In this document: positions 1 through 64,000 of the stretch, one piece after another
Layout of the letters: every line of letters starts with the position of its first letter
How positions within the stretch are numbered: position 1 is the first letter of the stretch
Program-made: the position numbers and the translations under genes
Source of the DNA: Thermoplasmata archaeon
Lineage (GTDB): Archaea; Thermoplasmatota; Thermoplasmata; UBA10834
Direction: 5' to 3'
Assembly: GCA_041304525.1 (NCBI GenBank)
Contig: JBFYNF010000045.1
Span: 7,479-71,478, forward strand
DNA length: 64,000 bases
Notes under the pieces: model-generated
The model's database searches: none
What the model was told of the DNA's origin: nothing
Seen by the model: the letters and a program-made list of their open reading frames with translations, nothing else

Positions 1-1
1 G

Positions 2-415
2 ATGAAGGCCGCCGTGCACTACGGCTGTCACTTCCTGAAGCCGAGCAACATCAAGAAGATCGACGACGCCGAGAGGCCGCACATATTCGACGACATCGTC
101 GAGGCGGCTGGCGTGACGAGCCTGCCATTCAAGGACAAGGGGACTTGCTGCGGCGCGGGCGGAGGCGTCAGGGCGAGGACGCCCGATGTGGCGCTCAAGA
201 TGACCAAGGAGAACCTGACGAACATGAAGGCCGCGGGCGCCGAGGTCATCGTCGACTGCTGCCCGTTCTGCCACCTGCAGTACGACGCCGGACAGGCGCA
301 GCTCAAGGAGTTCGGCATACCGGTGCTGCACCTGTCCCAGCTGCTCGGGATGGCGTTCGGGCTCGACAAGGCGAAGCTTGGGCTAGAGGTCCACCAGACC
401 AAGGTGAACCTGTAA
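2..415 (+). CDS. HdrB-like CCG-domain protein (HdrB/GlcF/SdhE type), 5'-truncated by window edge
   Basis: ORF is open at the window start. It carries Cys-rich CCG-type motifs (KGTCCGAGGG and VDCCPFCHLQYD) typical of heterodisulfide reductase B-like proteins. Confidence 0.6.
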   Translation: MKAAVHYGCHFLKPSNIKKIDDAERPHIFDDIVEAAGVTSLPFKDKGTCCGAGGGVRARTPDVALKMTKENLTNMKAAGAEVIVDCCPFCHLQYDAGQAQLKEFGIPVLHLSQLLGMAFGLDKAKLGLEVHQTKVNL

Positions 416-420
416 ACCAC

Positions 421-711
421 ATGGGGTGTCCGGAAATGCACAACGCTAACCTCGTAGTGATAACCGAGGTGAGGAACGTGCCCCCGGACATCCGACCGTT
501 TGTTTCTTTCAGGGCCGATGTGGAAGAGAGGACGCTCACGGAAGACGAGCTCGTCGCAATCCTGGTCATAGACACGACCACGAGCTACATACCCGTGTTC
601 CTGAAGGACCCGCCCTCTATGGCGGGCCTTGAGGGGATGCTCGCCAAGCAGGACGCGAAGCTCACCTCCGAGGCGAAAGCGGCCCTCTCCAGGCACATCA
701 AGATAAGCTGA
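421..711 (+). CDS. hypothetical protein (96 aa)
   Basis: In-frame ATG at 421 within track ORF 145..711, just after the HdrB-like stop (413-415). The upstream part of the track ORF overlaps the HdrB-like gene out of frame and is discounted. No motif recognised. Confidence 0.35.
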   Translation: MGCPEMHNANLVVITEVRNVPPDIRPFVSFRADVEERTLTEDELVAILVIDTTTSYIPVFLKDPPSMAGLEGMLAKQDAKLTSEAKAALSRHIKIS

Positions 712-763
712 AAAGTTCATTACTGACCACGCGATACACGTGCCGCCCAAGGAGCGGACCGAT

Positions 764-904
764 ATGGCGCGGACGATGTTCAAGTGCTTCACGTGCGGCA
801 GAGTCTACAAGGACGAAGAGAGCGCGGTCAAGTGCCACAACGCCCCCGTCCAACGCATAGTGGAGAACGAGAGGGCGTCGAAGCCCAGGTTCCTGGGCAA
901 CTGA
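764..904 (+). CDS. small zinc-finger-like protein (46 aa), not in ORF track
   Basis: ATG at 764, TGA at 902-904, AAGGAG about 9 nt upstream. Translation is MARTMFKCFTCGRVYKDEESAVKCHNAPVQRIVENERASKPRFLGN. The CxxC-x12-CH spacing resembles a C2H2/C2HC finger. Confidence 0.4.
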   Translation: MARTMFKCFTCGRVYKDEESAVKCHNAPVQRIVENERASKPRFLGN

Positions 905-940
905 CCGTATTTTCTTTCGCCTCATACGGGAGGACGAGAC

Positions 941-2458
941 ATGTCACTGCAGGAGTTGCACAGAGAGGTGGACAGGAAGTGGAGCAGACACCTGGCCGAG
1001 ACCAGGAAGCTGCTCAGGATCCCGAGCGTGTCCATGACCGGCGAGGGCATCGAGGAGTCGGCTGCCGCGGTCGCGGACATGCTCTCGAAGATCGGGGCCA
1101 AGCCAAAGCTCTTCAAGGGCTCCAAGGGGAGCCACCCGCTGGTGACAGGCTATCTCGACGTCGGGGCTGAGAAGACCGGCATCCTGTACGGCATGTACGA
1201 CGTCCAGCCCGTCGGCGACCTGGACGAGTGGGACCACCCTCCGTTCGGCGCGACGATCGTCAAGAGGAAGCCGCACGGCGAGGTGCTGGTCAACAGGGGG
1301 GTATACAACTCCAAGGGTGCGCTCGCGGGCATGCTGCTCGCAGTCAGGACGATGTTGGAGAAGGACGACATGCCGCTGAACTTGCACTTCGTGATAGAGG
1401 GCGAGGAGGAGTGCGGCGGCCTCAGCCTGCCAAGGTACATAATGAAGAACAAGGAGCGATTGTCAAAGGCCGATGTGGCGTTCGGGTTCGATTACAACGA
1501 GAATTCCGATGGCGTGCCCGTGATCTCGCTCGGGCTCAAGGGGGTCGTGTATTTCGACCTCGTAGCGGAGGGGAACGCCGACACGGGCGGCCCGATGAAG
1601 GATGAGATACACAGCGGTGAGGCCTCATGGATCCACAACCCCGCGTGGAGGCTCGTGCAGGCCCTCTCGACGCTCGTCGACGCGGACCAGCGCCCCACGG
1701 TCGACGGACTCTGGGACGATGTCAGAGAGCCGGATGAGGACGACCGTGAGTTGATCAGGAATGTGGCGCCCAGGTTCGATCCCGAGGCGTGCCTCGGTGA
1801 CCTGGGGGTCGCGAGGTTCAAGGGCGAGGGGACGAAGGAGGAGATGATCACGAGGTACCTCTTCGAGCCGTCGCTGAACATCGATGGACTCATATCAGGG
1901 TACACCGACCCGGGCACGAAGACGGTCATCCCCAAGACCGCGACGGCGAAGGTCGATATCAGGACCGTGCCGGACATGACCATCGAGGGGACGAGGGACA
2001 AGGTCATGGCGCACCTGCGCAGGAGGGGCTTCACCGACATCAGGATGCGGACCTACGAGGACTACCCGTGGTCGAAGGTGTCGCCCCGCGAGACCATCTC
2101 CAAGGCCTGCGTCGAGGCGATGAGGTACCACGGCAAGGAGCCGGAGGTGTGGCCTATGATGGCCGGGTCGGCCCCGTTCTACCTGTTCGACCAGGTCCTC
2201 GGGGTCCCCTGGGGGGGCGTCGGCCTCGGGTTCGGAGGCAACGCCCACGCGCCGAACGAATTCGCCGTCGTGAAGGGCATGCGTGAGTTCGAGAAGAGCG
2301 TGATCACCGTCGTGCACGAGTTCGTGGCGCAGTCCGACAAGGACCCGCTGCTCGGAAGGGCCGACCACCCGGTGAGATCTAGGGGTGCTGAACGACGTCC
2401 GAGGCGCACCGATACGGTATGCGAACCGAAAGTACCTTTTTCGAACCGAGACAGATGA
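941..2458 (+). CDS. M20-family (PepV/carnosinase/Dug1-like) metallopeptidase homolog with substituted metal ligands
   Basis: GGGAGGA RBS precedes the ATG at 941. Family motifs are YGMYDVQP...W.HPPF, NRGVYNSKG, IEGEEECGG and GGNAHAPNEF. The canonical His (GHxDVQP) and Asp (DDKG) positions read M and N. Confidence 0.75.
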   Translation: MSLQELHREVDRKWSRHLAETRKLLRIPSVSMTGEGIEESAAAVADMLSKIGAKPKLFKGSKGSHPLVTGYLDVGAEKTGILYGMYDVQPVGDLDEWDHPPFGATIVKRKPHGEVLVNRGVYNSKGALAGMLLAVRTMLEKDDMPLNLHFVIEGEEECGGLSLPRYIMKNKERLSKADVAFGFDYNENSDGVPVISLGLKGVVYFDLVAEGNADTGGPMKDEIHSGEASWIHNPAWRLVQALSTLVDADQRPTVDGLWDDVREPDEDDRELIRNVAPRFDPEACLGDLGVARFKGEGTKEEMITRYLFEPSLNIDGLISGYTDPGTKTVIPKTATAKVDIRTVPDMTIEGTRDKVMAHLRRRGFTDIRMRTYEDYPWSKVSPRETISKACVEAMRYHGKEPEVWPMMAGSAPFYLFDQVLGVPWGGVGLGFGGNAHAPNEFAVVKGMREFEKSVITVVHEFVAQSDKDPLLGRADHPVRSRGAERRPRRTDTVCEPKVPFSNRDR

Positions 2459-2692
2459 CCTCTGCGGGGCGTCCGAACAACCGGAGCGGCGACCGGTCCT
2501 GGCCGTTGCCGGGTATCATCTCATAAGGGCCGGAGCGTTGTCCGAGTCTGTGCAACGCGTGGCCGTCGGCGAACCCATCCAGCATACGCGAACTCACATT
2601 GTTTATATAGCATAAAGTCCAATGCCCGCGCGAAAGGGGGCCAGGGGAGTGCCCATCCGCCACTTTGTCGGATACAAGGGGAGTATAGGGGA

Positions 2693-5600
2693 ATGACGAG
2701 TATGTATATGGGAACATCAAAACGTGTGCTAGCGTTCTTTCTCGCGACTGCATTTTTGTTCATGGCCATCCCGATGGCCGCGGACACGCCTCCACCTGTG
2801 CGGGAGGCAGCGGCTCTCGGAGAGACTTACGTCCAGGTCGGCTACATGAACATGGAGATCTCGTTCTGGAACCCTCTGACCATACAGATGGTCGAGGACT
2901 ACGTGGCGTGCTACCTGATGTACAGCGCCCTTTGGACCTATGACGAGGACTGGGCGGGACCCGTGAGCGACCTCGCCCTCGAATGGGATTCCGAACCTCA
3001 GGCGAACGGATCGATGAATACCTATGTGAGAATCACCGACAACGCTTACTTCAGGAACATGGGCAACCTCGCGGACACGAGCCAGAAGCTCACCGCGTAC
3101 GATGTCTCATGGACATTCAACCTGATTATGAACAACACGGGCTACACCTTCGACTGGTACTTGAGGGACATATACGAGATCGAGGTGTTGAGTGATACCG
3201 AACTCATCATCAAGACGACCTTCGTGAAGGCCACCCTGATAGATGACCTGTCCGGAGTCCCGATCTTGTGCGAGGATTACTGGGGCGACCTGAGCCAGCC
3301 GATGGCGAAGAGCATGGCACCCGAGGCCCAGTATGGGACGGGGCCGTTCGTCTATGAGGACCACGAGGAGGCCAGCTGGTACGCATTCAAGAAGGCGCCC
3401 AACTACTTCGGCGAGATTGAATACGGTGGTGACAGAACCATCGACATAGACGGCATCATGTACCGCATCTATACTGACCCGAGCGGAATCGCGCTTGCCC
3501 TGAACAGCGGCGATGTCGACGCCGTGAACCTCGGAGGGGAAGTGACCACTTACATGGAGGTCCTGGGTGTCGGCACATCCCTCGACATCGATAAATTCGC
3601 TGTCTCGGAGCCAGGTATCTGCGACGTCGCGATTAACGGGATACCCGATTTCTTCGACACGAACACATACTACAACGGCAACCCCATCCTGAGGGACCCG
3701 TTCGTCAGGCAGGCCATCATGATGACGCTCGACAAGACCTACATCGTGGGCACCATCCTCAACGGCCTGGCTACGCCGGCCGCGTCTGTTGTGCAGCCGG
3801 GGGCCTGGCAGGCGGACATCGACGAGTACGCCTTCGACCCTGCAGCAGCCAGGCAAATCCTGATAGACCACGGATACAGCGCTGACGATGATGGTGACAC
3901 ACTCCTGGAGGCCACGAGTTCCTCCATGGCGGTCCAAGAGGGCTGGTGCGACGAGGGTGACGAACTCTCAGGATTCAGATGTGAAGCGCCCGACACCGAC
4001 CAGAACTACTACACCATTGCTCTGAACTGGGTCAATGATGCGTATGAGGCAGGCGTCGGACTGGTGGCTGCCCAGAAGTCCGAGGGCGTAATGACCTCCA
4101 AGGCCTGGTACCTGTCCGACTACGACATATGGGTATGGCACTGGGGCTGGGGACCTGAACCGATCGGCGCCGCACTCACATGCTGGCTGACCGAGGAGAT
4201 CAGGGATGGCGGATACAACTGCCAGGGTCCGATGGGACCATGGTGGGTCCATGGCGAGAGCGCGGACTATGAGGAGAACTACTCCACGAGCCCGTTCGTC
4301 GATGCCGCGATGATCGAAGAGTTCGGCATGGATGAGGAAGGCTTCATCGGCTTCTCCGCGTTCGACCAGAACATATCGATTGCGCAGCAGACCCTTGATG
4401 TGACAGAGAGGAAGGTCATCCTCGACAAGCTGCAGCAGTGGGTTTACGACTCCTACACCGAGAACCCACCGTACTATGACCTTGGACTCTACGGCGTCAG
4501 CACAGCCCACTTCGTCGGCTGGGGCGACTGGGAGGAACACAACGGACGCCCGATGACCTCGGATCTCCTCTGGACCTGGTTCGACCTGATGAACGCGGAC
4601 AACCTGGCGCCTGAGTTCACAAGCGACCTCGACACAGACTACCAGGCGCTGATAAATCAGGACTTCTACGTGACAGTCCAGGTTAAGGACCGAGACGGCG
4701 ACCCGATCACCGTCAACTGCACTTGGGGCGACGGAAGCCTGCCGGAACAGATGCTGCTGACTGGCGACACGACAATCGCTGAGTCGGTCACATTCACGCA
4801 CCAGTATACCACCGTAGCATCGGACCTCGAGCTGATGATTTCGGCCTGGGACGGCTTGCAGAACCACGAAGCCTCGACCAGCGCGCTGGTCGATGTCGTC
4901 ACCATCCTGGACTACGGCCCTGTGATTGTGCCAGGCTCGCTGGTTGGAACGCCGGCATCGCCGGTCTATATCGAGCAGGCAGTCGATTGGACGATTTCCG
5001 CGAGCGACGCCGAGACCGACGAAACGGGTGCGCTCAAGTTCACTTGGGTTTGGGACGACGGCACATACGACGTATCAGAGCAGATCCCGGCCGAACTCGG
5101 AGGCACGGTGACGGACACGCAGACCCACACATGGACCGACATTGGCACCAAGGTGGTGGAGGTATGGGTGTTCGACGGATACCAGGACGACGAGACGAGC
5201 TCGGAGCACAACATCACCGCGACCAAGACCTACACGGTTCTGGAGAACACCGCGCCGTACAGCCTATCGGCATCGGAGATCCTCTGGACGCCTGACACCT
5301 GGGCGACGGTTTCTGGATCCGCGATTGACAACGACCCCGACACGCTAACCTTCACCTGGGAGTGGGACGACGGGACGTTCAACGTGACATCGGTGCTCAA
5401 CGAGGACCCGGGCTCTACCTTGGCCAACTCAGTCAAACACATGTGGGATGCTGATGGCACGTACGACGTCACCCTATGGGTCGACGACGGAAATGACCAC
5501 AACGAGTCCGTATCGGGGACCGTCACGATATCCAGCAACCCCGGGCCGACGGCACTTGCCGTGGTCCAGGAGCCCAACCCCGGATGGGTCGATCAGGAGA

Positions 5601-6601
5601 TCACCTTCACCGCATCCGCGAGCGACGCCAACGGCGACCCGTTGACCATGACGCTCGAGTTCGGAGATGGAACGCTAGCGGTCGACACCACCGAAGGAGG
5701 TTCGACGGAAGCTCAGACCGTGGTCTTCACCCACACATACACGGCCGAGGGACCGTTCTCGGCGACGCTTTATGCAGACGACAGCACGACGAACTCGTCG
5801 TTGCCGTTCTCCGCCAGGGTGTCCGAGAACGCAGCGCCTGATGTCTCGATGCAGTCGTCGTTCGTTGCGGGATTCAACGTCACCTTCGAGATAGCGCCGA
5901 TCGAAGTCTCGGACGATGATGGCGACGTGGTGACGATCTGGTACGACTGGGGAGACGAGACGCCCATGACCATGGGCGACCCTGAGGACTATTACTCGGC
6001 GACGCACGTGTACATGGACATCGGGACATTCACCGTGAAGGTGTATGCGGACGACGGGATGGGGCACAACGACAGCATATCCGTGCCCGTGATGGTCAGC
6101 GAGACCAACCTCAAGCCCACGTTGGCCGACCTGACCTTGACCCCCGAGGCCGACACATACTTTGTCGGCGACGTGATCACCTTCACCGTGAAGGTCAGCG
6201 ACCAGGAGGGAGACAACGTCACAGTGGTGATCGACTTCGACGATGATACGACCGACCAGATGGTCGTCGACACACTGCCCGGCAACGTCAACGCAACGGT
6301 GAACTTCACGCACGCGTTCGAGACGATCGGGGACTACTCGGTAGTCGCGAGCGTCACGGACGGAGAGGACCACTCGGACATGACGCCGCAATCCAGGACC
6401 ACGGATGTGGACATCGTCGGCCAACCGGTCGATACCAACTGGATCCTCATAGGCGGGATACTCCTGCTGATTGTGGCCGTGATCGTGGCCGCGTTCCTGC
6501 TGATGAAGCGGAAGAAGGGAGCTGAGCCCGCCGCCGGCGAGGACGGAATGGAAGGGATGGCCGCCCCGGTGGACCAGTCCCCGCCCCCACCTCTGAACTG
6601 A
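2693..6601 (+). CDS. ABC transporter substrate-binding protein (family 5, peptide/nickel type) fused to six PKD domains and a C-terminal TM anchor
   Basis: N-terminal signal/TM segment, then about 620 aa that look like SBP family 5. Six repeats follow with PKD signatures (WGDGS, WVWDDGT, WEWDDGT, FGDGT, WGDET, FDDDT). The C-terminus has a hydrophobic helix plus KRKKG. Two permease genes follow. Confidence 0.85.
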   Translation: MTSMYMGTSKRVLAFFLATAFLFMAIPMAADTPPPVREAAALGETYVQVGYMNMEISFWNPLTIQMVEDYVACYLMYSALWTYDEDWAGPVSDLALEWDSEPQANGSMNTYVRITDNAYFRNMGNLADTSQKLTAYDVSWTFNLIMNNTGYTFDWYLRDIYEIEVLSDTELIIKTTFVKATLIDDLSGVPILCEDYWGDLSQPMAKSMAPEAQYGTGPFVYEDHEEASWYAFKKAPNYFGEIEYGGDRTIDIDGIMYRIYTDPSGIALALNSGDVDAVNLGGEVTTYMEVLGVGTSLDIDKFAVSEPGICDVAINGIPDFFDTNTYYNGNPILRDPFVRQAIMMTLDKTYIVGTILNGLATPAASVVQPGAWQADIDEYAFDPAAARQILIDHGYSADDDGDTLLEATSSSMAVQEGWCDEGDELSGFRCEAPDTDQNYYTIALNWVNDAYEAGVGLVAAQKSEGVMTSKAWYLSDYDIWVWHWGWGPEPIGAALTCWLTEEIRDGGYNCQGPMGPWWVHGESADYEENYSTSPFVDAAMIEEFGMDEEGFIGFSAFDQNISIAQQTLDVTERKVILDKLQQWVYDSYTENPPYYDLGLYGVSTAHFVGWGDWEEHNGRPMTSDLLWTWFDLMNADNLAPEFTSDLDTDYQALINQDFYVTVQVKDRDGDPITVNCTWGDGSLPEQMLLTGDTTIAESVTFTHQYTTVASDLELMISAWDGLQNHEASTSALVDVVTILDYGPVIVPGSLVGTPASPVYIEQAVDWTISASDAETDETGALKFTWVWDDGTYDVSEQIPAELGGTVTDTQTHTWTDIGTKVVEVWVFDGYQDDETSSEHNITATKTYTVLENTAPYSLSASEILWTPDTWATVSGSAIDNDPDTLTFTWEWDDGTFNVTSVLNEDPGSTLANSVKHMWDADGTYDVTLWVDDGNDHNESVSGTVTISSNPGPTALAVVQEPNPGWVDQEITFTASASDANGDPLTMTLEFGDGTLAVDTTEGGSTEAQTVVFTHTYTAEGPFSATLYADDSTTNSSLPFSARVSENAAPDVSMQSSFVAGFNVTFEIAPIEVSDDDGDVVTIWYDWGDETPMTMGDPEDYYSATHVYMDIGTFTVKVYADDGMGHNDSISVPVMVSETNLKPTLADLTLTPEADTYFVGDVITFTVKVSDQEGDNVTVVIDFDDDTTDQMVVDTLPGNVNATVNFTHAFETIGDYSVVASVTDGEDHSDMTPQSRTTDVDIVGQPVDTNWILIGGILLLIVAVIVAAFLLMKRKKGAEPAAGEDGMEGMAAPVDQSPPPPLN

Positions 6602-6735
6602 CCACGAGGGCACACGGAAAAACCTTGACAAACCACTTACACCCCCTTTTATATGGGGCGTGAGCCAGACGGACAATCAAAACGAATACGAACCAGGTTC
6701 GGAACTGACAGACCATACTACCGGAAGGTGAACTC

Positions 6736-7716
6736 TTGGCTTCATTCAGGCGCGTGCTGTCGAAGCGGGTATTCAACGCATTCGTTACGATATTATTGAT
6801 CATGCTCGTCAACTTCCTCCTCTTCAGGGTCATGCCGTCCGACCCCGCGGACATGATGACCCCGAGGGACCCGACGACGCCTCCGGAGGTGAAGTGGAGG
6901 AACATCGAGGCGTGGGGACTGAACGACTCACTGTATGTGCAGCTCTACAAGTACTTCGTTGGGACGTTAACGGGTGATTGGGGGATATCATTCTGGTACG
7001 AAGACAATGTCGCCAACGTTTTAGGGAGTGCCATCGGCTGGACTATGCTCCTCTTAGGTACCTCGTCCGCGCTCACATTCATAATCGGCATAATCCTCGG
7101 CAAGTACGCCGCCCGCAAGAGGGGTAAACCGGCGGACGTGGCCATCACCTCGTTCGGCCTGTTCTTCTACGGGATGCCGATATTCTGGTTCGGCATCCTG
7201 CTGATGGTGCTATTCGTGAGCATCATACCCCTGTTCCCGAGCGGGCAGTACATTTCGGCAGGCCTCCACCCCGAGCTGACCCTGACATCCATTTCGGACA
7301 TCCTCTGGCACATGGCGCTCCCATGCGCCACGCTCACGATAGGATCCATCGCGGGCATCGTGCTCATACAGAGGAACTCACTCATAGACGTCCTGACGGA
7401 GGAGTACATAGTCACCGCCTACGCAAAGGGGCTGACAGAGGCACAGGTAATGAAGCGCCACGCGACTCCCAACGCCAGGTTGCCGGTTGTGACGACATTG
7501 GCGATGGATACGGCGTTCATCCTGGGAGGCGCGTTCCAGATAGAGGTCGTGTTCAGCTACAAGGGATTGGGGTACGTCACGATCGAAGCGATTGGCAGAC
7601 AGGACTACCCGATTCTCCAGTTCGTGTTCTTCATAGGTGGAGTCGCGGTAGTGATCGCCAACCTGATAGCAGACCTAGTGCTGGTCAAACTCGACCCAAG
7701 GGTGACGATTACCTGA
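6736..7716 (+). CDS. ABC transporter permease (OppB/DppB-like)
   Basis: TTG start with GGAAGGTGA RBS 5 nt upstream. Multi-TM protein with the EAA-type region (TAYAKGL...RHA.PNA) typical of DppB/OppB. Confidence 0.85.
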   Translation: MASFRRVLSKRVFNAFVTILLIMLVNFLLFRVMPSDPADMMTPRDPTTPPEVKWRNIEAWGLNDSLYVQLYKYFVGTLTGDWGISFWYEDNVANVLGSAIGWTMLLLGTSSALTFIIGIILGKYAARKRGKPADVAITSFGLFFYGMPIFWFGILLMVLFVSIIPLFPSGQYISAGLHPELTLTSISDILWHMALPCATLTIGSIAGIVLIQRNSLIDVLTEEYIVTAYAKGLTEAQVMKRHATPNARLPVVTTLAMDTAFILGGAFQIEVVFSYKGLGYVTIEAIGRQDYPILQFVFFIGGVAVVIANLIADLVLVKLDPRVTIT

Positions 7717-7726
7717 TGGTGGTACC

Positions 7727-8659
7727 ATGACGTTCGAGAAGAAGTTCGAATCTGGCACGAGGAGACTCCTGGCATTCAACCCGCTGCTGGCCGACAAAGC
7801 CGGCCTATCGATGAGGAACATCGGGAGGACCACCGACCTCTTCATGGCGACGTGGATGGGAAAGATCGGGACGGGGATACTCGTGTTCTTCCTTGGAATC
7901 GTGGTGTTCACCGAGTTGTTCGTCCCCTACGACCCTGGAGATTTCACGACTGACAAGCTGCTGGACCCGAGTCTCGAGCACCCGTTCGGGACGGACCAGG
8001 TGGGTAGGGACGTCCTCACTAGGACCCTGCACGGCACAAAAGCCTCACTCATGGTGGGCTTCACGGCTATGATCATATCGATGGGGCTCGGGACAATCGT
8101 GGGCCTCGCCTCCGGATACTGGGGAGGGTGGAGGGACGAGGTGATCATGAGAGTCAACGACGTCTTCCTGTCCGTCCCGTGGCTCGTCCTGATGATTGTC
8201 ATCGCATCCATATGGGGCGCCCAGGACCTGACATCGGTCATCGTCGTTATCGGCGTGACAGGGTGGTCTACCACGGCGAGGATCGTGCGGTCGCAGGTAC
8301 TCTCCCTCAAGGCGAGGCAGTTCATCGAGAGGGCGAAGGCGCTCGGCGCGGGCGATTGGCACATCATAAGGAGGCACATATTCCCCAACGTCGTGCCCCT
8401 GATATTCGCCAACGCCATCCTGACCATCGCGATATCGATCCTCTCCGAGAGCACGCTCAGCTTCCTAGGTCTCGGGCCGCAGGACGTGGAGACCTGGGGC
8501 AGGGTGCTGGAGGACGCATACAACAACAACGTCGCCCTCGCTGGCCCGTTCATGTTCATCATCATGCCGGGAATATGCATCGTCGTGGTCGTCCTGGGGT
8601 TCACGTTCATCGGCTACGCGATGGACGAGATCCTGAACCCGAAGCTCAGGAAACGATGA
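7727..8659 (+). CDS. ABC transporter permease (OppC/DppC-like)
   Basis: Contains HPFGTDQVGRDVL and ARALGAG...I.RHI.PN motifs typical of DppC/OppC. It starts 11 nt after the preceding permease. Confidence 0.85.
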   Translation: MTFEKKFESGTRRLLAFNPLLADKAGLSMRNIGRTTDLFMATWMGKIGTGILVFFLGIVVFTELFVPYDPGDFTTDKLLDPSLEHPFGTDQVGRDVLTRTLHGTKASLMVGFTAMIISMGLGTIVGLASGYWGGWRDEVIMRVNDVFLSVPWLVLMIVIASIWGAQDLTSVIVVIGVTGWSTTARIVRSQVLSLKARQFIERAKALGAGDWHIIRRHIFPNVVPLIFANAILTIAISILSESTLSFLGLGPQDVETWGRVLEDAYNNNVALAGPFMFIIMPGICIVVVVLGFTFIGYAMDEILNPKLRKR

Positions 8660-8702
8660 TCCGGGCGTCTGGTCGGCGAAAACCCTTTTCACAAACCACA
8701 GC

Positions 8703-8714
8703 AACCTTTTAATA
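8703..8714 (+). promoter_or_regulatory. BRE/TATA-like promoter for rps3ae
   Basis: AACCTTTTAATA lies about 48 nt upstream of the ATG at 8762. The same AAACC-TTTWWATA pattern recurs upstream of several genes in the window. Confidence 0.35.
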
Positions 8715-8761
8715 CGGCCACCTATTATCGAGCCACCTTATCATCCAACCAGGGGTATCAG

Positions 8762-9529
8762 ATGGCTCAGAAGGCAAGGGCTGCGACAAAGAAGGTCAAG
8801 GACAAATGGCGCGCGAAGCAGTGGTACAACATCCACGCGCCGGACATGTTCAGCAAGATGCAGCTCGGGGAGACCCCATCGGACACGCCTGACCATATAA
8901 TGGGCAGGATAGCCGAGGCGACGGTCCAGGATCTCACGGGCGACTTCTCGAAGATGCACATAAAGCTCAAGTTCAAAGTGACCGACGTGCGGGGTTTCGA
9001 CGCATTCACGCTCTACGACGGACACACCCTGACGAACGACTACGTCAGGAGGCTCACCAGGAGGAAGAGGACCAAGACCGACGCGGTCATCGATGTGACC
9101 ACGAAGGATGGCTGGGAAGTCAGGATAAAGCCCATGGCGGTGTCCGAGCAGCGCATACAGGCGTCCCAGGAGACCGCCATCAGGAACATCATGAAGGAAT
9201 CCGTCCTCAAGGTCGCGTCCGAGTGCACCATAAGCGACCTCGTCCGCAAGATCATCATGGGGGACATGTCCAAAGCGATATCCGACGCGTCGAAGATCAT
9301 CGTACCTGTCAAGAGGATAGAAATCGGCAAGAGCGAGGTCATCAAGGCGGGCAGGCCACCGGAGCCGGACGAGGCCCCGATCGTGGCCCCCGAGGAGCCC
9401 GAGCCAGCACCGGAGCCGGCGCTCGAGGTCGCCCCGGCCGAGGAGAAACAGCCGACGCCTGAGCCGGCCCCTGCGACGAGCAGCGCTCCCGCCGAGGAAG
9501 AGATTCCCCCTGAGGAGAGGGCGCAGTAG
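8762..9529 (+). CDS. rps3ae: 30S ribosomal protein S3Ae (eS1) with Pro/Glu/Ala-rich C-terminal extension
   Basis: N-terminus KKVKDKWRAKQWYNIHAPDMF is characteristic of S3Ae. The last ~60 aa are low-complexity (PEPDEAPIVAPEEPEPAPEP...). Confidence 0.9.
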   Translation: MAQKARAATKKVKDKWRAKQWYNIHAPDMFSKMQLGETPSDTPDHIMGRIAEATVQDLTGDFSKMHIKLKFKVTDVRGFDAFTLYDGHTLTNDYVRRLTRRKRTKTDAVIDVTTKDGWEVRIKPMAVSEQRIQASQETAIRNIMKESVLKVASECTISDLVRKIIMGDMSKAISDASKIIVPVKRIEIGKSEVIKAGRPPEPDEAPIVAPEEPEPAPEPALEVAPAEEKQPTPEPAPATSSAPAEEEIPPEERAQ

Positions 9530-9566
9530 CCCCCAGGGCCGCGCCTGCTCCGAGGGGAGACAACAT

Positions 9567-9674
9567 GTCGGGGTGGCTCAGCCTGGTAGAGCGTCGGACT
9601 CATAGGGAGTTCTTCTGACCAGATGCTCCTAGGACATCCGAAGGCCGCGGGTTCGATTCCCGTCCCCGACACCA
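9567..9674 (+). tRNA. tRNA-Met/Ile2 (anticodon CAU) with 31-nt intron at 37/38, CCA encoded
   Basis: Hand-folded. Acceptor GTCGGGG/CCCCGAC, D stem GCTC/GAGC, anticodon stem TCGGA/TCCGA, T arm GCGGG-TTCGATT-CCCGT. The loop is CTCATA[31-nt intron]A. G1-C72 and the anticodon stem argue against an initiator. Confidence 0.85.
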
Positions 9675-9713
9675 TTATCAGAGGAGAGGGCGTTCCCTCG
9701 CCCTCGGGACGAC

Positions 9714-10940
9714 ATGAGGGTAATCATCTACACGGGCAAGGGCGGGGTCGGGAAGACATCCGTCGCCGCCGCTACAGCGCTCAGGTCCGCCGCGCTCGGC
9801 CACAGGACGGTCGTGATAAGCACCGATGCGGCCCACAGCCTATCGGATTCTCTCGAGGTGCCTCTCTCAGGAACGCTGCAACGCATAGGCGAGAACCTCG
9901 ACGGCCTCGAGATCGACATACAGCTCGAGCTCGAGACCCGGTGGAAGGAGATACAGATCTACTTCTCCGACTTCCTGGCGTCCCAGGGCATGGACGGGGT
10001 CTCGGCGAAGGAGATGGCCGTGTTCCCGGGCATGGAGCTGATGTCCGCGCTCTTCTATGTCGAGGAGTTCCACAAGTCGAAGAGGTATGACGTGGTCGTC
10101 ATGGACACTGCCCCGACGGCCGATACTCTCAGGCTCCTGGCGTTCCCCGACATAGCGAACTGGTACTTCGACCACCTGTTCCACATGGTCAGGAACGTTC
10201 TCAAGATCGCGAGGGTCACGGTGGGCAGGATCGTCTCGACGCCACTGCCCTCCGACAAGTTCCTCGAAGACCTTGAGGAGCTGAGGGAGAGGCTCAGGTA
10301 CGTCCGGGACCTCCTGACGGACCCCGAGGTCACCTCCGTGAGGCTCGTCGTGAACCCCGAGAAGATGGTCATATCCGAGACTCAGCGGGCATATACATAC
10401 CTGTGCATGTACGGGTACACAGTCGAGAGCATCGTCATCAACAGGATCATGTCCGAGGACGTCACCGACCCGTTCTTCGCCGACAAGCTCGAGGAGCAGA
10501 GGGGGCACCTCAGGAGCATCGACGAGATGTTCTCGCCCCTGAAGGCCTTCAGGGCCGAGCTGATGCCGAGGGAGGTCCTGGGCAAGGCAGCCCTGGAGAG
10601 GCTGGCGGAAGAGCTGTTCGGCAAGGACGACCCCACGAAGGCGTACTCCCTTGAGTCGCCCATGAGAATCGAGTCCGGAGAGGGGGAGAACACGCTGGCC
10701 GTGAAGCTCCCGTTCGTGATGGACCAGAAACTAGAGCTATATACGCGCAAGGATGTTCTCGTACTGCAGCTGGGGGCGTTCAAGAAGTCCATCATCCTGC
10801 CATACGCGCTCGCGGGCAAGGAGCTCCTGGGGGCGGACATGGACGGGACCTGGCTGACCATCAGGTTCGAAGGTGAGGAAGTTGGGAGGAAGAAGGGAAA
10901 GAGGGACAGAGGCCGCAAAGCGGCTCGAAAGGCACCTTGA
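9714..10940 (+). CDS. arsA: ArsA/Get3-family ATPase (single-domain, HSP20-like C-terminus)
   Basis: P-loop YTGKGGVGKTS and the ArsA-type signature DTAPTADTLRLL. The C-terminal beta-rich domain matches ArsA-HSP20-like proteins. Confidence 0.85.
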   Translation: MRVIIYTGKGGVGKTSVAAATALRSAALGHRTVVISTDAAHSLSDSLEVPLSGTLQRIGENLDGLEIDIQLELETRWKEIQIYFSDFLASQGMDGVSAKEMAVFPGMELMSALFYVEEFHKSKRYDVVVMDTAPTADTLRLLAFPDIANWYFDHLFHMVRNVLKIARVTVGRIVSTPLPSDKFLEDLEELRERLRYVRDLLTDPEVTSVRLVVNPEKMVISETQRAYTYLCMYGYTVESIVINRIMSEDVTDPFFADKLEEQRGHLRSIDEMFSPLKAFRAELMPREVLGKAALERLAEELFGKDDPTKAYSLESPMRIESGEGENTLAVKLPFVMDQKLELYTRKDVLVLQLGAFKKSIILPYALAGKELLGADMDGTWLTIRFEGEEVGRKKGKRDRGRKAARKAP

Positions 10941-11202
10941 GGAGATCGTCTCCGAGGTCACGACCAAGGAGACCATGACACACTTCGTGAACGCGGGCAT
11001 GGATGTGGTCCAGGCGGCCAACTCCGCGCTGAAGCACATCGATGTGCCCGAGGAGACCAAGCTCAGGATCCACAGGGCCGAGAAGGAGGTCCTCCTGGCG
11101 GCAAAGAGCTTCATCGACGCGGTCCTCACGGAGCTCGACAAGGAGATGCCCGAGCGCAAGGCCGCGCTCAAGAAGGTCGAGATCAAGCGGAAATCGAAGT
11201 AG
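10873..11202 (+). CDS. hypothetical small helical protein (start uncertain)
   Basis: The GTG start at 10873 overlaps arsA by 68 nt; an alternative ATG is at 10975. Charged helical sequence with no motif. Confidence 0.35.
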   Translation: MRKLGGRRERGTEAAKRLERHLEEIVSEVTTKETMTHFVNAGMDVVQAANSALKHIDVPEETKLRIHRAEKEVLLAAKSFIDAVLTELDKEMPERKAALKKVEIKRKSK

Positions 11203-11277
11203 CGCTCCGATATCATCGGGGTCGGGACGCACAACTTTTTTACACGTACCCCGTTACCGAGCACCGTCAAACCAGGG

Positions 11278-11739
11278 GTGTCTTACCGTATGGTAAAGAT
11301 GTTGGTTCCGTACCCGGACAAGTGCACGGGGTGCAGGTTCTGCGAGATGGCCTGCTCACTGTATCATGAAGGCAAGGTCAACCACGGCAGCGCGCGGCTG
11401 CAGGTCCACAGGAGGGATGTCAGGACCGACTTCCCAGCTGTGTGCACGCACTGCGTGTCGTGCGGGGAGGAATGTTGCGTCCTCCACTGCCCGGTCGAGG
11501 CGATCAAGAACGAGGACGGCATCGTCCGTGTCGAGGAGAGCGAGTGCACCGCGTGTGGCACCTGCGTCGAAGTGTGCCCGTTCGGAGTGATGCGCATGGA
11601 GGATGTGGCGTTCAAGTGCGACCTCTGCGGAGGGGACCCCACATGCGTCAAGTTCTGCCCGATGGGCGCCATCAAGTACGAGGAGCCGAAGCCCGAGCAG
11701 TACGAACTCGTCCGGAACCTGCTCAAGGAGGAGGAGTGA
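11278..11739 (+). CDS. 4Fe-4S dicluster ferredoxin-domain protein (AOR partner)
   Basis: Cys clusters CTGCRFCEMAC, CTHCVSCGEECCVLHCP, CTACGTCVEVCP and CDLCGGDPTCVKFCP. GTG at 11278 or ATG at 11290. Sits immediately upstream of aor. Confidence 0.8.
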   Translation: MSYRMVKMLVPYPDKCTGCRFCEMACSLYHEGKVNHGSARLQVHRRDVRTDFPAVCTHCVSCGEECCVLHCPVEAIKNEDGIVRVEESECTACGTCVEVCPFGVMRMEDVAFKCDLCGGDPTCVKFCPMGAIKYEEPKPEQYELVRNLLKEEE

Positions 11740-11740
11740 C

Positions 11741-13570
11741 ATGAAGGGATATGCAGGCAGGATCTTGAAGGTCGATCTCTCCACTGGGAAGAGCTCCATC
11801 AAGACCATCGACGAGAAGTACGCCAGGAAGTACCTGGGAGGCCAGGGCTTCGCGGTAGAAATTGTCTATCACAACGTGCCCGAGGGCGCGGACGCGCTCT
11901 CGCCCGAGAACGTGCTCGCGATGGCGCCCGGACTGTTCGCAGGCTACCCCGTCCCCACGGGCGGGAAGACCGCGTTCGCGGGCAAGTCGCCGGCGACCAA
12001 CACGCTCGCGGAGAGCATCATGGGAGGCTCCATAGGGGCCGAGCTGAGACACGCGGGGTATGACGCGCTCGAGGTCCACGGGAAGGCTGAGAAGCCCGTG
12101 TACCTGTTCATAAACGACGACGAGGTCGAGGTCAACGAGGCCGACGACCTATGGGGCAAGGACACGAGGGTCACGCCGGAGACGCTCAAGAAACGCCACG
12201 GCTGGGATGTCAAGGTCGCGTGCATAGGCGTCGCTGGCGAGAAGCTGGTCAGGATGGCGTGCATCGACTGCGACGACAGGCAGTCCGGCAGGGCCGGGCT
12301 CGGGGCCGTCATGGGCTCCAAGAACCTCAAGGCGGTCGTCGTCAGGGGCACAAAGGACCTGGAGCCGGCAGACCCAGGCGCGCTCCTCGAGATAGCCCTC
12401 AGATATCAGAAGATCATGGAGGCCGCGCCCTCGTTCATAGAGGACACGAAGTACGGCACCGGCGAGTTCCTGGGCTGGATCAACAAGGAGAAGGGAGTGT
12501 TCCCGACAAGGAACTGGCAAGAGAGCGTCTTCAAGGAGAGGGAACAGATCGACCCATACTATTGGGCGACCAGGTACGTGACGAAGAACAAGGCGTGCTT
12601 CGCCTGCACCAAGCCCTGCGGCAAGCTGTTCGAGGTGAAGGACGGCAAGTTCGCGGGGGTGGTCATCGACGGGCTCGAGTACGAGACCCTGTACTCTCTG
12701 GGCAGCAGCTGCGGCAACGCGAGCATCGAATCCGTCGCCAGGGCGAACGAGGTCTGTGACCTCGTGGGCATAGACACCATATCCGCTGGTGTCACCATCG
12801 GCTTCGCGATGGAGCTCATCCAGAGGGGCATCCTGACGGAGCAGGAGGTCGGCATGAAGCTCACGTGGGACAACGCCGCGGACGCGGTGCCCAAGATGTG
12901 CGAGATGATGGGTAACCGCGAAGGCTTCGGCGACGTCCTCTCGGAAGGCGTGAAGAGAGCCTCGGAGAAGATAGGCAGAGGCTCCGCGAGGTACGCGATA
13001 CACACGAAGGGCATGGAGCCTCCAGCGTACGATGTCAGGGGCATGAAGGGCCACGGGCTGTCGTTCATGACGTCTACCAGGGGTGCGTGCCACCTGAGGG
13101 CAGGGTTCTACGCCCCCGAGCTCGTGGGCAAGTTCTGGCGCTGGGAGGGCATCGACAGGTTCTCGACCGAGGGCAAGGGCGAGAAGGTCGCCACCATGGA
13201 GAACTTCATGTGCGTGTACGACTCGATCGGCCTGTGCAAGTTCTCGAGGGGCTTCTTCCTCATAGACAAGCTGAGGGAGGTCATCAAGGCCATCACAGGG
13301 CTGGAGTTCACCGAGGACGAGCTGCTCAGGACCGGCGAGAGGATACACACCATGAAGGGCAACTTCAACGTGCTCCAGGGCATCACCAGGAAGGACTGGC
13401 TCCTCCCACCCAGGATACTCGAGGACCCGATCCCGGACGGACCATCCAAGGGTTCCAAGATCAGCGTCGAGGAGATGAACAGGATGCTCGACGACTACAT
13501 GACCTTCAGGAAGTGGACGGCAGACGGGGTCCCCACCCCTGAGAAGCTGAAGGAGCTGGAGATAGCCTAG
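11741..13570 (+). CDS. aor: aldehyde:ferredoxin oxidoreductase (tungstopterin AOR family)
   Basis: Start MKGYAGRILKVDLSTGK is the typical AOR N-terminus. Length of 609 aa and family-like sequence throughout. The track ORF start at 11603 overlaps the ferredoxin gene and is discounted. Confidence 0.9.
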   Translation: MKGYAGRILKVDLSTGKSSIKTIDEKYARKYLGGQGFAVEIVYHNVPEGADALSPENVLAMAPGLFAGYPVPTGGKTAFAGKSPATNTLAESIMGGSIGAELRHAGYDALEVHGKAEKPVYLFINDDEVEVNEADDLWGKDTRVTPETLKKRHGWDVKVACIGVAGEKLVRMACIDCDDRQSGRAGLGAVMGSKNLKAVVVRGTKDLEPADPGALLEIALRYQKIMEAAPSFIEDTKYGTGEFLGWINKEKGVFPTRNWQESVFKEREQIDPYYWATRYVTKNKACFACTKPCGKLFEVKDGKFAGVVIDGLEYETLYSLGSSCGNASIESVARANEVCDLVGIDTISAGVTIGFAMELIQRGILTEQEVGMKLTWDNAADAVPKMCEMMGNREGFGDVLSEGVKRASEKIGRGSARYAIHTKGMEPPAYDVRGMKGHGLSFMTSTRGACHLRAGFYAPELVGKFWRWEGIDRFSTEGKGEKVATMENFMCVYDSIGLCKFSRGFFLIDKLREVIKAITGLEFTEDELLRTGERIHTMKGNFNVLQGITRKDWLLPPRILEDPIPDGPSKGSKISVEEMNRMLDDYMTFRKWTADGVPTPEKLKELEIA

Positions 13571-13641
13571 GCACCCGCTGAGAAACCCCTTCCAGAAACC
13601 CATTACAATCATTCTGTCCGCTGTGCGACCAGGCCCGCGCT

Positions 13642-14037
13642 CTAGATCATCCTGATCGTGTCGGCGAGCTTCAGAAGCTCCCCCTTCGCGGCCGATGGAT
13701 CCACCCTGCTCGGGAGGACCGTGACGATCAGAGCCTTGCGGCCGGCGCCCACGACGAGCATCTTGGCGTCCTCACTCTCGACCAGGACACTCTGGGGCGT
13801 GCCGACTCTCAGCTCCGAGTTTGCGGTTGAGGCGGCGCCTATGAGCGTCGCGCACATGATCGCGAAGGTGTCCATTGACACGCCTTCCGGCAGGTCAGCA
13901 GCTATGACGAGGCCGTCCCTGCTTATGATGGCCGATGCGATGGACCCGCAGTTCTGTCTGAGGGCCCTCAAGGCCGGTTTGAGTTCCAATTCAATTCCCT
14001 CCGAGAGGTTCGACCCTGAACACGCAGTGCTTGTCAC
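13642..14037 (-). CDS. Roadblock/LC7 (MglB-like) domain protein
   Basis: SIASAIISRDGLVIAADLP...LVVGAGRKALIVTVL matches the Roadblock/LC7 pattern. An alternative TTG start at 13989 would abut the V4R stop. Confidence 0.75.
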   Translation of the reverse strand: MTSTACSGSNLSEGIELELKPALRALRQNCGSIASAIISRDGLVIAADLPEGVSMDTFAIMCATLIGAASTANSELRVGTPQSVLVESEDAKMLVVGAGRKALIVTVLPSRVDPSAAKGELLKLADTIRMI

Positions 14038-14401
14038 CCTTGCTGATGCACTCTATCTCCTCGCAGTGGAGACGCCTGTGGCCCTTGGCCTCGTAGACCC
14101 TCTTGACGATACCCCTGAGCCTGTGGCAGGTCGGGACATCCGACTGAGTGGCCTCGATCGAGCCCTCCGCGACGGCGGTGGCCTCCTCGAAGACGATGTT
14201 GTCGACCCATCCCCTCGCCCTCAGCAGGTTGGCGCATATCTCGAAGTACTTCTCGGGCTCCTGCAGAGCGATCTTGGAGATCTCGTCCCCGAGTATCATG
14301 CCCTCCCGGAAGAAGAGGCCGTAGCACGCCTGAGACATCACGCCCTCGTAGAGCTTGCGTATCTCCTCGTACTCGGACTGGGAGAGCTTAACGAACTTCA
14401 T
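13991..14401 (-). CDS. V4R-domain protein
   Basis: Start taken at MKFVKLSQ (14401). The C-terminal pattern CHRLRGI...HCEEIECISKGDKHCVF is typical of V4R (4-vinyl reductase-like) small-molecule-binding domains. Confidence 0.6.
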   Translation of the reverse strand: MKFVKLSQSEYEEIRKLYEGVMSQACYGLFFREGMILGDEISKIALQEPEKYFEICANLLRARGWVDNIVFEEATAVAEGSIEATQSDVPTCHRLRGIVKRVYEAKGHRRLHCEEIECISKGDKHCVFRVEPLGGN

Positions 14402-14508
14402 CGTAACCGCTCGTGGATTCGTATGGATGATATTTAAGGTTTGGCGCATGGCCGTCGAGCCAGGCAACCCATGCACTTCCTCCGACGAAATCGTGTTGAA
14501 AAGTCTTT

Positions 14509-15162
14509 ATGTCTGATACTCGATTGCGCAGGAAGATTGCGATGTTCTCTGACGAAGACGGCCGACTGGCGGTCAATGCCGCAAGGGCCGTCGTAGAGTG
14601 CCACGTGAAGAAGGAGAAGGCCCCGAAGCTCGGCCTCCCGAGCGGTTTCAAGAACAAGTCAGGGGTGTTCGTGACCCTCACGACCCATCCTGGAGGGGAC
14701 CTGAGGGGATGCATAGGGTATCCAGAGCCACTCCTCGCGCTTGAAGAGGCGCTCAGGGACTCGGCCATCAGCGCATGCTCGCGGGACCCGCGGTTCCCGC
14801 CCGTGAAACCCTCGGAACTGGACGGGATCAAGGTCGAGGTTAGCCTGCTGACGCCACCGGAGGAGATCATCGTCAAGAAGCGCACGGAGTACCCGAAACA
14901 CATCAAGGTCGGGGACGACGGCCTCATAGTGCAAAGGGGTTGGAACCGCGGCCTGCTTCTGCCGCAGGTGCCCGTGGAATGGGGATGGGACCCTGAGGAG
15001 TTCCTCTCGCAGACCTGCCTGAAGGCAGGGCTCACGCCAGACACATGGCTCCAGGAAGGCACGAAGGTTTTCAAGTTCCAGGCGGAGGTCTTCTCGGAGG
15101 AGGAGCCCCGCGGAGAGGTCAAGCGAAGGAGTCTGGATGAGGAGCATGGAGCTTGTCATTGA
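14509..15162 (+). CDS. AMMECR1-domain protein
   Basis: GVFVTL...LRGCIGYPEP motif and overall length are typical of AMMECR1. Confidence 0.85.
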   Translation: MSDTRLRRKIAMFSDEDGRLAVNAARAVVECHVKKEKAPKLGLPSGFKNKSGVFVTLTTHPGGDLRGCIGYPEPLLALEEALRDSAISACSRDPRFPPVKPSELDGIKVEVSLLTPPEEIIVKKRTEYPKHIKVGDDGLIVQRGWNRGLLLPQVPVEWGWDPEEFLSQTCLKAGLTPDTWLQEGTKVFKFQAEVFSEEEPRGEVKRRSLDEEHGACH

Positions 15163-16411
15163 GGGCGAGTGTTACATATCCGGCCGCTTCGAGAGGGCGT
15201 GCATCGGGATAGACGGTGGCAGAATATCCGCCATCGCGAGGAACCTCGAGGGTGACCGACGGATTGACTTCGGCAGCAGGAAGATATTGCCCGCAGCCAT
15301 CGATTCGCACGTGCACTTCAGAGAACCTGGCATGACCCACAAGGAGGACTTCGGCTCCGGCTCATTGGCAGCGCTCCACGGAGGAGTGAGCTGCGTCCTG
15401 GACATGCCCAACACAATCCCTCCGACGACCACCTCGTCCGCGCTCACTGAGAAGGCCGAGATCGCGGCGTCGAAGTCCTTGGTCGATTACGGGTTCTTCG
15501 CAGCTGTGAGGCCAGGGGTCGACATAGCCGGGCTTGCCCCGAGGGTCGCGGGCTTCAAACTGTACATGGCAGGGACCACCGGGGACCTCCTGGTGCCGTC
15601 TCTCGCTTCAGTCGAACGTGAAATAGCCGAGGTGGCCAGGTCAGGGAAGGTCCTCGCGGTGCACGCGGAGGACGAGAGCCTGAGGCACAAGAACCTGGCG
15701 AAGAACCTGAGCGACCACCTGAGGAACAGGGGCAACGACTGCGAGGTCAGCGCGATCCGGAAGGTCGCGAAGAGTGGCGAAGGGTGCAGGCTGCACATAT
15801 GCCATGTCTCGTCGAAAGACTCGTTGTCGCTTGCCCTGGGTCAGCCCAACATGACCGCCGAGGTGACCCCGCACCATGTCCTGCTCGACAGGGACCGGCC
15901 GCTCGGTACGTACGGGAAGGTCAACCCCCCCCTTCGCACAAGGGCGGACAGACAGGCGTTGTTCCTGGCGTTCAAGCAGGGCAGGTTCGACACCATGGCC
16001 TCGGACCATGCGCCCCACACGATCGACGAGAAGAAGGAGGATTTCGATTTCGCGCCTAGCGGCATGCCAGGCGTGGAGACCATGTTCCCAATCATGCTGC
16101 AACATGTCCGAGACCGACATCTCGCGTTGGCGACGGTCGTCAAGGCACTCTGCGAGAGACCAGGTGAGATATTCGGCATCAATAAGGGCAGGATAGACAT
16201 CGGGTACGATGCGGACCTCGTCGTCGTCGATTTCATGGATGGGCGCGATGTCAGGGCCGACGACCTGTACTCCAAATGCGGCTGGACAGCGTTCGAAGGT
16301 ATTCCAGCCGTGTTCCCCAGGGCCGTCATGGTCCGAGGGGAGCTGGTCATGAAGGACGAGGAGCAGGCCGGTGAGTTCCGGGGCAGGGACGTTGTGACCC
16401 ATGGACGATGA
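15137..16411 (+). CDS. pyrC: dihydroorotase-like cyclic amidohydrolase
   Basis: Metal-binding DSHVHFREPG, plus later HAED and DHAPH motifs. About 420 aa, typical of archaeal PyrC/allantoinase-type amidohydrolases. Confidence 0.75.
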   Translation: MRSMELVIEGECYISGRFERACIGIDGGRISAIARNLEGDRRIDFGSRKILPAAIDSHVHFREPGMTHKEDFGSGSLAALHGGVSCVLDMPNTIPPTTTSSALTEKAEIAASKSLVDYGFFAAVRPGVDIAGLAPRVAGFKLYMAGTTGDLLVPSLASVEREIAEVARSGKVLAVHAEDESLRHKNLAKNLSDHLRNRGNDCEVSAIRKVAKSGEGCRLHICHVSSKDSLSLALGQPNMTAEVTPHHVLLDRDRPLGTYGKVNPPLRTRADRQALFLAFKQGRFDTMASDHAPHTIDEKKEDFDFAPSGMPGVETMFPIMLQHVRDRHLALATVVKALCERPGEIFGINKGRIDIGYDADLVVVDFMDGRDVRADDLYSKCGWTAFEGIPAVFPRAVMVRGELVMKDEEQAGEFRGRDVVTHGR

Positions 16412-17552
16412 CATGATCGAAACCGACCTCTCGGATCTCGGGGGGCTCACATACACATGCATAGACGGTTGCGCGCTCTGCTGTCTTTGCCAACCAGAGC
16501 TGCTCCCGGACGAGGAGAAGTTGTTCAGAAGCGACCCGACACTCTCCCAGGGTCTCGCCGACAAGCACATCTCGCCAGATGTGACGGGCGCTGCCATCAA
16601 GCTTCAGGGAGCTCACGGCGCATGCCACTTCCTCAGACAACGAAGGTGCGCGATATACACCAGACGTCCGCACTACTGTAGGGCGTTCCCAATCAGCGTG
16701 TATGCAGGCTGGCGCATCCAGATGAACGCGAACCAGTCCTGCAGGGGCATCGGACTAGCGGGGGAGGATATGATGGAGGCCGGCAAGGCCTTGCTCGCAC
16801 GATATGGCGAGAGCGAACTCATGGACGAACTCCGAGGTTCCAGGGAGGTGTTTGCCGAGTTCTCGGACAACACGAGGGACGCCAAGGTCGCACAGTCCGT
16901 CCCCTCCCTGAGAGATGCGGCAGGCGCGCTCATGGACGACCTCACGGAAGAGTTGGGCCTGAGCAGGATATTGACCTATGCGGAATCTGGGAGCACCCGG
17001 CAAAACTCCTCCGCGCAGGATATCGCCAGGAGGGCCAGGAGCTCAGAGCCAGAAGTTGACGTGCAGGACCTCGGAGTCTCGATTGGGACGGAGTTGTTCG
17101 ACCTACCTGACCTGAGCTACCTACCAGTCTACGTGGCCGAAGACCTGACATGGAAGATATTCAAGCTCGTCGGGGACGACGTCGTCGGATTCGTCCTCCA
17201 CGAGGACGGCAGGACCGAGGAGTTCTCCAGGACCGCACCCTCAGACGTTACGTTGATGTCACTGACGGCCGGAGGGAGGAAGGTTTTCGAGGAGTACTTG
17301 AGGACAGTCAACCAGAGGGATTGCTTCATCGGACACGCCGCGCACCTGCTGGACCTCGAGGACTACTCATTCAGCTATGCACAGGCGTATCTGGGAGCCA
17401 TCGGGAACGCCGCGGTGGATCTATGGTGGCGCTCGTCGTTCCTCGCCCGTCAGCGTGGAGAGGTGACGCTGGACCAGCATGGAGTCAGGGAGGGCATCAT
17501 CTTCTTCGACATGGACCTGCTGGACCAGCCGACGATCGGCGCCTTCCTATGA
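16401..17552 (+). CDS. YkgJ-type Cys-cluster (CxxCxxCC) domain protein with long C-terminal extension
   Basis: N-terminal CIDGCALCCLC...C..F....C.IY..RP..CR.FP is like the YkgJ/UPF0153 zinc/iron-chelating domain. The ~290 aa downstream have no recognised motif. The start overlaps the pyrC stop. Confidence 0.5.
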   Translation: MDDDMIETDLSDLGGLTYTCIDGCALCCLCQPELLPDEEKLFRSDPTLSQGLADKHISPDVTGAAIKLQGAHGACHFLRQRRCAIYTRRPHYCRAFPISVYAGWRIQMNANQSCRGIGLAGEDMMEAGKALLARYGESELMDELRGSREVFAEFSDNTRDAKVAQSVPSLRDAAGALMDDLTEELGLSRILTYAESGSTRQNSSAQDIARRARSSEPEVDVQDLGVSIGTELFDLPDLSYLPVYVAEDLTWKIFKLVGDDVVGFVLHEDGRTEEFSRTAPSDVTLMSLTAGGRKVFEEYLRTVNQRDCFIGHAAHLLDLEDYSFSYAQAYLGAIGNAAVDLWWRSSFLARQRGEVTLDQHGVREGIIFFDMDLLDQPTIGAFL

Positions 17553-17661
17553 TGTACCCCGTTGACAGGCTCCGGTCTGACCAAACGAACTGATGGACAC
17601 ATTCGTACATTGCATGAGGGCAGGGTCGTGACACGTCGTTCGATTGGCGTTCTATTCGAGG

Positions 17662-18204
17662 ATGACCCAACGAAAGCGTTATCTATCCGATTTTCATGTT
17701 ACCTTTTCGAACGTTTTAGAGGGGGCACCTTCGTTGGACAAACCGGACCCGGTCACGCTGGACAAGAGCGACAGGATCATATTGAAAATGCTTCAGGATG
17801 ACTGTAACATAAGCCTGAAGAAGATCGGCGAGAAGACGGGACTATCCTCGTCCACAGTCCACTACAGGGTCAACAGACTGATCGAGGAAGGGGTCATCAC
17901 CGGGTTCAAGGCATGTGTCAACCCCCTGAAGGTGGGGAAGGAGATACTGGCCATCTCGCTGATCACTGGCAGGTACGGTCCCGACTACTCCAAGAAGATA
18001 GGCGAGAAGATATCGAAGATCCCCGGCGTTTGGGCGACGTACTTCCTCCTGGGGAACATCGACTTCGCCATCCTGCTCAGGGCGTCTTCCAGAGAGGAAC
18101 TCAAGGACATAGTGGACGCATTCATCAGGATCGACGAGGTTGAGCGCAGCAACACATACCTCATACTGGACAGGATCAAGGAAGATATCACAGTGCAGCT
18201 GTAG
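17662..18204 (+). CDS. Lrp/AsnC-family transcriptional regulator
   Basis: LDKSDRIILKMLQDDCNISLKKIGEKTGLSSSTVHYRVNRLIEEGVI HTH plus a C-terminal RAM-like domain. The start is uncertain (TTG 17644, ATG 17662 or TTG 17734). Confidence 0.8.
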   Translation: MTQRKRYLSDFHVTFSNVLEGAPSLDKPDPVTLDKSDRIILKMLQDDCNISLKKIGEKTGLSSSTVHYRVNRLIEEGVITGFKACVNPLKVGKEILAISLITGRYGPDYSKKIGEKISKIPGVWATYFLLGNIDFAILLRASSREELKDIVDAFIRIDEVERSNTYLILDRIKEDITVQL

Positions 18205-18217
18205 TCCAGCAGGCTGG

Positions 18218-19450
18218 CTACCTCTGTGTGCGCTTGGCGGCCGACACGGCTGACAGGTAGTCCTCGATGCGCTTGATACGCATAGACACCTTGGCCACGT
18301 CGTTCGTCAGGGTACCGATCCTGAGGACCAGTTCGTCAGGAACCCTTGGCTCGGGGATTATCGGTATGTCGGGCATTCTGATGTTCTCGGCAATCGACCG
18401 CACCGTGGCGACCTCCTCGACCAGTTCTTCGAACCTGGCGGGGAGGTCGTCCTCGCCCTCCTCTTCCTCCGGGACCCGCAGAAGCTCGATTGTGCTCTTG
18501 AGAGCGGTCACTTCGTCGGCCAAATTCGCGACTGCCGACTGGGTGCCCGAATCCTTCGCAGGTGCATGAGAGGATGCGATAGCCTTGTCTATCTTCCTGT
18601 CCGTTGTGGCCAGTATGACACCGAGCCCCTTGGCGATCTTCTTGTCCAGCTCGATCTTGAAATCGTGGAGTTCTCCCCTCAGATGTTCCTGGACGTCCTC
18701 CAACTTCTCGCCTTGGAGCTTCACGTCCCTGAGCATCGTGGTGAGGTCCGACATGAGGGAGGATGCACCTGACAACGCCTCGAGGTCGTCAGGGTCGAGC
18801 TTACCGCCCGCTGAAGCGATGTTGCAGTGCCTGAGACCGTCGACCATCGCAAGCATGTCCACGGTCGGGCCGCTCCTCTGGACCGCCTGCCTGATCGGCT
18901 CCAATCGGGCCATGACAGTCTCGGCCATCTTCACGGGGTTCTTCGTCCATTCGCCCATGTTGCTGAGCTCGCTCATGGCCTTCTCAAGCTGACGAGTGGC
19001 GTCAACCATGTCCGAACTCTCGATAGCGCGTATGTCCCTAATCGCGTCGCGCCGTCCCTTGGCCACGGCGTCATCCACAGAGAAACCCTCGTGAGGATAC
19101 ACGGTCGCCAGGTAGGACACGCCGGACATCACCTTGCCCATCACGTATTCCCAGTCTTGGCTAGTGACGGCTATCGTCGGCCTCTCGGACTTCTCGAACA
19201 GTAGGCAGAAACTGTCGTTGGGCATGTAGCATGCCTCGATGGAGTAGGGATGGTTCTTGTAGAACACTGGCGGGTGTTCAGGGCTCTCGCTCTGGACTGC
19301 GCCCATATAGGCGCCCATGTATGCCCTCGCGTAATTCGCGAGGTCCACGTCGGTGGGCCCTTTGTCCCTGCGCCCGCTCGGTTCTGCGCTCATATCCGCA
19401 CCAGGCATTGTGTCAACCTGGCTCTCACATGCCGTACTTGCGAAAGGCAA
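18218..19450 (-). CDS. hypothetical coiled-coil protein (410 aa)
   Basis: Long ORF on the same strand as, and 99 nt downstream of, the wHTH gene 19550..19930. The C-terminal half is heptad-like and charged. No motif recognised. Confidence 0.5.
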   Translation of the reverse strand: MPFASTACESQVDTMPGADMSAEPSGRRDKGPTDVDLANYARAYMGAYMGAVQSESPEHPPVFYKNHPYSIEACYMPNDSFCLLFEKSERPTIAVTSQDWEYVMGKVMSGVSYLATVYPHEGFSVDDAVAKGRRDAIRDIRAIESSDMVDATRQLEKAMSELSNMGEWTKNPVKMAETVMARLEPIRQAVQRSGPTVDMLAMVDGLRHCNIASAGGKLDPDDLEALSGASSLMSDLTTMLRDVKLQGEKLEDVQEHLRGELHDFKIELDKKIAKGLGVILATTDRKIDKAIASSHAPAKDSGTQSAVANLADEVTALKSTIELLRVPEEEEGEDDLPARFEELVEEVATVRSIAENIRMPDIPIIPEPRVPDELVLRIGTLTNDVAKVSMRIKRIEDYLSAVSAAKRTQR

Positions 19451-19549
19451 ACTACAGCATGCCGCATCGGGTAGAACGGTGAAATATGTTTCCGGTCGAA
19501 TCTCGGATATGATTATCAGTCCGGACGAGCTCAGCGAGATGCTCTCTGT

Positions 19550-19930
19550 CTACACAGCAGCGGAGGCGATCCAGTCCTCGGACCACTTCACCTGGCCGGT
19601 CCTGAGTTCGAACTTCAGTCGCACCTTGCCGTCATCGAAGAATATCTGGGCGCGTCTGACCTGAGACAGATAGGTCCTTGTCCACTTGCCCTTCTGCGTG
19701 AGGACCTTACCCTCGCATTCCAGGAGTCCTTCTGAAAGGAGAGTGTTGACCCTCCTGTAACCCAGCGTGACTGGTATGTCCAGACGTTGGCACATGTCCT
19801 GGACGGTGCGCGGCCTGTCCCTCGAGTAGATGAGGATCTTGGCCGAGTACTCATCGACCAAGAGCTTGGACAGCTCGTACGCGTTCATCCCAGGTGGCCT
19901 CGACCTTGACAATTCTATGTCATCCGTCAT
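19550..19930 (-). CDS. winged-HTH (ArsR-like) regulator, paralog 1
   Basis: KILIYSRDRPRTVQDMCQRLDIPVTLGYRRVNTLLSEGLLE looks like a wHTH. Alignable along its length with the divergent neighbour 20179..20547. Confidence 0.6.
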   Translation of the reverse strand: MTDDIELSRSRPPGMNAYELSKLLVDEYSAKILIYSRDRPRTVQDMCQRLDIPVTLGYRRVNTLLSEGLLECEGKVLTQKGKWTRTYLSQVRRAQIFFDDGKVRLKFELRTGQVKWSEDWIASAAV

Positions 19931-20178
19931 AAACCATCTGGCTCAATTCCAAGCCGAGACAATCAGAGACGATACACCGCCCTATGAGACAGTTCTGACA
20001 GCAAGGAGTGAGGGACGTATCTGGCCGGCCTGAAAGGACGCCTGTGAGAAGTTCGTGTGATTCTCACCCGTTACAAACAAATCGTGAATTATATATATTG
20101 ACAAAATAGTACCCCTGGACAAGGGATGGGAATAAGCTCTAACTCCCCCCTAACGAGGGGATCCGAACGGCTACCGAA

Positions 20179-20547
20179 TTGGGCATCACAGCGGACGCTA
20201 AGAAGCTGAGTATCGCGCAGATACTCACAGACGAATACAACATGAACATCCTTGCAGCCACGAGCCACAAGGCCCGTAGCGCCAGGGAGCTTGCGTTCAT
20301 GTTCGATATACCACTCGCGAGCTGCTACAGGAAACTGAGGGAGCTCGGGACATCTGGTTTGATCGAGCAGGAAGGCAGCGAGCTCACATCGGATGGGAAG
20401 AGGTACAAGGTGTACCGCTCGATGATAGGGAGCGTGACGATGGTCTACGAGAAGGGCACTCTCCGCATGAAGGTGGACATGAACTTCAGGTCCGCCCCGC
20501 TCGAGATCATCCAGAATATGGCGTTGCCGAAGTCGAGAGAGTTCTGA
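20179..20547 (+). CDS. winged-HTH (ArsR-like) regulator, paralog 2
   Basis: NILAATSHKARSARELAFMFDIPLASCYRKLRELGTSGLIE. Same architecture as paralog 1. A TTG start is needed to keep the full HTH. Confidence 0.55.
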   Translation: MGITADAKKLSIAQILTDEYNMNILAATSHKARSARELAFMFDIPLASCYRKLRELGTSGLIEQEGSELTSDGKRYKVYRSMIGSVTMVYEKGTLRMKVDMNFRSAPLEIIQNMALPKSREF

Positions 20548-20604
20548 TTCTGCGAGAAGATTGTGCCTGCGGAGCCTCCGCAGGAAACCTTTGCATAGTC
20601 ATGC

Positions 20605-20638
20605 CAGCATGTGCGGCCGGCGGCACATGCTGATTTTC
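20605..20638 (+). terminator. hairpin plus T-run downstream of wHTH paralog 2
   Basis: Perfect 10-bp inverted repeat CAGCATGTGC/GCACATGCTG (20605-14 / 20623-32), followed by ATTTTCT. Confidence 0.4.
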
Positions 20639-20737
20639 TAAAAAGAGAATCACACCGGAACCGTCTTCTATTACACATGATAATCATTCATGGCTCTCAG
20701 GGGCGGAAGTAACGCTCCGCGCAGGGCAACGCTTGGA

Positions 20738-20759
20738 CTATCCACAGGGCATGTAGACC
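20738..20759 (+). repeat. archaellin-leader conserved element, copy 1
   Basis: CTATCCACAGGGCATGTAGACC, flanked by complementary CTTGGA/TCCAAG. Lies 161 nt upstream of the flaB1 ATG. Confidence 0.8.
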
Positions 20760-20919
20760 TCCAAGGGAGTGAGCTAGAACAACAACGAAGGCGGATAGGC
20801 CAGGCAGCGGATTCTGGACCCATGTCATAACGGCAGTGCTTCCTCACTACCGTCCTCCAATCCCATGGTCCCAGGACACGATGCCTAGCCTTCCCGCACA
20901 CACCACGGAGGTATGAGAA

Positions 20920-21534
20920 ATGAAGAAGATATCCAAACCCAGAAGGGTGCGGATGGGCGAAGAGGCCGAGATGGGGGTCGGGACATTGCTGATCTTCATC
21001 GCGATGATACTTGTCGCGGCGGTTGCCGCGGGGGTGCTCGTCCAGACCGCGTATGTACTACAGCAGCAGGCGGAGTCGACAGGAGATCAAGCACTGATGG
21101 AAGTGGCAACGGGATTCAGAATACTCGCGGCGTACGGGGTGACGAACCTATCGGTCCCTGAGGTGACCGACCTATACATCAAGATAACCTTGGCGGCAGG
21201 TAGCCCGGTCATCAACCTCGAGCACGTGATCATCGAGATCACGAACGGCGACAACGACGTTTCGCTGGCGTTCAATGTCACTGGCTCTGATGTGGATTAC
21301 TTCGGCGCGACACAGATCAGGGACACCTATCCCACGAACGACTGGACCACTGGCGAGCCGGGGATGACACAAGGCGACATCGCCCTCATCCACGTGAACC
21401 TTAGTGCGAACAGCCTCAGTCTGGCGTCGCAGCAGCAGGCGGACCTGTTGATCATCCCGAAGCACGGCATACCGACATACCTGTCGGTGGTTGCGCCGTC
21501 AGTGCTCTCGAACACCTACGAGAACCTCACCTAG
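20920..21534 (+). CDS. flaB: archaellin (FlaB/ArlB) 1
   Basis: Class III signal peptide and conserved hydrophobic N-terminus EMG|[26 protein letters not shown], followed by a beta-rich domain. Confidence 0.9.
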   Translation: MKKISKPRRVRMGEEAEMGVGTLLIFIAMILVAAVAAGVLVQTAYVLQQQAESTGDQALMEVATGFRILAAYGVTNLSVPEVTDLYIKITLAAGSPVINLEHVIIEITNGDNDVSLAFNVTGSDVDYFGATQIRDTYPTNDWTTGEPGMTQGDIALIHVNLSANSLSLASQQQADLLIIPKHGIPTYLSVVAPSVLSNTYENLT

Positions 21535-21557
21535 AAGGCTTTGAAGGATGTGATTCC

Positions 21558-22019
21558 ATGAACGAGGACGGGGAAGCCGCGTTGGAAGTGATTTCGGTCG
21601 ATTCGAGGACCAACATCATCACGATGCGGTGGCTCTCGTTCCTCATGGACAAGATTGACCCTGAGGCATTGCCTGAGCTGTTCGTCTTCTACAAGAGGAT
21701 AGGGTGGCTGGGAACGCAGGCAGCCGCGTACATGTCTGCGTTGGCCGAAGGGGCGAAGCCCGAAGCGCCTTCTGAAGAGCAGGCGCTGATGGAAGAGGAC
21801 GTCGAAGACCACAACCTCCTGATAAGGAGAGGGACCGATTCCGGAAAGGAACCGATGGTGGAAGAGGTCGACTGGCGGCTGACGCCCGAGGACCACATCA
21901 AGTGCTGGATGTTCATGATGGAGATAGCCGGATTGGACGTCGATAGGAACACTTGGGTAGAGGTCGACGAGCGCATCAGCCGGTTCGAGAGAAGGCTCGC
22001 GGACTACTACAAGGTATGA
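21558..22019 (+). CDS. FlaD/FlaE-family archaellum accessory protein (short form)
   Basis: TMRWLSFLMDKI...FYKRIGWLG...DWRLTPEDHIKCWMFMMEIAGLDVD aligns with the C-terminal FlaD/E domain of 25285..26442. Confidence 0.65.
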   Translation: MNEDGEAALEVISVDSRTNIITMRWLSFLMDKIDPEALPELFVFYKRIGWLGTQAAAYMSALAEGAKPEAPSEEQALMEEDVEDHNLLIRRGTDSGKEPMVEEVDWRLTPEDHIKCWMFMMEIAGLDVDRNTWVEVDERISRFERRLADYYKV

Positions 22020-22151
22020 TACTCTGTAGGTGCTCCGCCGCTGCGCTGAGAGAGGCAAACATACACACAGGGCATCCGAACGTACCTGGACCAGGCTTCG
22101 GCCAAACCCTTTACAATTCTGATTTTCTCCCGTGAAAATCACGGCTGGTCG

Positions 22152-22161
22152 CCTTATATAT
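22152..22161 (+). promoter_or_regulatory. TATA-like box upstream of giant archaellin gene
   Basis: CCTTATATAT lies about 45 nt upstream of element copy 2 and about 205 nt upstream of the ATG. Confidence 0.45.
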
Positions 22162-22202
22162 CAACGGCCCTGATTGAATATCAACAGCCTCCAACGCATC
22201 TC

Positions 22203-22230
22203 GAGGCACTATCCACAGGGCATGTAGACC
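22203..22230 (+). repeat. archaellin-leader conserved element, copy 2 (28-nt form)
   Basis: GAGGCACTATCCACAGGGCATGTAGACC. The 22-nt core is identical to copy 1, and all 28 nt are identical to the reverse complement of copy 3. Confidence 0.8.
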
Positions 22231-22365
22231 GTAGGCTCTCGTCCTCAGGACGAGCTAGTAGGCAGGTCCGTAGGACCTGCCCATTCTGATAGTGTCCCAC
22301 GTTGGTGACCGCTGCAATCCGAACATAGCCACGTTCCATGCCCTCCAAACACGGAGAGGACTGGG

Positions 22366-24087
22366 ATGGGGCTTCGCAAGATCCGACAACTGAGGGCACA
22401 GGACGAAGAAGCCGATATCGGTATCGGTACTCTGATCATCTTCATCGCGATCGTACTAGTGGCGGCCATTGCGGCATCGCTCATACTGTACGCGGCCGCG
22501 CTGCTCCAGGAGCAGGCTGAGAGGACCGCGGACGACGCAGTATCGGAAGTGGCTGGTGGCCTGTCGGTCATCAACATAGCGGGTGACCGAAACCCGGACG
22601 GAGAAGCGTCGACGATAGTCTCGGGATACATGCCGGTGACTGACAACCATGCGCCCATCGGTGGAATACTATGGAATGTCACAGCCTCGACCGACGGGAC
22701 GTCAGTACTAGGGGTTGCCCTGAACTGGACCCCTGCGAACGATTTCGGGTCAGGGTTGTACGAGGAGATCGTGTACCGCACCTCCGTGTACGATCCCACC
22801 AACCCGGCCGTATTCAACGAACAGATCGCAAGGAACCGTCTCTTGACGCTCGACCAGCTGAACCCATCCATGGAGCTCGTCAGGCTCGGCGCGGGTTCCA
22901 GGTCTACCGTCCAATACACTGACTACACCGTTAGGGACGACAACTCGACCTCCTACGCCTACGCCATAGTGGGCGTGGACAGGGCGGGGAACGTCGTACT
23001 CTACACAGCCATCGACAGCTCCACCTCCACGGACGGCTCGTCGCATGACGAGGACCTCGTGCCGCCCTCCGGCGGCTCGATGACGAGCACTGCCAGGCCC
23101 GACGAATATTCAGTGGCGCTGTTCTGGGTGCCTGCGAGTGACGGCGCGAGCGGAATAGATGCTCAGAGGCTGTACAGGACCGAGGGGGCTGTGAGCTCTC
23201 TGCCTATAACCATCCAGGATGGAAGGACCGTGGTGACTGTCCCAGTCACGGTGACACTCTTGGAGGAGTTCAATTCCACCACATCGAGTCACGTCGACGC
23301 TCCCTCTGAGATCGGGGTGTACACGTACTTCATCGTGGTCCGAGACAACGCTGGGAACGAGGAGTTCATCGGCACCCTCAGTTACGACGCGCAGACGGTC
23401 GATTCGAACCCGCCCGAGAACGCAGGGTCGGTATCCGTCAGACAGGCCCCACAGTCAATGAACATATCCTGGACGGAGGCGACCGATGCGCAGACGGCTG
23501 TCTCTTCGTACCTGATCTTCAGGAGCACGAGTATCGGCACCCTTGACACGATTGAAGAGCTCATGACCATGGCGCCGTTGGCGGAGCTCGACTCGAGCGC
23601 CGGGAACTACTCCGACTACTCCGGTACGTCGGGCACGCTCTACTACTACGCAGTCGTGGCAGTCGATTCCGCCGGCAATTACGCTCAGTCCTCGATGCCA
23701 TCCAACACCATACAGATGATCGAGATCAAAGTCAAGACCGTCCCGGGAAGCAGGCCTGTGCAGTTCACGACCATGATGATCGAGATAACCGATGGCATGA
23801 CCGATGTCACCCTGAACTTCAACTCCGGTCAGTTGGGGGCCTCCGGCGCGACCGCCACCATGTTCTCCGCAGAGATCCTGAGGGATCCCGACAGCACCTT
23901 CGCCACCACATTCTCACTCTACGATGGTGCCCTAGTGAAGGTCTTCATCGACGCGGGCGAGATTGGATTGAGCCTGCATGCGGACTCGTCGTTCTCCCTC
24001 AAGTTCATACCGGCAATCGGGCAGCCGACCCTCGAGGAGTGCAGGATACCATACCTCGGTACGTATAGGTACGTAATACTCGTGTGA
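22366..24087 (+). CDS. flaB: giant archaellin (573 aa) with three FN3-like domains inserted
   Basis: Archaellin N-terminus ADIG|IGTLIIFIAIVLVAAIAASL and archaellin-like C-terminal domain (IQMIEIKVKTVPGSRP...ITDGMTDVTLNFN). About 360 aa between them hold three repeats with an FN3-like pattern (L.W.PA.D..SG....YR ... Y.Y.VV.VD.AGN). Confidence 0.8.
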   Translation: MGLRKIRQLRAQDEEADIGIGTLIIFIAIVLVAAIAASLILYAAALLQEQAERTADDAVSEVAGGLSVINIAGDRNPDGEASTIVSGYMPVTDNHAPIGGILWNVTASTDGTSVLGVALNWTPANDFGSGLYEEIVYRTSVYDPTNPAVFNEQIARNRLLTLDQLNPSMELVRLGAGSRSTVQYTDYTVRDDNSTSYAYAIVGVDRAGNVVLYTAIDSSTSTDGSSHDEDLVPPSGGSMTSTARPDEYSVALFWVPASDGASGIDAQRLYRTEGAVSSLPITIQDGRTVVTVPVTVTLLEEFNSTTSSHVDAPSEIGVYTYFIVVRDNAGNEEFIGTLSYDAQTVDSNPPENAGSVSVRQAPQSMNISWTEATDAQTAVSSYLIFRSTSIGTLDTIEELMTMAPLAELDSSAGNYSDYSGTSGTLYYYAVVAVDSAGNYAQSSMPSNTIQMIEIKVKTVPGSRPVQFTTMMIEITDGMTDVTLNFNSGQLGASGATATMFSAEILRDPDSTFATTFSLYDGALVKVFIDAGEIGLSLHADSSFSLKFIPAIGQPTLEECRIPYLGTYRYVILV

Positions 24088-24129
24088 TTCTTGGAAGCCA
24101 GTCGTCCCGGAATCAACGCGGAGCGAATC

Positions 24130-24158
24130 AGGGGTGAGAATCACCCCTAGTAATTTTT
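24130..24158 (+). terminator. hairpin plus T5 terminator after giant archaellin gene
   Basis: AGGGGTGA-GAA-TCACCCCT (8-bp stem), followed by AGTAATTTTT. Confidence 0.55.
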
Positions 24159-24166
24159 CTGAATAT

Positions 24167-24178
24167 TTGTATAATAAT
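24167..24178 (+). promoter_or_regulatory. AT-rich TATA-like region upstream of flaB3 leader
   Basis: TTTGTATAATAA lies within the only AT-rich stretch (24151-24187) of this intergenic region. Confidence 0.4.
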
Positions 24179-24217
24179 GTTTATGACTTGTCCTCTCGAT
24201 AGTAAGGGCTCGAGAGA

Positions 24218-24245
24218 GGTCTACATGCCCTGTGGATAGTGCCTC
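24218..24245 (-). repeat. archaellin-leader conserved element, copy 3 (inverted)
   Basis: The plus strand reads GGTCTACATGCCCTGTGGATAGTGCCTC, the exact reverse complement of copy 2. Flanked by GAGAGG/CCTCTC. Confidence 0.8.
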
Positions 24246-24566
24246 TCAAGCCAACCTTGGGAGGCACATCTCTCTCACTCCCCGCTGTAGGGCACGGCGG
24301 TTGCCTCGGAGGTGAGGCGTGAGGACCTGGTAAACACGATTGACCTGGTTGCCGCCAGAATCGATTGATCGCCCCAGAGCAACGACGTGCCAAGTACGGG
24401 GTACAAAACCGTGTGTTTTGGACCTACATCGAGCAGAGGAAGCTCTCGATGTCCCGCCTGTGGCGGGGGAGCCAGGATCGGCTCTGACGATCCCCGCGCC
24501 GGCAGGTTCGCCGGTCGTCCCTCAGGTACGGAACCTGGGAAAGATGCGAGATTGGAGGAAGAAAGA

Positions 24567-25181
24567 ATGCAGAAACTAGCATGGAAGAAGAGGAAGATGG
24601 AAGAGGAAGGTGAGATGGGTGTTGGTACCCTTCTGATCTTCATCGCCATGATACTCGTAGCCGCTGTGGCCGCGGGTGTACTGGTTCAGACCGCATACAA
24701 GTTGCAGCAACAGGCTGAGAGCACCGGTAACGAGGCACTGCAGGACGTCGCCACGGGCTTCAAGGTCCTGACTGTCTGGGGAACCACGGGCACTGGTGGG
24801 AACATCACTGACGTGTACCTGAAGATCGCCCTTACGGCGGGCAGCCCCGGCATCAACCTTGCAGACGCCAAGATCGAGGTCATACAGACAATCGGCGGAA
24901 CCACTGCCTCTGAAGTGACCCTTGATTATGTGGACGGCGCGCCATCGGCATCGGCGTTCAACGCAACTGTGCTGAGGGACATGGCTCCGTCGACGACTGC
25001 CGCGATGATGACCTCTGGCGACATATTCCAGGTCCACCTTGACCTCGAGACGATGGTCATGGGTCTGGATGTCCAGGAGCAGCTCTCTGTGTTGCTGATG
25101 CCGAAGCACGGTGTCCCAACACTGTGTGAGATAACTGCGCCCTCGACGCTCGAGGCAAGCAGCGTGGTTGTCCTGAAGTAG
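24567..25181 (+). CDS. flaB: archaellin (FlaB/ArlB) 3
   Basis: ATG at 24567 preceded by [26 protein letters not shown]|[26 protein letters not shown] is identical in protein to flaB1 over the N-terminal helix. Both are 204 aa. Confidence 0.9.
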
Positions 25182-25203
25182 AGACACAAGCCTCTGCGAA
25201 CCC

Positions 25204-25255
25204 GTCAGGGCATCACCAAACCCCTCCCTTTCTGGGAGGGGGATGGTGCCCTGAC
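25204..25255 (+). other. long imperfect hairpin between flaB3 and flaC/D/E
   Basis: GTCAGGG..CACC..CCCCTCCC-TTTCTG-GGGAGGGG..GGTG-CCCTGAC, giving 7+4+8 bp with small internal loops. Confidence 0.4.
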
Positions 25256-25284
25256 TAGAGAGCACGGGGAAATGGTGTAAGGAA

Positions 25285-26442
25285 ATGGCTGGCCTGTTCC
25301 GCAAGAAACCAGAGAAAGACGGTTCCTCCGCAAGAAGGAAGCTGAAAGGCTTCGAGGAGGGATTCGAAGAGGAGGCGGAAGAGGGGGCCTACGAGGAGAC
25401 TGAGACTAGCCAGAGAGCCGACAAACTCGTCAGCGCGGAAGATGAAGACTACTTGGGAGAGGACGAGGCCAGCGGCGCAGGTCTCGCAGGCGTCAAGGAG
25501 CTAAGCGAGCTCATGGGACGCCTGGAGGAGATCGAGGACAAGATGGGCCGGATCGACTCCGCTCTCACAACGGATCGGAACGAGAATGCCAAGGTCCGGG
25601 ACCGGCTCAATCAGATGGAACAGGACATCAGGAAGCTCCTTTCCGTCTACGAGGTCGTGTCCACCAAGTTCAACCCCTTCCTAGATGTCTCCGAGAAGAC
25701 CCCCCCACCTGTCCAGCCCCAACCGGCTGTGATGCCTGAGCCCGCTCCGTTCGCTCCAATCGAGCTGGACGGGGACATACCGGAGTTCCGGCCATATCAG
25801 GAAGGGGAAGTGGAGCCGCCCACCTTCAATGGCAAAGGGCCCAAGGCCAGCCGCGACGCCGCCCCGTGGGAGCCAGGGACGTCAACCGCTACCGTTGAGA
25901 CAGTGTTCTCCGGACCCAGGAGAGAGCCCCCACCGACACTCGACAAGACCTCGAAGGACGAGAAGTATGAAAGGCAGGTGAGAGCGTCCGCGAGGAGCAA
26001 ACACAACAAGAAGCCGCTCCTTGCGTACATCCCACACGACTACCTGACGCTGGTCCTCGTGATGCGCTGGATAGAGTTCCTGTTCGAGCGCGTGACCAGG
26101 GAAAGGATGTCGCTCGTGCTAGACTACTATGTCGATGTAGGATGGATCAGCGAGGACGTGAAATCAGAGATCATGTCCTACGCGCGCGGAGAAATGCAGG
26201 ATGTGACCAAGTACATGGGCCAAGAGGAGGTAAGGGAGGACGTGTTCCGCGACCTCCCGCCGCCGACAGCGGCCCCGTACAAGAAGGTCGAGGACTGGCG
26301 TCTGTCCGCAGACGACCACCTGAAGTCCCTGCTGTTCGTGCAGAAGATAGCCGGACTAGAGGTTGACAAGGACCGCCTTAACTCCCTCGAACAGAACATC
26401 TCCAAATTCAAGGAGAGTCTGGAGGGCTTTCATGGGGTTTAG
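25285..26442 (+). CDS. FlaC/FlaD/FlaE-type fusion protein (ArlCDE-like)
   Basis: N-terminal coiled coil ending LSVYEVVSTKFNPFLD (FlaC-like), a Pro-rich linker, then the FlaD/E domain (LVMRWIEFLF...YYVDVGWISEDV...DWRLSADDHLKSLLFVQKIAGLEVD). Confidence 0.8.
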   Translation: MAGLFRKKPEKDGSSARRKLKGFEEGFEEEAEEGAYEETETSQRADKLVSAEDEDYLGEDEASGAGLAGVKELSELMGRLEEIEDKMGRIDSALTTDRNENAKVRDRLNQMEQDIRKLLSVYEVVSTKFNPFLDVSEKTPPPVQPQPAVMPEPAPFAPIELDGDIPEFRPYQEGEVEPPTFNGKGPKASRDAAPWEPGTSTATVETVFSGPRREPPPTLDKTSKDEKYERQVRASARSKHNKKPLLAYIPHDYLTLVLVMRWIEFLFERVTRERMSLVLDYYVDVGWISEDVKSEIMSYARGEMQDVTKYMGQEEVREDVFRDLPPPTAAPYKKVEDWRLSADDHLKSLLFVQKIAGLEVDKDRLNSLEQNISKFKESLEGFHGV

Positions 26443-27622
26443 TGTCTCGGCTACAATGGCGATATTCTTCGCCGCCTTTCTAATCCTTTTTTCTATTCTT
26501 TATTCCTCTTTGAACGACGCCTTCGACTCTGTGTCGGAGTCGTTCGATGAGAAGTACGAATACATGAACGATCGACTCGATACGCAAGTGACGATACTCG
26601 ACGTCAGTTACCAGAGGGACTCAAACACCCTAGATATCAGGGTCCAGAACACTGGCAGCAAGGTCCTGGACATATCCAAGGTCGACCTGATTCTGGAAGG
26701 GGCCATCCCCACGTCGTTCAATAAGACCATCCAGGGGACGGACACAGAGGTTTGGCTCCCGACTGAGGTCCTCACGATCACTGTCGATGATCCCGATGTG
26801 TCATTCGAGACTGACCTCGACCCGCGCGCTTCGCTCACCAATGACGCCTCCCTGTCTGCCCCCTCGAATGTCTCCGTTGGAGAGAGCGTCTACGTCCTGG
26901 ATGGACAGGACATAGATGTCTTCACGCTCGGAGGTGTCTTCGATTTCACGATTACAGACTCATCAAACATGGTCTCGCCCTCTGACCTGAAAGTGTGGGG
27001 AGATTATCTCTACGTACTGGACGAGGGCACACACATCGATCGGTTCGGACTCGACGGGGCTTGGGTGGACCGGATAGTGAACGACACGACGAACTCGTCC
27101 ATCCTGACCTCATTCAGCGTCGATTCCGAGTACATATACATCATAGACAACAGGAGCCACATCGACCGGTATGGCCTGGCCACAGGAATATTCGTGGACT
27201 CGATTGTGCCGAACGGAGGCACGATGACATCGCCGCGAGACATCTTCGTCAGCTCGCACATCTTCGTGATCGACTACAGTTCGGGATACCATGTTGACGT
27301 GTACGAGCTGGACGGCAGCGGAGGGACGGAGTTAGTCGGCACGGTAGGGCTCTCGTCGCCAACGGATATCTGTGCCAGCGCGAACGGCCTGGACGACGTG
27401 TATGTGTATGTCGTCAACGGATCGAGCGAGGTGGCCGTGTTCAACGCAACGGGGTCGCCCGTGGACATAGTCGACAGCCTGCTGAGCGACTCTGTGATCG
27501 CCGTAGACGTCACAGGCAAGATGTATGTCTCTGACAATGTGAATGGACTCGTCGTGGAGAACCTGGGTACTAACATCAAAGTGGTGGTAGAGAATGGAAT
27601 CTCATGTGTCACAGTGCAATAG
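26432..27622 (+). CDS. flaF: FlaF-like protein fused to six-bladed NHL-like beta-propeller
   Basis: N-terminal TM helix plus an FlaF/G-type beta-sandwich (TQVTILDVSYQRDSNTLDIRVQNTGSKVLD). Six ~40-aa repeats of the form sP.d..v....iYViD....hIdrF.l.G follow. The start overlaps the upstream stop. Confidence 0.65.
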   Translation: MGFSVSATMAIFFAAFLILFSILYSSLNDAFDSVSESFDEKYEYMNDRLDTQVTILDVSYQRDSNTLDIRVQNTGSKVLDISKVDLILEGAIPTSFNKTIQGTDTEVWLPTEVLTITVDDPDVSFETDLDPRASLTNDASLSAPSNVSVGESVYVLDGQDIDVFTLGGVFDFTITDSSNMVSPSDLKVWGDYLYVLDEGTHIDRFGLDGAWVDRIVNDTTNSSILTSFSVDSEYIYIIDNRSHIDRYGLATGIFVDSIVPNGGTMTSPRDIFVSSHIFVIDYSSGYHVDVYELDGSGGTELVGTVGLSSPTDICASANGLDDVYVYVVNGSSEVAVFNATGSPVDIVDSLLSDSVIAVDVTGKMYVSDNVNGLVVENLGTNIKVVVENGISCVTVQ

Positions 27623-27631
27623 GAGGTGGAG

Positions 27632-28072
27632 ATGATGGGCGCAAGCGGAGCATCGACTCAGCTGATATTCTTCATATCCGCGTTGATCGTGGCAACGGCA
27701 GTAGTCGCCGTGGCCGCCAACGGGGTGTCCAAGATAACCAACGGGATAGACCAGAAGAGCGATAATGTGGAGAAGGATCTGCTGACGGACATTTCGATAA
27801 TAAACGACCCTGACGAGATCCCGAACGACCCTGTCAGGATATATGTCAAGAACGTGGGCAAGACCGTCCTGAACCAAAACTATATCACAGTAATGCTGGA
27901 TGGGTTTGCGGTCACGAACTACACGCTGACGCTGAGCGGGAGCACGTTGTCCTACTGGGACCCCGCGAGCATGCTGACGATATCAATAGACCAGAATTTG
28001 GCAGAGGGGGACCATTCGGTACAGGTGACCACCGAGAACGGCGTCTCTGACAAGCTCAGCTTCCGCATATGA
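27632..28072 (+). CDS. flaG: FlaG-like archaellum protein
   Basis: AGGAGG RBS. Archaellin-like N-terminus GASGASTQLIFFISALIVATAVVAV plus a beta-sandwich (VRIYVKNVGKTVLN). Position between flaF and flaH. Confidence 0.7.
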   Translation: MMGASGASTQLIFFISALIVATAVVAVAANGVSKITNGIDQKSDNVEKDLLTDISIINDPDEIPNDPVRIYVKNVGKTVLNQNYITVMLDGFAVTNYTLTLSGSTLSYWDPASMLTISIDQNLAEGDHSVQVTTENGVSDKLSFRI

Positions 28073-28076
28073 CGGG

Positions 28077-28787
28077 GTGAACCCTCCAATGGGGGAGACC
28101 TACAAGCTACAGATACCCAGAGACGACCTACATGACCAGCTAGGTCAGGGCCTCCCCGCGGGAACGATAACGTTGGTCGAGGGAGCGCATGGGACCGGAA
28201 AAAGCGCCCTCGTCCAGCGGATGATCTACGGATTCCTTTCGAACCAACACTCGGTAACGTGCATATCGACGGAGCTGACCGTCAGGGACTTCATCAACCA
28301 GATGTACTCGCTCGACTACCCCATATCCTCATGGCTCCTGAACGGGAAACTGAAGTTCGTGCCTGTGTACCCACTCGTGGGCAAGGCCAGGAAGAGGAGC
28401 GACTTCCTGGGCATGCTGATGGGCTCCGAGGAACTGTACAAGAGTGACATCATGATCATAGATACCTTCTCCAGCCTCGTCAGCAACAGCCTTCATGGGG
28501 AAGACAACAGCATAGGTGTGCTGTCATTCTTCAAGAGACTCACCGGCATGGGTAAGAGCATCGTGGTGACAGTGGACCCGACTGAACTGGACCCTAAGGC
28601 GCTCGCACCGTTCGAGTCGGACAGTCACGTGTATTTGAGCATAATCGTGTCACAGGTCGGCGGGATGATATCCAGGAGCATCATGGTGAAGCGGTTCGGT
28701 GGCACCGAGTACAGGGTGTCCCCGGTCGTGGGCTTCAGGATAGAGCCTAATGTGGGCATGGTCATCGAGATCACATCAGTCGTGTGA
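28077..28787 (+). CDS. flaH: FlaH (ArlH) KaiC/RecA-like ATP-binding protein
   Basis: Walker A VEGAHGTGKSALV, about 235 aa, located upstream of flaI. GTG at 28077 or ATG at 28089. Confidence 0.85.
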   Translation: MNPPMGETYKLQIPRDDLHDQLGQGLPAGTITLVEGAHGTGKSALVQRMIYGFLSNQHSVTCISTELTVRDFINQMYSLDYPISSWLLNGKLKFVPVYPLVGKARKRSDFLGMLMGSEELYKSDIMIIDTFSSLVSNSLHGEDNSIGVLSFFKRLTGMGKSIVVTVDPTELDPKALAPFESDSHVYLSIIVSQVGGMISRSIMVKRFGGTEYRVSPVVGFRIEPNVGMVIEITSVV

Positions 28788-28797
28788 GGTCACGGTC

Positions 28798-30429
28798 ATG
28801 GCGGCGAAGTTCAGCAAGGTCCTGGAACGGAATCCCCACCTGAACGTCTATCTTCAGAGATACGCTCAGGAGACAAACCAGTCGCCGAAGTTCATGGACA
28901 CACTGGGCAGGGATCTCGGGAAGGAGGCGACCGTGGATGTCATCTACCCTGTCGGCGACCCGATATTCATACACCTGCACGGCTCCAAGGACACCGGGCA
29001 CAAGTACGATGTCGTGCAGCCAATGATGGAGGACGAGCTTGGCAAAGCGTACGAGAAGGTCGTCAATAATGTCTTCTTGAAGTCAGGGAAGGAGAAGATC
29101 CACTCGACCGATGAGGAGTTCAACGAGGTCCTGGACAAGCTCCTGAACGAAATAGTCGAGGTCACAGAGAGACGCATCCCCTCGAAGGTCGTACAGCTGT
29201 TCAAACCCAACTCCAAGATCTACGTCACCCCAGATGACTACAGCATCCTGGAGTACTACGTCAAGAGGAACATCCTCCAGAACGGCATCCTCGAACCGAT
29301 ACTCAGGGACCCGTACATAGAGGACATCCACTGCGTCGGCGTCAGGGAGGTGAACCTGTACCACAAGATCCTGGGCATGGTGGAGACGAACATCAAGTTC
29401 TCGAACGTCTCAGACCTGGACAAGTACACCAAGGGGATGAGTGAAAGGATGGGTCGTCCCGCATCGATATCGAGACCGATCATCGACGGCGCCCTCCCGG
29501 ACGGTTCCCGTATCAACATCATCTACGCTGACGACGTGAGCGTCAACGGGCCGACATTCACCATCAGGAAGTTCTCAGCGGAGCCGCTGAGTGCCGCTCA
29601 ACTCTCTGGATGGAACACTGTCTCCGCGCAGGAGGCCGCATACCTCTGGCTCTGTCTCGAGAACGGCATGAGCGTGTTCGTCTGCGGTGAGACCGCCTCA
29701 GGTAAGACGACCCTGCTCAACGCCATATTCCCGTTCATAAGGTACGACCAGAAGATATTCTCGGCTGAGGACACCCTGGAGGTGCAGCCGCCTCACGCCG
29801 TCTGGCAACAATTATCCACAAGGGAGTTCGGCCCGGAGGAGAGCAAGGTGGACACCTTCGCCCTCCTGAGAGCTGGACTCAGGTCCAGACCCAACTACAT
29901 CATCGTGGGTGAGATCAGAGGGAAGGAAGGGAACGTCGCGTTCCAGGCGATGCAGACTGGCATCCCGGTCATGGCGACATTCCACGCCGCCTCCGTCAAG
30001 AGGATGATACAGAGGTTCACCGGCGCCCCGATCAGCGTGCCCATCACGAGCATGGACAACCTCAACGTGGCGGTCTTCCAGGCGGGCGTATACAGGAACG
30101 GGAAGTTGATCAGGAGGACCCTGTCCATCGAGGAGATACTGGGCTACAGCGAGTCGATGGGCGGAGTGATGACCAGGGCAGTCTTCGTATGGAACCCGGT
30201 GAGCGACCAGCACATATTCCGAGGGATGAACAACTCGTTCATACTGGAGGAAAGGATCGCCGTCAAGAGGGGGTACAAGGACAAGAGGGACATATACAAG
30301 GAACTCGCCCTCAGGACCAGGATCATCGAGAAGATGGTCGAGACGAACATGACCTCCTACAAGACAGTCAACGACATCCTCAAGGCATTTCAGAAGGAGG
30401 GAGTGGCCGGCCTGCCGTTCACGGTCTGA
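28798..30429 (+). CDS. flaI: FlaI (ArlI) archaellum ATPase, copy 1
   Basis: Type II/IV secretion ATPase motifs: Walker A GETASGKTT, Walker B/Asp box NYIIVGEIRGKEG, LRDPYIEDIH. The start at MAAKFSKVLERNPHL aligns with copy 2. Confidence 0.9.
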   Translation: MAAKFSKVLERNPHLNVYLQRYAQETNQSPKFMDTLGRDLGKEATVDVIYPVGDPIFIHLHGSKDTGHKYDVVQPMMEDELGKAYEKVVNNVFLKSGKEKIHSTDEEFNEVLDKLLNEIVEVTERRIPSKVVQLFKPNSKIYVTPDDYSILEYYVKRNILQNGILEPILRDPYIEDIHCVGVREVNLYHKILGMVETNIKFSNVSDLDKYTKGMSERMGRPASISRPIIDGALPDGSRINIIYADDVSVNGPTFTIRKFSAEPLSAAQLSGWNTVSAQEAAYLWLCLENGMSVFVCGETASGKTTLLNAIFPFIRYDQKIFSAEDTLEVQPPHAVWQQLSTREFGPEESKVDTFALLRAGLRSRPNYIIVGEIRGKEGNVAFQAMQTGIPVMATFHAASVKRMIQRFTGAPISVPITSMDNLNVAVFQAGVYRNGKLIRRTLSIEEILGYSESMGGVMTRAVFVWNPVSDQHIFRGMNNSFILEERIAVKRGYKDKRDIYKELALRTRIIEKMVETNMTSYKTVNDILKAFQKEGVAGLPFTV

Positions 30430-30447
30430 TCCGCGTTTGCTGGCACT

Positions 30448-30485
30448 GATAGTCAGGCCTGAGAATTGGGCGCCAACCCTTATTA
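30448..30485 (+). repeat. 38-nt promoter/operator-like element, copy A (upstream of flaI-2)
   Basis: GATAGTCAGGCCTGAGAATTGGGCGCCAACCCTTATTA matches 34189-34226 at 33 of 38 positions. It ends in a BRE/TATA-like CCAACCCTTATTA. Confidence 0.7.
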
Positions 30486-30608
30486 CTTCAGGTTCTGGAT
30501 TGGCCTTTGAGGCCACCGAGCGCAGGCTCCACAGGGCTACCTCCGCCCAAGGGTGCGGCATTGGCTCTGCTCAGGAGCCGCTTGAGGCGCCTCAGCGGAT
30601 GGGTGAGG

Positions 30609-32258
30609 ATGCCTGCAGACGAAGCTGGCCTGAAGAAGGCCATGAGGAAGAACCCGCACCTCCTTGAATACGTCCAGGAGTTCGTCAGCAGACACAGGTC
30701 GCCTCCAGAGTTCCACCCCGTGGTCGAACGCAAGATGGGGGACGAGCAGCAGGTCAACGTGATCTACCCGATAGGCGACCCGCTCTTTGTCCATGTGTTC
30801 TCGACAGATAGCATACCCATCAGCTACAAGTCCGTGCAGCCGCCGATGACGCCGGACCTGCAGCCCAAGTACAGAAAGGTCATCCAACAGGTCTACAACA
30901 AGGCCGTCTACATGGACCCGCACGAATCTGTGGAGGAGTTCGAGAAGAATCTCCTGCAGCTGATAGACGCCTCGACAAAGATCTCCGAGAGCAGCACGGA
31001 TGGCGACGGCAAACGCATCTTCGGCGACCTTTTCACGGAGCCAAAGATATTCGTCACCCAGCACGAGCAAGACCTGATCAAATACCATGCGAAGCTGGCG
31101 ATTGTGCTAGCAGGACCCCTTGAGCCACTCCTCAGAGACCCGTACATCGAAGATATCCACTGCATCGGACACGACAACGTCTCCATCGTCCACAAGATAT
31201 TCCAGGCGATGCCGACCGATGTGAAGTTCGAGTCGATGGAGGAACTCGACAACTATGTTCGGGCCTTGAGCGAGAGGATAGGCAGGCCGGCGTCGATGGC
31301 TAGGCCGATAGTGGACGGTACGCTTCCTGACGGGTCACGTATCAACCTCATCTACGCTGACGATGTGAGCGTCAAAGGCCCCAGCTTCTCCATCAGGAAG
31401 TTCGCCGAGGAACCTATAAGCATAACCCACCTGATCGAATGGAACACCATCAGCGCCCAGGAAGCCGCCTACATATGGCTCTGCCTGGAAGAAGGCATGA
31501 GCATATTCTTCTGCGGGGAGACGGCGTCGGGCAAGACGACGACCATGGGCGCGGCCCTCCCATTCATCAAGTACGACAGCAAGGTCTACACGGCCGAGGA
31601 CACCATCGAGATGCAGGTTCCACACAAGGTGTGGCAGAGGTTGGCAACGCGGGACTTCGGCCCTGAGGAGAGCAGGGTCGACACGTTCTCACTGCTCAAG
31701 GCCGCTCTAAGATCGAGACCGAACTTCATCATAGTCGGAGAGATTAGGGGCAAGGAAGGGAGCGTTGCGTTCCAGGCCATGCAAACGGGCCACCCCGTCC
31801 TGTCCACGTTCCACGCGGCATCGACGAGGAAGCTCATACAGAGATTCACCAGCGACCCCATCAATGTGCCCATCACGTTCATAGACAACCTGAATGTCGC
31901 GTTCTTCCAGGCAGGCGTGTACAGGGAAGGTAAATTCCTGAGACGGACGATGTTCATTGATGAGATCGTCGGGTACAACGAAGCGCTAGGCGGGATCATG
32001 ACCCGGACCATCTTCCTGTGGAACGCCGCGGACGACTCTCACATGTTCAAGGGGATGAACAACTCCTACATCCTCGAGGAGAAGATTGCGGTCAAGAGGG
32101 GCTACAGTGACAAGAGGAAGATATACGGTGACCTGGCCCTCAGGACCAAGATACTCGAAGAGATGGTCTCCAGGAAGATATTCAAGTACGAGAAGGTGGC
32201 GGAGATAACCAAGGAGTTCCAGAAGAAGGGGGTGAGCGGCCTACCGTTCCCCGTGTAG
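30609..32258 (+). CDS. flaI: FlaI (ArlI) archaellum ATPase, copy 2
   Basis: Same motifs as copy 1 (GETASGKTT, NFIIVGEIRGKEG) and alignable end to end. ATG at 30609 is preceded by GGTGAGG. Confidence 0.9.
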   Translation: MPADEAGLKKAMRKNPHLLEYVQEFVSRHRSPPEFHPVVERKMGDEQQVNVIYPIGDPLFVHVFSTDSIPISYKSVQPPMTPDLQPKYRKVIQQVYNKAVYMDPHESVEEFEKNLLQLIDASTKISESSTDGDGKRIFGDLFTEPKIFVTQHEQDLIKYHAKLAIVLAGPLEPLLRDPYIEDIHCIGHDNVSIVHKIFQAMPTDVKFESMEELDNYVRALSERIGRPASMARPIVDGTLPDGSRINLIYADDVSVKGPSFSIRKFAEEPISITHLIEWNTISAQEAAYIWLCLEEGMSIFFCGETASGKTTTMGAALPFIKYDSKVYTAEDTIEMQVPHKVWQRLATRDFGPEESRVDTFSLLKAALRSRPNFIIVGEIRGKEGSVAFQAMQTGHPVLSTFHAASTRKLIQRFTSDPINVPITFIDNLNVAFFQAGVYREGKFLRRTMFIDEIVGYNEALGGIMTRTIFLWNAADDSHMFKGMNNSYILEEKIAVKRGYSDKRKIYGDLALRTKILEEMVSRKIFKYEKVAEITKEFQKKGVSGLPFPV

Positions 32259-32265
32259 GTCCTCC

Positions 32266-33927
32266 ATGGCTGCGAGCAAGATGAAGCGTCTCTACCAGTC
32301 CCTCGACATGCCCGTTGAGAAGTACTTCACGAGATACGCTCTCCCGCTCGTGATAGCGGGCATCGGCGCGACTGCCCTGCTGGTCTTCCTATTCCCCGAA
32401 CTGGCGGCCGATGGGCTGTTCAAGTATGTGTTCCTGGCAATCCCTGTCCTCTTCTCGGTCGTGGCAGTAATATACCCGATGCTACAGGGTGAACGGAAGA
32501 AGGTCCAGATAGAAAGGAACATGCACCTGTTCCTCGTCAGGATGAGCGTCCTCTCGACATCGAAGCTGCCAAGGAAGAAGATGCTCGAGATCCTTTCGAA
32601 GGTCAAGGAATATGAAGCGCTCAGCCTTGAAATCGAGAAGATCTACAAGCTCATGGAATACTGGAACATGGGTCTCTCGGACGCCGCGAGGACCGTCTCC
32701 CGCAAGACTCCCTCGCCGATGCTAGCAGATTTCCTCGACAGGCTCGCGCACTCATCCGATGCGGGCGAGGACCTCGAGGAGTTCCTCACCAAGGAGCGGG
32801 AGGTGTCCATGAGCGTCTACATCAACAAGTACGAGACGGCGCTCAAGGACCTCGACCTGCTGAACGAGATATTCGTCGCCGTGCTGATATCCCTGATGTT
32901 CATCCTCGTGTTCGTCGCGCTCCTGCCCGTGTTCGTGGACATATCCATCACCCTCATTCTTCCGGGCGTCGCGCTGCTGTTCGTCATCGTCGAGGGGATG
33001 GTGCTGTATCTGGTCAAATCGCTACTTCCATCGGACCCCATATGGCACAACATCAAGGGGCAGACCGAGATCGACAAGGTGATGAAGTCCGTCCTTCCGG
33101 CGACATACGCGGCATGCATCGGGTTCGCCGCCTTCGGGTTCCTGACGGGCTTACCCCTGATGCTCATAGTCGCGCTTGTCGTCACACCGCTCCTGTATCC
33201 AGGGTTCATGATAAGGAGGGAGGAGAAGCGGGTCAGGGCCAGGGACGAGAACTACGATTCGTTCATGAGGGCCGTGGGCAGCTACGCGGCATCTGCTGGC
33301 TCCGCGGTCACGGATGGCGTCGGCAGGCTGAGCAAGCACGACTTCGGGGAGCTCTCGGAAGGCATAGTGATCCTGTACAAGCGCCTGCTCACCCGGATAG
33401 ACCAGATACGCGCCTGGAACCTGTTCGCAGCCGAGAGCGGGAGCAACCTGATCTCCAAGTTCACGGAGATGTATGTCGTCGGTCTGTCCGTGGGCGGGAA
33501 GGTGGACAAGGTCATCGACATCATCAGCGACAACTTCGTGAAGCTGATGGGCGTCAGGCGCAAGAGGTACCAGTCATCCGACAACATGCTGGGGACATTG
33601 TATGGGATGTCCGTCGGCATAACGTTCACCTTGTTCTCCGCGCTGAGCCTGATGCAACTCCTGAACATCATGAACGAGCAGTTCGCGCTCTCCCAGACGA
33701 CGATCAATCTGCCCATCGCGCTGAAGCCATTCGACCTGGGCCTGGCTGAGGCGGTCTTCCTGCTCATCATGCTCGTGCACTCGCTCATATCCGCGAACCT
33801 CGTCTCCTTCGCCGGCGGCAGCCACAAGCATAGTTTCTACATCAACTTCGCAATCATAACATGGATCAGCACCGTGACGGCCATCGTCACACAGTTGATG
33901 CTCGACAAGGTCCTGAACCTCTCATGA
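32266..33927 (+). CDS. flaJ: FlaJ (ArlJ) archaellum membrane platform protein
   Basis: 553-aa polytopic membrane protein with a duplicated T2SS-F-like organisation, directly downstream of flaI. Confidence 0.85.
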   Translation: MAASKMKRLYQSLDMPVEKYFTRYALPLVIAGIGATALLVFLFPELAADGLFKYVFLAIPVLFSVVAVIYPMLQGERKKVQIERNMHLFLVRMSVLSTSKLPRKKMLEILSKVKEYEALSLEIEKIYKLMEYWNMGLSDAARTVSRKTPSPMLADFLDRLAHSSDAGEDLEEFLTKEREVSMSVYINKYETALKDLDLLNEIFVAVLISLMFILVFVALLPVFVDISITLILPGVALLFVIVEGMVLYLVKSLLPSDPIWHNIKGQTEIDKVMKSVLPATYAACIGFAAFGFLTGLPLMLIVALVVTPLLYPGFMIRREEKRVRARDENYDSFMRAVGSYAASAGSAVTDGVGRLSKHDFGELSEGIVILYKRLLTRIDQIRAWNLFAAESGSNLISKFTEMYVVGLSVGGKVDKVIDIISDNFVKLMGVRRKRYQSSDNMLGTLYGMSVGITFTLFSALSLMQLLNIMNEQFALSQTTINLPIALKPFDLGLAEAVFLLIMLVHSLISANLVSFAGGSHKHSFYINFAIITWISTVTAIVTQLMLDKVLNLS

Positions 33928-34188
33928 GGGAGAAAGGTGAGCGTCCGTCTGCGGTCCATGGCTGGCCTGAAGAGGTTTGGCCACCGAATCTTGCCTTTCG
34001 CAGTCGTCCTCTGAGAGAACGCGCATGGGCCAGCCTCTGGACAGGTTCTGACGAACGCTTGATTCGACTATCCTTAGCGCTTTTCATAAGCGTTTGGCAA
34101 GGAATCTCCGCACTGAGAATCGGTCGAGATTCTCTTCCCCACCCTGTGTCCGGACAACTGGTGTTGTTTCGCTGCACTTGACGCACAT

Positions 34189-34226
34189 GATAGTCAGGCG
34201 CGAGAATTGAGCGCCAAACCTTATGA
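34189..34226 (+). repeat. 38-nt promoter/operator-like element, copy B (upstream of surface protein gene)
   Basis: GATAGTCAGGCGCGAGAATTGAGCGCCAAACCTTATGA. The TATA-like end lies 23 nt before the ATG at 34250, which is consistent with a leaderless mRNA. Confidence 0.7.
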
Positions 34227-34249
34227 GTGGATAGACCTGATTTTGACAT

Positions 34250-37200
34250 ATGGCCACCGTGAGTAGGACGGCGCTCACGAGCACGATGCTCGTTGTTCTG
34301 CTCCTCCCGATGACGCTCATGGTCCTGCTCCAAGGACCGCCGGCGCCGTCCGCTCACGCATTTCCCATAGACGATTTTGGGAGCAGCATCAGACTCACTT
34401 TCGACCAAGCCATATCGACCAACGTATCCTCCAGCGTGGATGACGACGGCAATATACACGTCGTGTGGGAAGACTACAGGTCCGGGGCCGGGGACATCTA
34501 CTACATGAAGCTGGACGACGAAGGCAACAAACTCACCAACGACGCGAAGATATCCAACGACACCACCGCATCCCGGAACCCATCGGTGGCAGCTGACTCG
34601 GACGGACACATATACATCGTGTGGGAGGATGTGGACAACGGCTCGTCTGAGCTATTGTTCGCGAAGCTGTGGTACTACGAGGGCAACATCACATTCCAGG
34701 AGAATGGGCTCCAGGTATCGGACAGCGACCCCGCGAACTCGACTGAGCCGGACATCGCCGTGTGCCAGGACGGCAACCTATCCTTGGTTTGGACCGACGC
34801 TCGGCACGACGCCGGCGACGGCAACCTGGAGATCTACTATAAGCGCCTGAGGATGTCAGGGACCTCTCTCACACCCGATACGCGCGTGACTGGAGACGTT
34901 GGACGGTCTGAACACCCGAGGCTCGATACAGACTCTGATGGTATGGTCCACATCGTCTGGTACGATTTCAGGGACTCCAGTAACGGCCTGGTGATCAACC
35001 ACGGCGTGTTCTACAGGAAGGTCATAATGGACGGCACGCCCCTGACACCCGAGACGAGGATCACCTTCGCTTCACCTCAGTCGAGGCCTGACATAGCAAT
35101 AGACACTGATGGAAACGTACACGTGGTCTTCGACGACGACCGGTATGCGAGTTTCGACATATTCTACACGCTCCTCGACCCTGACGGGAACACACTCGTG
35201 GATGACAGGAACATCTCACCCAAAGACGACAACGAGTCCAGATGCCCCAGGATAGCCCTGAGCGACTCCAACGCAGTCGATGTCGTGTGGCAGGACCAGA
35301 CGTCCGGTCTATGGGCCATCCACTACTCCGCGATGAACTACAACGGTGAAATCGAGGTCTACGACCAAGGACTGACTTCAGAAACGGTCGGGAACGCCAC
35401 CATCCCTGTGGCGATGTGCGCGAATGACAACAACACCCTCGTGATGTATGTGGGCGACTATCCGAACATGGAGGTGTTCTTCTCAAGGACTCACAGGCCG
35501 GATCCGGCGGTGCTCGCGGGCGGGATTTCCATGTCATCCACCCAACCACTGATCGGGACCACTGTCTGGGTCAATGCGACCGTGTGGAACCTCGAAGGGG
35601 ATGCCCTAACGGATCTGGCTGTCCGCCTGATGGTCGATTCGGTGGCGGTCGAAGACGCCACTGTAGCCTACCTAGTAGCAGGGCACTCAACCGTCGTCAG
35701 TTTCTCACACACAGCGTCCGAAGGCGAGACCATCGTGACTGTGGCCGTCGACCCTGATCAGACCGTAAGGGAGACATTTGAGACCAACAACCAACAGTCA
35801 GCCCCTATGCTCGTCCGGACGCCCGGGGTCGTTCTGACGTCCGACGTCAGCAGCCAATCTGCTGAGCCCGACGAGACGGCCATATTCAACATCACAATCA
35901 CCAACGAAGGCAACACGGCGTTCTCATTCTGTCTGTCGAACTCCGAACCTGAGAGCGGCTGGATCATTGACCTGGGTGGCTCGCCTGAGGGCATCTACAC
36001 GGTTCCCGCAGGCTCGTCGGCCGTGGCTACTGTTGAGGTCACGGTTCCCGAGGATGAGACGCCTGGAGCGCGTGCGTTCTCCGTGCTCGCCACATGCGTC
36101 GAAAGAGACTCCGTCAACGACAGCGTCACCCTCATGGTGGATGTCGTCAGGTTCGGCGAACTGACTGTTGTATCGTCCGACGGAGGAGATGTCGAGCCGA
36201 CCATCCCTGAGCTATACACGTTCACTGTCTCAAACTCGGCCAACGCCAATGAGACCTTCGCGGTCTCGGCCTCCGACCTCCTCGGATGGGACCTCGTCGC
36301 TTCCCATGACGAGCTGGAGCTCGCACCCGGTGAGGAGGCTGAGGTGTCCGTGCTCGTGACGCCTGCTAGGTACGATCCCCCGGGCACACTGAATACGCTC
36401 ACGTTGACCCTGTCATCCATGAACTTGACCTGGAACACAGTGGAAGGGAACTTACTCATGATCGTGGGGCATCACTGGGAGGTCGACGCCAAGCTGACGC
36501 AACAGGCGTTCCTCAACATGTCTGTGCCAGATGAGAGAGAGGTCAGGTACATCCTCGATGTGACGAACCTAGGCAACTCAGATGATGTGTTCAGGCTGAG
36601 TCTATCGGGGATTGATGCGTTCTGGGCCACCCTGAACACGACCTATGTGTTCCTCGGAGCCGGGGACGAGCAGCAAGTCTACATATCCCTCACACCAGGC
36701 GTGGACGTGCTCGCAGGCGCATACCCTTTCAATGTGACCGTCGTGTCGGAATCCGACGACAATGCGACGGAGACCCTGGAGATGGGAGTGTCCGTGTTGC
36801 CGTTCTACGACATCTCAGTATCGGCTGAGTTCGCACAGGTGAGCCTACGACGAGGAGAGACCGCGTTCGTCAACCTGACGGTCCGGAACACCGGCAATTC
36901 GGCGGATGTCGTCGACCTGTACGCGTACGTGGGCGCCCTAAACACGACAACGGCTACCTTTGTGGGTGAGGTGGTGTCACTGGAAACGGGAGACCCCATC
37001 CTCATCGCTCTGGAACCCGGAGGGTCTGCCACAATCATGCTGACGATACCGGTTCCCGGAGATGTCGAGATCGGCTTGCAGGACTTGTGCATGGACTTCA
37101 GTTCCATGACCGACCCGAGCGTTATGGCATCTCAGACCGTCAGTGTGCTAGTAGAGGATGACCCGTCTTGGTTCACTCTGTGGGTCATACTGATCATAGT

Positions 37201-37351
37201 CGGCGCAGCAGTGGCCGTCGTGGTCCTCGTCGTGTTCCTGATACTCAGGAAGAGGAGGGCAGAGGAGGTCGCAAGGGAGGAGGAGCGGCGGAAGATGCAG
37301 GCAAGGAAGAGGCCTCCGGGGCCCCCGAGGGTCAAACCGAAAGCGCCGTGA
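34250..37351 (+). CDS. large surface protein: signal peptide, ~7 beta-propeller-type repeats, CARDB/NEW3-like Ig domains, C-terminal TM anchor
   Basis: N-terminal hydrophobic signal. About 52-aa repeats (D.DG..H.VW.D.R.G...IYY..L...G). Several domains carry [FY]..TV.N.GN..D.F patterns. C-terminal TM helix plus a Lys/Arg-rich tail. Confidence 0.7.
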   Translation: MATVSRTALTSTMLVVLLLPMTLMVLLQGPPAPSAHAFPIDDFGSSIRLTFDQAISTNVSSSVDDDGNIHVVWEDYRSGAGDIYYMKLDDEGNKLTNDAKISNDTTASRNPSVAADSDGHIYIVWEDVDNGSSELLFAKLWYYEGNITFQENGLQVSDSDPANSTEPDIAVCQDGNLSLVWTDARHDAGDGNLEIYYKRLRMSGTSLTPDTRVTGDVGRSEHPRLDTDSDGMVHIVWYDFRDSSNGLVINHGVFYRKVIMDGTPLTPETRITFASPQSRPDIAIDTDGNVHVVFDDDRYASFDIFYTLLDPDGNTLVDDRNISPKDDNESRCPRIALSDSNAVDVVWQDQTSGLWAIHYSAMNYNGEIEVYDQGLTSETVGNATIPVAMCANDNNTLVMYVGDYPNMEVFFSRTHRPDPAVLAGGISMSSTQPLIGTTVWVNATVWNLEGDALTDLAVRLMVDSVAVEDATVAYLVAGHSTVVSFSHTASEGETIVTVAVDPDQTVRETFETNNQQSAPMLVRTPGVVLTSDVSSQSAEPDETAIFNITITNEGNTAFSFCLSNSEPESGWIIDLGGSPEGIYTVPAGSSAVATVEVTVPEDETPGARAFSVLATCVERDSVNDSVTLMVDVVRFGELTVVSSDGGDVEPTIPELYTFTVSNSANANETFAVSASDLLGWDLVASHDELELAPGEEAEVSVLVTPARYDPPGTLNTLTLTLSSMNLTWNTVEGNLLMIVGHHWEVDAKLTQQAFLNMSVPDEREVRYILDVTNLGNSDDVFRLSLSGIDAFWATLNTTYVFLGAGDEQQVYISLTPGVDVLAGAYPFNVTVVSESDDNATETLEMGVSVLPFYDISVSAEFAQVSLRRGETAFVNLTVRNTGNSADVVDLYAYVGALNTTTATFVGEVVSLETGDPILIALEPGGSATIMLTIPVPGDVEIGLQDLCMDFSSMTDPSVMASQTVSVLVEDDPSWFTLWVILIIVGAAVAVVVLVVFLILRKRRAEEVAREEERRKMQARKRPPGPPRVKPKAP

Positions 37352-37441
37352 TGGGGTGCCAGCAGGTTCCCGGACATGAATTGTGGACCCGGAAAGCTTT
37401 AAGTACAGTACCCGATTATCGGGAATCAGGTGATTTAATTG

Positions 37442-37654
37442 ATGAAACCCCTGGCAGTTCTGAACAAGGCGATCAACCAGCAGGTTATCGTGGAGCTAAA
37501 GGGGAAGAGGGGATACCGCGGAACCCTCGACGGATACGACCCTCACATGAACCTCGTACTGAGGAATGCTGAGGAGATACTCGACACGAAGGTCACCCGA
37601 AAGATGGAGGCCATCATCGTCCGCGGAGACAACGTCATATACATATCCCCGTGA
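37442..37654 (+). CDS. archaeal Sm-like (LSm/SmAP) protein
   Basis: [39 protein letters not shown]...[12 protein letters not shown] contains the Sm1/Sm2 motifs. Confidence 0.85.
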
Positions 37655-37665
37655 GGTAGGACAGG

Positions 37666-37833
37666 ATGACCAAGGGTACCCCGTCGATGGGCAAGAGAAG
37701 CTCCAAGAAGACGCACATCGTCTGCAGACGATGCGGCAAGAGAGCATACCATGTGCGCCACAAGACCTGTGCTTCGTGCGGCTTCGGTGCGACTGCCAAG
37801 ATCAGGACATACAACTGGGCCAAGCAGCACTGA
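37666..37833 (+). CDS. rpl37e: 50S ribosomal protein L37e (55 aa), not in ORF track
   Basis: [40 protein letters not shown]... carries the CxxC...CxxC zinc ribbon typical of L37e. Sits directly after LSm. Confidence 0.85.
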
Positions 37834-39281
37834 TGAAACGCTTTCCTTTGAACTGGGGGTTGAGGTCAACGGAGCCTGATCACCCGAGGGAAGAGTGTGG
37901 GGTTTTCGCAACTGCGTCAGTGACGAACGTATCGATAGACATATTCTATGCGCTGAGGGTCCTCCAACACAGAGGTCAGGAGTCCGCAGGCATCGCGGTC
38001 TACAACCACGAGGGGATCAAGTGCATCAAGGGCATGGGGCTCGCCCATCAGGCGCTGAAACCAGATGAGGTCCAGTCCCTCAAGGGGGACTTGGGCATAG
38101 GCCATGTCCGGTATTCGACCGTCGGGTCTTCCACGATAAGCAACGCGCAGCCTTTCGTGGTGTCGACCAACTACGGCGACATCGCCCTCGCGCACAACGG
38201 CGAGATAGTCAACGCCGACAAGATCATGGACGAGCTCAAGAAGAAGGGCTGGGCGTTCATAACATCATCTGATTCGGAGATCATCGTAAGGCTCATGGCG
38301 AACGAGATATCCACCACGGGCGACCCTATCAGGGCCATCAAGAATGTCATGTCCATGATACAGGGAGCGTACTCGCTCACGGTCATGGTGGACAACCGCG
38401 TGTTCGCGGTCCGGGATCCGCTCGGCATACGCCCATTGTGCGTCGGCAGGACGAAGACGGGCTATGCTGCAGCATCTGAGAGCGTCGTGTTCGACACGCT
38501 CGGTGGGGAGTTCATCAGGGATGTCGAGCCCGGGGAGATAGTCGAGTTGCTCCAGGGCGAGATCAAGTCCCACAAGACCGGCCTCGCGAGGGGCAGGGCG
38601 CACTGCATGTTTGAGTGGGTCTACATCGCGAGGGCCGACTCGATCATCGAGGAGAAGCTCGTGTACGAGGTCAGGAGGCGCATAGGCGAGCGACTCGCGA
38701 AGGAGCAGCCGGTGCAGGCCGACGTCGTGGTGCCTATCCCTGACTCGGGAAGGTCTCACGCGATGGGGTACGCAGAGGGGTCGGGTATCAGGTACTCCGA
38801 GGGTCTCATGAAGAACCGGTATGTCGAGCGCACGTTCATCATGCCCGAGCAGTCGGACAGGACCACGAGCGTCATGCTCAAGCTCAACCCGCTCAAGAGC
38901 GTGATAAAGGACAAGAGGGTCGTCCTCGTGGACGACTCCATAGTCCGGGGCACGACAATGAGGAAGATCGTGCAGCTCGTAAGGAATGCGGGAGCCAAAG
39001 AGGTCCATGTGAGAGTGGGCTCTCCCCCGATTATCGCCCCATGCTACTTCGGCATCGACATGAAGACCAGGGACCAGTTCGCGGCTACGGGCAGGACGGT
39101 CGAGGAGATCGGGAAGATGCTCACGGCTGACAGCCTCGGATACATATCGGTCGAGGGACTCGTCGACGCCATCGGCCTGCCCGCTGGCGACCTGTGCCTC
39201 GCGTGTCTGACTGAGGAGTATCCCTTGGCCGTACCTGGGGAGAAGGTCCGGTACCAGAAGAAGCTGGACTCGTTCGCTTGA
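37833..39281 (+). CDS. purF: amidophosphoribosyltransferase (PurF)
   Basis: ECGVFA Ntn nucleophile, GIGHVRYST, the PRTase motif VVLVDDSIVRGTT, and a C-terminal Cys cluster. The ATG overlaps the L37e TGA (TGATG). Confidence 0.9.
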   Translation: MKRFPLNWGLRSTEPDHPREECGVFATASVTNVSIDIFYALRVLQHRGQESAGIAVYNHEGIKCIKGMGLAHQALKPDEVQSLKGDLGIGHVRYSTVGSSTISNAQPFVVSTNYGDIALAHNGEIVNADKIMDELKKKGWAFITSSDSEIIVRLMANEISTTGDPIRAIKNVMSMIQGAYSLTVMVDNRVFAVRDPLGIRPLCVGRTKTGYAAASESVVFDTLGGEFIRDVEPGEIVELLQGEIKSHKTGLARGRAHCMFEWVYIARADSIIEEKLVYEVRRRIGERLAKEQPVQADVVVPIPDSGRSHAMGYAEGSGIRYSEGLMKNRYVERTFIMPEQSDRTTSVMLKLNPLKSVIKDKRVVLVDDSIVRGTTMRKIVQLVRNAGAKEVHVRVGSPPIIAPCYFGIDMKTRDQFAATGRTVEEIGKMLTADSLGYISVEGLVDAIGLPAGDLCLACLTEEYPLAVPGEKVRYQKKLDSFA

Positions 39282-39485
39282 TGGACCCCGGCGACCTCAC
39301 TCGACATCGGCCTTGAGACTCTTCAACGATTGTGCCAATCTTTGATTCTTGTCCCACAAAGCACTACCCCATTCACCTTGGTGACTGATGACAGGAGACT
39401 AACAGGGCACGGAGCGGGACCGTCGAGGACGCCGCCAGACTGGACACGGGCGGCCTCGAATGGAAGACACCAAGGAAGTGAGGAT

Positions 39486-39827
39486 ATGAGGAAGGAGTTC
39501 GAGAGCGAGTTGGCGAGACAGGTATCAGGAAAGAAGAGACTCAGCAGGGCCTGGGTCATGTTGGCACTCTGTGCTGCCATTTTGGTCAGCGGGGCAGCGG
39601 CCGTGACGGCCGTAGCCGCAGGCAATGGAGATCAGCTCCAAACCCAGGACCAGCTCAAGGACGGTTCGTGCGACGACTGCGACGGCGACGGCATCTGCGA
39701 TTACGACCTAGACGGTGACGGTGTCTGTGACAATGATTGCACGTGCGACTGTGACGGCGACGGGATCTGCGACAACGACTCCGATGGAGACGGGGTCTGC
39801 GACTACCAAGAGGATTGCGTCGCCTGA
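39486..39827 (+). CDS. small membrane-anchored Cys/Asp-rich repeat protein (TSP type-3-like DGDGxCD repeats)
   Basis: ATG at 39486 after GGAAGTGAGGA. TM helix AWVMLALCAAILVSGAAAVTAVAA, then four DGDG[IV]CD units in CDDCDGDGICDYDLDGDGVCDNDCTCDCDGDGICDNDSDGDGVCDY. Confidence 0.5.
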   Translation: MRKEFESELARQVSGKKRLSRAWVMLALCAAILVSGAAAVTAVAAGNGDQLQTQDQLKDGSCDDCDGDGICDYDLDGDGVCDNDCTCDCDGDGICDNDSDGDGVCDYQEDCVA

Positions 39828-39970
39828 AGCGCCAGTGCTGAGTCGATTAGTCCTGGCAACGGATAGTGGTTGAAACCCATTCAGAACCTGTCGGGGACGA
39901 GTCGCCCCGACAGGCGATCAGTATTCTCCCGTTCCCCGCCTTGGAGAATGTAGGAAGGCAGACCGGGGAA

Positions 39971-39980
39971 GCTTTAATTA
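39971..39980 (+). promoter_or_regulatory. TATA-like box for tRNA-Ala
   Basis: GCTTTAATTA lies about 30 nt upstream of the tRNA 5' end. Confidence 0.4.
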
Positions 39981-40009
39981 CACCTACCATATACATCGAC
40001 AGCCCACAT

Positions 40010-40081
40010 GGGCCGGTAGATCAGCGGCAGATCGCTCGCTTGGCATGCGAGAGGTCGCGAGTTCAAATCTCGCCCGGTCCA
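40010..40081 (+). tRNA. tRNA-Ala (anticodon GGC)
   Basis: Hand-folded. Acceptor GGGCCGG/CCGGTCC with the G3:U70 Ala identity pair, D stem GATC/GATC, anticodon arm CTCGC-TTGGCAT-GCGAG, T arm GCGAG-TTCAAAT-CTCGC. No encoded CCA. Confidence 0.9.
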
Positions 40082-40267
40082 CACTCATTTTCCGGACATC
40101 ACTCGCACAGTCAGGGATACCATCCTCCGAGCATCTCGTCCAGGGCGACCGCCTTGTCATCCACATGCTCCTTCGTCACGACGAGAGGCGTTAGGACGGA
40201 CGAGATTGGCTGACGAGGCATCCGCTCACATGTCCGTCGGTGCAGCTCAGGGGCATCGGTGGCCGAA

Positions 40268-41296
40268 TCAGTAGATACTTCCGCCTGGCTGAGTTGATGC
40301 AAGAACGCCATCGACCGCGCTCAGCGTGTACTCCACCCCTCCGGCCCCCGTCCACGACGCGAGGTCGAATTCTGATGTCATCGTCATCTTGAACACGGAT
40401 ATGCCCGTGAAGGTCAGTGGCGTCTTGGGCTGGCAGACCTCGGGCGCGTGAGTTGTCATGAGGAAGTAGGCAGCGCCTGTCCCGTCGTTGCACGCGTCGA
40501 ACAGGGTCACATCTCCATATTCGTCCACGGCCAACGCGACCTTCTCGTCGATGCCTATGCCCATCGCCACGGAGGCCCATCCATCCTGGACAATGCGCGC
40601 CATGAATGTCACGAGCCGGCCCATCCTATCCCTCGCCACGAAATGGCTGTCGGTGATCTTGTCGTCCATGTTCGGCATGGTGAGGAAGTCCTGCTCAAGG
40701 GTCAACCTCGGGTGATACGGGTTCGTCAGAGCCTCATCCGAGTCGATTGTGTTCCTCTCGGCGGAGAAGGAGAACTCGCCGAGCACCGCGAGGCCCGCAC
40801 TCGTGCCCCCGATCGGCGCGCCCTTGTCGCGCACATAGTGTATCGCATCCTCGACTGGGGTTCCCTTCCACATCCTCACATAATCCCACTGGTTGCCTCC
40901 CGCGATGAAGAGCGCATCGGCGTTGCGGATCTTGTCAAGCACGAAGACGTCGGAGCACGCCTCGTCCTTCAAGAAGATTATGGTCTCGCACGAATCGACG
41001 CCTCCAAGCTGTTTGAATATCCATGGGTTGTAAGCGTCGGTCCCAGAACAACGTATCACTACGAAGTCACCGCCGCCCGATCTCGCAATCATCCACTGCA
41101 TGGCCTCGGCGACGTCCGTGTCCCCGCCTGCTAGAAGCAGACCGGGGGTGGTCACCGTGTCGACGTCGGCGGGGTCCCCGTCTACATAGTACTCATAAGT
41201 CGCCTTCGCACCCGATGCCGACAACGATACCATCGTTGTCGACAGCACCATGATGAAAACCAAAGTCCCTGCTACAGCACGCTTCGCGAGATACAC
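40268..41296 (-). CDS. secreted peptidase S51 family (cyanophycinase/dipeptidase E-like)
   Basis: N-terminal signal, ALFIAGGNQWDY and nucleophile motif GGTSAGLAV. Confidence 0.7.
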   Translation of the reverse strand: MYLAKRAVAGTLVFIMVLSTTMVSLSASGAKATYEYYVDGDPADVDTVTTPGLLLAGGDTDVAEAMQWMIARSGGGDFVVIRCSGTDAYNPWIFKQLGGVDSCETIIFLKDEACSDVFVLDKIRNADALFIAGGNQWDYVRMWKGTPVEDAIHYVRDKGAPIGGTSAGLAVLGEFSFSAERNTIDSDEALTNPYHPRLTLEQDFLTMPNMDDKITDSHFVARDRMGRLVTFMARIVQDGWASVAMGIGIDEKVALAVDEYGDVTLFDACNDGTGAAYFLMTTHAPEVCQPKTPLTFTGISVFKMTMTSEFDLASWTGAGGVEYTLSAVDGVLASTQPGGSIY

Positions 41297-41434
41297 GATC
41301 CCCTCGCCCCCAAAAGCGAAACGGGTTGAGGGTTACATTATGGTTCCGCCAGTAGCCTTCTGACCGTCCCGGATGAGGAGGCAGGCCGGCCAAGGACGGA
41401 CCTCGCCATACAACGGACGCGACGGAGTGAGCGA

Positions 41435-41446
41435 CACCTATATATC
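41435..41446 (+). promoter_or_regulatory. TATA-like box upstream of 41496 gene
   Basis: CACCTATATATC lies about 50 nt upstream of the ATG, with RBS AGAGGAG between them. Confidence 0.4.
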
Positions 41447-41495
41447 AGGGGCCGTCATCAGCGTTATGCTTCAATGAGCATATAGAGGAGATACA

Positions 41496-43544
41496 ATGAG
41501 CGAAGACTCCAAAGTGATCAATGAGAACCCCGAATCCGGGACGGAATCCGAAAGCATAAGCCCGCCTAAGAAGACGGGCGTCTCCCCCGCGATGAAGATG
41601 GTTGCATTGGCAGCCGTAGTCATCCTCCTGGTGGCAGTGCCCATGGGGTACTTCATCCTGAGCCAGGACGATGATGAGGAGGCAAACTTCTCGGTCGCGC
41701 TCACCGGCAAGGGCGGAGAGGAGGAGACCGCGGATCTTGCATCGCTCGAGGACATGGACTTCGTAGAGAACATCTCATCGTACCAGAACAGGTTCAACAA
41801 CTGGAATGGCCTGGGGACATATGGTGGCGTTGAGCTCAGGGACCTCGCGGACCTCGTCGGCGGGATGGCCGAAGGGGACGTGATGACAGTGACCGCCTCC
41901 GACGGATACGCCGTCAACCTGTCGTACGAGCAGGTCTACGCAGGCACGGAGTTCCTCGCAGTCCAGGGCCAGATCATCCTCGCATACGAGTTCAATGGAA
42001 GCCTCATGACGGAGGAGGACTGGCCCATGATAGCCGTCCTCGCCCCGGACGAGGCGTTCAGCAACGACGACTTCAACGCGACAGCCCCGGACGCGCCCGA
42101 GTTCGAGATGCTCACTTCGGCAGGGTCGCTCTGGGTCAAGATGGTCTCGAGTATCGAGATCGGCGAGCTGCAGGAACAGGATGTCGTCCTCACGGTCGAT
42201 GGCACAACGACGGTCGACCTCACGATGTACGAGCTGGAGAACCTGGAGTCGCTCACGTCGAACGGCAGCTTCATCAAGTCGACGGGGACTGTCGAAGGAC
42301 CGTTCGAGTTCACCGGCGTGGCTCTGAAGGACCTCGTCGACCTCGTGTACTCGGGCGACGACTACTCAGTCGAGGTGGTCGCCACTGACGGTTACGCCAT
42401 GACCTACAATTACTCGCAGGTCGAGAACGGCACTTTCGAGCAATACGACTCCGCAGGGACATCCCTGGGGTTCGACAACTTCACGATGGTCGTGGCTTAT
42501 GCGCAGGACGGATTACCCCTGGTAGACATGGTCCTGCGCATAGCCATCATTGACGACAGCGAACCGATCACGGACGGCCACTTCTGGGCCAAGTATGTCC
42601 GCACGGTGAATGTGTTGTCACCCGTGCGGGAGTACACACTAGAACTCAACGGCACGACGGTCTACGAGATGGACAGACAGACCTTCGAATCCGTCGCATC
42701 CTGCGACTACCATGCAGCCAGCTGGTCCTTCGAGAACGAAACTGGGACGCACACCTACACAGGCGTCGCCCTTTGGACGCTCGTATCAGCGGTCGACGGC
42801 GCGGACGGACCGGACACTGAGTATCTGTTCAACGACCTGCTCGCCTTCGAGGGATACATTGTGAGGGTCACTGCCGAGGATGGCTACAACAAGGCCTTCA
42901 CATCGATGCAGGTCGCCCGGAACGATACTATCATCGTTGCCAACAAGCTCGACGGCGAGCCGCTGCCGGACGATGAGTGGCCCCTTAAGATCGTCGGCGA
43001 CTGGCTGGCCAGCAACCTGAAGGTCAGCCAGGTTGTGAACATATCCCTCGAGGATCTCCAACCAGTTCCTGACTGGGAACTCACCATCGTCGGCACCGAG
43101 ACGGTGACGATCAGTGCTGAGACCTTCGCGTCGATATACTACTCCGGCCTCCACGGAACATGGTTCAACTACACGAACTACGGCGGATGGCATGCGACGT
43201 ACCACAACTACACCGACGACGAGCTGGTTGACCACACATACGCGGGCATTCCGCTCTGGGTGCTGATCGCAGCCGTCGACGGCGAGGACCTATACCACTA
43301 CGAGTTCAACGACACCCTCGCAGAAGCCGGGTACGATGTGAAGGTCATCGCATCGGACGACTACAACACGACGTTCTCGATAGATGACGTCGCGTACAAC
43401 AACAGCTTCGTCGTCGCGTTCATGCTGGACTGGATGGCCCTGATCGATGACGAGTACCCGCTCAAGCTCACGAGTGAGTACCTGTTCGGGTCACAGAAGA
43501 TCAAGTCCGTAGCAACGATCGAACTGATAGGACTGCCCGCGTGA
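41496..43544 (+). CDS. membrane-anchored secreted protein with four tandem SUOX/YedY-fold-like (Oxidored_molyb-like) domains
   Basis: N-terminal TM helix. Four ~150-aa repeats each carry [YF].GV.L.DL..LV ... V.A.DGY....[SY]..V ... [IL]..[AY]...G..L....WP[LM]K pattern. No conserved catalytic Cys is evident. Confidence 0.55.
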   Translation: MSEDSKVINENPESGTESESISPPKKTGVSPAMKMVALAAVVILLVAVPMGYFILSQDDDEEANFSVALTGKGGEEETADLASLEDMDFVENISSYQNRFNNWNGLGTYGGVELRDLADLVGGMAEGDVMTVTASDGYAVNLSYEQVYAGTEFLAVQGQIILAYEFNGSLMTEEDWPMIAVLAPDEAFSNDDFNATAPDAPEFEMLTSAGSLWVKMVSSIEIGELQEQDVVLTVDGTTTVDLTMYELENLESLTSNGSFIKSTGTVEGPFEFTGVALKDLVDLVYSGDDYSVEVVATDGYAMTYNYSQVENGTFEQYDSAGTSLGFDNFTMVVAYAQDGLPLVDMVLRIAIIDDSEPITDGHFWAKYVRTVNVLSPVREYTLELNGTTVYEMDRQTFESVASCDYHAASWSFENETGTHTYTGVALWTLVSAVDGADGPDTEYLFNDLLAFEGYIVRVTAEDGYNKAFTSMQVARNDTIIVANKLDGEPLPDDEWPLKIVGDWLASNLKVSQVVNISLEDLQPVPDWELTIVGTETVTISAETFASIYYSGLHGTWFNYTNYGGWHATYHNYTDDELVDHTYAGIPLWVLIAAVDGEDLYHYEFNDTLAEAGYDVKVIASDDYNTTFSIDDVAYNNSFVVAFMLDWMALIDDEYPLKLTSEYLFGSQKIKSVATIELIGLPA

Positions 43545-43553
43545 GACCAGACC

Positions 43554-45041
43554 ATGGAGATGCGTGAGAAGAGGACTTGGACAGTAATAGCTGTCGCGGC
43601 CAGCGCGGTGGTGATACTGGCTGGCCTAGGCCTTCCCATGCTCCGAGAGAGCGTGGAGGCCGTCGGCGGTGACATACTGTCCCAGACCTCCGACACCCTC
43701 ACGGTCAGGTGCCTGGGACCTGAGATCACGCTCACCCTGAACGGCTTCGAGGGTGAGGTGACCTTCACAAACTGCTTCCCAAACTCCACACTTTCTGGTA
43801 ATGATGACCCGGCCACGATAGATGGGTCGAACATATCCTGCACCGTTCGAGGTCCCGAGACGGAGTTGCGTCTCTCAGCTCAGGTCAAGGAGTCGTTCAG
43901 GTTCGCAGTCATGGGGGACAGTCAAGGGCAGAATGGCATACTCGCGGAAGCACTGGAACGCGTCGACGGATGCGAGTTCATTCTCCACCTCGGAGACATG
44001 ACCCCCTCGGGGCAGCCGTCCGAATTCGACGCCTTCGAATCGACCCTGGGAGCCATCACGATCCCCGTCCTCACCACACCTGGGAACCATGACGTCAAAC
44101 TCGACGGGGGCGATGAGTATACATCCAGGTTCGGGTCCTCGGCGTACAGTTTCGAGTACTCTGGCATAAGGTTCGCATCCGTCGATTCATCGGATCAGGT
44201 GATCGACGAGGGTGAGATTGATTGGCTGAGGGACACTTTCAAGGGGGCCGAAAGGAAGGTCCTGGTCACGCACATGCCAAGCTACGATCCGTTCGGAGAC
44301 AACCACACGCTAGATGCTGCATCTTGTGACAGGATACGGCAGTTCGTCCTCGAAGAGGATGTGGATGCCGTGTTCACTGGTCATATCCACGCATTCCACT
44401 ACATGCAGATGGAGAGCACCGACTTCATCATCACTGGCGGCGCGGGCGGAACCCTGGTAGACGGCGTCCATCACATCATCATCGTGAGCGTTGACGACAC
44501 CGGCTTCTCCTATGAGAAGATCGACCTCGATTACGTCCCACCTACGTCGCCACACGTGCAGGTCATCGGGAAGGATGGCTCGACCCTCAACATCACATAC
44601 GAGGAGCTGATGCTCATGGACCTCGTGGAGAACGACTCGTCATACGAGAACCTGTACGGCAACATCGCCGGACAGGGACACTACAGGGGAGTCCTCGTCC
44701 GGGACCTGCTTGAGCTCGTCGGTGGCATGACCGAGGGAGACCTGCTCACAATCACCGCAATAGATGGATACATCCAAGAGTTCGGGTTCCTGAACGCATG
44801 CCCCGATGCGACATGGCTGAATCTGCAGGGTGAGATGATAGTCTCGGTCGAATTAGACGGGGTGCTGGCGCCCACATGGACTGAGGGCCCACGGATAGCC
44901 ATGCTACCAGAGGATGGCCTGTACAGCAACTCCGACTGCGAACTCACCTCGTACGAAGGGCAGGGATACTCGACGTACGAATCCGCGGGCGCGAGATGGG
45001 TGAAGAACACGTTCACTATCACGGTGGAGGCTGCAGCATGA
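43554..45041 (+). CDS. membrane-anchored secreted metallophosphoesterase with C-terminal SUOX-fold-like domain
   Basis: N-terminal TM. Calcineurin-like motifs VMGDSQG, HLGDMT, GNHD, VTHMP, GHIHAFH. The C-terminal YRGVLVRDLLELVGG...ITAIDGY... matches the repeat of 41496..43544. Confidence 0.7.
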   Translation: MEMREKRTWTVIAVAASAVVILAGLGLPMLRESVEAVGGDILSQTSDTLTVRCLGPEITLTLNGFEGEVTFTNCFPNSTLSGNDDPATIDGSNISCTVRGPETELRLSAQVKESFRFAVMGDSQGQNGILAEALERVDGCEFILHLGDMTPSGQPSEFDAFESTLGAITIPVLTTPGNHDVKLDGGDEYTSRFGSSAYSFEYSGIRFASVDSSDQVIDEGEIDWLRDTFKGAERKVLVTHMPSYDPFGDNHTLDAASCDRIRQFVLEEDVDAVFTGHIHAFHYMQMESTDFIITGGAGGTLVDGVHHIIIVSVDDTGFSYEKIDLDYVPPTSPHVQVIGKDGSTLNITYEELMLMDLVENDSSYENLYGNIAGQGHYRGVLVRDLLELVGGMTEGDLLTITAIDGYIQEFGFLNACPDATWLNLQGEMIVSVELDGVLAPTWTEGPRIAMLPEDGLYSNSDCELTSYEGQGYSTYESAGARWVKNTFTITVEAAA

Positions 45042-46114
45042 GGAAGTACTACTTCTCCACGAAGGACCTCGTGACCATCGCCTTGCTCTCGGCGCTCGGC
45101 GGAGTGCTGTCGACATACATCGGGTACCTCGGCAACATGGTCAACCACATCATCGGCGTTCCGTTCGGGGCGGGCCAGTTCTTGGCCGGACTGCACGTGA
45201 TATGGATCATGCTTGCCCTTGGCATCACGCGTAAGAAGGGGGCGGCCACCGTGACGGGATTCCTGAAGGGAGTGATCGAACTCTTCCTCGGGAGTACGCA
45301 TGGAATCGTCATAGTCATCGTTTCGCTAATCCAGGGATTGATACCAGACATCGTTCTGTTCAGTGACAAGGCCAAGGCGAACAGGAGCCCGATGTTCTAC
45401 GCACTGGCGGGGGGTTTCTCCGCTGCATCCAATGTGATTGTGTTCCAACTGTTCTTCTTCTCTGGCATACCTCTGTACCTCGTCGCGATGCTCTGCATGC
45501 TGGCAGCCGCTTCAGGCATCATCTTCGGAGGATGGCTTGTCCTGGAGATGCTCGAGTCGCTCGAGCTGTCAGGGATGATACTCGGCAAGAGGAGGGTCGT
45601 GGTGGACGACCCGAATGTCGACGAGAGCGTGTGGGTCAAGGGGAAGGCCGAGAAGCGCAAGGCGCTCACGGCGGTGATCGCCGCCACGATCTTCCTGTCA
45701 GCGTTCACGGTCGGCGCCGTATACTACTTCACATTCGTGTTCAAGCTCACAGAGGAAGGAACCATCGAAGTCTCCGGCGCGGTCACGGACCCATACACAT
45801 TCCGATACGAGGACTTCAGCGACACGCAGGTCACAGTCAACGCGGAGCTGATTGGCACCGTGACACACGTCGACCCGAGAAACTATACAGGTATCACTCT
45901 GAATGAAATCGTGAGTGAGGCGGGACCTGATGAAGGAGCCACCGAGGTCGTGGTCACTGGCCGGGACGGTTACTACGCCGTATTCGAGCTGGACGACGTC
46001 GCGGCGGACGACGGACTCATCATAACTCAAGAGGATGAGCTGTTCACGATAGTCGCTGCCAACTACGAAGGGGCATACTGGGTGGAGGATGTCGTGTCGG
46101 TCGAAGTGAGGTAG
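45038..46114 (+). CDS. ECF-transporter S-component-like membrane protein fused to an extracellular SUOX-fold-like domain
   Basis: ATGA overlap with the upstream gene. N-terminal ~190 aa are polytopic (STKDLVTIALLSALGGVLS...), followed by an extra TM helix. The C-terminal ~120 aa read YTGITLNEIVSEAG...VTGRDGYYAVFELDDV. ECF A and T genes follow directly. Confidence 0.55.
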   Translation: MRKYYFSTKDLVTIALLSALGGVLSTYIGYLGNMVNHIIGVPFGAGQFLAGLHVIWIMLALGITRKKGAATVTGFLKGVIELFLGSTHGIVIVIVSLIQGLIPDIVLFSDKAKANRSPMFYALAGGFSAASNVIVFQLFFFSGIPLYLVAMLCMLAAASGIIFGGWLVLEMLESLELSGMILGKRRVVVDDPNVDESVWVKGKAEKRKALTAVIAATIFLSAFTVGAVYYFTFVFKLTEEGTIEVSGAVTDPYTFRYEDFSDTQVTVNAELIGTVTHVDPRNYTGITLNEIVSEAGPDEGATEVVVTGRDGYYAVFELDDVAADDGLIITQEDELFTIVAANYEGAYWVEDVVSVEVR

Positions 46115-47578
46115 ATGCTCGACGTCATGGACCTTTACGTAAGGTACGAGAATAGGTCGAAGCCCGCAGTGGACGGACTCTCACTGCACGTCGACCTAGG
46201 CGAGTTCGTCCTTCTCATGGGCGACTCCGCATCTGGGAAGTCGACAGCCATGCAGGCCGTGTGCGGATTCATCCCCGACATCATACCCGCGGAGAAGAGA
46301 GGTGAGGTGCGGATAGGCGGACAGACGTATGAGGACGCCACTGCAATCTCCAGCGTCGCGTGCATGGTGCAGCAGGACCCTGAGACGCAGTTCTGCACGG
46401 AGACCGTCGAGGAGGAAGTCGCCTTCGGTCCTGAGAACCTGAACGTGCCCAGGGCGGATATCAGGAAGGCCGTGGATGAATCTCTTGCGAGCGTGGGCGC
46501 GTCCCACCTCGTCAGCAGGAAGCTCTCTACGCTCTCTGGGGGTGAGAAGCAGAAGGTCGCGATAGCGTCGATGCTCTCGGTGAGACCTCGGCTCCTCATC
46601 CTCGATGAACCCACATCGAACCTCGACCCGCGATCTGTCTCCGATGTCGTCGGAGTCATAGATGCCCTGAGACGGAGGAAAGAGATGACCATCGTGGTCG
46701 TCGAGCACCGGCCAGGAGGGTTCAAGGACCTCGCCTCGAGAGTCATGGTCATGGACAAGGGGATGCTTGTGCTGGACTGTGGACGGCATGATCCATCTTT
46801 CGCAGAGCGCATCGGGAAGGCCGAGGCGAAGCCTTCGCCACCGATACCCTCCAAGAGCGAACTGGCAGTCGTCTCGGTCAAAGGATTGTCGTACGGAGTC
46901 GATGGCACGAAGATTCTCGATGACGTGACATTCGACCTCAAAGATTGCGCTGTCGTGGCGCTAATGGGGGAGAATGGAGCCGGAAAGACGACACTTCTCA
47001 GACACCTCATGGGGCTGCTGACCCCACAGTCCGGAAGTGTCGACGTGTTAGGACATCCTCAGGACAAGGATGTGAGGACTGAACCTTGGGTCCTCGGGAG
47101 GGAAGTCGGGTTCGTCTTCCAGAATCCGAACCACCAGATCTTCGAGAGGACGGTCGAGAAGGAGATACTCTTCGCCGCGGAGAACTATGACGCACCGAAA
47201 GGCGAGGCACTGAAGGCGGTCGAGGAATTCGAGGCCTCCGAGGAGGTCAGAAAGTTCGTACACCCCCATTGCCTCAGCTTCGGTCAGAAGAGGAGGGTGA
47301 ACATCCGGTCTGCGTCGTCCCACGGCCCCAGGCTGATACTCATGGACGAACCGTTCTCGGGACAAGATGCCGAGAACGCAGAGGCCATCCGAGGGATGAT
47401 AACGAACCTCCAACGAGCGGGCAAGACGGCCGTCGTGGTCACGCACGACATACAGTTCGCGAAAACCTCGTGCACCGATGTCGTATTCATGAGGGCCGGG
47501 AAAATCGTCAGAACTGGTCCTGTGAGCAGCGTGCAGGAAAGCGAATGGGAGGAATTGTTCACCGGGGTGACCAGATGA
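46115..47578 (+). CDS. ecfA: fused duplicated ECF-type ABC ATPase (EcfA-EcfA')
   Basis: Two NBDs: Walker A GDSASGKST and GENGAGKTT, signatures LSGGEKQKV and a degenerate LSFGQKRRV, Walker B LILDEP and LILMDEP. Confidence 0.85.
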   Translation: MLDVMDLYVRYENRSKPAVDGLSLHVDLGEFVLLMGDSASGKSTAMQAVCGFIPDIIPAEKRGEVRIGGQTYEDATAISSVACMVQQDPETQFCTETVEEEVAFGPENLNVPRADIRKAVDESLASVGASHLVSRKLSTLSGGEKQKVAIASMLSVRPRLLILDEPTSNLDPRSVSDVVGVIDALRRRKEMTIVVVEHRPGGFKDLASRVMVMDKGMLVLDCGRHDPSFAERIGKAEAKPSPPIPSKSELAVVSVKGLSYGVDGTKILDDVTFDLKDCAVVALMGENGAGKTTLLRHLMGLLTPQSGSVDVLGHPQDKDVRTEPWVLGREVGFVFQNPNHQIFERTVEKEILFAAENYDAPKGEALKAVEEFEASEEVRKFVHPHCLSFGQKRRVNIRSASSHGPRLILMDEPFSGQDAENAEAIRGMITNLQRAGKTAVVVTHDIQFAKTSCTDVVFMRAGKIVRTGPVSSVQESEWEELFTGVTR

Positions 47579-48333
47579 CGGCAAGACTCCCTGAGGAGGG
47601 CACCCCCAGACTGAACCCCATCACCAAGGCGCTCCTGCTGGTGATGTTCTCCATACTCGTGCTCCTCGTGGTCGACCCGGTCCACATGTCCGCGATCGTG
47701 GTATGCGTGCTCGTAGCCAAAGAGCATTTCCACGCGCGAGGACTCGTCACAAGAGGCATCATTGGATTCGCGATGGCCATCTTCGTGGCGCAGATTCTAT
47801 TCAATCACTCAGGGGATGAGCTCGCGAGCTGGTCCGCATTCTCGGTCACGACAGGTGGCATCTACGATGGTGTGTCTATAGCCGGGAAGTTCCTGAGCTT
47901 GATCATGATGTCATGGGTGTTCGTCGCGACGACCTCACCCTCTGAGCTATCATCCGCCCTCACGACCGCGGGATTCCCCTACAGGTACGCGTTCCTGCCA
48001 GCGCTTTCCATGCGGTTCGTACCGGTGTTCCAGTTCGAGCTAGCCACTGTCAGGGAGGCGCAGGTCACGAGAGGGATGAAACTCGACAGGAGCATCAAGG
48101 GGATTGTGCGGTCCGCGAGGTACACGACCATGCCAATGCTCATGACGGCGATGTCCAGGGTCAACTCCATCACGGCATCCATGACGGGCAGAGGTTTCGG
48201 GATGCACAAGACCAGGACCCAGCTCCAGCCCATAAGGATGACTGCATGGGACCTCGCGTTCCTAGCCAGTTCGGCAGTATTCGTGGCAGTGACCTTCCTG
48301 GTCACAAGATGCCCGGCACTCCAAATCGCCTGA
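47575..48333 (+). CDS. ecfT: ECF transporter T component (CbiQ/EcfT family)
   Basis: ATGA overlap with ecfA. Polytopic, with the ..LSMRFVP....E...V.EAQ..RG motif region typical of EcfT. Confidence 0.8.
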   Translation: MTARLPEEGTPRLNPITKALLLVMFSILVLLVVDPVHMSAIVVCVLVAKEHFHARGLVTRGIIGFAMAIFVAQILFNHSGDELASWSAFSVTTGGIYDGVSIAGKFLSLIMMSWVFVATTSPSELSSALTTAGFPYRYAFLPALSMRFVPVFQFELATVREAQVTRGMKLDRSIKGIVRSARYTTMPMLMTAMSRVNSITASMTGRGFGMHKTRTQLQPIRMTAWDLAFLASSAVFVAVTFLVTRCPALQIA

Positions 48334-49080
48334 TCATCCGACCCTCAGCTCACCGTTCTCGATCCTCGTCGCGTATCGTAGGAGTTCGCTCCCGTTCGAC
48401 CTGAAGGGAGCGTAATGTCTGATGGCGGCCGACACGGTAGCAGCAAGCCCGTCCGTGCGGTTCCGTCCGGAATGGGCCCAGTAACAACTCGTGAAATGCC
48501 TTGCGAAAGAAACCTTCGCCGCGGTGAAGACAGGGTCAGTCATGAGTACACTGGCGCACAACTGTCCCAGGTCGTTGAGTGTGTCTGCGGACGAGGCTTC
48601 CTCGAAGTCGAGGCCGGTGATGCCGGAGGGGGTGATGATGAAGTTCTTGAGGACGGCGTCCCCGCGAGCAAGCTTGAAATCGAATGCGATGTGGAAAGAT
48701 GACATCCATTTGGCCAGGTTGTCCGCGAGTTCTCTTTGCGCCTCGGACAGATCGGCCCCCGAAGAGTGGGAGAACAACTCATCGAAGACCACGGCCGCGG
48801 ATTCGCCCTCAATCGGTTCCATCACGATCGCATCTTCGACCATGGTGACGGGTAGCGGCACGGGGACTCCCTTCTCACGGCACCAGGATAGCACACTGAA
48901 CTCAGCTTGGGCACGCTCCTTCCATTCGTCCCTGAAGACCTTCACGACATATTCCCTTCCGCCGACAGATGTTCTGAACACGCGGTTCTTCTTGCTCTGC
49001 ATGTATGGGCCGATGCGGCCGTTCCCCAAGTCGTGCAATGACATCTTGATACTCATCGTCACTCGCCCACGGATTCCCAA
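48334..49080 (-). CDS. protein-kinase-like fold protein (Bud32/RIO/APH-like, degenerate)
   Basis: N-lobe-like EYVVKVFRD...E..VL......GVPVP...V....IVMEPIEG and C-lobe-like GDAVLKNFII....ITGLDFEEA. The catalytic HxD reads RGD. Confidence 0.45.
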   Translation of the reverse strand: MGIRGRVTMSIKMSLHDLGNGRIGPYMQSKKNRVFRTSVGGREYVVKVFRDEWKERAQAEFSVLSWCREKGVPVPLPVTMVEDAIVMEPIEGESAAVVFDELFSHSSGADLSEAQRELADNLAKWMSSFHIAFDFKLARGDAVLKNFIITPSGITGLDFEEASSADTLNDLGQLCASVLMTDPVFTAAKVSFARHFTSCYWAHSGRNRTDGLAATVSAAIRHYAPFRSNGSELLRYATRIENGELRVG

Positions 49081-49268
49081 GACGCGTTCCCCCTATGCCT
49101 CCGCGAAATGAATACCTACTGTCGGTCGGGAACTCCGCGAGACTTCCTCAAGGGACCTCGGCTTGACCCCGTTTCGCAGATGCTGCCCTACGATCTGTGA
49201 AGTCACACTGACTGACCGAAATCTTTATTTAGCGGAAAGTCGGACTCACCGGGTGCGAGGGGGAGTCT

Positions 49269-50555
49269 ATGAGAACGACCTGTTCGAAGAGGATTATAGC
49301 GGCATTGCTGATTGTGACTGCGTTTTCGATGGTGAATGCGTTCGCCGTCGCGAAGCCGGACAGCTTGTTTGATGCGCCGGAAGATACATTGGTCGATGCG
49401 GAATGGACCATAATAGTGTATCTGGCTGCGGACAACAACCTGCAGCTCGCGGCTGTTGGCGACCTTCAGGAGATGGAGGCCGTCGGACCCATGGATGGTA
49501 TCAACGTCGTGGTCCTGATGGACACCATTGACATAACCGAAGGGACGCACTGGTACGCCCTCGGTGATGGCGAGACGCATTTCGATGCGGACGGCGCCCC
49601 GAGCATCTGTGACTGCGACGAGGTCGCAGGCGGCTCTCCTGGCGAACTGAACATGGGTGACCCGGAGACCCTGACCTACTGCCTCAAGACCGCTGTTGCA
49701 TTCGCCCCGGCTGACAACTACATGCTCATCCTTTGGGACCACGGAGGCGGCTGGTGGGGCGTGTGCTATGATGAGGGTTCACTGACGCCCACTGGGAGCA
49801 CGGACAGACTGATAATGGATGAGGTCCAGCAGGGAATCGAAGCATCTGGAGTCGACCTTGACGTCATCGGGTACGACGCGTGCTTCATGGGCATGATTGA
49901 GATAGCCTATGAGAACAGGAACCTGGCCGAGTACATGGTCGCGTCAATCACAACTGTGCCTGGAGATGGCTGGGACTACACGGCCTGGCTGGGTGGAATC
50001 GACGGCACTGACAGGAGCCCGTACGCCGTGAGCGAACTGGCTGCCTCGACATATGTCGATTTCTACACCATATGCATGGGCGTTGGCCTGGGCGGATTCC
50101 CTTACACTAGCATGGGCGTGTTTGACCTCACAACGGTCGAGAACCTCGTAATCAACGGCATAGACCCGGTGGCCGCGGCGCTCGTACCACTGACCGAGGA
50201 GTACTACCTCCGCGGGCCGATAGAGTCCTCGGAATCGCAGACGCCGCAGATACAGTTCCACGGCGAGGCGTTCCCGTTCACTGACATCGGACTGTTCATG
50301 ACACTGCTTGGCGAGAAGATACCAGAACTGAGCGTAGAAACCGCTAAGGCCGTCACACTGCTCGACGATACGATCCTGTGGTTCGACTATGTCGCGCCTG
50401 ACGCAGACATGTGTCTCCGGTCATTCGGGATGTCCATATACTACACCATAAGCGGGGACAAGCTGTACGACAACTACCTCACCAGCAACCTCGACATGGT
50501 GGACGACACGAACTGGGACGAGTTCCTCTGGGCCTTGGCGATGACGGCGGAATAG
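49269..50555 (+). CDS. secreted clostripain-family cysteine peptidase (C11)
   Basis: Signal peptide. IIVYLAADNNL, VVVLMD, catalytic His in LILWDHGGGWWG and catalytic Cys in IGYDACFMG. Confidence 0.8.
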   Translation: MRTTCSKRIIAALLIVTAFSMVNAFAVAKPDSLFDAPEDTLVDAEWTIIVYLAADNNLQLAAVGDLQEMEAVGPMDGINVVVLMDTIDITEGTHWYALGDGETHFDADGAPSICDCDEVAGGSPGELNMGDPETLTYCLKTAVAFAPADNYMLILWDHGGGWWGVCYDEGSLTPTGSTDRLIMDEVQQGIEASGVDLDVIGYDACFMGMIEIAYENRNLAEYMVASITTVPGDGWDYTAWLGGIDGTDRSPYAVSELAASTYVDFYTICMGVGLGGFPYTSMGVFDLTTVENLVINGIDPVAAALVPLTEEYYLRGPIESSESQTPQIQFHGEAFPFTDIGLFMTLLGEKIPELSVETAKAVTLLDDTILWFDYVAPDADMCLRSFGMSIYYTISGDKLYDNYLTSNLDMVDDTNWDEFLWALAMTAE

Positions 50556-50755
50556 GCCCGCCGACGCGCAAAGGGATTCAGGACCCGCACCGACAACTAG
50601 CGCGACCATTAGCATGCAGCGGATGCCTTCCTCCCCCTCGGTCGACTGGCGCCATACTAGCCCGCCAGGCTAGATAGGACTGTCGAGCTTGAGACCGGGG
50701 GGAAGCAGGGAGTATATATCCCACAACGACTAGAAACCCCACAACGGTGTGCTAT

Positions 50756-51196
50756 ATGGGATTCCTAGACAAGATGAGACCCGCCGGATCAGCCATCACC
50801 GGCGGCTCAGCTAAGGTGAGCATCGAATACCCGCACCAGCCAATGATGCGTGGCGATGCCTTGCCGGTCAAGGCGACCATCATGTCGATGGGAAAGGAGG
50901 TCAAGTCAGGGGGTGTTTTCGTCGACATCCACGCGACCGAAGCAGGACAGGTGAAGTGCAAGCACTGCGGCCAGATGACCCAGGTGCAGCAGGAGACCAT
51001 CAAGCAGGCGATACCGGTCGGGCCAGCATTCGTCCTACAGCCGAACGAGACCAAGGTCGTTGAAGCGACCATACAGATGCCAATGGGCCAGCTGTCCTAC
51101 AGCGGCCAGGTCAGACACGAGTGGAGGATACGCGCCAGACTGGATGCGTTCGGCAACGACCCGGACTCCGGATTCCAGGTAATCGAGATACGTTGA
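50756..51196 (+). CDS. Spo0M-like (arrestin-fold) protein
   Basis: N-terminus MGFLDKM....G.AKV and beta-rich sequence resemble the SpoOM family. TATA-like AGTATATATCC sits at 50711-50721. A GTG alternative start is at 50747. Confidence 0.45.
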   Translation: MGFLDKMRPAGSAITGGSAKVSIEYPHQPMMRGDALPVKATIMSMGKEVKSGGVFVDIHATEAGQVKCKHCGQMTQVQQETIKQAIPVGPAFVLQPNETKVVEATIQMPMGQLSYSGQVRHEWRIRARLDAFGNDPDSGFQVIEIR

Positions 51197-51267
51197 AATG
51201 AAAACTCTTCGGACCGGCCATGTTTCATCCCGCCGGCCCAACGATTTCATTCTCCGACATCGGCCAC

Positions 51268-52776
51268 TCAAGGATACTCTAGTCGTCTCGTATCGAATCC
51301 CTTCGCATACTCCCGGAGCAGAACAGCCATGCCCTTGCTCACCTCAGGCTCGAGCGGCTCGGGTGTATGAGTTTTCAGGAGTTCGTACATACGCTCCTTC
51401 GCACGTTCGTCGGCGCTCTTAGACCCTTTGGCGACCCACTGCTGCCTGGTCGACCTGTCTGATAGCCTGGCCGTATGGTGCTCATTCCTGAACTGCGTCA
51501 GCGTCTCCTTCCTCTTCAGGTAGTTGCCCTGAGGACCAGTCTTGTGGATGACGTCTACCGACAGAGTGCTCTCGTCGACCACGATGCCAGCAGCGATTCT
51601 GTTCACGTTCGAGGCGATTTCGTCATCAATAATCAGCTGAACGGGGGAGAAGGCGTTGAACGCCTCCGTAGAACCCATGAAGAGTTCGGCGAAGTCCGCC
51701 CCGGCCAGAGTGGCCATCAACGCCGCTTGCGTCTTCTCGTACGAAGTCTGAGCGTCAACCATCTTCGAGTCGCTCTGGACACCCATGTCGCTCGGCAGGC
51801 CATAGAACTTAGCGAGTTCGACCGTGCCGACCCCCAAGAGGGAGAACTCGGGCGCACCTGTGGCGGCGATGCCTGACCTCATGTCCAGAGGACATGAGAC
51901 GGACCCGTAGACGACCCTTGGGGATTTCGTGACGCACTTCGCTATCGCTATCGAGCTCAGTATCTCGGCGTTCTGCTGGACGAGCAGACCAGCCAGCGAG
52001 GCGGGCGCTGTCCCCCCTGCGAGCGCCATGACCATGATGAAGACCGGCAGGTCCATCTCCGCATACTTCAGGAGCGTCTCGAGCATGTGCTTGTCGTGCC
52101 CCAGAGGGCTAATCGGGTCGATGTAGCCCGGGAAGAGCGGAGTCTTCCTGAGGAGTTCCCTGTCCCCCAGGAGTAGCTCCGAGACGCGGAGCATGAGCTC
52201 GAACTCGATGCTGTCTCCGCTGCTCCCATAACTCGGCTTGGACGTGTGCATCAGACTCGTGACCCACATGACCATGCTCTGGGCGTCGGTATGGACGTCG
52301 CCCGGATAGACGGGCACATAGCCGACGGTGCATGTGTCCAGGGCGTCCAGGAGCCGGCTTATGAGGATTCCGTCCTTGAGGGTCGACGGCCGATACTCAC
52401 CCGTTTCGGGATCGATGTAGAACAGACACTGCGCCCCAGGGCCGAACTTGGTCCTGCCGTCGACGGCATCCACTGACCGGCTCTTATTTCTTGCATGCCA
52501 TCGGAAGTTGTGGGCGCAACTCTTGACCGCCTCCGCGACAGAAGACTCGGACATGCGCACGATCCTCGACTTCCGATCAACTGAGTAACCGTTGCTCTGA
52601 AGCATGTCGAGCACTTCTGGGGAGTCCACGAACACGCCTGTCTTCTCGAGCACTTCGAGGGTCGCGCCGTGAATCGCCTCCAGATTGGCTCTCCCAAGCA
52701 CCGTGAGCATGTTCTTCCCAGAAACCATGTGTACCTCTGCTCCGCCGATAGTGATGGCGTTGGTTCGGTTGACCAT
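51268..52776 (-). CDS. MttB-superfamily methyltransferase homolog (non-pyrrolysine type)
   Basis: 502-aa uninterrupted ORF with MttB-like sequence (LEAIHGATLEVLEKTGV..., MALAGGTAPASLAG). No in-frame TAG. Confidence 0.8.
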   Translation of the reverse strand: MVNRTNAITIGGAEVHMVSGKNMLTVLGRANLEAIHGATLEVLEKTGVFVDSPEVLDMLQSNGYSVDRKSRIVRMSESSVAEAVKSCAHNFRWHARNKSRSVDAVDGRTKFGPGAQCLFYIDPETGEYRPSTLKDGILISRLLDALDTCTVGYVPVYPGDVHTDAQSMVMWVTSLMHTSKPSYGSSGDSIEFELMLRVSELLLGDRELLRKTPLFPGYIDPISPLGHDKHMLETLLKYAEMDLPVFIMVMALAGGTAPASLAGLLVQQNAEILSSIAIAKCVTKSPRVVYGSVSCPLDMRSGIAATGAPEFSLLGVGTVELAKFYGLPSDMGVQSDSKMVDAQTSYEKTQAALMATLAGADFAELFMGSTEAFNAFSPVQLIIDDEIASNVNRIAAGIVVDESTLSVDVIHKTGPQGNYLKRKETLTQFRNEHHTARLSDRSTRQQWVAKGSKSADERAKERMYELLKTHTPEPLEPEVSKGMAVLLREYAKGFDTRRLEYP

Positions 52777-52872
52777 CCCCGCCCCAATCCCGGCGAGTGG
52801 GGAACCGACTACTGGATATTTAAATGGGGCATCCGAGGTCGCTACAATAAGCGTCGGACGATATCCTCTGAC

Positions 52873-53958
52873 TCACGCCTCCTTCCAAGACATCCATCTG
52901 CTGGCAAGGATGAAGAACACCAGACCGAGCACGGTCACAATCAGTAGGTTCACGAGTGCGCTCGTCTCGTTCCCGAACACCATGGTGTCCCTGAGACCGT
53001 TGTTCAGGTACGTGAGAGGCATCGCCTTCGAGATTACCTGGAGGTACAAGGGCGATGCGCTCAGGTCCCAGAACGATCCCGAAAGGAACATCATCGGGAA
53101 ACCGATGACATTTGACACTGCGGCCGCCGACTCGGGGTCCTTCACCACAACACCGAGGAGCATCCCAAGACTCGTGAACATGAACGCCCCCGCCACGACC
53201 AGGATGAGTGACACCGGGGTCAGCACGGCCTTGAGATCGAAAGCGGCCATGGCAACTGCGAACGTGACCAGCAGCGAACCGATGAGCATGATCGAATTGA
53301 AGATGAACTTGGATGACAGCCATTCTGATTTCTTGAGCGTCGTCGTGGCGAGGAGCTTGAAGTATCCCCTAGACCTGTGCTCCGCGCATATCGACGTCAT
53401 GAAGTACATCGCGCTCACCATGACGGTCAATCCGACAAAGCCGGGGAGGAGGAAATCATATCCTGTGAACTGTTCCGAACCCGCGAACTGGACCTCGAAC
53501 GAGACTATGGGGCTCGCTCCCGTCAGGTTGTAGTTCATCTGATTTATGACTGCGTCAAGGACGCCCTGAGCAATCGGGAAGGACGAACGTGAGGTGTCAC
53601 CGCAGAGCACGACCGTTGCAGGCAAGGACGATGCCACGTTGGAGCTGAAGTTGGCCGGCACGCGCAGGGCCAAGGCAAGAGAGTTGTCGTTCACGTAGTC
53701 CACGATATCATCCTCGCCCTCTATCATCGAGATCTCGAAGTAGCCCGTCTGGTTGAGTATGTCCAGGAGAGCTGTGGAATACGGGCCCGTGTCGAGATTC
53801 TGAACGGGGAGGGATATCCCTCCGCCGTCGGGTGCGCTGAACACCGCGCCGAACAACAAGATGAGGAGGACCGGGAATATGAAGGAGAAGAACGGGCCAA
53901 TCTTGGTCCGGAGGTACTGTCGGCCGAAGGATATCGTGTCCGAGAGCAGCCTGTTCAT
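52873..53958 (-). CDS. ABC-2 type exporter permease
   Basis: N-terminal TM helix, a large extracytoplasmic loop, then a 5-TM cluster. Overlaps the upstream ATPase gene by 4 nt. Confidence 0.75.
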   Translation of the reverse strand: MNRLLSDTISFGRQYLRTKIGPFFSFIFPVLLILLFGAVFSAPDGGGISLPVQNLDTGPYSTALLDILNQTGYFEISMIEGEDDIVDYVNDNSLALALRVPANFSSNVASSLPATVVLCGDTSRSSFPIAQGVLDAVINQMNYNLTGASPIVSFEVQFAGSEQFTGYDFLLPGFVGLTVMVSAMYFMTSICAEHRSRGYFKLLATTTLKKSEWLSSKFIFNSIMLIGSLLVTFAVAMAAFDLKAVLTPVSLILVVAGAFMFTSLGMLLGVVVKDPESAAAVSNVIGFPMMFLSGSFWDLSASPLYLQVISKAMPLTYLNNGLRDTMVFGNETSALVNLLIVTVLGLVFFILASRWMSWKEA

Positions 53959-54893
53959 TCCTCCAGCACCCCCTCGTCCATCCTCGACCCTATCAGGCTA
54001 AGAAACACATCCTCCAGTGTCTCACGCCGGGTATACATCTCCTTGTAGCTGACCTCGATAGATGAGAGCTTCGCGAACATCTTCCTCAGCTCGGCCGGGT
54101 CCTCCACGGTTACGACCACGTCGCCGTTCCTGTCCAAAGCGGGTATTCCTCGCCTAGAGAGCTCTCTGAGCCCTTCGGGACCGGCTCCGACCAGCACGAT
54201 CGATGTCTTCTTCCCGTGTTCCGAGACCAGTTGCTCTGGAGCGCCCTGGGCGATGATCCTGCCTTTGTGCATTATGGCGACGTCGTCCGCTAACTTCTCC
54301 GCCTCGTCGAGATAGTGTGTTGTCAGGACCACCGTGGTGCCCCTCTTCTTCGTCTCCTCGATGAGTCTCCAGAGGTCACGTCTTGCCCGGGGGTCGAGTC
54401 CTGTCGTCGGTTCGTCCAGGAAGAGGAGTTCCGGGCTGTTCACCATCGAGAGGGCGATCCCGAGCTTCCTCTTCTCCCCGCCCGACAGGGTCTTTGACAT
54501 GACCTTCTGCCTCTCACCCAATCCGACGAGTTCAAGAGTCGCCGCAATCTCCTTCCTATCCAACTTCACCTCGAACAGATCGGCCCAGTAGCCGACCGCT
54601 TCGAACGGACTGAGCAGGTCGAAGGGTTCGAAGTTCTGCGGCAACACGCCGACGCGCTTCCTGATCTGGCCGTAACCCTTGGAGATGTCAGTCCCGAGAA
54701 CCGTCACGCTGCCGGATGTGGGCGCACGCAGGCCTTCGAGGATCTCTACCGTGGTTGTCTTCCCGGCCCCATTCGGGCCCAAGAGGGAGAACACTGTTCC
54801 TCTCTGGATCGAGAAGCTCACGCCATCCACAGCCATCGTGTCCGGAGGATATCTCTTCTGGAGGTCCACGACCTCCACAACAGGTCCGACCAT
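53955..54893 (-). CDS. ABC transporter ATP-binding protein (DrrA/CcmA-like)
   Basis: Walker A GPNGAGKTT, signature LSGGEKRKL, Walker B LLFLDEPT. Confidence 0.9.
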   Translation of the reverse strand: MVGPVVEVVDLQKRYPPDTMAVDGVSFSIQRGTVFSLLGPNGAGKTTTVEILEGLRAPTSGSVTVLGTDISKGYGQIRKRVGVLPQNFEPFDLLSPFEAVGYWADLFEVKLDRKEIAATLELVGLGERQKVMSKTLSGGEKRKLGIALSMVNSPELLFLDEPTTGLDPRARRDLWRLIEETKKRGTTVVLTTHYLDEAEKLADDVAIMHKGRIIAQGAPEQLVSEHGKKTSIVLVGAGPEGLRELSRRGIPALDRNGDVVVTVEDPAELRKMFAKLSSIEVSYKEMYTRRETLEDVFLSLIGSRMDEGVLEE

Positions 54894-55131
54894 GGAATGG
54901 TGGTACTGAATATCACGGCATTATATGTTTCCGCAAGTGCCTTCAAGACGCGCCGAATCCTACATCGTCCCCTGACAAGCTTTATGCGAGCCTTCGGAGA
55001 TATGCCTCTCGGGCCTAGTCAGTAAGCGCACTGACGGGCCGAGGGGGAGGGACGATTATGTCCTGTCGCAGAAGGGATGACAGTGTCAGTGGTATGACCG
55101 TCTGTGTTCGCCGGTTACGGAGGGGAGTCAG

Positions 55132-55878
55132 ATGATCACCTGCTACAGAGGCAGGCCTGAAGAGCACACGATGGTCGTACAAAACGGGAAGGTAGTCATG
55201 CAGGGTCGTGCCCTGAACTGCCTCGTGACAAGACGTCGCCATATACTGGCCATACCAGGTGCGTGCCTGACCGCTCGCATTAGCTTTCCCGCAAGAAGCT
55301 CGGACATGCAGCCGGTCGGGATCGATGGAGACCTGGTCTACAAGGTCGTGTCCCCATCAAGGGCGGCCTCGAACTTCGATTTCTCGGTCGACCCGAAGAC
55401 CAGCGATCACATATCAGACGGACCGGCCTCGCTCCGCAGAGCGGTCATATCCATCACAAGGGACCTGGTCAGGGACGAGGTCTCGCGGATGAGGGTGGAG
55501 AGCATCATCGGCAGAGAGCCGGCTGTCGGCAGGGCGGTGCTCGTCAGGTTGAGGCACTCCTCAAGACTGAGGGAGATGGGGGTCCGTCCGATGGATGTGT
55601 TCATCAAGGAACTGAAAGTGAGTCCCGATACCGCCAGGACCGTCGAAGAGAGGATGGTGCTCAACTGTGTCTCGGGCGAGACGGTCACGCCCGGAAGAGA
55701 CCGCGCAGTTGCCTGGAACCCGCCTGCGGAGGGGGGCTCCCAACACACGCATGACGGTGCATCGGCAGGAATGGAGTGCACGGACAACTGCCCCTTCAGG
55801 CATCTCTGTGGCGATTACAGGAGCGATGTCAGAGACGGGAAGGCTTGGTGCACCCTGTTTCGCGAGTTCTCCACGTGA
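55132..55878 (+). CDS. SPFH/band-7-like domain protein with Cys-rich C-terminus
   Basis: GGAGGGGA RBS. The central region is weakly SPFH-like (DGDLVYKVVSP...LRRAVISITRDLVRDEVSRMRVESII). The C-terminus reads ECTDNCPFRHLCGDY...WC. Confidence 0.4.
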   Translation: MITCYRGRPEEHTMVVQNGKVVMQGRALNCLVTRRRHILAIPGACLTARISFPARSSDMQPVGIDGDLVYKVVSPSRAASNFDFSVDPKTSDHISDGPASLRRAVISITRDLVRDEVSRMRVESIIGREPAVGRAVLVRLRHSSRLREMGVRPMDVFIKELKVSPDTARTVEERMVLNCVSGETVTPGRDRAVAWNPPAEGGSQHTHDGASAGMECTDNCPFRHLCGDYRSDVRDGKAWCTLFREFST

Positions 55879-56064
55879 GCGCGCGAGGTGCGTGCGCCAT
55901 ATTGTACGACTCGCGTGCAAACCGTAATCGACCCCGACCAACATCTCGTCCTTGGATGGACCATGCCGGCGCCCTCATGGAGTCCAGCAGATGCTCCAAA
56001 ACCGTTAAGTGCTGCATGAATATTGACCATCGTAGAAACACGTGCCAGTCATGGAGACGACCAC

Positions 56065-57582
56065 ATGAGACGGGACAAGTGGACCAGTATCCTGCTTATA
56101 GCCATCCTAGCGCTCTCGATTGCTTGCACCTCGGTAGCCGCTGAGCAGCCGGAGTTCATCCAGATAATCGACGTTGACACCTACGAGAAGACGCTGCGTG
56201 CGGGCGAGTCTGTCACCTACAACTGGACGATACGCAACATAGATTCCGCCGCGAACCTTACAGTATCGGCCGAGGTGCGCTTGGCCAATGACGGATGGAC
56301 CGCGGACCTCAGCACGTACGAGTTCGCACTGACGCCGGGGGAACTCACTTCGGTCACTGCGACCGTGCACGCGCCGTTCGAGAAGGGTGACGCCATTTCG
56401 AACCTCACGGTCGTGTTCGACGTCTTCGAGGACGGATACCTTGTGCAGGTGGCGTCCGTGAGTGCCTCTACGGAGATCCTGGGCGCGTTCGGGAGCGCCA
56501 ACAAGGTCCTCGGGCTCTTCGATAACCCTCTGCCGTCGCCGCTGGACAACGAGTGGGGCATATTCCTTCTCGACGTTGCCCTCTGGCTTGGCATCGCGTT
56601 CGGCATCGCGTATCTCATGGATGCGGTCGCGTACGGGTTCACCCGCAGGACGACGACCATGCTCGACGACATCATCCTCGGGATCGTCCGCACGCCCATG
56701 CTCCTGCTGGTGTTCGCATACGGGGTAGTCAACTCCCTGGATGCTCTCCACGAGCACATACCACTCGACATCCGGGATTTAGTCCTGTCATCTTACAGCG
56801 TCGTAGTCGTGATGGTCATATTCTACCTGGCGTACAAGCTGTTCAAGCAGATCCTGGTCTACTACGGCAAGATGATCGCCAAGAAGACCACGAGCAACAT
56901 CGACGATGTCCTCATACCAGTCGTGGAGAAGGTCGGTGTGGTAGTCATAGGCATAGCAGCACTCGGATATGTGCTGGACATCATGAGCGTCGACCTGACG
57001 ATGTTCGTGGCGGGCGGCGTGGTCATCTCTATGGTGCTCGCCTTCGCCGCTCAGGAGACCATATCCAACTTCTTCAGTGGCATATTCCTCCTGTTGGACA
57101 GGCCGTTTGCTGAAGAGGACATGATCATACTCTCTGACGGCGACTGGTGCGAGGTTCGCAGGATAGGCCTGAGGACCACTCGGTTGTACAGGTTCTCGGA
57201 TGCGACTATGATCTCGCTACCGAACAACAGGCTCGTCAACGACAAGATCGTCCGGGTGAGCAACGTGACAGACCCCGCAAGGGTCAACGTCGACGTCGGG
57301 GTGGCATACGGCTCTGACCCGAAGAAGGTCAGGAACGCCATAACGAAGGCCATCGAGGCGTGTCCCTACTCCCTCCTGAAGGACGAGGCGCGCAAGCCGA
57401 TCATACTGTTCGACAGCATGGGCGATTCTGCCCTGCTCTTCAAGATCATATGCTGGGTCAACGACAACGCCAAACGCGTGGAAGCGAAGGACAATCTCGT
57501 CGAAGAGGTATACCTTAAACTCACAGAGGCGGGTATCGAGATACCGTTCCCGCAGACGGTTGTCACAATCAAGAAGGAATGA
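56065..57582 (+). CDS. MscS-family mechanosensitive channel with N-terminal extracellular Ig-like domain
   Basis: Signal/TM, then a ~130-aa CARDB-like segment (SVTYNWTIRNIDSAANLTV). TM helices and the MscS core follow (FAAQETISNFFSGIFLLLDRPF..GD...V......V..IGLRTT). Confidence 0.8.
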   Translation: MRRDKWTSILLIAILALSIACTSVAAEQPEFIQIIDVDTYEKTLRAGESVTYNWTIRNIDSAANLTVSAEVRLANDGWTADLSTYEFALTPGELTSVTATVHAPFEKGDAISNLTVVFDVFEDGYLVQVASVSASTEILGAFGSANKVLGLFDNPLPSPLDNEWGIFLLDVALWLGIAFGIAYLMDAVAYGFTRRTTTMLDDIILGIVRTPMLLLVFAYGVVNSLDALHEHIPLDIRDLVLSSYSVVVVMVIFYLAYKLFKQILVYYGKMIAKKTTSNIDDVLIPVVEKVGVVVIGIAALGYVLDIMSVDLTMFVAGGVVISMVLAFAAQETISNFFSGIFLLLDRPFAEEDMIILSDGDWCEVRRIGLRTTRLYRFSDATMISLPNNRLVNDKIVRVSNVTDPARVNVDVGVAYGSDPKKVRNAITKAIEACPYSLLKDEARKPIILFDSMGDSALLFKIICWVNDNAKRVEAKDNLVEEVYLKLTEAGIEIPFPQTVVTIKKE

Positions 57583-57604
57583 AAGCCCGAAGGAGGGAAA
57601 CCGG

Positions 57605-58075
57605 ATGGCAGAGGACAAGCCAATAAGCGACATTAGGGTGTCGGATGTGCTCGACAGAGCGGCCAAGACCGTGAGCCCGGCTACCGTGCGCACGGACGCG
57701 ACCTTGCGCGACGCGGTCGATGCGATCATCGTGGACAGTGGGACAAGGAAGGTGTATGTCCTCACAGACGATGGCAAGCTCGCAGGGACCATCACGCTCG
57801 AAGTACTCCTGAGGCACGCAGGATACAAATTCGGTGTGCGATCAGTTGGGATGACGTCATTCCTGAGGATGCTGGCGGAAGTCACAGATGACAGCGTCAG
57901 GGAAGTCATGACCAAGCCGATAAGGGTCTCGAAGGACGAGCTCCTGGTCAATGCCACGAAGCTCATGGTGGAGCACCACCTGAACGACCTTCCAGTCGTG
58001 GATGAGGACGACCGGCTCGTGGCGGAGCTGAACGGCATCGACATACTGAGACTCAGTATCCGCCGCGGGAAATAA
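57605..58075 (+). CDS. CBS-domain pair protein
   Basis: Two CBS-like units (VSDVLDRAAKTVSPATV...VYVLTDDGKLAGTIT; VREVMTKPIRVSKDE...LPVVDEDDRLVAELN). Confidence 0.8.
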   Translation: MAEDKPISDIRVSDVLDRAAKTVSPATVRTDATLRDAVDAIIVDSGTRKVYVLTDDGKLAGTITLEVLLRHAGYKFGVRSVGMTSFLRMLAEVTDDSVREVMTKPIRVSKDELLVNATKLMVEHHLNDLPVVDEDDRLVAELNGIDILRLSIRRGK

Positions 58076-58322
58076 CGCGCCATTCACCAGGTCGGACGGA
58101 ACAGTTGATCCCACTGTAGCCGGTCCAGCGGAACCGGCTCTGCAAGCGTCCGCGAAGCCCGCGACTGATCCTGGCCAACATCCGCAATAGGCCAGACCAC
58201 GACGATGAGGCCATCATGGAACAGGAGGTTGACACACGCACGAAGACCTAATACACCCGTTCGGGAAGCATATTCACTGGAGCGAGAGCCTCCAATTCAA
58301 CTTCTACGACAGAGCGAGAGAC

Positions 58323-59147
58323 ATGTGCGGTCTGATGAGCATCGGACTTAGACCGAACGCGTCCGTCAAGGAGATGTTCTGCTACTTCATGATGCCAGAT
58401 GGTTCTGTCGTGAGCCTCAAGGATTCGATACCTTTGGACAGGCCGACCATGGAAGCGAAGGGGCTCAGGTTCGACATGCTCGAACCAGAGAAGAGATGGA
58501 AGGTCCACTTCGTCGGTGGGATGGAGAGGACCACTGAAAGGAAGATGAAGAAGAGTCACGTGGAACTGTCCCTCGAGTTCACCGCGCTCAACGAAGCCTT
58601 CGATTGCGGTCCGCGCGCATACAGACACGGGCAACAGGCATCCGAGGAGGTCACCCCGGGCGACCTAGCGCAGGTCGGGAGATTGAGGGGAAGGCTCTCC
58701 ACAGGACTGGACGAATTCGAGATCGACGCCCTAGGTGAGCGCAGACATTCATGGGGAGTGACTGACTGGGCCGCCCCCAAAGGGTGGACAAGGCTCACAT
58801 GCCAGTTCTCGGAATCTCACGCGCTGGTCCTGACCAGGCTCGTGACGGAGGAGGGAACCACTGACGCGGGATTCGTGTTCCAGGACGGAAGGAACATGTC
58901 CATCAAAATGGCCGAGCTCAACGTGAACGTGGACTTCGACAGGAACCCGAAGTCATTCGACTTGACCCTGCACGATGATGAGGGGGATGTCCACAAGGTG
59001 TTTGGATCCGCGGTGAAGAGAGTGGGAATCCATCTCAAGTCCTCCGACGGCGGCCCGGTGTTCGCCTTGAACGAGACCCTTACGAGATACACGATAGCGG
59101 GAAGGAACGGATACGGCATCGCGGAGCTCTTGAGCAAGACTGACTGA
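58323..59147 (+). CDS. hypothetical protein (N-terminus possibly incomplete)
   Basis: ORF from the first ATG. The same frame stays open upstream to 58233 and encodes a conserved-looking WSESLQFNFYD segment, but has no start codon. Confidence 0.45.
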   Translation: MCGLMSIGLRPNASVKEMFCYFMMPDGSVVSLKDSIPLDRPTMEAKGLRFDMLEPEKRWKVHFVGGMERTTERKMKKSHVELSLEFTALNEAFDCGPRAYRHGQQASEEVTPGDLAQVGRLRGRLSTGLDEFEIDALGERRHSWGVTDWAAPKGWTRLTCQFSESHALVLTRLVTEEGTTDAGFVFQDGRNMSIKMAELNVNVDFDRNPKSFDLTLHDDEGDVHKVFGSAVKRVGIHLKSSDGGPVFALNETLTRYTIAGRNGYGIAELLSKTD

Positions 59148-59168
59148 CCGCTGCCCGAACGGGGAGGG

Positions 59169-61925
59169 TCAGTCCGGTGTTTCGTCGAGCGATTCCAAGT
59201 TCCTCTTGGCCGCGGCCAGAGCCGCATCATCGCCCAGCAACTCTGCCTGTCCGACGGCTTCGACATACCGCGATCTCGCGGCTGTGTAATCCCCACGTTT
59301 CTCCTCGATGTTGCCAAGCATGAGATGGACCGCCACAAGCCCGGCCTTGTCTCCTGCTGCCCTCAACAGTCTCTCGGCGTCCCTGAGCTTGTCCGAAGCC
59401 CCATCCAAGTCGCCTGAACGCTCCTTCACCAGGGCGAACTCGACCTTGGCCTTGGAGCGGAGCACCGAGTCATCCAGTGACTCTGCCATGTTCGTCAAAC
59501 GTTCGATCTCGGCCTCGGCACCCTTCAGGTTCCCAGAAGACCTGAGCAGGCCGATGAGCGTGATGGACAAGGCGACATCACCGCGATCGTATCGCGCAGT
59601 CCTCTTGAGCAGGCCTGTCCTCTTCCTAAGCTCGGGCCTCGACAAGGCGTCGATGGCAATCTCGATTGCCTCACCCGTCCCGCCCTGAGCTCCGATGGAC
59701 TCCGAACACACGGCCTGGAGCCTCTTGAACTCCTCGAGCTCGCCAGCACGCCTGAATGCCTCGGACGATTCACGCAGTAGGGCAGTCATCTCATTCAGAC
59801 GCGCCTGTATCCTGAACAGTTCTGCGAGATTCTCCAACCCCCTGGCCTCACCTGCATGGTTCTTCACCGCATGTGCGAGCCTGACAGATTCCCTCAGCCG
59901 AGTCTCGGCGTCCTTGAGCCTGCCCTCGTCCCAATCGAGCAACGCCAGGTTGTTCATACATGCGGACTGGGCGCCCCTATCCTCACTCTTGCTAGCGAGT
60001 GACAGGGCCTCGGTATACGCCGCCCTCGCCTTTGCGAAGTCCCCGCGTTTCCTGTGCGCACCCCCTATGTTCAGCCACTCGCGTGTCTGCCCGCTCACAT
60101 CTCCGGTCTTCTCGTAGATTCTCAGAGCCTTCTCGTGAGCTTCGAACGATTCCGCAAACTGCTCGACTCGCGTCTTCAACTTCCCAAGCGACTCAAGCAC
60201 CTGTGCTCGTTCCTCACTGCCCTCGTCCTCCTGGAGCAGGTCCAGACAGGATTCGTAATGCCTCGCTGCGGAGGCGTCATCTCCGAGCATCTCGCTCAGT
60301 TGACCCATGTGGAAGAGCGTTCCGACTGACTCGGCAACAGAGGCCGGCTCAGCATTGATCAGTTCGAGATACTCGAGCGTCTCGTGAGGGAACTCGAGCG
60401 ACAAATCCTCGAAGGCATCTGTTGCCACTCGCCTGGCTGAGGCGATATCTCCAGCCTGGATATAGTGATGGAGGCTCTCGATCATCCAGTCGGCTCCTTC
60501 CCTGCCCTCGCAGTACCCTGCGGCCCTCCTGTGAAGCATCGCCCGTGAATCAGCGCCCAGTCGAGAGATGAAGAATTCGCGAAGAACGTCGTGGGTCCAC
60601 ACACCGTTCTCCTGTTCGACCACGAGGGCCTTATCCTTCAGGCCGATGAAGGCTGTGGCCTCTCTGTCAACGATTGCCTCCAGCGGGACTGGATGGCGAT
60701 AGACGGACAGGAGTTCGAGCATGCCACGCTCCTCTGGAGTCAGAGACATGCTGATCTCCCGGTCCATAAACGACAAGATGTCGCCCCTGGACTCGCCCAC
60801 GCCACTCCGGGACATGAGGCTCAGTAGCAATGGGTGACCACGGCTGGCATCCGCAGTCACAGCGGGGTCTTTCGCCTTCGCGCTCTCGGCGAACTTCCTT
60901 GCGGAAGCGTTGTCCAGCCCCGACAACTCCAACGTGACGTTTCCGTCCCCCGTCTTCGAGAAGAACTGAGGCAGCTCACGGGAAATCAGCACCGCCTTAC
61001 AGGTCCCGGAGGCTCTGACCGCTTCGAGAACCACCGCCAACGTCAGGCCGAGTCTCTCCGAAATCTTCTGGACATCATCCAGGAACAGTACCGCGTCAAA
61101 TCCGGCAAGGTCACTCAACAGTGGAGCGTACAGGCCGCCCACCACGGCCCCTCTTTCCCGTTCCTCAGCGGTAGATCGGCGGTTCGCAGACTCCAGAAAC
61201 TTCGACAGCACTGACACGAAGTGCTCCTCTGTGTCCCACGAATGGAAGGAGTACCAGAACAGGTGTTTCCGCCCTGAGAGCTCGTCAAACGCCTTGGATG
61301 CGAGTGAGGTCTTGCCGATGCCAGGGATGCCCCATATCAGCATGACTGACGAATCGCCGCTGACGTGGTTCATGATAGCCTTCCGCTCGTTCTCGCGCCC
61401 GTACAGAATCGGCATCTTCGGTCTGCCAAGCTCAGCCTCGACGTATCTCTCCTTCCTGACCGACGGCACGAGCTTCTTGGAGAGCTCGTCCGATCTCACC
61501 ACATCGATGCCACGAGCTATGTCCACGAGGTCGAGAAAACTGGGCGTGTAGCCAGTGAGTGCGCTGAAATGCTTGAACGCCTCGGCAAGGGTCATCTCCT
61601 CCGCCCGTCCCCTCTCCTCGTAGACCACCCGGGACTTCAGGAGGTTGTCCTTAACATCATTGGCAACCTTGTGCCCCTTCTCCGTCAGAAAGTATGCCCT
61701 CCGCCTTTTGGGGGCGCCGCGTATGTGCGCCAGCCTATCCATGACAACACCATCCGACTCCAGCACGGACAAGGCCCTTGATACGTTATGGACCTGAGTT
61801 CCCAGGCGGTTGGCAATGCCCTCCTGACTTGCGCCCAGGGGTACCTCCGGTTCCGCCCTGTGGCCATCCATCTCCAGCAGATGGAGCATTAGTCGTTCGT
61901 TCTGGGATACAACTGGGCGGGGCAT
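59169..61925 (-). CDS. wHTH - STAND/AAA-type NTPase - TPR repeat protein
   Basis: N-terminal MarR-like wHTH (IANRLGTQVHNVSRALSVLESDGVV...RRAYFLTEKG). P-loop IWGIPGIGKTSLA and Walker B VLFLDDVQ. The C-terminal ~450 aa are TPR-like repeats. Confidence 0.75.
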   Translation of the reverse strand: MPRPVVSQNERLMLHLLEMDGHRAEPEVPLGASQEGIANRLGTQVHNVSRALSVLESDGVVMDRLAHIRGAPKRRRAYFLTEKGHKVANDVKDNLLKSRVVYEERGRAEEMTLAEAFKHFSALTGYTPSFLDLVDIARGIDVVRSDELSKKLVPSVRKERYVEAELGRPKMPILYGRENERKAIMNHVSGDSSVMLIWGIPGIGKTSLASKAFDELSGRKHLFWYSFHSWDTEEHFVSVLSKFLESANRRSTAEERERGAVVGGLYAPLLSDLAGFDAVLFLDDVQKISERLGLTLAVVLEAVRASGTCKAVLISRELPQFFSKTGDGNVTLELSGLDNASARKFAESAKAKDPAVTADASRGHPLLLSLMSRSGVGESRGDILSFMDREISMSLTPEERGMLELLSVYRHPVPLEAIVDREATAFIGLKDKALVVEQENGVWTHDVLREFFISRLGADSRAMLHRRAAGYCEGREGADWMIESLHHYIQAGDIASARRVATDAFEDLSLEFPHETLEYLELINAEPASVAESVGTLFHMGQLSEMLGDDASAARHYESCLDLLQEDEGSEERAQVLESLGKLKTRVEQFAESFEAHEKALRIYEKTGDVSGQTREWLNIGGAHRKRGDFAKARAAYTEALSLASKSEDRGAQSACMNNLALLDWDEGRLKDAETRLRESVRLAHAVKNHAGEARGLENLAELFRIQARLNEMTALLRESSEAFRRAGELEEFKRLQAVCSESIGAQGGTGEAIEIAIDALSRPELRKRTGLLKRTARYDRGDVALSITLIGLLRSSGNLKGAEAEIERLTNMAESLDDSVLRSKAKVEFALVKERSGDLDGASDKLRDAERLLRAAGDKAGLVAVHLMLGNIEEKRGDYTAARSRYVEAVGQAELLGDDAALAAAKRNLESLDETPD

Positions 61926-62104
61926 CTCGCAACCTCGAACGAGATTGGTTCCTAATACCCCTTTCGCATGAAATATCCGATTCCGAAAGCACCTGGATGA
62001 GGCATGGGAGGGTGCAAATCAGGTGCAAAACAATCCTCAGGGTTCAAATACCCCGGGGATACCTCGTGAGGGCAGAGACGCCTCAAACAGGAGGTAGGAA
62101 GAAC

Positions 62105-63580
62105 ATGAAGGACTTCAGAGTGAAGACGGCTTTCGCGGTGTCGGCCATTCTCATGATGGTAATGGGCATGCTTGCGGTACCCGCACAGGTATCCGCAGAG
62201 ACGGTCACATTGGACGAGCAGATTGCGACGGAGGATGGTGTCACCGACATACTCGGCGGCGGTGACCACTTCTTCGTCAAGTTCGGAACTGACGCTGCAT
62301 TCGGCATCGTGTGGGGGACCGAAGGGGACGAGAACTGCGTGTACTTCGTCGCAATAAAAGCGAGGTATCTCGGACTCGCGCAGGTCTACAACAGCGATGG
62401 CGAGATGATCGAGGAGAACCGCACCGTCAAGGTATACACGATGTACGCAGTGAAGCTCGACTCTATGTTGGAGTTCAACGACTCTGATGACAACGGTCTG
62501 CTGAACTACACAAGGAGCTACGATGGCGACGCTTTCCTTGACTACACCTACGACGAGACGGTATACAAGAGGGTCGACCTGACCACCGCGTGGAACGCTT
62601 CTGAGGTCATCGAGACCGATGGCGATGACAACAGGTCATGGGAGTTCAGCCTGACAGCGACCGACCTGCCTTACGATATCGTGAACGAGTCCGCTGAGCC
62701 GACCGTCGGGGACAACGTCCTCAACGAGCTCAAGCTGACGTTCCACCTGACTGCGGACCTCGTGCAGTACGACAATGTGTCCCTGCCACAGTGGAGGATA
62801 ACCGTCACGACAGGCCCCCTCGGCAAGATGGTCTTCATGACCGCTGACAGGCTAGAGAACATGCAGGTCACCGGGAAGATCCTCAAGTACGATGTCAAGT
62901 GGGACCAGGAGATAACGGGCTGGGACTACGACCCAAACAACACGAACCCGGCCGTGCTCATAGAGTTTCACAGCCTTGTGGGCAACTTCATCTCCCCACT
63001 CATGGCAACTTGGATGCAGATGAACACCCTGACATACATGAACGCCGTCGGTGTCATGAACTGCGAATCGACCGAGGGTGAACTCGATGTGGACGAAACC
63101 ACCGGTACCCTGACACAGCCCAAGGAGCTGATCAGGACCAGACTGTCCTTCGGGAGCGACTGGACAAGCATCGGCGCACTGACATGGGTCGACAACGTGA
63201 CCGTTGACGGCGAACCCGAGCTTGTGAAGGCTCAGATCATGGCGGGCCATAGGATTGTCGCCATGGCGAAGATCGGCGGCGAGTGGGCACCGTTCACAGG
63301 GTTCGTCGCCCTTGGCGCGTTGGTGTTCCCCGGCGGAACCAGCATCGTGCACGACCCAGTCTTCTCGTCCGAGGCGCTCGTCGAGATATCGACGGAGGAC
63401 ACTACGAGACTGCCAGTGTTCCTGCTCTTGATAGGTGCAGTGGTCATAGTGTTAATCGTGGTCGCGATTGCAGCCGTGACGACCACTGGGAAGAAGGCCG
63501 GCAAGGGAGACCAGGGCTCATACGAGAGGAGCAAGAGCTCCCAGCCAGGTGACTGGTCCAAGTACTACGGCAAGAAGTAG
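62105..63580 (+). CDS. secreted, C-terminally anchored hypothetical protein
   Basis: GGAGGTAGGAAG RBS. Signal peptide MKDFRVKTAFAVSAILMMVMGMLAVPAQVSA. C-terminal TM helix plus a Lys-rich tail. No domain recognised. The track ORF start at 61778 overlaps the divergent gene. Confidence 0.6.
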   Translation: MKDFRVKTAFAVSAILMMVMGMLAVPAQVSAETVTLDEQIATEDGVTDILGGGDHFFVKFGTDAAFGIVWGTEGDENCVYFVAIKARYLGLAQVYNSDGEMIEENRTVKVYTMYAVKLDSMLEFNDSDDNGLLNYTRSYDGDAFLDYTYDETVYKRVDLTTAWNASEVIETDGDDNRSWEFSLTATDLPYDIVNESAEPTVGDNVLNELKLTFHLTADLVQYDNVSLPQWRITVTTGPLGKMVFMTADRLENMQVTGKILKYDVKWDQEITGWDYDPNNTNPAVLIEFHSLVGNFISPLMATWMQMNTLTYMNAVGVMNCESTEGELDVDETTGTLTQPKELIRTRLSFGSDWTSIGALTWVDNVTVDGEPELVKAQIMAGHRIVAMAKIGGEWAPFTGFVALGALVFPGGTSIVHDPVFSSEALVEISTEDTTRLPVFLLLIGAVVIVLIVVAIAAVTTTGKKAGKGDQGSYERSKSSQPGDWSKYYGKK

Positions 63581-63748
63581 GTGCAAACCCCAGAAAACGG
63601 AGGCCGAGAACGCCTCCATTTCATGCTTTCTACTCAACGACTTATCGCAACGACAGCTACATGGAAAATGCTCGAGGTCCTGAGAGAGTCGAATCCACTC
63701 TCAGGACCCGTTCGGGTTTCAGAGTCCGTCGACGCACATGAATAGTGC

Positions 63749-64000
63749 TCACAACACTTCAGGGACTTGGTAGTCCGGGAACCCAATCTCGCTTCCATCG
63801 AGTGTCAAGAGAGTCTCAGGGGTCTTGAACATCACGAATATCGAGACCATGTCTCCGTCCTCGTACGACACGCTGGTCAAATCGAGGCTCGGAAGCGTCA
63901 CCTGGATCGACAAGGACCCATCTGCGTACACCGATGTGATGTAGGTTGAGGCGACCAACGGGGAACCGTCCAACGACAGGACGACCGGGGCGTCGTTTAT
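63749..64000 (-). CDS. hypothetical protein, 3' part (ORF open to window end)
   Basis: The reading frame continues without a stop from 63973 to 64000, so the gene probably starts beyond the window. No motif. Confidence 0.3.
   Translation of the reverse strand: MNDAPVVLSLDGSPLVASTYITSVYADGSLSIQVTLPSLDLTSVSYEDGDMVSIFVMFKTPETLLTLDGSEIGFPDYQVPEVL

Follow-up and report, generated by a model that had tools for sequence, protein, structure and literature searches.

Genes and repeated elements of the archaellum island

The window, that is, the whole 64-kb stretch of Thermoplasmata DNA that was analysed, carries an archaellum gene island in which flaI is duplicated in tandem, adjoining the first of two repeated elements (copy A). 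The two T2SSE/FlaI paralogues (56% identical) are encoded in an array with a T2SSF/FlaJ protein, and the 1033-aa surface protein presents a signal peptide, CARDB and Ig-like domains and a membrane anchor at the C-terminus; these identities confirm those given in a preliminary description of the sequence. The same description had reported a 38-nt element shared by flaI-2 and the surface-protein gene, and this pair is indeed present: the 38-mers at 30448-30485 (copy A) and 34189-34226 (copy B) are identical at 33 of 38 positions, a value never attained in shuffles. A 29-nt degenerate core (27 specified bases, at most 3 mismatches permitted) matched only copies A and B in the window, against 0 of 100 dinucleotide-preserving shuffles.

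The similarity begins one base upstream of the 38-mer, with the T at 30447 and 34188, is lost over ~24 nt and comes back in register at GGCCACCG, the two modules being alike in register over about 75 nt. Conserved within the modules (Table 1) are TGATAGTCA and GAGAATTG, followed by a weak BRE/TATA, then a -12 box and, at the predicted start, GGCCACCG. The spacing previously claimed was also found, with 23 nt between the end of the TATA-like box of copy B and the ATG at 34250, and with the equivalent position of copy A, 30509, located 100 nt 5' of the flaI-2 ATG at 30609. Directly 3' of the GAGGCCACCGAGC block of copy A there is a small hairpin (GAGC-N4-GCUC), and the first codons of the surface-protein gene contain the hairpin CCGUGAG-N10-CUCACG.

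Table 1. Position of the features in the window.
Feature	Position	Strand	Remarks
Copy A	30447..30485	+	17 nt 3' of flaI-1 stop codon
Copy A box 1 TGATAGTCA	30447-30455	+	
Copy A box 2 (T)GAGAATTG	30461-30468	+	class-specific T before GAGAATTG in all relatives
Copy A weak BRE/TATA CCAACCCTTATTA	30473-30485	+	
Copy A downstream part	30497..30521	+	in register with copy B ATG
Copy A -12 box GGAT	30497-30500	+	
Copy A predicted transcription start	G30509	+	placed from spacing; aligned with copy B ATG
Copy A conserved 5'-terminal block GAGGCCACCGAGC, containing GGCCACCG	30511-30518 for GGCCACCG	+	
flaI-2 predicted non-coding leader	30509..30608	+	~100 nt
Copy B	34188..34226	+	5' of 1033-aa surface-protein gene
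Copy B box 1 TGATAGTCA	34188-34196	+	
Copy B box 2 (C)GAGAATTG	34202-34209	+	conserved class-specific C before GAGAATTG
Copy B BRE/TATA CCAAACCTTATGA	34214-34226	+	
Copy B downstream part	34238..34275	+	-12 box, predicted leaderless start, hairpin
Copy B -12 box TGATT	34238-34242	+	
Copy B predicted leaderless start ATGGCCACCGTGAG	ATG 34250; GGCCACCG 34252-34259	+	
1033-aa surface-protein gene	34250-37351	+	
Copy C, diverged inverted copy CGATTCTCA-N4-GGAGATTCC-..-CCAAACGCTTATGA	34084..34122	-	
GAGAWTC box cluster GGAATCTCC, TGAGAATC, palindromic GAGATTCTC	34100..34134	.	between promoters C and B
Candidate structured RNA, ~130 nt	33928..34062	-	predicted start near 34060; promoter C points at RNA
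Candidate RNA P1 terminal stem	34059-34050 with 33949-33940	-	
Candidate RNA P3 hairpin	34020-34015 with 34011-34006	-	
Candidate RNA invariant core UGCGAAAGGCAAGAUUCGGUGGCCAAA	33976..34002	-	two adjacent seeds, GCGAAAGGCAA and UUCGGUGGCC
Candidate RNA C/U-rich tail	33939-33928	-	abuts flaJ stop codon
Copy D TGATAATCA-N4-CGAGATTCG-..-GGAAACATATTTCA	19480..19518	-	predicted promoter of coiled-coil gene
D message predicted 5' end, carrying UUGCCUUUCGCA	19439..19456	-	
Coiled-coil protein gene, ~390 aa	18218-19393/19450	-	downstream of copy D
Copy F TGATTGTCTC-N4-TGGAATTG-..-TTTATGA	19925..19965	-	predicted promoter of wHTH gene 2
GAGGCCACC at predicted F start	19901-19893	-	
wHTH gene 2	19550-19888	-	ATG 19888
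Predicted promoter E of wHTH gene 1	20058..20098	+	box 1 only, without box 2
Promoter E box 1 TGATTCTCA	20058-20066	+	then 22 nt to TATA
Promoter E strong TATA TTATATATAT	20089-20098	+	
GGCTACCGA abutting and entering TTG start of wHTH gene 1	20169..20181	+	
wHTH gene 1	20179-20547	+	TTG start codon

Conservation and architecture of copies A and B

In more than 15 related Thermoplasmata genomes (alignments A1 and A2, plus more than 30 further copies), copy A is likewise found 5' of flaI-2 and copy B 5' of the surface-protein gene, and both are kept in all related loci. The surface proteins of the relatives are only 46-60% identical, yet both copies are conserved at homologous sites. Furthermore, the diagnostic bases of A and of B are fixed across the lineage; since each class keeps its own, the pair appears to be old and under selection. 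The conservation comes in blocks with the geometry of an archaeal promoter (upstream box, BRE/TATA, -12 box, start-site block), the sequence between the blocks being randomised among relatives, and both observations support the promoter/operator reading proposed earlier. In the manner of operators, the elements are conserved at orthologous promoters within diverged spacers and are found at few promoters per genome, and their diverged copies are confined to the archaellum island. The tandem flaI duplication right beside copy A, together with the ~75 nt in register that suggest a common descent of the modules, could also be read as the functionless relic of a neutral duplication (of flaI-1/flaI-2, for example) or as a small mobile element. 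This explanation is scarcely credible, and the conservation pattern already contradicts it: the blocks were retained although spacers and proteins diverged, and the class-specific bases became fixed lineage-wide. In addition, the pair presents neither terminal inverted repeats nor target duplications, and there are two strict copies per genome, at fixed sites.

A profile of 16 A/B copies matched copies A and B (nhmmer, E = 4e-14 for each) and nothing else in about 200 kb. When 185,579 genomes and 241 M metagenome records were scanned for the exact core, A-type and B-type sites appeared solely in Thermoplasmata, the other matches being chance bacterial ones in which the rest of the module is absent. 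The strict core is present only twice per genome, before flaI-2 and before the surface-protein gene, with 2 strict sites in the complete 1.42-Mb chromosome CP070736.1, so that it does not behave as a genome-wide promoter consensus. Such a general consensus, made of BRE/TATA and its flanks without a specific regulator, would account for the 3' third of the element, whose final ~13 nt (CCAAACCTTATGA) look like the BRE/TATA regions found at other genes of the window. However, the 5' 25 nt are found in no other upstream region of the window or of ~200 kb of relatives, and the housekeeping promoters of the window carry TTTATATA-like boxes, stronger than the TATA of the 38-mer and without its upstream boxes. 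We consider this explanation, which the scans already contradict, highly improbable.

As regards the core promoter, CCAAMC and CTTATKA are conserved at both copies, which corresponds to an A/T-rich TATA with a purine-rich BRE directly 5' of it, as TBP and TFB would recognize. Archaeal transcripts start at a purine about 22-27 nt 3' of the TATA, which in leaderless genes is the A of the ATG. Judging by spacing, as for all the starts given here, transcription from copy B would begin at ATG 34250, 24 nt from the TATA end, and from copy A at its counterpart G30509, which is followed by a conserved block. At copy B, ATGGCCACCGTG is retained at the nucleotide level in nearly all species; the exceptions are L018 (ATGGCTATCGTG) and the most divergent species, L016 (ATGTCAAGTGTG), in which the motif of this copy is missing. 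A leaderless surface-protein gene, already suggested in the preliminary description, would fit this invariant ATGGCCACCGTG 24 nt 3' of the TATA. On the side of copy A, the predicted flaI-2 leader (alignment A2) ends with GCCUCAG..GGAUGGGUGAGG abutting the ATG and measures 98-114 nt across species, and the in-frame stops present in 5 of 7 species fit a non-coding leader of ~100 nt.

Another aspect to consider is whether the element acts in plus-strand RNA, as a processing or protein-binding site in a long flaB-to-flaJ polycistron, and not as a promoter. Copy A lies merely 17 nt past flaI-1 in a same-strand gene array, and the intergenic signals of the arl cluster of Pyrococcus, which modulate expression (PMC10665913), would be a precedent. 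However, no conserved pairing was found within the 38-mer. The palindrome GGCGC-N9-GCGCC, pointed out in the preliminary description, varies freely in its positions without compensation, strains of the same species already carrying GAGCACCAA, and TCAGGCCTGA forms a palindrome in copy A of some species and nowhere else. The geometry is fixed relative to the TATA and the start-site block, copy B is located after a likely termination region at a canonical distance before a leaderless ATG, and the diverged copies C, D and F are oppositely oriented in divergent spacers, where a long sense transcript is unexpected. An action of this kind in plus-strand RNA seems to us very unlikely.

As read from their sequence, the A/B repeats are anciently conserved and would be promoter-plus-operator modules of the motility (archaellum) gene island, and the 38-mer is probably a promoter/operator module specific to the archaellum island of one Thermoplasmata lineage. 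It would make up the first two-thirds of an archaeal promoter module of ~75 nt that depends on an activator or operator. In this module a small palindromic TGA-N3-TCA box (here TGATAGTCA) is followed, 5 nt further on, by GAGAATTG; 10 nt beyond GAGAATTG comes the weak BRE/TATA (CCAAMCCTTATKA), then a -12 box and, 24 nt past the TATA, the predicted start. From copy A an internal transcript of flaI-2/flaJ, with a leader of ~100 nt, would be made, and from copy B the leaderless message of the membrane-anchored surface glycoprotein.

Diverged copies and candidate regulators

The degenerate pattern YGATNNTC-N7-RGAWT-N13-WTWT, written after copies C, D and F had been seen, matches A, B, C, D and F and no other site of the window (0.01 matches expected) and, in the relatives, homologous positions only. 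C, D and F keep the spacing of A and B and are too diverged for scoring with the A/B profile, C alone not being significant by nhmmer. Copy C is placed back to back with copy B and directed towards flaJ, and in alignment A3, with 14 species, its CAAAC-GCTTAT and GATTCTCA show little or no variation. The GAGAWTC boxes form the inverted repeat GAGAATC-N6-GATTCTC, kept in all species. Copies D and F and promoter E (box and spacing) are each conserved in 4 species; GGC[C/T]ACCGA at the start of wHTH gene 1 is conserved in these numbers as well and is duplicated in L076, and the GGCCACC block of F is present in 2 of 4. In L077, a relative without the island, the D boxes are degenerate and the D 5' motif is degenerate or absent; the Lrp/AsnC gene that adjoins the D gene is also found in the relative without island and boxes.

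The co-regulation of flaI-2/flaJ and the surface protein, proposed in the preliminary description, is thus plausible, although it would not be exclusive, since C, D and F are diverged copies with the same architecture and E carries box 1 at the same distance from a TATA. The idea that these genes are controlled separately from the archaellin genes was too narrow: a TGA-N3-TCA box at the same distance from the TATA precedes the third archaellin gene of this window.

As binders of the boxes, our guess falls on the two paralogous wHTH proteins, which were picked by their location, their conservation and their own boxes; in the proposed model, one or both of these small island-encoded proteins would be the most likely binder. 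The family gave no match to a named family above the curated threshold, the sources giving generic regulator names only, and it carries no EarA name. The promoters dependent on EarA in Methanococcus maripaludis and Thermococcales are similar to those described here in having short boxes directly 5' of the BRE and a sub-optimal core element at an archaellum-cluster promoter (PMC5512572, PMC10665913); by analogy, TFB/TBP may in both cases be recruited by a small DNA-binding protein whose gene lies close to the cluster. The EarA sites are, however, 6-bp TACATA repeats directly 5' of the BRE of the first archaellin promoter (PMC10665913, PMC5512572), whereas the boxes of the island are TGATAGTCA and GAGAATTG and belong to internal and accessory promoters. 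TACATA was sought in both 38-mers and in the relatives' copies and found in none. It should be noted that the EarA homologue is always adjacent to a methyltransferase gene (PMC10117864), and no methyltransferase domain appeared among the island gene products examined or in the gene calls of relatives. The candidate regulators here are lineage-restricted and HTH_20-like, and a relation to EarA would be hypothetical. The sites of Ptr2/Lrp-type and other archaeal upstream activators (PMC5512572) are also comparable, with a palindromic half-site pair 5' of a weak TATA/BRE and a fixed helical spacing to the core promoter; the box sequence here is unrelated to theirs, and the binder is putative.

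A candidate small RNA and the proposed circuit

A covariance model of the structured block after flaJ matched 34060->33939 with 85 bits and gave one match per archaellated locus, always on the minus strand. Rfam 15 recognized only two tRNAs at gathering score in the window and nothing relevant at E <= 10 in 33700-34500. P1 and P3 form a conserved secondary structure with covariation: pairing reaches 87-91%, against 37-56% with the partners slid, and double changes were observed at 11 of 16 P1/P3 pairs, values attained in 0 of 500 shuffles, with the caveats that the underlying alignment (A6) had been adjusted to fit the model and that the helices by themselves leave the strand unfixed. The minus strand is favoured by 15 G.U vs 7 A.C in the stems and by folding z-scores of -3.3 vs -1.4 in the window and, on average over 14 species, -1.6 vs -0.7, a modest thermodynamic support. 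Only on this strand is P1 followed by the C/U-rich tail, which is oligo-U in several species, and the conserved BRE/TATA of promoter C lies 31-35 nt 5' of P1. From its sequence features, it is likely that a small regulatory RNA, transcribed from promoter C, is encoded next to copy B.

The core of the candidate RNA (also given as GCGAAAGGCAAGAUUCGGUGGCC) is invariant, and the A, B, D and E messages show a conserved complementarity to it over 9-13 bp. The A, B, E and F messages (F in 2 of 4 species) contain the complement of the seed UUCGGUGGCC, and the 5' end of the D message that of GCGAAAGGCAA; the pairing of UUCGGUGGCC with GGCTACCGA at wHTH gene 1 would include one G.U. The UUGCCUUUCGCA 12-mer of the D message recurs unchanged on the plus strand at 33991-34002, which makes it complementary to the candidate RNA. 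Among 42,648 windows the D duplex ranks third, and those of A and B fall only within roughly the best 1% in the window. As the seeds are almost invariant, the evidence from covariation comes from D in 4 species: compensatory changes occur in 2 of them, alongside some losses, one species changes site and core jointly at three adjacent positions, and in CP070732 the pairing is lost on one side. The site variants are wobble-compatible transitions (A->G in the A site, C->T and G->A in L018).

These observations could also be explained by a real promoter module without any regulatory RNA, in which GGCCACCG(A) and TGCCTTTC would be protein sites in double-stranded DNA or plus-strand RNA just 3' of the starts, and the structured block would be the flaJ 3' UTR or a terminator carrying the same protein sites. 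The motifs read alike on the plus strand at all sites, P1 and P3 are possible on either strand, in the window the plus strand gives the better mini-hairpin UUUGG-CCA-CCGAA, a C.A pair of P1 in two species would be G.U on the plus strand, and the A and B duplex energies are unremarkable. On the other hand, a conserved minus-strand BRE/TATA faces the block at the right distance, the asymmetry of the stems, the z-scores and the tail point to the minus strand, and the variants are those that wobble tolerates. Moreover, the joint change of the D site and the core would be unexpected of a protein site, and the positions of the sites (+3, +45, start codon) would be odd for a single DNA operator. A module without RNA is, in our opinion, a doubtful though serious explanation, and we would give the RNA-pairing part of our own about an even chance.

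The candidate RNA resembles trans-acting sRNAs, both the bacterial Hfq/ProQ-type ones that control flagellar genes and the archaeal ones of Haloferax and Methanosarcina, in its predicted promoter, independent of others, in a terminal stem that a tail rich in U and C follows, in a core both invariant and unpaired, and in a complementarity of 9-13 nt to 5' ends or start codons of several functionally linked messages, including that of a regulator gene. Unlike them, it has no Rfam family, is encoded inside the island that it would regulate and would be driven by a copy of its targets' promoter box, and one of its candidate targets would be leaderless, with pairing from +2 onwards. The 2021 archaellum review (PMC10117864) does not mention any sRNA.

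In the model that we propose, D would drive the coiled-coil gene, F one winged-helix gene, C the minus-strand RNA, and the box-1-only promoter E the other winged-helix gene. GGCCACCG, the common start of the predicted A and B messages, would be the docking site of the ~130-nt RNA, whose core would pair with the start-codon region of wHTH gene 1 and, in the A, B and D messages, with the 5' end. Since targets and RNA would be under the same promoter box, one factor, acting by activation or by repression, would control all of them, and an activator would switch on the targets and their RNA regulator alike. That the island has its own post-transcriptional circuit, with a ~130-nt RNA convergent to flaJ whose two adjacent seeds, set in one invariant loop, would address four messages, one of them at the winged-helix start codon, is a proposal that we hold to be evenly poised. 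If true, the archaellum island would contain a feed-forward/feedback loop made of a factor plus an RNA, the latter being, as far as we could find, the first RNA regulator dedicated to a motility apparatus of archaea. It would also exemplify how an RNA can act on a leaderless message by pairing that begins at position +2.

The element shared by flaI-2 and the surface-protein gene

The two 38-mers reported in the preliminary description, one before flaI-2 (copy A) and the other before the gene of a 1033-aa surface protein (copy B), lie where they had been placed and are identical at 33 of 38 positions. A 29-nt degenerate core, searched with up to three mismatches, was found in the window only at these two sites, and in 0 of 100 dinucleotide-preserving shuffles. 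The similarity begins one base 5' of the 38-mer (T30447 and T34188) and returns in register at GGCCACCG after about 24 diverged bases, so the true unit has about 75 nt. Every related locus has both copies, at the homologous positions, and their conservation is block-wise: box 1 (TGATAGTCA), five variable bases, box 2 (GAGAATTG), further variable bases, AA-NN-CTTAT, about 11 variable bases, a -12 block (GGAT in A, TGATT in B), about 9 variable bases, and a start block (GAGGCC[A/G]CCGAGC in A, ATGGCCACCGTG in B). The base before GAGAATTG is always T in the A copies and always C in the B copies; therefore the pair must be old, with selection acting on both members.

Judged from its sequence, the module has the layout of an archaeal promoter that carries an upstream site. 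The last 13 nt of the 38-mer do resemble the BRE/TATA found at other genes, as had been claimed. In copy B the TATA box ends, also as described, 23 nt before the ATG at 34250, which together with the following nine bases is invariant in nearly all species; this spacing and the invariant block fit a leaderless message for the surface protein. In copy A the position aligned to that ATG, and thus the predicted start, is G30509, in agreement with the start formerly suggested near 30508. From the equivalent of G30509 to the flaI-2 ATG there are 98-114 nt, with in-frame stops in 5 of 7 species, and because of these stops the stretch is taken as a leader; they and the variable length rule out a coding reading. 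The end of this leader presents a conserved GCCUCAG-N-GGAUGGG-N-GAGG, in which CCUCA could pair with UGAGG, covering a Shine-Dalgarno-like GGUGAGG just before the ATG. It should also be mentioned that in two relatives, L016 (6937) and L017 (10001), the automatic surface-protein gene calls begin inside the promoter element, with a GTG in box 1 or an ATG within CTTATGAG. These starts appear to be mis-called: an ATG at the canonical TATA distance lies about 25 nt downstream of the called start in L017 (ATGGCCACCGTG) and about 63 nt downstream in L016 (ATGTCAAGTGTG).

An element resembling other promoters at its 3' end could simply be a generic promoter consensus. A profile built from 16 copies recognized, in the window and about 150 kb of relatives' sequence, only A and B sites (E values 1e-14 to 7e-7), the next-best match having E > 1. 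When 185,579 species genomes and 241 M metagenome records were scanned for the exact core, the only sites in Thermoplasmata were of A-type or B-type, the remaining matches being the expected handful of chance bacterial ones without the rest of the module; the complete 1.42-Mb chromosome CP070736.1 carries exactly two exact-core sites. Since only A-type and B-type sites are returned, the profile scan and the two collection-wide pattern scans rule out the generic consensus. The promoter/operator reading is largely right; it was too narrow in extent, and wrong on the palindrome GGCGC-N9-GCGCC, which is not conserved in relatives and whose positions change without compensation.

Other genes have stronger, TTTATATA-type boxes than the TATA boxes of A and B (CTTATTA, CTTATGA). 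A weak core is what activator-dependent promoters typically show, the EarA-dependent fla promoter being one example (PMC5512572, PMC10665913). The module may work in a manner analogous to the upstream activating sites of EarA and Ptr2; however, EarA sites are TACATA and the boxes of the module differ. Because this sequence test for EarA failed, we consider the module a lineage-specific analogue and not a member of the EarA system.

Positions of the features in the window
Feature	Position	Strand	Remark
105-nt tRNA	9567-9671
Lrp/AsnC-family gene	17644-18204		convergent with the coiled-coil gene
TTGCCTTTCGCA, D start-site motif	19450-19439		identical 12-mer
Copy D	19518 to 19480	minus	before the coiled-coil gene; conserved in four species
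Copy F	19965 to 19925	minus	before wHTH gene 2
Promoter E	20058-20098		box 1 only; before wHTH gene 1
Hairpin in wHTH gene 1 leader	20139-20165
Small FlaD/E-like protein	21558-22019		between archaellins one and two
GGGGTGAGAATCACCCC and TATA of third archaellin gene	24131-24180		ATG at 24567
Stretch holding the third archaellin leader	24131-24566
Tandem FlaI-type ATPase pair	28750-32258		1829 nt apart
Copy A	30447-30485		before flaI-2
GGCCACCG at copy A	30511-30518
End of flaI-2 leader	30575-30608
Copy C	34122 to 34084	minus	back to back with B
Copy B	34188-34226		before the surface-protein gene
GGCCACCG at copy B	34252-34259
30-nt periodic repeats	39674-39833		end of a 165-aa ORF downstream of purF

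The archaellum island and its gene order

The window (JGI contig Ga0105107_10000001) comes from an uncultured Thermoplasmata archaeon of the same species as MAG UBA9653 (GCA_013329135.1). Its gene order here starts with an Lrp/AsnC regulator, followed on the minus strand by the genes of a coiled-coil protein of about 390 aa and of a small wHTH protein; another small wHTH gene lies next to them on the plus strand. After these come three archaellins, FlaC/D/E, FlaF, FlaG and FlaH, then FlaI-1, copy A, FlaI-2, FlaJ and a 322-nt spacer holding copy B; the 1033-aa protein, LSM, L37e and PurF close the region. From the third archaellin gene to PurF, relatives keep this order as far as the contigs compared extend. 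FlaI-1 and FlaI-2 share 56% identity, and the tandem pair is present in every archaellated relative examined; FlaJ adjoins only the second FlaI, which has its own predicted promoter. The assemblies of one MAG (JAHIRF / Ga0180007) break within this tandem repeat.

The 1033-aa protein has a signal peptide, numerous N-glycosylation sequons and domains of the CARDB and Ig-like types, and at its C-terminus a membrane helix plus basic tail; its identity to relatives with the same gene order is 46-90%. In L077, a relative without the archaellum island, LSM-L37e-PurF directly adjoins the coiled-coil gene (2736-3000, against 19451-37441 in the window), and the wHTH genes, archaellum genes, candidate RNA and surface protein (about 18 kb) are absent as one block. 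This block is an insertion/deletion unit, and since it is missing as a whole, the surface protein is part of the archaellum island.

Two other features of the window can be recorded here. The 105-nt tRNA, called by Rfam and missed by ARAGORN in bacterial mode, is probably an intron-containing archaeal tRNA. The periodic repeats downstream of purF encode Asp/Gly/Cys-rich units with a weak match to TSP3-like calcium-binding repeats.

Diverged copies and candidate regulators

Looser searches, checked afterwards in relatives, brought up diverged copies whose spacing is the same (C, D and F), and in promoter E of four species TGATTCTCA precedes a strong TATA by exactly 22 nt; conservation of D, E and F was judged on four species. 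The pattern YGATNNTC-N7-RGAWT-N13-WTWT, composed post hoc, matches A, B, C, D and F and nothing else in the window (0.01 expected), and only homologous positions in about 500 kb of relatives. In the island-less relative the D promoter retains its TATA and its boxes are degenerate. The third archaellin gene presents, in this window, GGGGTGAGAATCACCCC 22 nt before its TATA. After it comes a leader of about 370 nt, whose last 250-330 nt or so, the part compared in relatives, are strongly conserved. This part has several obvious hairpins (e.g. ACATCGAGCAGAGGAAGCTCTCGATGT, CCGGCAGGTTCGCCGG). It looks like a long structured 5' UTR; Rfam at gathering score gave no match for it.

Because diverged copies precede further units, the box is a feature of the whole island. 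The co-regulation of flaI-2/flaJ and the surface protein suggested earlier is thus plausible, but not as an arrangement exclusive to them.

The wHTH proteins are paralogues (30% identity), lineage-restricted and highly conserved, and a box copy precedes each gene; for these reasons they are the obvious candidates for the factor that would bind the boxes. Pfam, NCBIfam, PDB sequences and homology searches yielded no named homologue for them, only weak HTH_20/TrmB/Sta1-like matches. The Lrp/AsnC regulator is a less likely binder, since it is also found in the island-less relative. A conserved hairpin in the wHTH gene 1 leader, CUCCCCCC-N4-6-GAGGGGAU, would sequester the Shine-Dalgarno-like GAGGGGAUC, directly 5' of a GGCYACCGA site.

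A candidate RNA in the flaJ-surface protein spacer

In the spacer between flaJ and the surface-protein gene, strong conservation extends past copy B. In an alignment of 14 species the minus strand shows the C boxes followed by CAAAC-GCTTAT, and 31-35 nt after the latter AGCGYCYG, whose pairing partner in stem P1 is CRGRCGCU, about 110 nt further downstream. The P3 hairpin (GUUCUC/GAGGAC) precedes an invariant core, GAAAGGCA-AUUCGGUGGCCAAA, both in the 14 species, and a C/U-rich tail, with oligo-U in several species, runs to the flaJ stop codon. These elements would form a minus-strand RNA of about 130 nt.

RNAalifold gave little information on plain MAFFT whole-spacer alignments, since these fail to align the variable P2 region, and the structure was examined by folding each sequence singly, by anchoring helices and with a covariance model instead. 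Single-sequence folds gave the same architecture in 13 species. On the unfitted alignment, P1 and P3 were 90.6% paired, against 38-53% with slid partners, with double changes in 7 of 16 pairs; the observed covariation was reached by 0 of 500 shuffles. The covariance-model alignment (23 distinct sequences) was 87.4% paired, with double changes in 11 of the 16 pairs and again 0 of 500 shuffles. The model matched once, at full length, in each archaellated locus, every time on the strand opposite flaJ; control loci, the island-less relative and the rest of the window gave no match. Rfam, at gathering score and also at E <= 10, returned nothing relevant. A 34-codon ORF inside the candidate RNA was discarded: the one relative inspected (L013) has no corresponding ATG, and the variable regions differ in length.

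The minus strand is assigned with moderate confidence, from the BRE/TATA on that strand, the pyrimidine tail that follows P1 there only, and G.U against A.C cells (15 vs 7). Folding z-scores for minus and plus were -3.3 vs -1.4 in the window and -1.6 vs -0.7 on average over 14 species, where both the signal and the strand difference are modest.

The invariant core is the reverse complement of TTTGGCCACCGAATCTTGCCTTTCGC, in which the start-site motif shared by A and B, GGCCACCGA, is joined to that of D, TTGCCTTTCGCA, so that the RNA could pair with the A, B, D, wHTH-1 and F messages. In the A message (at +3) and in the leaderless B message (at +2) pairing would cover 9-11 nt; for D it would cover 9-13 nt at the message's 5' end, and for wHTH-1 11-13 nt across the start codon, where GGC[C/T]ACCGA is conserved in four species. 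At the F start it would involve GAGGCCACC, a motif present in 2 of 4 species. Variants of targets and core are wobble-compatible: the A sites of one clade change A to G opposite U, and L018 presents C to T twice in B and G to A twice in the core. Between D and the core, one species has three adjacent positions changed on both sides with pairing kept; in another, one edge pair is changed on both sides and the other edge is unpaired. Neither the candidate RNA nor the D motif occurs in the island-less relative. By duplex energy D ranks third among 42,648 windows and A and B fall at about the top 1%; this ranking singles out D only, A and B being unexceptional by energy alone. The main rival explanation takes the motifs as protein sites and the structured block as the 3' end of flaJ. 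We give the pairing of this RNA with the messages an even chance.

The candidate RNA resembles multi-target trans-acting sRNAs. A 2021 archaellum review (PMC10117864) makes no mention of an sRNA, and our literature search found general haloarchaeal sRNA phenotypes only.

In Sulfolobus, the archaellum is controlled by the Arn network. To our knowledge, regulation is known in detail only there and, via EarA, in Methanococcus and Pyrococcus, and we know of nothing on it in the mostly uncultured Thermoplasmata. The locus offers a compact, testable map, with a defined box pair, the five or six promoters in which it occurs, two candidate regulators in situ, and a candidate small RNA whose predicted target sites are stated explicitly; it also suggests that the motility regulon includes a large surface glycoprotein. 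If the RNA reading is true, it would add a post-transcriptional layer to archaellum control and provide a natural system for the RNA regulation of a leaderless message.

Follow-up and report, generated by a model that had tools for sequence, protein, structure and literature searches.

The window analysed here is a 64,000-nucleotide stretch of a Thermoplasmata archaeon contig. Between positions 41496 and 49080 we identified a conserved module of six genes, comprising five translationally coupled genes on the plus strand and one convergent kinase gene (Table 1). The phosphoesterase gene is translationally coupled to the ECF transporter operon, with its stop codon overlapping the start of the S-component gene (ATGA). 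Similarly, the ATG start codon of EcfT, from which its length of 252 aa is counted, overlaps the stop codon of the ATPase gene, and the kinase gene abuts the EcfT stop codon. TATA-like and SD-like elements upstream of the first gene form a putative promoter. Two peptidase genes flank the module.

Table 1. Features of the module, its flanks and other window genes discussed in the text
Feature	Position	Strand	Basis or remark
M20 homologue	941-2458		elsewhere in window
SBP_bac_5 protein with PKD stalk	2693-6601		elsewhere in window
AOR	11603-13570		elsewhere in window
S51 peptidase, cyanophycinase-like, predicted secreted	40268-41296	-	PF03575, 34 bits; flanks module, not a member
Candidate archaeal promoter/SD	41439-41490	+	TATA-like TATATAT, 41439-45; SD-like GAGGAG, 41485-90
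682-aa membrane-anchored protein, four tandem PruR/SUOX-fold domains	41496-43544	+	PF00174, 58 bits
Domain 1, long form	41685-42170	+	domain alignment
Domain 2, short form	42171-42626	+	domain alignment
Domain 3, short form	42627-43085	+	domain alignment
Domain 4, short form	43086-43541	+	domain alignment
495-aa metallophosphoesterase, N-terminally anchored, predicted extracellular	43554-45041	+	PF00149, 66 bits
Its C-terminal long-form PruR/SUOX-fold domain	44541-45038	+
ECF S-component, YkoE family, 358 aa	45038-46114	+	PF09819, 73 bits
Its extracellular short-form PruR/SUOX-fold domain	45767-46111	+
Fused double ATPase EcfA-EcfA (YkoD-like)	46115-47578	+	two ABC_tran domains
EcfT (CbiQ family), 252 aa	47575-48333	+	PF02361, 87 bits
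Atypical kinase (APH/RIO/Bud32-like), cytoplasmic	48334-49080	-	PF01636 (APH), 49 bits; RIO1, 26 bits
C11 (clostripain-family) cysteine peptidase, predicted secreted	49269-50555	+	PF03415, 154 bits; flanks module, not a member

The module is widely conserved. Among Thermoplasmatota loci we detected the fused EcfA-EcfA in 47/47, EcfT in 40/40, the kinase in 37/37, the phosphoesterase in 41/46, and an orthologue of the 682-aa multi-domain protein, upstream of the S-component, in 36/38. The same module core is also present in Bacillota and Asgard, and the S-component is carried by 227 species-level genomes, with 43-47% identity between archaeal and bacterial versions. We found no description of the module in the accessible literature, and we conclude that it is a new ECF variant.

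The closest known transporter is YkoEDC, the group-I ECF system for thiamine/HMP of Bacillus subtilis. Both systems have a PF09819 S-component, a dedicated T component, a fused double ATPase and a single operon, and the YkoE structure (5EDL) is the best structural and profile match to the module S-component (E = 1e-9). The ATPase scored 332 bits against TIGR04520 (ECF_ATPase_1; cutoff 315) and 315 bits against TIGR04521. However, the module S-component has a seventh, extra TM helix and an extracellular PruR/SUOX-fold domain; in a Foldseek search with its structural model (pLDDT 80.6), the membrane part matched 5EDL and the C-terminal part matched SorA, YedY and PruR. The module further encodes an ecto-phosphoesterase, a kinase and surface proteins that share this domain. 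ECF transporters have classically been defined as lacking extracytoplasmic binding proteins. A YkoEDC-type thiamine/hydroxymethylpyrimidine transporter, with a phosphoesterase acting on thiamine phosphates and a thiamine/HMP kinase, would fit the PF09819/COG4721 membership, the JGI annotation names, the closest solved structure and the YkoD-like ATPase, and the thiamine kinase of E. coli is itself an APH-family enzyme. Nonetheless, we consider this function hardly likely, since the S-component is only 22% identical to YkoE, the domains fused to it or encoded beside it are of a pterin-binding fold, and neither the window nor any of 22 orthologous Bacillota loci yielded a TPP riboswitch, those Bacillota loci carrying Moco/Tuco riboswitches instead.

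The same PruR/SUOX-fold domain, which is of the pterin-binding type, is found in three module proteins (the 682-aa protein, the phosphoesterase and the S-component), and is predicted to be extracellular. Domain 1 of the 682-aa protein shares 39% identity with the C-terminus of the phosphoesterase (E = 1e-27). The 682-aa protein has a single N-terminal TM segment and no Tat motif; bacterial orthologues bear lipoprotein lipoboxes, as Gram-positive substrate-binding proteins do. Since they rely for export on Sec-type signals or on a TM helix ahead of the domain, the PruR/SUOX-fold proteins would leave the cell unfolded and without cofactor. Equivalents of the pterin-contact residues are invariant, with D-G-Y in place of the N-D-Y of PruR, together with a C-terminal Trp; in the S-component, D310-G311-Y312 and W348 were conserved in 30/30. 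Conserved residues of the long-form pocket are rich in Ser, Thr, Tyr, Asn and Arg. The position of the Mo-ligand Cys is occupied by Asn or another residue. Unlike the SUOX-family molybdoenzymes (SorA, chicken sulfite oxidase, YedY/MsrP and SoxC), the module proteins lack the Mo-coordinating Cys, Tat export, dimerisation, and heme or other catalytic domains; hence, they are not expected to be cofactor-containing enzymes. They also differ from the periplasmic pterin-binding PruR proteins (7KOM, 7KOS/7KOU, 7KP2, and 7RKB with neopterin): the P-W motif is absent, Asn taking its place in long-form domains, which also carry a conserved stretch of ~40 extra residues (DGLYSN.DCE.TSYEGQGY); the domain is in tandem or fused to a phosphoesterase or transporter; there is no pruR-dcpA signalling context; and PruR is found in Proteobacteria, whereas the module has archaea and Gram-positive anaerobes as hosts. 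The cleft of PruR is truncated, accommodating small pterins but not Moco (PMC11194511); the long-form insertion might or might not enlarge the cleft relative to PruR.

The phosphoesterase has a purple-acid-phosphatase-like motif set, and both it and the kinase retain all catalytic residues. In the kinase, which has no membrane segment, residues K47, E60, D141, N146 and D158 show no variation among 24 homologues. Profile matches to PDB entries were weak (TP53RK, 1e-5; RIO, 1e-4; amicoumacin kinase, 5e-3).

We detected Moco/Tuco riboswitches (RF01055; 61-78 bits, cutoff 36) directly upstream of module genes in eight Bacillota loci, placing the bacterial orthologues in the same regulon as moa, mod and tup genes. 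These aptamers are P3-less (Tuco-type), with P3 deleted in the two alignments inspected. The same riboswitch-controlled operons often carry genes for a tupA-like binding protein, a permease and MOT1. In contrast, the archaeal window has no riboswitch upstream of the module, and neither this locus nor the other archaeal loci have a riboswitch or a Tup or AOR neighbour; hence, the link to Mo/W is transferred from the bacterial orthologues. In a previous study of these RNAs, "putative sulphite oxidase" genes downstream of the Tuco type stood out as an exception that was left unexplained, and for S. wolfei the study mentions only a "putative sulphite oxidase" and "genes of unknown function" (Regulski 2008; PMC2408646). 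In the accessible literature, we did not find the ECF transporter, phosphoesterase or kinase assigned to this regulon.

Two other functions have to be weighed against this regulatory context. PruR is a signalling protein rather than a transport protein (PMC11194511), so the SUOX-like proteins could be extracellular sensors (PruR-type pterin-signal receptors) or, alternatively, cofactor-dependent oxidoreductases loaded externally, with a regulatory kinase and an accessory ECF transporter. Consistent with this, the kinase is as RIO/Bud32-like as it is small-molecule-kinase-like, and Regulski 2008 took the bacterial genes for Moco-using sulphite oxidases (PMC2408646). However, the missing Mo-ligand Cys and Tat signal, the fusion of one domain copy to a transporter subunit, where it follows a TM helix, the lack of a DcpA-type partner or of a membrane segment in the kinase, and the strict translational coupling with the ECF genes make this improbable. 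Moreover, in one Bacillota locus (L067) a terminator immediately follows the aptamer, an arrangement that fits negative feedback in an operon for uptake or biosynthesis.

The main rival to the pterin-based function that we propose below is acquisition of tungstate or molybdate, which we regard as rather unlikely. The PruR/SUOX-like domains and the binuclear phosphoesterase site would bind and release these oxyanions, or their thio- or complexed forms, for import by the ECF transporter. Tuco-type control and the tupA-like and MOT1 genes in the same operon are consistent with this idea, as is the composition of the long-form pocket, which resembles that of oxyanion sites. Purple-acid-phosphatase-type centres are classically known to bind tungstate and molybdate tightly, and oxyanions bind SUOX active sites, the fold matches of the domain including SUOX 6Y0K with bound phosphate. 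On the other hand, acquisition of metal would imply a second or third oxyanion importer beside Tup and MOT1 in one operon, and a third would be redundant given the TupA-like proteins, permease and MOT1 already encoded there. In addition, the ligands of YkoE-family S-components are small organic heterocycles (5EDL carries the annotation HMP/thiamine permease), metal-type ECF S-components (CbiM, NikM) belong to another family, and the invariant active site of the kinase and the pterin-stacking Tyr/Trp would be left unexplained.

We give about an even chance to the module capturing, trimming, importing and rephosphorylating a molybdopterin-type pterin, an assignment resting on fold, conserved contact residues and regulon membership. 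When W/Mo cofactor is scarce, the surface PruR-like domains would bind exogenous pterin, whether as free cofactor, its dinucleotide form, MPT or cPMP, and the ecto-phosphoesterase would cleave off nucleotide or phosphate moieties. The S-component, which has a capture domain itself, would pass the pterin to the ECF motor for import, and the cytoplasmic kinase would trap it inside by rephosphorylation. The imported pterin could then supply tungstopterin enzymes such as the AOR encoded in the window. The proposed scheme follows the dephosphorylate-import-rephosphorylate logic of NAD/NR, FAD/riboflavin and thiamine salvage. Haemophilus NadN/PnuC/NadR and UshA-type ecto-nucleotidases are examples of such vitamin salvage; by analogy, an extracellular calcineurin-like phosphoesterase, an importer and a cytoplasmic kinase would be encoded together, although transporter class, kinase fold and presumed substrate differ from those of NadN/PnuC/NadR. 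Several points count against pterin salvage. Besides the small-pterin cleft of PruR and the transfer of the Mo/W link from bacterial orthologues, free MPT and Moco are labile, although the hosts of the module are strict anaerobes. The kinase is equidistant from protein kinases (Bud32, RIO) and small-molecule kinases. In Bacillota, moreover, the phosphoesterase is not always accompanied by the kinase or vice versa: the kinase was found in 6/11 loci (four of the six having it on the same strand), two loci (L065, L067) have the phosphoesterase without an adjacent kinase, and two (L071, L072) have the kinase without an adjacent phosphoesterase. Salvage would not be obligatory in S. wolfei, since MPT synthesis genes have been reported there (PMC2408646). 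If the pterin assignment is correct, the module may be the first known system that scavenges the pterin part of the W/Mo cofactor.

A preliminary description of the locus grouped the phosphoesterase with the flanking S51 and C11 peptidases as a cluster of secreted hydrolases in a protein-degrading Thermoplasmata archaeon. We confirmed all the genes and motifs that it named, including the M20 homologue, the stalked peptide-binding protein, AOR and S3Ae elsewhere in the window. The lineage also held up: sequence cluster mates with >90% identity carry the name "Thermoplasmata archaeon", and the closest loci among genomes come from Thermoplasmata/Methanobacteriota MAGs. Our heuristic for export, one hydrophobic segment behind basic residues at the N-terminus, applies to all three hydrolases; the segments of S51 (...SLSASGA/KA) and C11 (...VNAFA/VA) resemble cleavable Sec signals, consistent with secretion, whereas that of the phosphoesterase is predicted to be a signal anchor. 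The Ser/His/Glu triad of S51 (Ser in GTSAG, His in DSHF..R.R..GRL, Glu in GIGIDE) is intact in alignments with cyanophycinases 7UQV and 3EN0, and an Arg cluster also aligns with 7UQV. The C11 peptidase retains its His/Cys dyad, with WDHGGGW and YDACFM aligning with the catalytic motifs of 6N9J. The flanking peptidases thus share catalytic residues and family motifs with cyanophycinases (CphB/CphE) and C11 peptidases (PmC11, 6N9J), respectively. Both score below NCBIfam equivalog cutoffs (S51, 69.7 bits against 126.6 for TIGR02069; C11, 59.9 against 550), and are therefore family members rather than orthologues of characterised enzymes.

Joint degradation of detrital protein and organic phosphate outside the cell by these three enzymes is nevertheless very improbable, despite their intact catalytic residues, their predicted export signals, and the M20, Opp-type binding protein and AOR genes in the window. 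Among 23 Thermoplasmatota loci with at least 6 kb on either side of the module, S51 is a neighbour in three and C11 in one; the only relatives with C11 beside the module are the nearest two (L005, L006), so the juxtaposition is lineage-specific and unconserved. Transcription of both peptidase genes diverges from that of the module. The phosphoesterase, by contrast, is coupled to and co-conserved with the ECF transporter across three phyla, and its gene, second in a module with ties to Mo/W-cofactor metabolism, does not encode a free scavenging hydrolase. Furthermore, the cyanophycinase-like S51 has an implied beta-Asp-Arg isopeptide specificity, and hence is no general protease. A peptide-degrading lifestyle remains plausible for the source archaeon and is already known for sediment Thermoplasmata; C11, C25 and further extracellular peptidases have been reported in protein-degrading MBG-D/Thermoprofundales MAGs (PMC6461988). 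We conclude that the two flanking peptidases are real and ordinary for a sediment archaeon, fitting this known peptide-scavenging habit, and are unrelated to the module.

The five plus-strand genes lying between two peptidase genes of the window have overlapping or abutting boundaries, with ATGA at the phosphoesterase/S-component junction, TAGATG at S-component/ATPase and ATGA at ATPase/T-component; a kinase gene is convergent with them, its stop codon abutting that of the EcfT gene. We refer to these six genes as the module. We fetched the contexts of S-component relatives and then 80 species-level loci (designated by L numbers), and scored neighbours by tblastn. Among the assessable Thermoplasmatota S-component loci, the S-component was accompanied by EcfA in 47/47, EcfT in 40/40, the kinase in 37/37, the multi-domain protein in 36/38 and the phosphoesterase in 41/46. 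The S-component is carried by 227 species-level genomes. The S51 peptidase was found beside it in 3 of 23 loci and the C11 peptidase in 1 of 23; hence, the phosphoesterase and the two peptidases, which a preliminary description had taken together as a cluster of secreted hydrolases, do not form a unit. The module core also occurs in syntrophic Bacillota and Asgard archaea, with co-occurrence of the phosphoesterase and kinase not being strict in Bacillota.

Features of the window and of related Bacillota loci, with positions in the respective sequence
Feature	Sequence	Position	Strand	Length, match or remark
Opp-type binding protein with PKD stalk, and two permease genes	Window	2693-8659	+	Binding protein 1302 aa
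tRNA, probably intron-containing	Window	9567-9671	+	Full-length Rfam match over 105 nt
Two FlaI-like T2SSE ATPase genes	Window	28750-32258	+	559 and 583 aa
ORF with Cys/Asp-rich repeats	Window	39330-39827	+	165 aa
tRNA-Ala(GGC)	Window	40010-40082
S51 peptidase	Window	40268-41296	-	PF03575 34 bits; TIGR02069 cyanophycinase 69.7 bits (cutoff 126.6)
Multi-domain protein	Window	41496-43544	+	682 aa
Metallophosphoesterase	Window	43554-45041	+	PF00149 66 bits
Long-form domain insertion	Window	~44913-44999		Phosphoesterase residues 454-482
S-component	Window	45038-46114	+	PF09819 73 bits (cutoff 25.2)
Fused EcfA-EcfA ATPase	Window	46115-47578	+	TIGR04520 ECF_ATPase_1 332 bits (cutoff 315)
EcfT (T-component)	Window	47575-48333	+	PF02361 87 bits
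Kinase	Window	48334-49080	-
C11 peptidase	Window	49269-50555	+	PF03415 154 bits
Unannotated gene	Window	50747-51196	+	149 aa
MttB-family methyltransferase	Window	51268-52776	-	502 aa, no in-frame stop
HTH, AAA, TPR protein	Window	59169-61925	-	918 aa
Giant surface protein	L065	13480-19506		PruR/SUOX-like repeats
Giant surface protein	L069	1091-5753		PruR/SUOX-like repeats
TupA-like and module genes	L071	7837-14162		One riboswitch
Giant surface protein	L071	14273-20399		PruR/SUOX-like repeats

The S-component belongs to the YkoE family: its profile matched YkoE structure 5EDL (E 1e-9), and its AlphaFold model (pLDDT 80.6) aligned with 5EDL in Foldseek with a TM score of 0.76 on the target, at 22% identity. 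In the model, a six-helix core is joined through a cytoplasmic basic linker to a seventh helix, after which comes a beta-rich C-terminal domain. Since both termini of S-components are cytoplasmic, and since the positive-inside rule is satisfied around helix 7, the C-terminal domain would lie outside the cell. The ATPase is a fused EcfA-EcfA and EcfT is of the CbiQ family; thus, as in group I ECF transporters, a known S-component family is encoded alongside an EcfA-type ATPase and EcfT by overlapping or abutting genes. According to the textbook rule, ECF transporters function without extracytoplasmic binding domains. The module breaks this rule, since a domain of PruR/SUOX fold is predicted outside the cell on the S-component and is present in two further co-encoded surface proteins. 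We therefore regard the transporter as a new ECF variant, set apart by extracytoplasmic pterin-fold capture domains and by the presence of an ecto-phosphoesterase and a kinase. The 682-aa protein has one N-terminal transmembrane segment and four tandem copies of the domain; the C-terminal 160 residues of the phosphoesterase match the first copy at 39% identity (E 1e-27). The phosphoesterase is a calcineurin-like metallophosphoesterase with a purple-acid-phosphatase-like motif set (GDxG, GD, GNHD, H and GHxH all present), and its metal ligands D122, D148, N178, H240, H277 and H279 are invariant among 38 homologues. Searches of the PDB with phmmer returned no matches for the 682-aa protein or the kinase. 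The catalytic set of the kinase (K47, E60, D141, N146 and D158; Lys, Glu, a D..N loop and the DFE-type metal-binding Asp) is invariant, and its profile gave weak, mixed PDB matches at equal distance to Bud32/TP53RK, RIO and small-molecule APH kinases. We assign it to the APH/RIO/Bud32 superfamily; it could be a protein kinase.

We modelled the C-terminal domain of the phosphoesterase, a long-form copy at 44541-45038 of the window, alone (pLDDT 94). The top Foldseek match was PruR (7KOM; E 2e-7, target TM score 0.74), and all 28 significant matches were PruR proteins or SUOX Moco domains, the next match having an E value of 0.5. Consistent with this SUOX Moco-domain fold, the four PruR structures ranked first in a search with a domain-only sequence profile. 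PruR, itself a small exported SUOX-like domain, holds pterins between Tyr104 (of an N-D-Y motif) and Trp160, and has Trp70 at the position of the Mo-ligand Cys (PMC11194511). The shared domain appears to conserve equivalents of both pterin-sandwiching residues. A D-G-Y motif aligns with PruR N102-D-Y104, with Asp replacing Asn, and the Trp is matched to that of PruR through an alignment with SorA and its C-terminal position. D310, Y312 and W348 of the S-component are each conserved in 30/30 sequences, and D404, Y406 and W482 of the phosphoesterase in 38/38, 33/38 and 37/38, respectively. Like PruR, the shared domains lack the Mo-ligating Cys of SUOX molybdoenzymes; whereas a P-W motif replaces the Cys hairpin in PruR, a profile alignment placed the Asn of an invariant G-N motif, or another residue, at the Cys/W70 position, with Cys in no copy. 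The setting also differs, since pruR lies in an operon with dcpA, whereas the surrounding genes here encode ECF components, the phosphoesterase and the kinase, and none encodes a GGDEF/EAL protein.

SUOX molybdoenzymes are either exported by Tat, folded and cofactor-loaded, or cytoplasmic. In contrast, neither the archaeal nor the bacterial copies of the shared domain have a twin-arginine motif; they carry signals of Sec or lipoprotein type or follow a transmembrane helix, and the bacterial orthologues bear lipoprotein lipoboxes, as do substrate-binding proteins of Gram-positive bacteria. No copy would thus have its cofactor inserted in the cytoplasm, and any pterin would have to be bound outside the cell. 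The domain has two subtypes, a short form and a long form with a conserved insertion of ~40 residues. Long-form domains are rare, with 235 cluster representatives among 1.84 billion, and occur in phosphoesterase fusions, multi-repeat giants and small stand-alone proteins. The insertion (DGLYSN.DCE.TSYEGQGY..Y.SAGARW in the phosphoesterase) is almost invariant, with Cys462 conserved in 37/38 homologues, and is a candidate for an extension of the PruR cleft, or for a metal or dithiolene contact.

With the aim of naming the substrate by way of a riboswitch, we scanned 22 Bacillota loci against Rfam. We detected 14 RF01055 (Moco/Tuco) aptamers, scoring 61-78 bits (cutoff 36), and in eight loci the aptamer lies directly upstream of module genes on the same strand. 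In L058, L061, L067 and L073 it is followed by genes for a SUOX-like lipoprotein, the phosphoesterase, the S-component, the ATPase and the T-component; in L080 it lies ahead of the phosphoesterase gene, and in L069 and L071 ahead of genes encoding giant proteins with repeats. In L065 and L071 an aptamer heads operons that also contain genes for TupA-like binding proteins and a permease, together with one for a molybdate transporter of the MOT1 family. A terminator directly follows the aptamer of L067. The P3 stem was absent from both aptamer alignments that we inspected, and all RF01055 matches span 116-122 nt of the 135-position model. Regulski et al. assigned the P3-less class to the tungsten cofactor, and noted as an unexplained exception that P3-less RNAs of S. 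wolfei lie upstream of "putative sulphite oxidase" genes, and also of an operon with "genes of unknown function" (PMC2408646). These genes are evidently the module, which thereby resolves an exception recorded when the riboswitch was discovered (PMC2408646).

The thiamine/HMP substrate suggested by the YkoE family and by the JGI name "thiamin/HMP" is very unlikely, since a TPP riboswitch was absent from the window and from the 22 Bacillota loci, where RF01055 was found instead. Neither TPP nor any other riboswitch was detected in the window at the gathering threshold, nor over positions 39200-51400 with matches up to E<=5 admitted. RF01055 was likewise found neither in the window nor in seven archaeal/Asgard loci, and TupA, TupB, MOT1 and AOR were not found near the archaeal modules; hence, the proposed link of the window to Mo/W is one of orthology transfer, from bacterial S-components that are 43-47% identical over their full length and have the same gene order.

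The giant surface proteins of Bacillota (1453-1859 aa and longer) have their own Tuco-type riboswitch, and some of their loci adjoin genes for dockerin- or SLH-domain proteins; they look like cell-surface capture arrays. In L071, a single riboswitch is followed by genes for two TupA-like binding proteins and then directly by S-component, ATPase, T-component and kinase genes; a phosphoesterase gene is absent. These binding proteins may work with the Tup permease and ATPase encoded just upstream, although an SBP-assisted ECF system is conceivable.

ECF vitamin transporters were defined from riboswitch regulons (PMC3766115). By the same logic, an ECF importer in the Moco/Tuco regulon would most simply serve to salvage the cofactor or one of its precursors, and we consider it probable that the module serves uptake related to the Mo/W cofactor. 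The analysis shows its parts, how they are arranged and folded, how far they are conserved and how they are regulated in bacteria; which substrate is taken up, and what the phosphoesterase and kinase do, is what we infer. A pterin is suggested, rather than a metal, by the kinship of the S-component to a pyrimidine/thiamine binder and by the pterin-binding fold of the capture domains. In the mechanism that we propose, PruR-like domains would capture the pterin, the ecto-phosphoesterase would trim a dinucleotide, cyclic or monoester phosphate, the ECF transporter would import the product, and the kinase would rephosphorylate it; tungstopterin enzymes, among them the AOR of the window, would then use it. 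We give pterin salvage an even chance: the cleft of PruR is not long enough to hold Moco, phosphoesterase and kinase do not always occur together in Bacillota, and the kinase could act on proteins. Acquisition of tungstate or molybdate by the module is unlikely, since a further oxyanion importer would be redundant beside the adjacent Tup and MOT1 genes, and since the fold and the S-component kinship point to a pterin; the remaining readings are less probable still.

How pterins pass through the membranes of bacteria is, according to a 2026 review, unknown (PMC13259868). The sole organism known to take up Moco is C. elegans, for which a transporter has yet to be identified (PMC7849362). Comparative genomics has revealed prokaryotes that have molybdoenzymes but neither a Moco pathway nor a known Mo transporter, the "orphan molybdoprotein" prokaryotes (PMC6147048). 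In the literature that we could search, coverage of which is partial, we found no ECF transporter linked to a Moco riboswitch, although earlier ECF surveys or RegPrecise may mention one; nor did we find YkoE linked to molybdenum there, and ECF transporters were paired with tungsten only in the context of the cobalt transporter CbiMNQO. A riboswitch-defined module of three phyla, combining pterin-fold capture domains with a vitamin-type importer, is a concrete and testable candidate. We tentatively propose that it is a dedicated importer for the organic part of the Mo/W cofactor (molybdopterin, its dinucleotides or cPMP), which would make it the first transporter of this cofactor from any organism and also the first ECF system to use extracytoplasmic capture domains, here of PruR/SUOX fold. 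If so, Thermoplasmatota, Asgard archaea and syntrophic Bacillota would exchange Moco/Tuco precursors in anaerobic sediment and digester communities, as occurs with B12 and thiamine, and genomes with orphan molybdoenzymes would be explained.

We located the hydrolases by ORF listing and Pfam/NCBIfam scans, which bore out the three enzymes of the preliminary description. In an alignment of the S51 enzyme with cyanophycinase 7UQV, the motifs GTSAG, DSHF..R.R..GRL and GIGIDE correspond to the Ser, His, Arg-cluster and Glu; by sequence it is a member of the family, with a TIGR02069 score under the equivalog cutoff. WDHGGGW and YDACFM of the C11 enzyme align with the His and Cys motifs of 6N9J; its score of 59.9 against a cutoff of 550 indicates that it is not the clostripain equivalog. 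Each of the three hydrolases has a single hydrophobic N-terminal segment preceded by basic residues, and none has a twin-arginine motif. The M20 homologue, the SBP_bac_5 protein with a PKD stalk, AOR and S3Ae are also present in the window as described. The lineage is supported by exact-sequence look-up, cluster mates >90% identical being named "Thermoplasmata archaeon"; the closest genome loci are from Thermoplasmata/Methanobacteriota MAGs, and the window, with its archaellum operon, is archaeal. The protein-degrading lifestyle is plausible but already known, since extracellular C11, C25 and other peptidases are on record for sediment Thermoplasmata (PMC6461988); the novelty lies in the module. 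We dropped the possibility that the flanking peptidases free protein-bound cofactor for the module, because they are not co-conserved with it. When region 49081-50746 was compared with L007-L011, the C11 gene proved to be confined to the window and to L005 and L006, the two relatives closest to it. Relatives at 70-75% identity join the kinase gene directly to the genes for a 149-aa protein and an MttB homologue, which suggests that C11 is a recent insertion in the lineage of the window.

The 149-aa gene is paired with the MttB homologue in L007, L008, L010 and L011. The latter scored 409 bits against the model for the pyrrolysine trimethylamine methyltransferase, below the cutoff of 525, and is likely to be a non-Pyl quaternary-amine methyltransferase. 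Just upstream of tRNA-Ala(GGC), the 165-aa ORF encodes a hydrophobic segment and then four repeats (DGDG[IV]CD...) reminiscent of calcium-binding thrombospondin-type-3 repeats. The FlaI-like ATPase genes are consecutive in the archaellum operon, downstream of a gene for a KaiC-like FlaH, and the HTH, AAA, TPR protein is a STAND/MalT-like regulator. The Opp-type genes are followed by that for S3Ae rather than by the usual two Opp ATPase genes; the tRNA directly after S3Ae was called by Rfam and not by ARAGORN.

Follow-up and report, generated by a model that had tools for sequence, protein, structure and literature searches.

The window analysed here is a 64,000-nucleotide stretch of Thermoplasmata archaeon DNA. 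At positions 41496-48333, a check of its open reading frames finds five co-directional genes on the + strand, which meet a convergent sixth gene. The features are listed below, with the copies of a PruR/SUOX-like domain given after the genes that encode them.

41496..43544, +, gene 1, anchored surface protein, 682 aa (PF00174 Oxidored_molyb, E 1.2e-15)
~41697-42161, +, gene 1 domain 1, aa 68-222 (iterated HMM)
~42186-42611, +, gene 1 domain 2, aa 231-372 (iterated HMM)
~42636-43031, +, gene 1 domain 3, aa 381-512 (iterated HMM)
~43077-43535, +, gene 1 domain 4, aa 528-661 (iterated HMM)
43554..45041, +, gene 2, membrane-anchored extracellular calcineurin-type metallophosphoesterase, 495 aa (PF00149 Metallophos, E 8.8e-18)
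44559-45026, +, gene 2 C-terminal PruR/SUOX-like domain, aa 336-491 (iterated HMM)
45038..46114, +, gene 3, YkoE-family ECF S component (aa 1-~180) with ectodomain (PF09819 ABC_cobalt)
45767-46105, +, gene 3 PruR/SUOX-like domain, aa 244-356 (iterated HMM)
46115..47578, +, gene 4, fused EcfA-EcfA' ATPase, 487 aa, two ABC domains (PF00005 ABC_tran twice, E 3.6e-53)
47575..48333, +, gene 5, EcfT/CbiQ transmembrane coupling component, 252 aa (PF02361, E 5.1e-25)
48334-49080, −, atypical APH/Bud32/RIO-like kinase, cytoplasmic, ~240 aa (PF01636 APH, E 6.9e-13; PF01163 RIO1, E 7e-6)

The tight packing described in the first-pass annotation is borne out on the sequence. Genes 1 and 2 are separated by a 9-nt gap, ATGA overlaps join the gene 2 stop to the gene 3 start (45038-45041) and the gene 4 stop to the gene 5 start (47575-47578), and the ATG of gene 4 at 46115 immediately follows the TAG of gene 3. 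The five genes stand as that annotation gave them, but it missed a sixth member of the conserved unit, the convergent kinase at 48334-49080, whose stop codon abuts that of gene 5 and which may in fact start at the ATG near 49056.

The shared ectodomain and the phosphoesterase

Gene 1 had been read as an anchored protein with four tandem domains, in agreement with a single N-terminal TM helix in the topology prediction (aa 36-54), the PF00174 match and four matches (E 7e-53 to 6e-18) to a shared-domain HMM iterated on related loci. The HMM detects all six copies in the window, four in gene 1 and one each in genes 2 and 3 (domain E 5e-56 to 6e-18), and domain 1 of gene 1 is 39% identical to the C-terminus of gene 2 over 157 aa (BLASTP E 7e-26). 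The proposed SUOX-like fold of the repeat is recovered by both the PF00174 profile and Foldseek. Sequence profile and model comparison both place the PruR periplasmic pterin-binding proteins nearest to the ectodomain among solved structures. A PDB search with profile A2 returned 7KOM (E 2.4e-7), 7KOS (4e-5) and 7RKB (5e-5), all PruR, and PruR structures make up the five best Foldseek matches of the domain 1 model, among them 7RKB with neopterin. The D-G-Y motif of the ectodomain family (93/90/88% conserved) aligns with the N-D-Y motif of PruR, whose Asn and Tyr contact the pterin (PMC11194511). As had been noted for the window, no conserved Cys is found over 385 ectodomain copies (highest frequency in any column, 21%), and a search of the gene 1 and gene 2 products for an RR (Tat) motif found none; since both are lacking, the ectodomains are probably not enzymes.

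The description of gene 2 as an anchored calcineurin-type metallophosphoesterase with one C-terminal domain likewise holds, given the PF00149 match, a single N-terminal TM helix at aa 11-29 and the HMM match that follows the catalytic core (~aa 115-330). The nearest solved sequences are the GpdQ-type phosphohydrolase 2DXL (E 5e-5) and purple acid phosphatases. D122, D148, N178-H179-D180, H240, H277 and H279 do not vary across 99 homologues, and with its catalytic residues so preserved the phosphoesterase looks active.

The ECF genes and the kinase

Gene 3 had been assigned as an ECF S component ending in one such domain, and the evidence agrees: PF09819 (E 2.1e-20; 73.5 bits against a cut-off of 25.2), PF00174 over residues 242-328 (E 3.7e-4) and YkoE 5EDL (profile E 4.8e-10; Foldseek E 5e-6, TMt 0.77), the last at ~21% identity. 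The AF2 model has a pLDDT of 79.7. A seventh TM helix (aa 210-228) is preceded by a cytoplasmic Lys/Arg-rich linker, and the domain is therefore extracellular. All of the 120 best homologues listed (341-414 aa) retain this fusion, as do all loci fetched. E77 and Q95 of YkoE, which hydrogen bond to the aminopyrimidine ring, correspond to invariant E81 and Q99 in the gene 3 family, the stacking Trp49 is replaced by an invariant His and Tyr46 by Ala, and Asp131 has no aligned partner. Gene 4, with its two ABC_tran domains, scores above the TIGR04520 ECF_ATPase_1 cut-off (332 bits against 315) and reaches 315 bits with TIGR04521, as expected of the fused EcfA-A' ATPase proposed earlier. Gene 5 had been called EcfT, and its PF02361 CbiQ match is joined by one to TIGR02454 (E 9e-13); its sequence shows the Arg-containing stretches ALSMRF and AQVTRG. 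The gene families identify the cluster as an ECF-type ABC importer of the dedicated class (group I), whose pump consists of S, fused AA' and T.

The kinase retains K47, E60, D141, N146, D158 and E160 without exception, and looks active on the strength of these invariant catalytic residues. Among loci with long flanks it occurs in 28/28 of archaeal type and 15/36 of bacterial type, in the latter often on the same strand after the T gene; multi-domain gene 1 orthologues are found in 28/28 and 36/36, respectively. The kinase stays with the cluster although other neighbours vary between loci.

Distribution and riboswitches

Thermoplasmatota, Asgard archaea and syntrophic Bacillota together account for 159 loci with the module, and relatives have up to 10 tandem ectodomain copies; the five-gene synteny anticipated in relatives is kept across these three phyla. 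Among bacterial-type loci with at least 4 kb of upstream sequence, 31/49 carry a same-strand upstream P3-less ("Tuco"-type) Moco-family riboswitch, which in most riboswitch-bearing loci lies immediately before the first cluster gene. Rfam scans gave RF01055 matches in 9 bacterial genome loci, and model R1 gave 31 matches in 29/80 metagenome loci; in 27 of the 29 a match abuts the first cluster gene or lies a short way upstream of it. P3, whose absence marks the Tuco-associated aptamer (PMC2408646), is missing from 8/8 alignments displayed. A terminator-like hairpin and U tract lie 3' of the aptamer in 7/7 leaders read, an arrangement that suggests the genes are repressed at high cofactor levels. 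In the Rfam-scanned bacterial loci, this was the only riboswitch class detected ahead of the cluster. The Tuco regulon of E. limosum includes iron transporters and a tungstoenzyme (PMC11725836), and is thus broader than cofactor supply, so the riboswitch ties the system to the W-cofactor economy and not to a specific substrate. Accounts of the Moco/Tuco regulon (PMC2408646, PMC11725836, PMC3766115) name no ECF transporter, PruR-like domain protein or phosphoesterase as a member, and we found no published description of this cluster. The window itself encodes an AOR-family tungstoenzyme.

Proposed function and comparison with known systems

Because the ectodomain is nearest to PruR and the bacterial orthologous operons lie behind Moco/Tuco riboswitches, we infer a pterin ligand; an idea called pure speculation in the first-pass annotation now has two independent supports. 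We give about an even chance to the reading that the cluster salvages an extracellular pyranopterin phosphate derived from molybdopterin or tungstopterin, with molybdopterin, its dinucleotide forms or cPMP as candidate ligands. The steps would run from capture through dephosphorylation and ECF import to re-phosphorylation. The tandem domains of gene 1 would capture and concentrate the ligand at the cell surface, and the dinuclear phosphoesterase of gene 2, with its fused domain as a substrate-targeting module, would strip a phosphate or nucleotide group. The gene 3 ectodomain, on its extra TM helix, would pass the trimmed ligand to the membrane pocket for ATP-driven import, and the kinase would re-phosphorylate it, thereby trapping it inside. 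The salvaged pterin would go to tungsten enzymes, for instance the AOR of the same window. The conserved kinase completes the NadN/PnuC/NadR-like logic invoked in the earlier interpretation, every testable element of which held. If true, the cluster may be the first cofactor-scavenging route of its kind in microbes. Several points count against salvage: Moco in its free form is chemically unstable, a full Moco cleft is longer than the PruR-type pocket (PMC11194511), the kinase is equally close to Bud32/RIO and small-molecule kinases and occurs in under half of the bacterial-type loci, and the archaeal loci have neither a riboswitch nor adjacent Moco genes.

The main rival, which we consider unlikely, is uptake of W/Mo itself, in the form of tungstate, molybdate, a thio complex or an organic complex, with the ectodomains and perhaps the phosphoesterase site as oxyanion binders. 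Tungstate and molybdate are phosphate analogues and bind dinuclear phosphatase sites. Several Bacillota loci place the cluster among tupA/modA-like and MOT1 genes, which fits metal uptake too: in L063 it follows a tupA-like SBP, permease, ATPase and MOT1 under one riboswitch, in L069 it follows two PBP_like_2 genes under one riboswitch and ModABC-like genes lie upstream, and in L124 TupA is upstream. P3-less riboswitches are also known before tungstate transporters (PMC2408646, PMC11725836). However, dedicated W/Mo transporters are already present in the same operons, the S component belongs to a vitamin-type family and retains the ring-binding Glu and Gln, the nearest structures of the ectodomain bind pterins, and an oxyanion needs neither intact phosphoesterase catalytic residues nor a conserved kinase.

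Import of another phosphorylated pterin or heterocyclic cofactor, for example of methanopterin or neopterin type, with the W-cofactor riboswitch as merely a co-regulatory link, seems to us distinctly unlikely. Anoxic habitats rich in methanogens contain plenty of such compounds, and the module is carried by syntrophs and by archaea from sediments; the ligands of PruR are small pterins other than Moco, bound in a pocket truncated relative to Moco enzymes (PMC11194511), and the Tuco regulon has genes not directly in cofactor synthesis (PMC11725836). Set against this are the consistency of the riboswitch association and the lack of any further class in the Rfam scans. It is very improbable that the cluster is an ordinary thiamine/hydroxymethylpyrimidine YkoEDC transporter, as in some database names (JGI, 'ABC-type thiamin/hydroxymethylpyrimidine transport system permease subunit'); membership of PF09819 and the E77 and Q95 equivalents favour it, but the altered stacking position, the Tyr46 and Asp131 differences and the low identity to 5EDL do not, and the Rfam-scanned bacterial loci have RF01055 and no TPP riboswitch. 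An ECF module that by analogy with flavin trafficking in Listeria would work outward, supplying a pterin cofactor to Sec-exported SUOX-like surface proteins, then extracellular enzymes, is likewise very improbable: ECF subunits are reported to serve extracytosolic flavin trafficking (PMC9973259), and without Tat signals the domain proteins could not be loaded in the cytoplasm, but the metal-ligating Cys is absent, the terminators suggest repression at plentiful cofactor, and the phosphoesterase and kinase are left without a role.

The salvage system proposed here has several known counterparts. It resembles YkoEDC of Bacillus subtilis in being group I, with a PF09819 S component, fused double ATPase, CbiQ-type T component and conserved ring-binding Glu and Gln; it differs in sequence (~21% identity, Trp49 to His, Tyr46 to Ala), in the extra TM helix and extracellular domain of its S component, in a Moco/Tuco rather than TPP riboswitch in bacterial loci, and in the surface domain proteins, phosphoesterase and kinase alongside. 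With PruR (7KOM, 7KOS/7KOU, 7RKB, 7KP2), its best profile and Foldseek match, the ectodomain has in common its small size, its place outside the cytoplasm, a non-catalytic SUOX-like fold that lacks the Cys ligand to Mo, and the pterin-stacking Tyr (D-G-Y here, N-D-Y in PruR). PruR, however, has a single domain and acts in Proteobacteria as a signalling partner of the DcpA cyclase/phosphodiesterase, whereas the domain here is tandem, is also fused to a transporter subunit and a phosphoesterase, and is carried by archaea and Bacillota. The Moco-binding fold of SUOX-family molybdoenzymes (SorA, YedY/MsrP, sulfite oxidase, nitrate reductase) is homologous to that of the ectodomain (PF00174; Foldseek E 1e-4 to 1e-5); here there is no Cys ligand, Tat signal, dimerisation or haem partner, and the hairpin region is short. 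Like tup and other W-related operons of the Moco/Tuco regulon (RF01055; moa, mod, tup), the bacterial orthologues have P3-less RF01055 elements and terminators, while the archaeal window has no riboswitch. Finally, in the nicotinamide riboside salvage of Haemophilus, as is generally known, an extracellular enzyme of the metallophosphoesterase family (NadN) trims a phosphorylated cofactor, PnuC imports the product and a cytoplasmic kinase (NadR) re-phosphorylates it. The cluster would follow the same trim, import and re-phosphorylate logic for another cofactor, with an ECF module in place of PnuC and a binding domain common to its components that the Haemophilus system does not share.

Gene cluster and its conservation

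The first-pass annotation had described five co-directional genes packed between 41496 and 48333, and the ORFs and their junctions are borne out: ATGA overlaps occur at 45038 and 47575, a stop codon is followed directly by ATG at 46115, and genes 1 and 2 are separated by 9 nt. A check against Pfam and NCBIfam matched all five genes to the expected families, as the table shows; gene 4 also scores 314.7 bits against TIGR04521 (NCBIfam), slightly under the cut-off of 330.

Cluster genes and their family assignments
41496-48333 (+): genes 1 to 5
Gene 1, four-domain anchored protein: Oxidored_molyb (PF00174), E 1.2e-15, Pfam
Gene 2, metallophosphoesterase: Metallophos (PF00149), E 8.8e-18, Pfam
Gene 3, S component with ectodomain: ABC_cobalt (PF09819), E 2.1e-20, and a weak C-terminal PF00174, E 3.7e-4, Pfam
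Gene 4, fused EcfAA' ATPase: double ABC ATPase, ECF type (TIGR04520), 332 bits, cut-off 315, NCBIfam
Gene 5, EcfT: CbiQ/EcfT (PF02361), E 5.1e-25, Pfam
48334-49080 (-): APH/RIO-like kinase gene, convergent with gene 5

Locus maps made with phmmer and HMMs show that the module recurs in relatives. Scanning genomes, one per species, yielded 234 loci, and searching metagenomes with a bacterial alignment added 269; 80 loci from each set were analyzed. Thermoplasmatota make up the majority of carriers in the genome scan, which also include Asgard archaea (Heimdall-, Hermod- and Promethearchaeota) and Bacillota (Syntrophomonadaceae, Pelotomaculum and Syntrophaceticus). Neighbors beyond the six cluster genes vary between loci. 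Since the kinase gene recurs with the cluster while the outside neighbors change, we count it as part of the unit; in bacterial loci it often comes directly after the T gene on the same strand. No Moco genes were seen beside the archaeal clusters in five annotated contexts.

Cluster components in loci with long flanks (archaeal-type; bacterial-type)
Multi-domain protein: 28/28; 36/36
Phosphoesterase: 23/28; 30/36
AA' and T: 28/28; 36/36
APH/RIO-like kinase: 28/28; 15/36

The two enzymes appear intact by their residues. The gene 2 phosphoesterase has the motifs of calcineurin-like metallophosphoesterases (GD, GD, GNHD, H and GHxH), with D122, D148, N178-H179-D180, H240, H277 and H279 invariant in 99/99 homologues, and is closest to GpdQ-type phosphodiesterases and purple acid phosphatases. 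In the kinase, K47, E60, D141, N146 and D158 are invariant. It scores 49.3 bits against PF01636 APH (cut-off 23.2), and within its family 17/18 members match Pfam APH and 12/18 match RIO1. A PDB search with the single sequence gave no match; profile searches place the kinase at equal distance from the Bud32/TP53RK, RIO and APH-type kinases, the best solved relatives being Bud32/TP53RK (5e-9), amicoumacin kinase (1e-4) and Rio2 (2e-4). By its Pfam APH match and catalytic residues the protein is a predicted APH-type kinase, and Bud32 and RIO score similarly. Identity with the Bud32 subunit of KEOPS was rejected, as the protein scores 29.7 bits against TIGR03724, for which the cut-off is 125, and is also encoded in Bacillota operons. 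Bacteria are not known to have a KEOPS complex, and no Kae1 gene was seen beside the kinase gene.

The rest of the window holds the following features.

Other features of the window
941-2455 (+): M20 peptidase, farther from the cluster
2693-6598 (+): 1302-aa SBP_bac_5 and PKD protein, followed by two more ORFs (6736-8656)
9567-9671 (+): tRNA match 105 nt long, compared with 71 positions in the model; the archaeal tRNA probably contains an intron
11603-13567 (+): AOR-family tungstoenzyme gene (PF01314, E 4e-123; PF02730, E 1e-74)
20920-21531, 22366-24084 and 27626-28069 (+): ORFs with archaellin/pilin-like N-termini by eye (e.g., GIGTLIIFIAIVLVAA), in a co-directional gene run to ~33924, possibly a locus for an archaellum or pilus
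39330-39827 (+): small anchored protein with Asp/Cys-rich repeats of the DGDGICD type and a weak TSP3_bac match, just 5' of a tRNA; possibly a surface protein that binds calcium
40010-40081: second tRNA, ordinary
40268-41296 (-): S51 (cyanophycinase-like) peptidase, its N-terminus hydrophobic, flanking the cluster
49269-50555 (+): C11 (clostripain-like) peptidase with a hydrophobic N-terminus, flanking the cluster
51268-52776 (-): MttB-superfamily methyltransferase (PF06253, E 4.8e-84), an uninterrupted 502-aa ORF, apparently without an in-frame amber (pyrrolysine) codon
59172-61925 (-): 918-aa STAND-type protein (HTH, NB-ARC/AAA_16 and TPR), ~10 kb from the cluster

The S51, C11 and M20 peptidases, together with the SBP_bac_5 and PKD protein, suggest that the organism has a peptide-degrading lifestyle. 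Similar STAND-type proteins also occur close to the cluster in a further two loci of Thermoplasmatota (L002 and L084).

Ectodomain and S-component pocket

Genes 1 and 2 were said to have a domain in common, and indeed domain 1 of gene 1 shares 39% identity with the C-terminal part of gene 2 (E 7e-26). Iterating an HMM across related loci recovers the full distribution that had been described: gene 1 has four copies, and genes 2 and 3 carry a single copy apiece (E 5e-56 to 6e-18). The family is large, with 2,534 cluster representatives at E <= 1e-3 in an exhaustive HMM search and up to ten copies per protein; word-indexed searches with the ectodomain alone or with its alignment gave almost no matches.

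The resemblance to the sulfite oxidase (SUOX) fold that had been read from the sequence holds, as evidenced by the PF00174 match of gene 1 and by Foldseek matches that include SorA, YedY, sulfite oxidase and nitrate reductase. The remark that an obvious catalytic Cys is lacking holds as well: no Cys is conserved in the ectodomain alignment, and the highest Cys content of any column is 21% across 385 aligned copies. Genes 1 and 2 each encode a single N-terminal TM anchor, and no twin-arginine (Tat) motif is found in either N-terminus. A catalytic SUOX enzyme is ruled out by the missing Cys ligand and the missing Tat signal.

With the gene 3 model, Foldseek returns PruR pterin-binding proteins alongside the SUOX enzymes SorA, YedY and nitrate reductase. 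A profile of 33 diverse ectodomain copies has as its best PDB match the Vibrio vulnificus PruR homologue 7KOM (E 2.4e-7), followed by SorA (3e-6) and then by other PruR structures (4e-5 to 4e-4). The model of gene 1 domain 1, of moderate confidence (pLDDT 68), has PruR structures as its top five Foldseek matches (TMt 0.45-0.63), among them 7RKB, which was solved with bound neopterin. PruR is a periplasmic, non-catalytic SUOX-like protein in which Trp replaces the Mo-ligating Cys, and it holds pterins between Tyr104 and Trp160 with a hydrogen bond from Asn102 (PMC11194511). The ectodomain family has a D-G-Y motif, conserved at 93/90/88%, that aligns with N-D-Y of PruR, such that the Tyr is retained and Asn is replaced by Asp; NW at the position of the PruR PW motif occurs in domain-1-type copies only, and no residue was assigned as the counterpart of Trp160. 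In its fold the domain is PruR-like, extracytoplasmic and SUOX-like without the Cys.

The pump itself is a dedicated (group I) ECF transporter: next to the S gene lie genes for a T component of the CbiQ/EcfT family and for two EcfA-type ATPase domains, with start and stop codons that overlap or abut. The S-like protein of the first-pass annotation belongs to a recognized S family (PF09819, 73.5 bits against a cut-off of 25.2), and its S part matches YkoE (5EDL) with a profile E of 4.8e-10 and a Foldseek E of 5e-6 (TMt 0.77). After six S-component helices come a linker rich in Lys and Arg and one more TM helix, the seventh (210-228); the ectodomain follows and should therefore face outward. At least 596 relatives of the fusion protein exist, and both parts are retained in the best 120, each of 341-414 aa. 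No PBP-fold binding protein is present in the archaeal cluster. ECF transporters are defined by operating without extracellular binding proteins, and the ectodomain on the S component is a departure from this canonical picture: a putative ligand-binding domain is joined to the S component and recurs on two partner proteins.

When Bacillus subtilis YkoE binds thiamine, Trp49 stacks on the pyrimidine, Glu77 and Gln95 hydrogen-bond it, and Tyr46 and Asp131 touch the thiazole (PMC5037267). The gene 3 family has the ring-binding Glu and Gln in common with YkoE as invariant E81 and Q99, whereas Trp49 is an invariant His53, Tyr46 is Ala50 in gene 3, and Asp131 falls in an insertion and has no aligned partner. 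With three of the thiamine contacts changed or unmatched, gene 3 does not agree with a YkoE thiamine/HMP component at these positions. Since Glu and Gln are kept while Trp49, Tyr46 and Asp131 are not, the pocket looks, on the alignment, as if it were built for a related but different heterocycle.

Moco/Tuco riboswitches in bacterial loci

An Rfam scan found the aptamer of the Moco/Tuco riboswitch (RF01055) in nine Bacillota genome loci. It lies directly 5' of the first cluster gene in L056, L059, L065, L071 and L078; in L063 and L069 it precedes operons that open with tupA-like or MOT1 genes and run into the cluster. No TPP riboswitch was found in the Rfam scans of the bacterial loci, which returned RF01055 upstream of the cluster instead. 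R1, a covariance model built from the RF01055 matches, gave 31 matches in 29/80 metagenome loci, all 31 on the strand of the S gene, and in 27 of these loci a match is just 5' of, or abuts, the first cluster gene. Altogether, a same-strand aptamer is upstream in 31/49 bacterial-type loci for which the upstream sequence spans 4 kb or more; several of the aptamer-negative ones are Asgard loci, or have a giant upstream gene that extends past the flank examined.

The P3 stem is missing in 8/8 aptamer alignments inspected. P3-less RNAs correlate with tungsten-cofactor metabolism (Regulski et al., PMC2408646), a correlation restated for E. limosum (PMC11725836). A hairpin and U tract lie just 3' of the aptamer in 7/7 leaders inspected. 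OFF switches are usually laid out in this way, and the bacterial leaders would be of that type. The whole-length Rfam scan of the window returned two tRNAs and no riboswitch, and R1 matches neither the window nor any of the archaeal or Asgard loci; the riboswitch evidence is therefore that of the bacterial orthologues.

Several further arrangements were seen in these loci. Two Moco-family aptamers occur in tandem before one cluster (L126, 4411-4534 and 4585-4704); tandem riboswitches usually sharpen the response. A second riboswitch is found 3' of the transporter genes, before a giant multi-domain protein of ~1,400 aa or more, or running past the sequence end. In L069, a ModA-like binding-protein gene seems to be divided between two overlapping ORFs (2519-2932 and 2901-3341), reflecting a frameshift or an assembly error. 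L081 encodes a 5'-nucleotidase-type enzyme at 14244-16109 (+) (Metallophos and 5_nucleotid_C, with a weak NadN_nucleosid_C match) near a divergent Moco-family aptamer at 13575-13694 (-).

Second aptamers and the giant-protein genes that follow
L069: aptamer 12273-12393; gene 12820-17007
L063: aptamer 11480-11600; 11710-17041, a dockerin-containing protein coming first after the aptamer
L098: aptamer 10900-11021; gene 11161-14799
L089: aptamer 12049-12164; gene 12331-16380

Candidate ligand and comparison with known systems

Two independent lines point to a pyranopterin cofactor, namely, the pterin-binding-type fold on every extracellular part and the tungsten-cofactor riboswitch before the bacterial operons. 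Because the surface phosphoesterase, catalytically intact by its residues, bears the same domain, its architecture suggests that the ligand combines a pterin with a phosphate ester. AOR is a tungsten-pyranopterin enzyme, and since the window encodes a member of its family, the organism has a demand for such a cofactor. The reading we favor, to which we give an even chance, is that the cluster salvages a molybdopterin- or tungstopterin-derived compound. The surface ectodomains would capture the pterin ligand outside the cell, the phosphoesterase would act on its phosphate ester, and the kinase would re-phosphorylate it in the cytoplasm after import, a step with which the conservation of a cytoplasmic kinase fits by analogy.

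A serious rival is uptake of a tungsten or molybdenum metal species, because the cluster is often found among W/Mo transporter genes; we consider it rather doubtful. The Tuco regulon also includes iron transporters and a tungstoenzyme (PMC11725836). Import of another pterin, for which the PruR pocket is an argument since it is shorter than a full Moco cleft, is unlikely. Plain thiamine or HMP uptake, from whose contacts the S pocket departs, and outward trafficking of the cofactor are both very improbable.

No account of this system was found in the literature searched, nor of a link between ECF or YkoE proteins and Moco, tungsten or SUOX-like domains, though a mention in the 2009 comparative genomics of ECF transporters is possible; no prokaryotic Moco transporter was found there either. 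According to a review, Moco is the one major cofactor that cells must make de novo, without uptake, C. elegans being the sole known exception (PMC9026282). The cluster is of a known kind, an ECF transporter, with a new architecture, and its substrate class is probably new. It may be, at somewhat less than even confidence, both the first prokaryotic salvage system for a pyranopterin (Mo/W) cofactor or precursor and the first ECF transporter in which capture ectodomains are paired with a phosphoesterase at the surface and a kinase in the cytoplasm. If salvage of a molybdopterin or tungstopterin compound is correct, a dedicated importer would overturn the no-uptake view of Moco, make molybdopterin a "vitamin" that Thermoplasmatota, Asgard archaea and syntrophic Bacillota exchange in their anoxic communities, and account for the cofactor supply to the tungsten enzymes of uncultured archaea. 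Among the bacterial orthologues, cultivable relatives such as Syntrophomonas and Pelotomaculum provide operons under riboswitch control.

With respect to the ECF mechanism, what is new is that a conserved ligand-binding-type ectodomain occurs on an enzyme and a capture protein as well as on the S component. PruR is encoded in an operon with a DcpA-type cyclase/phosphodiesterase, whereas the ectodomain genes have ECF, phosphoesterase and kinase genes as neighbors. The salvage logic proposed here is that of NadN, PnuC and NadR, to which the surface phosphoesterase, importer and cytoplasmic kinase of the proposed pathway would correspond.
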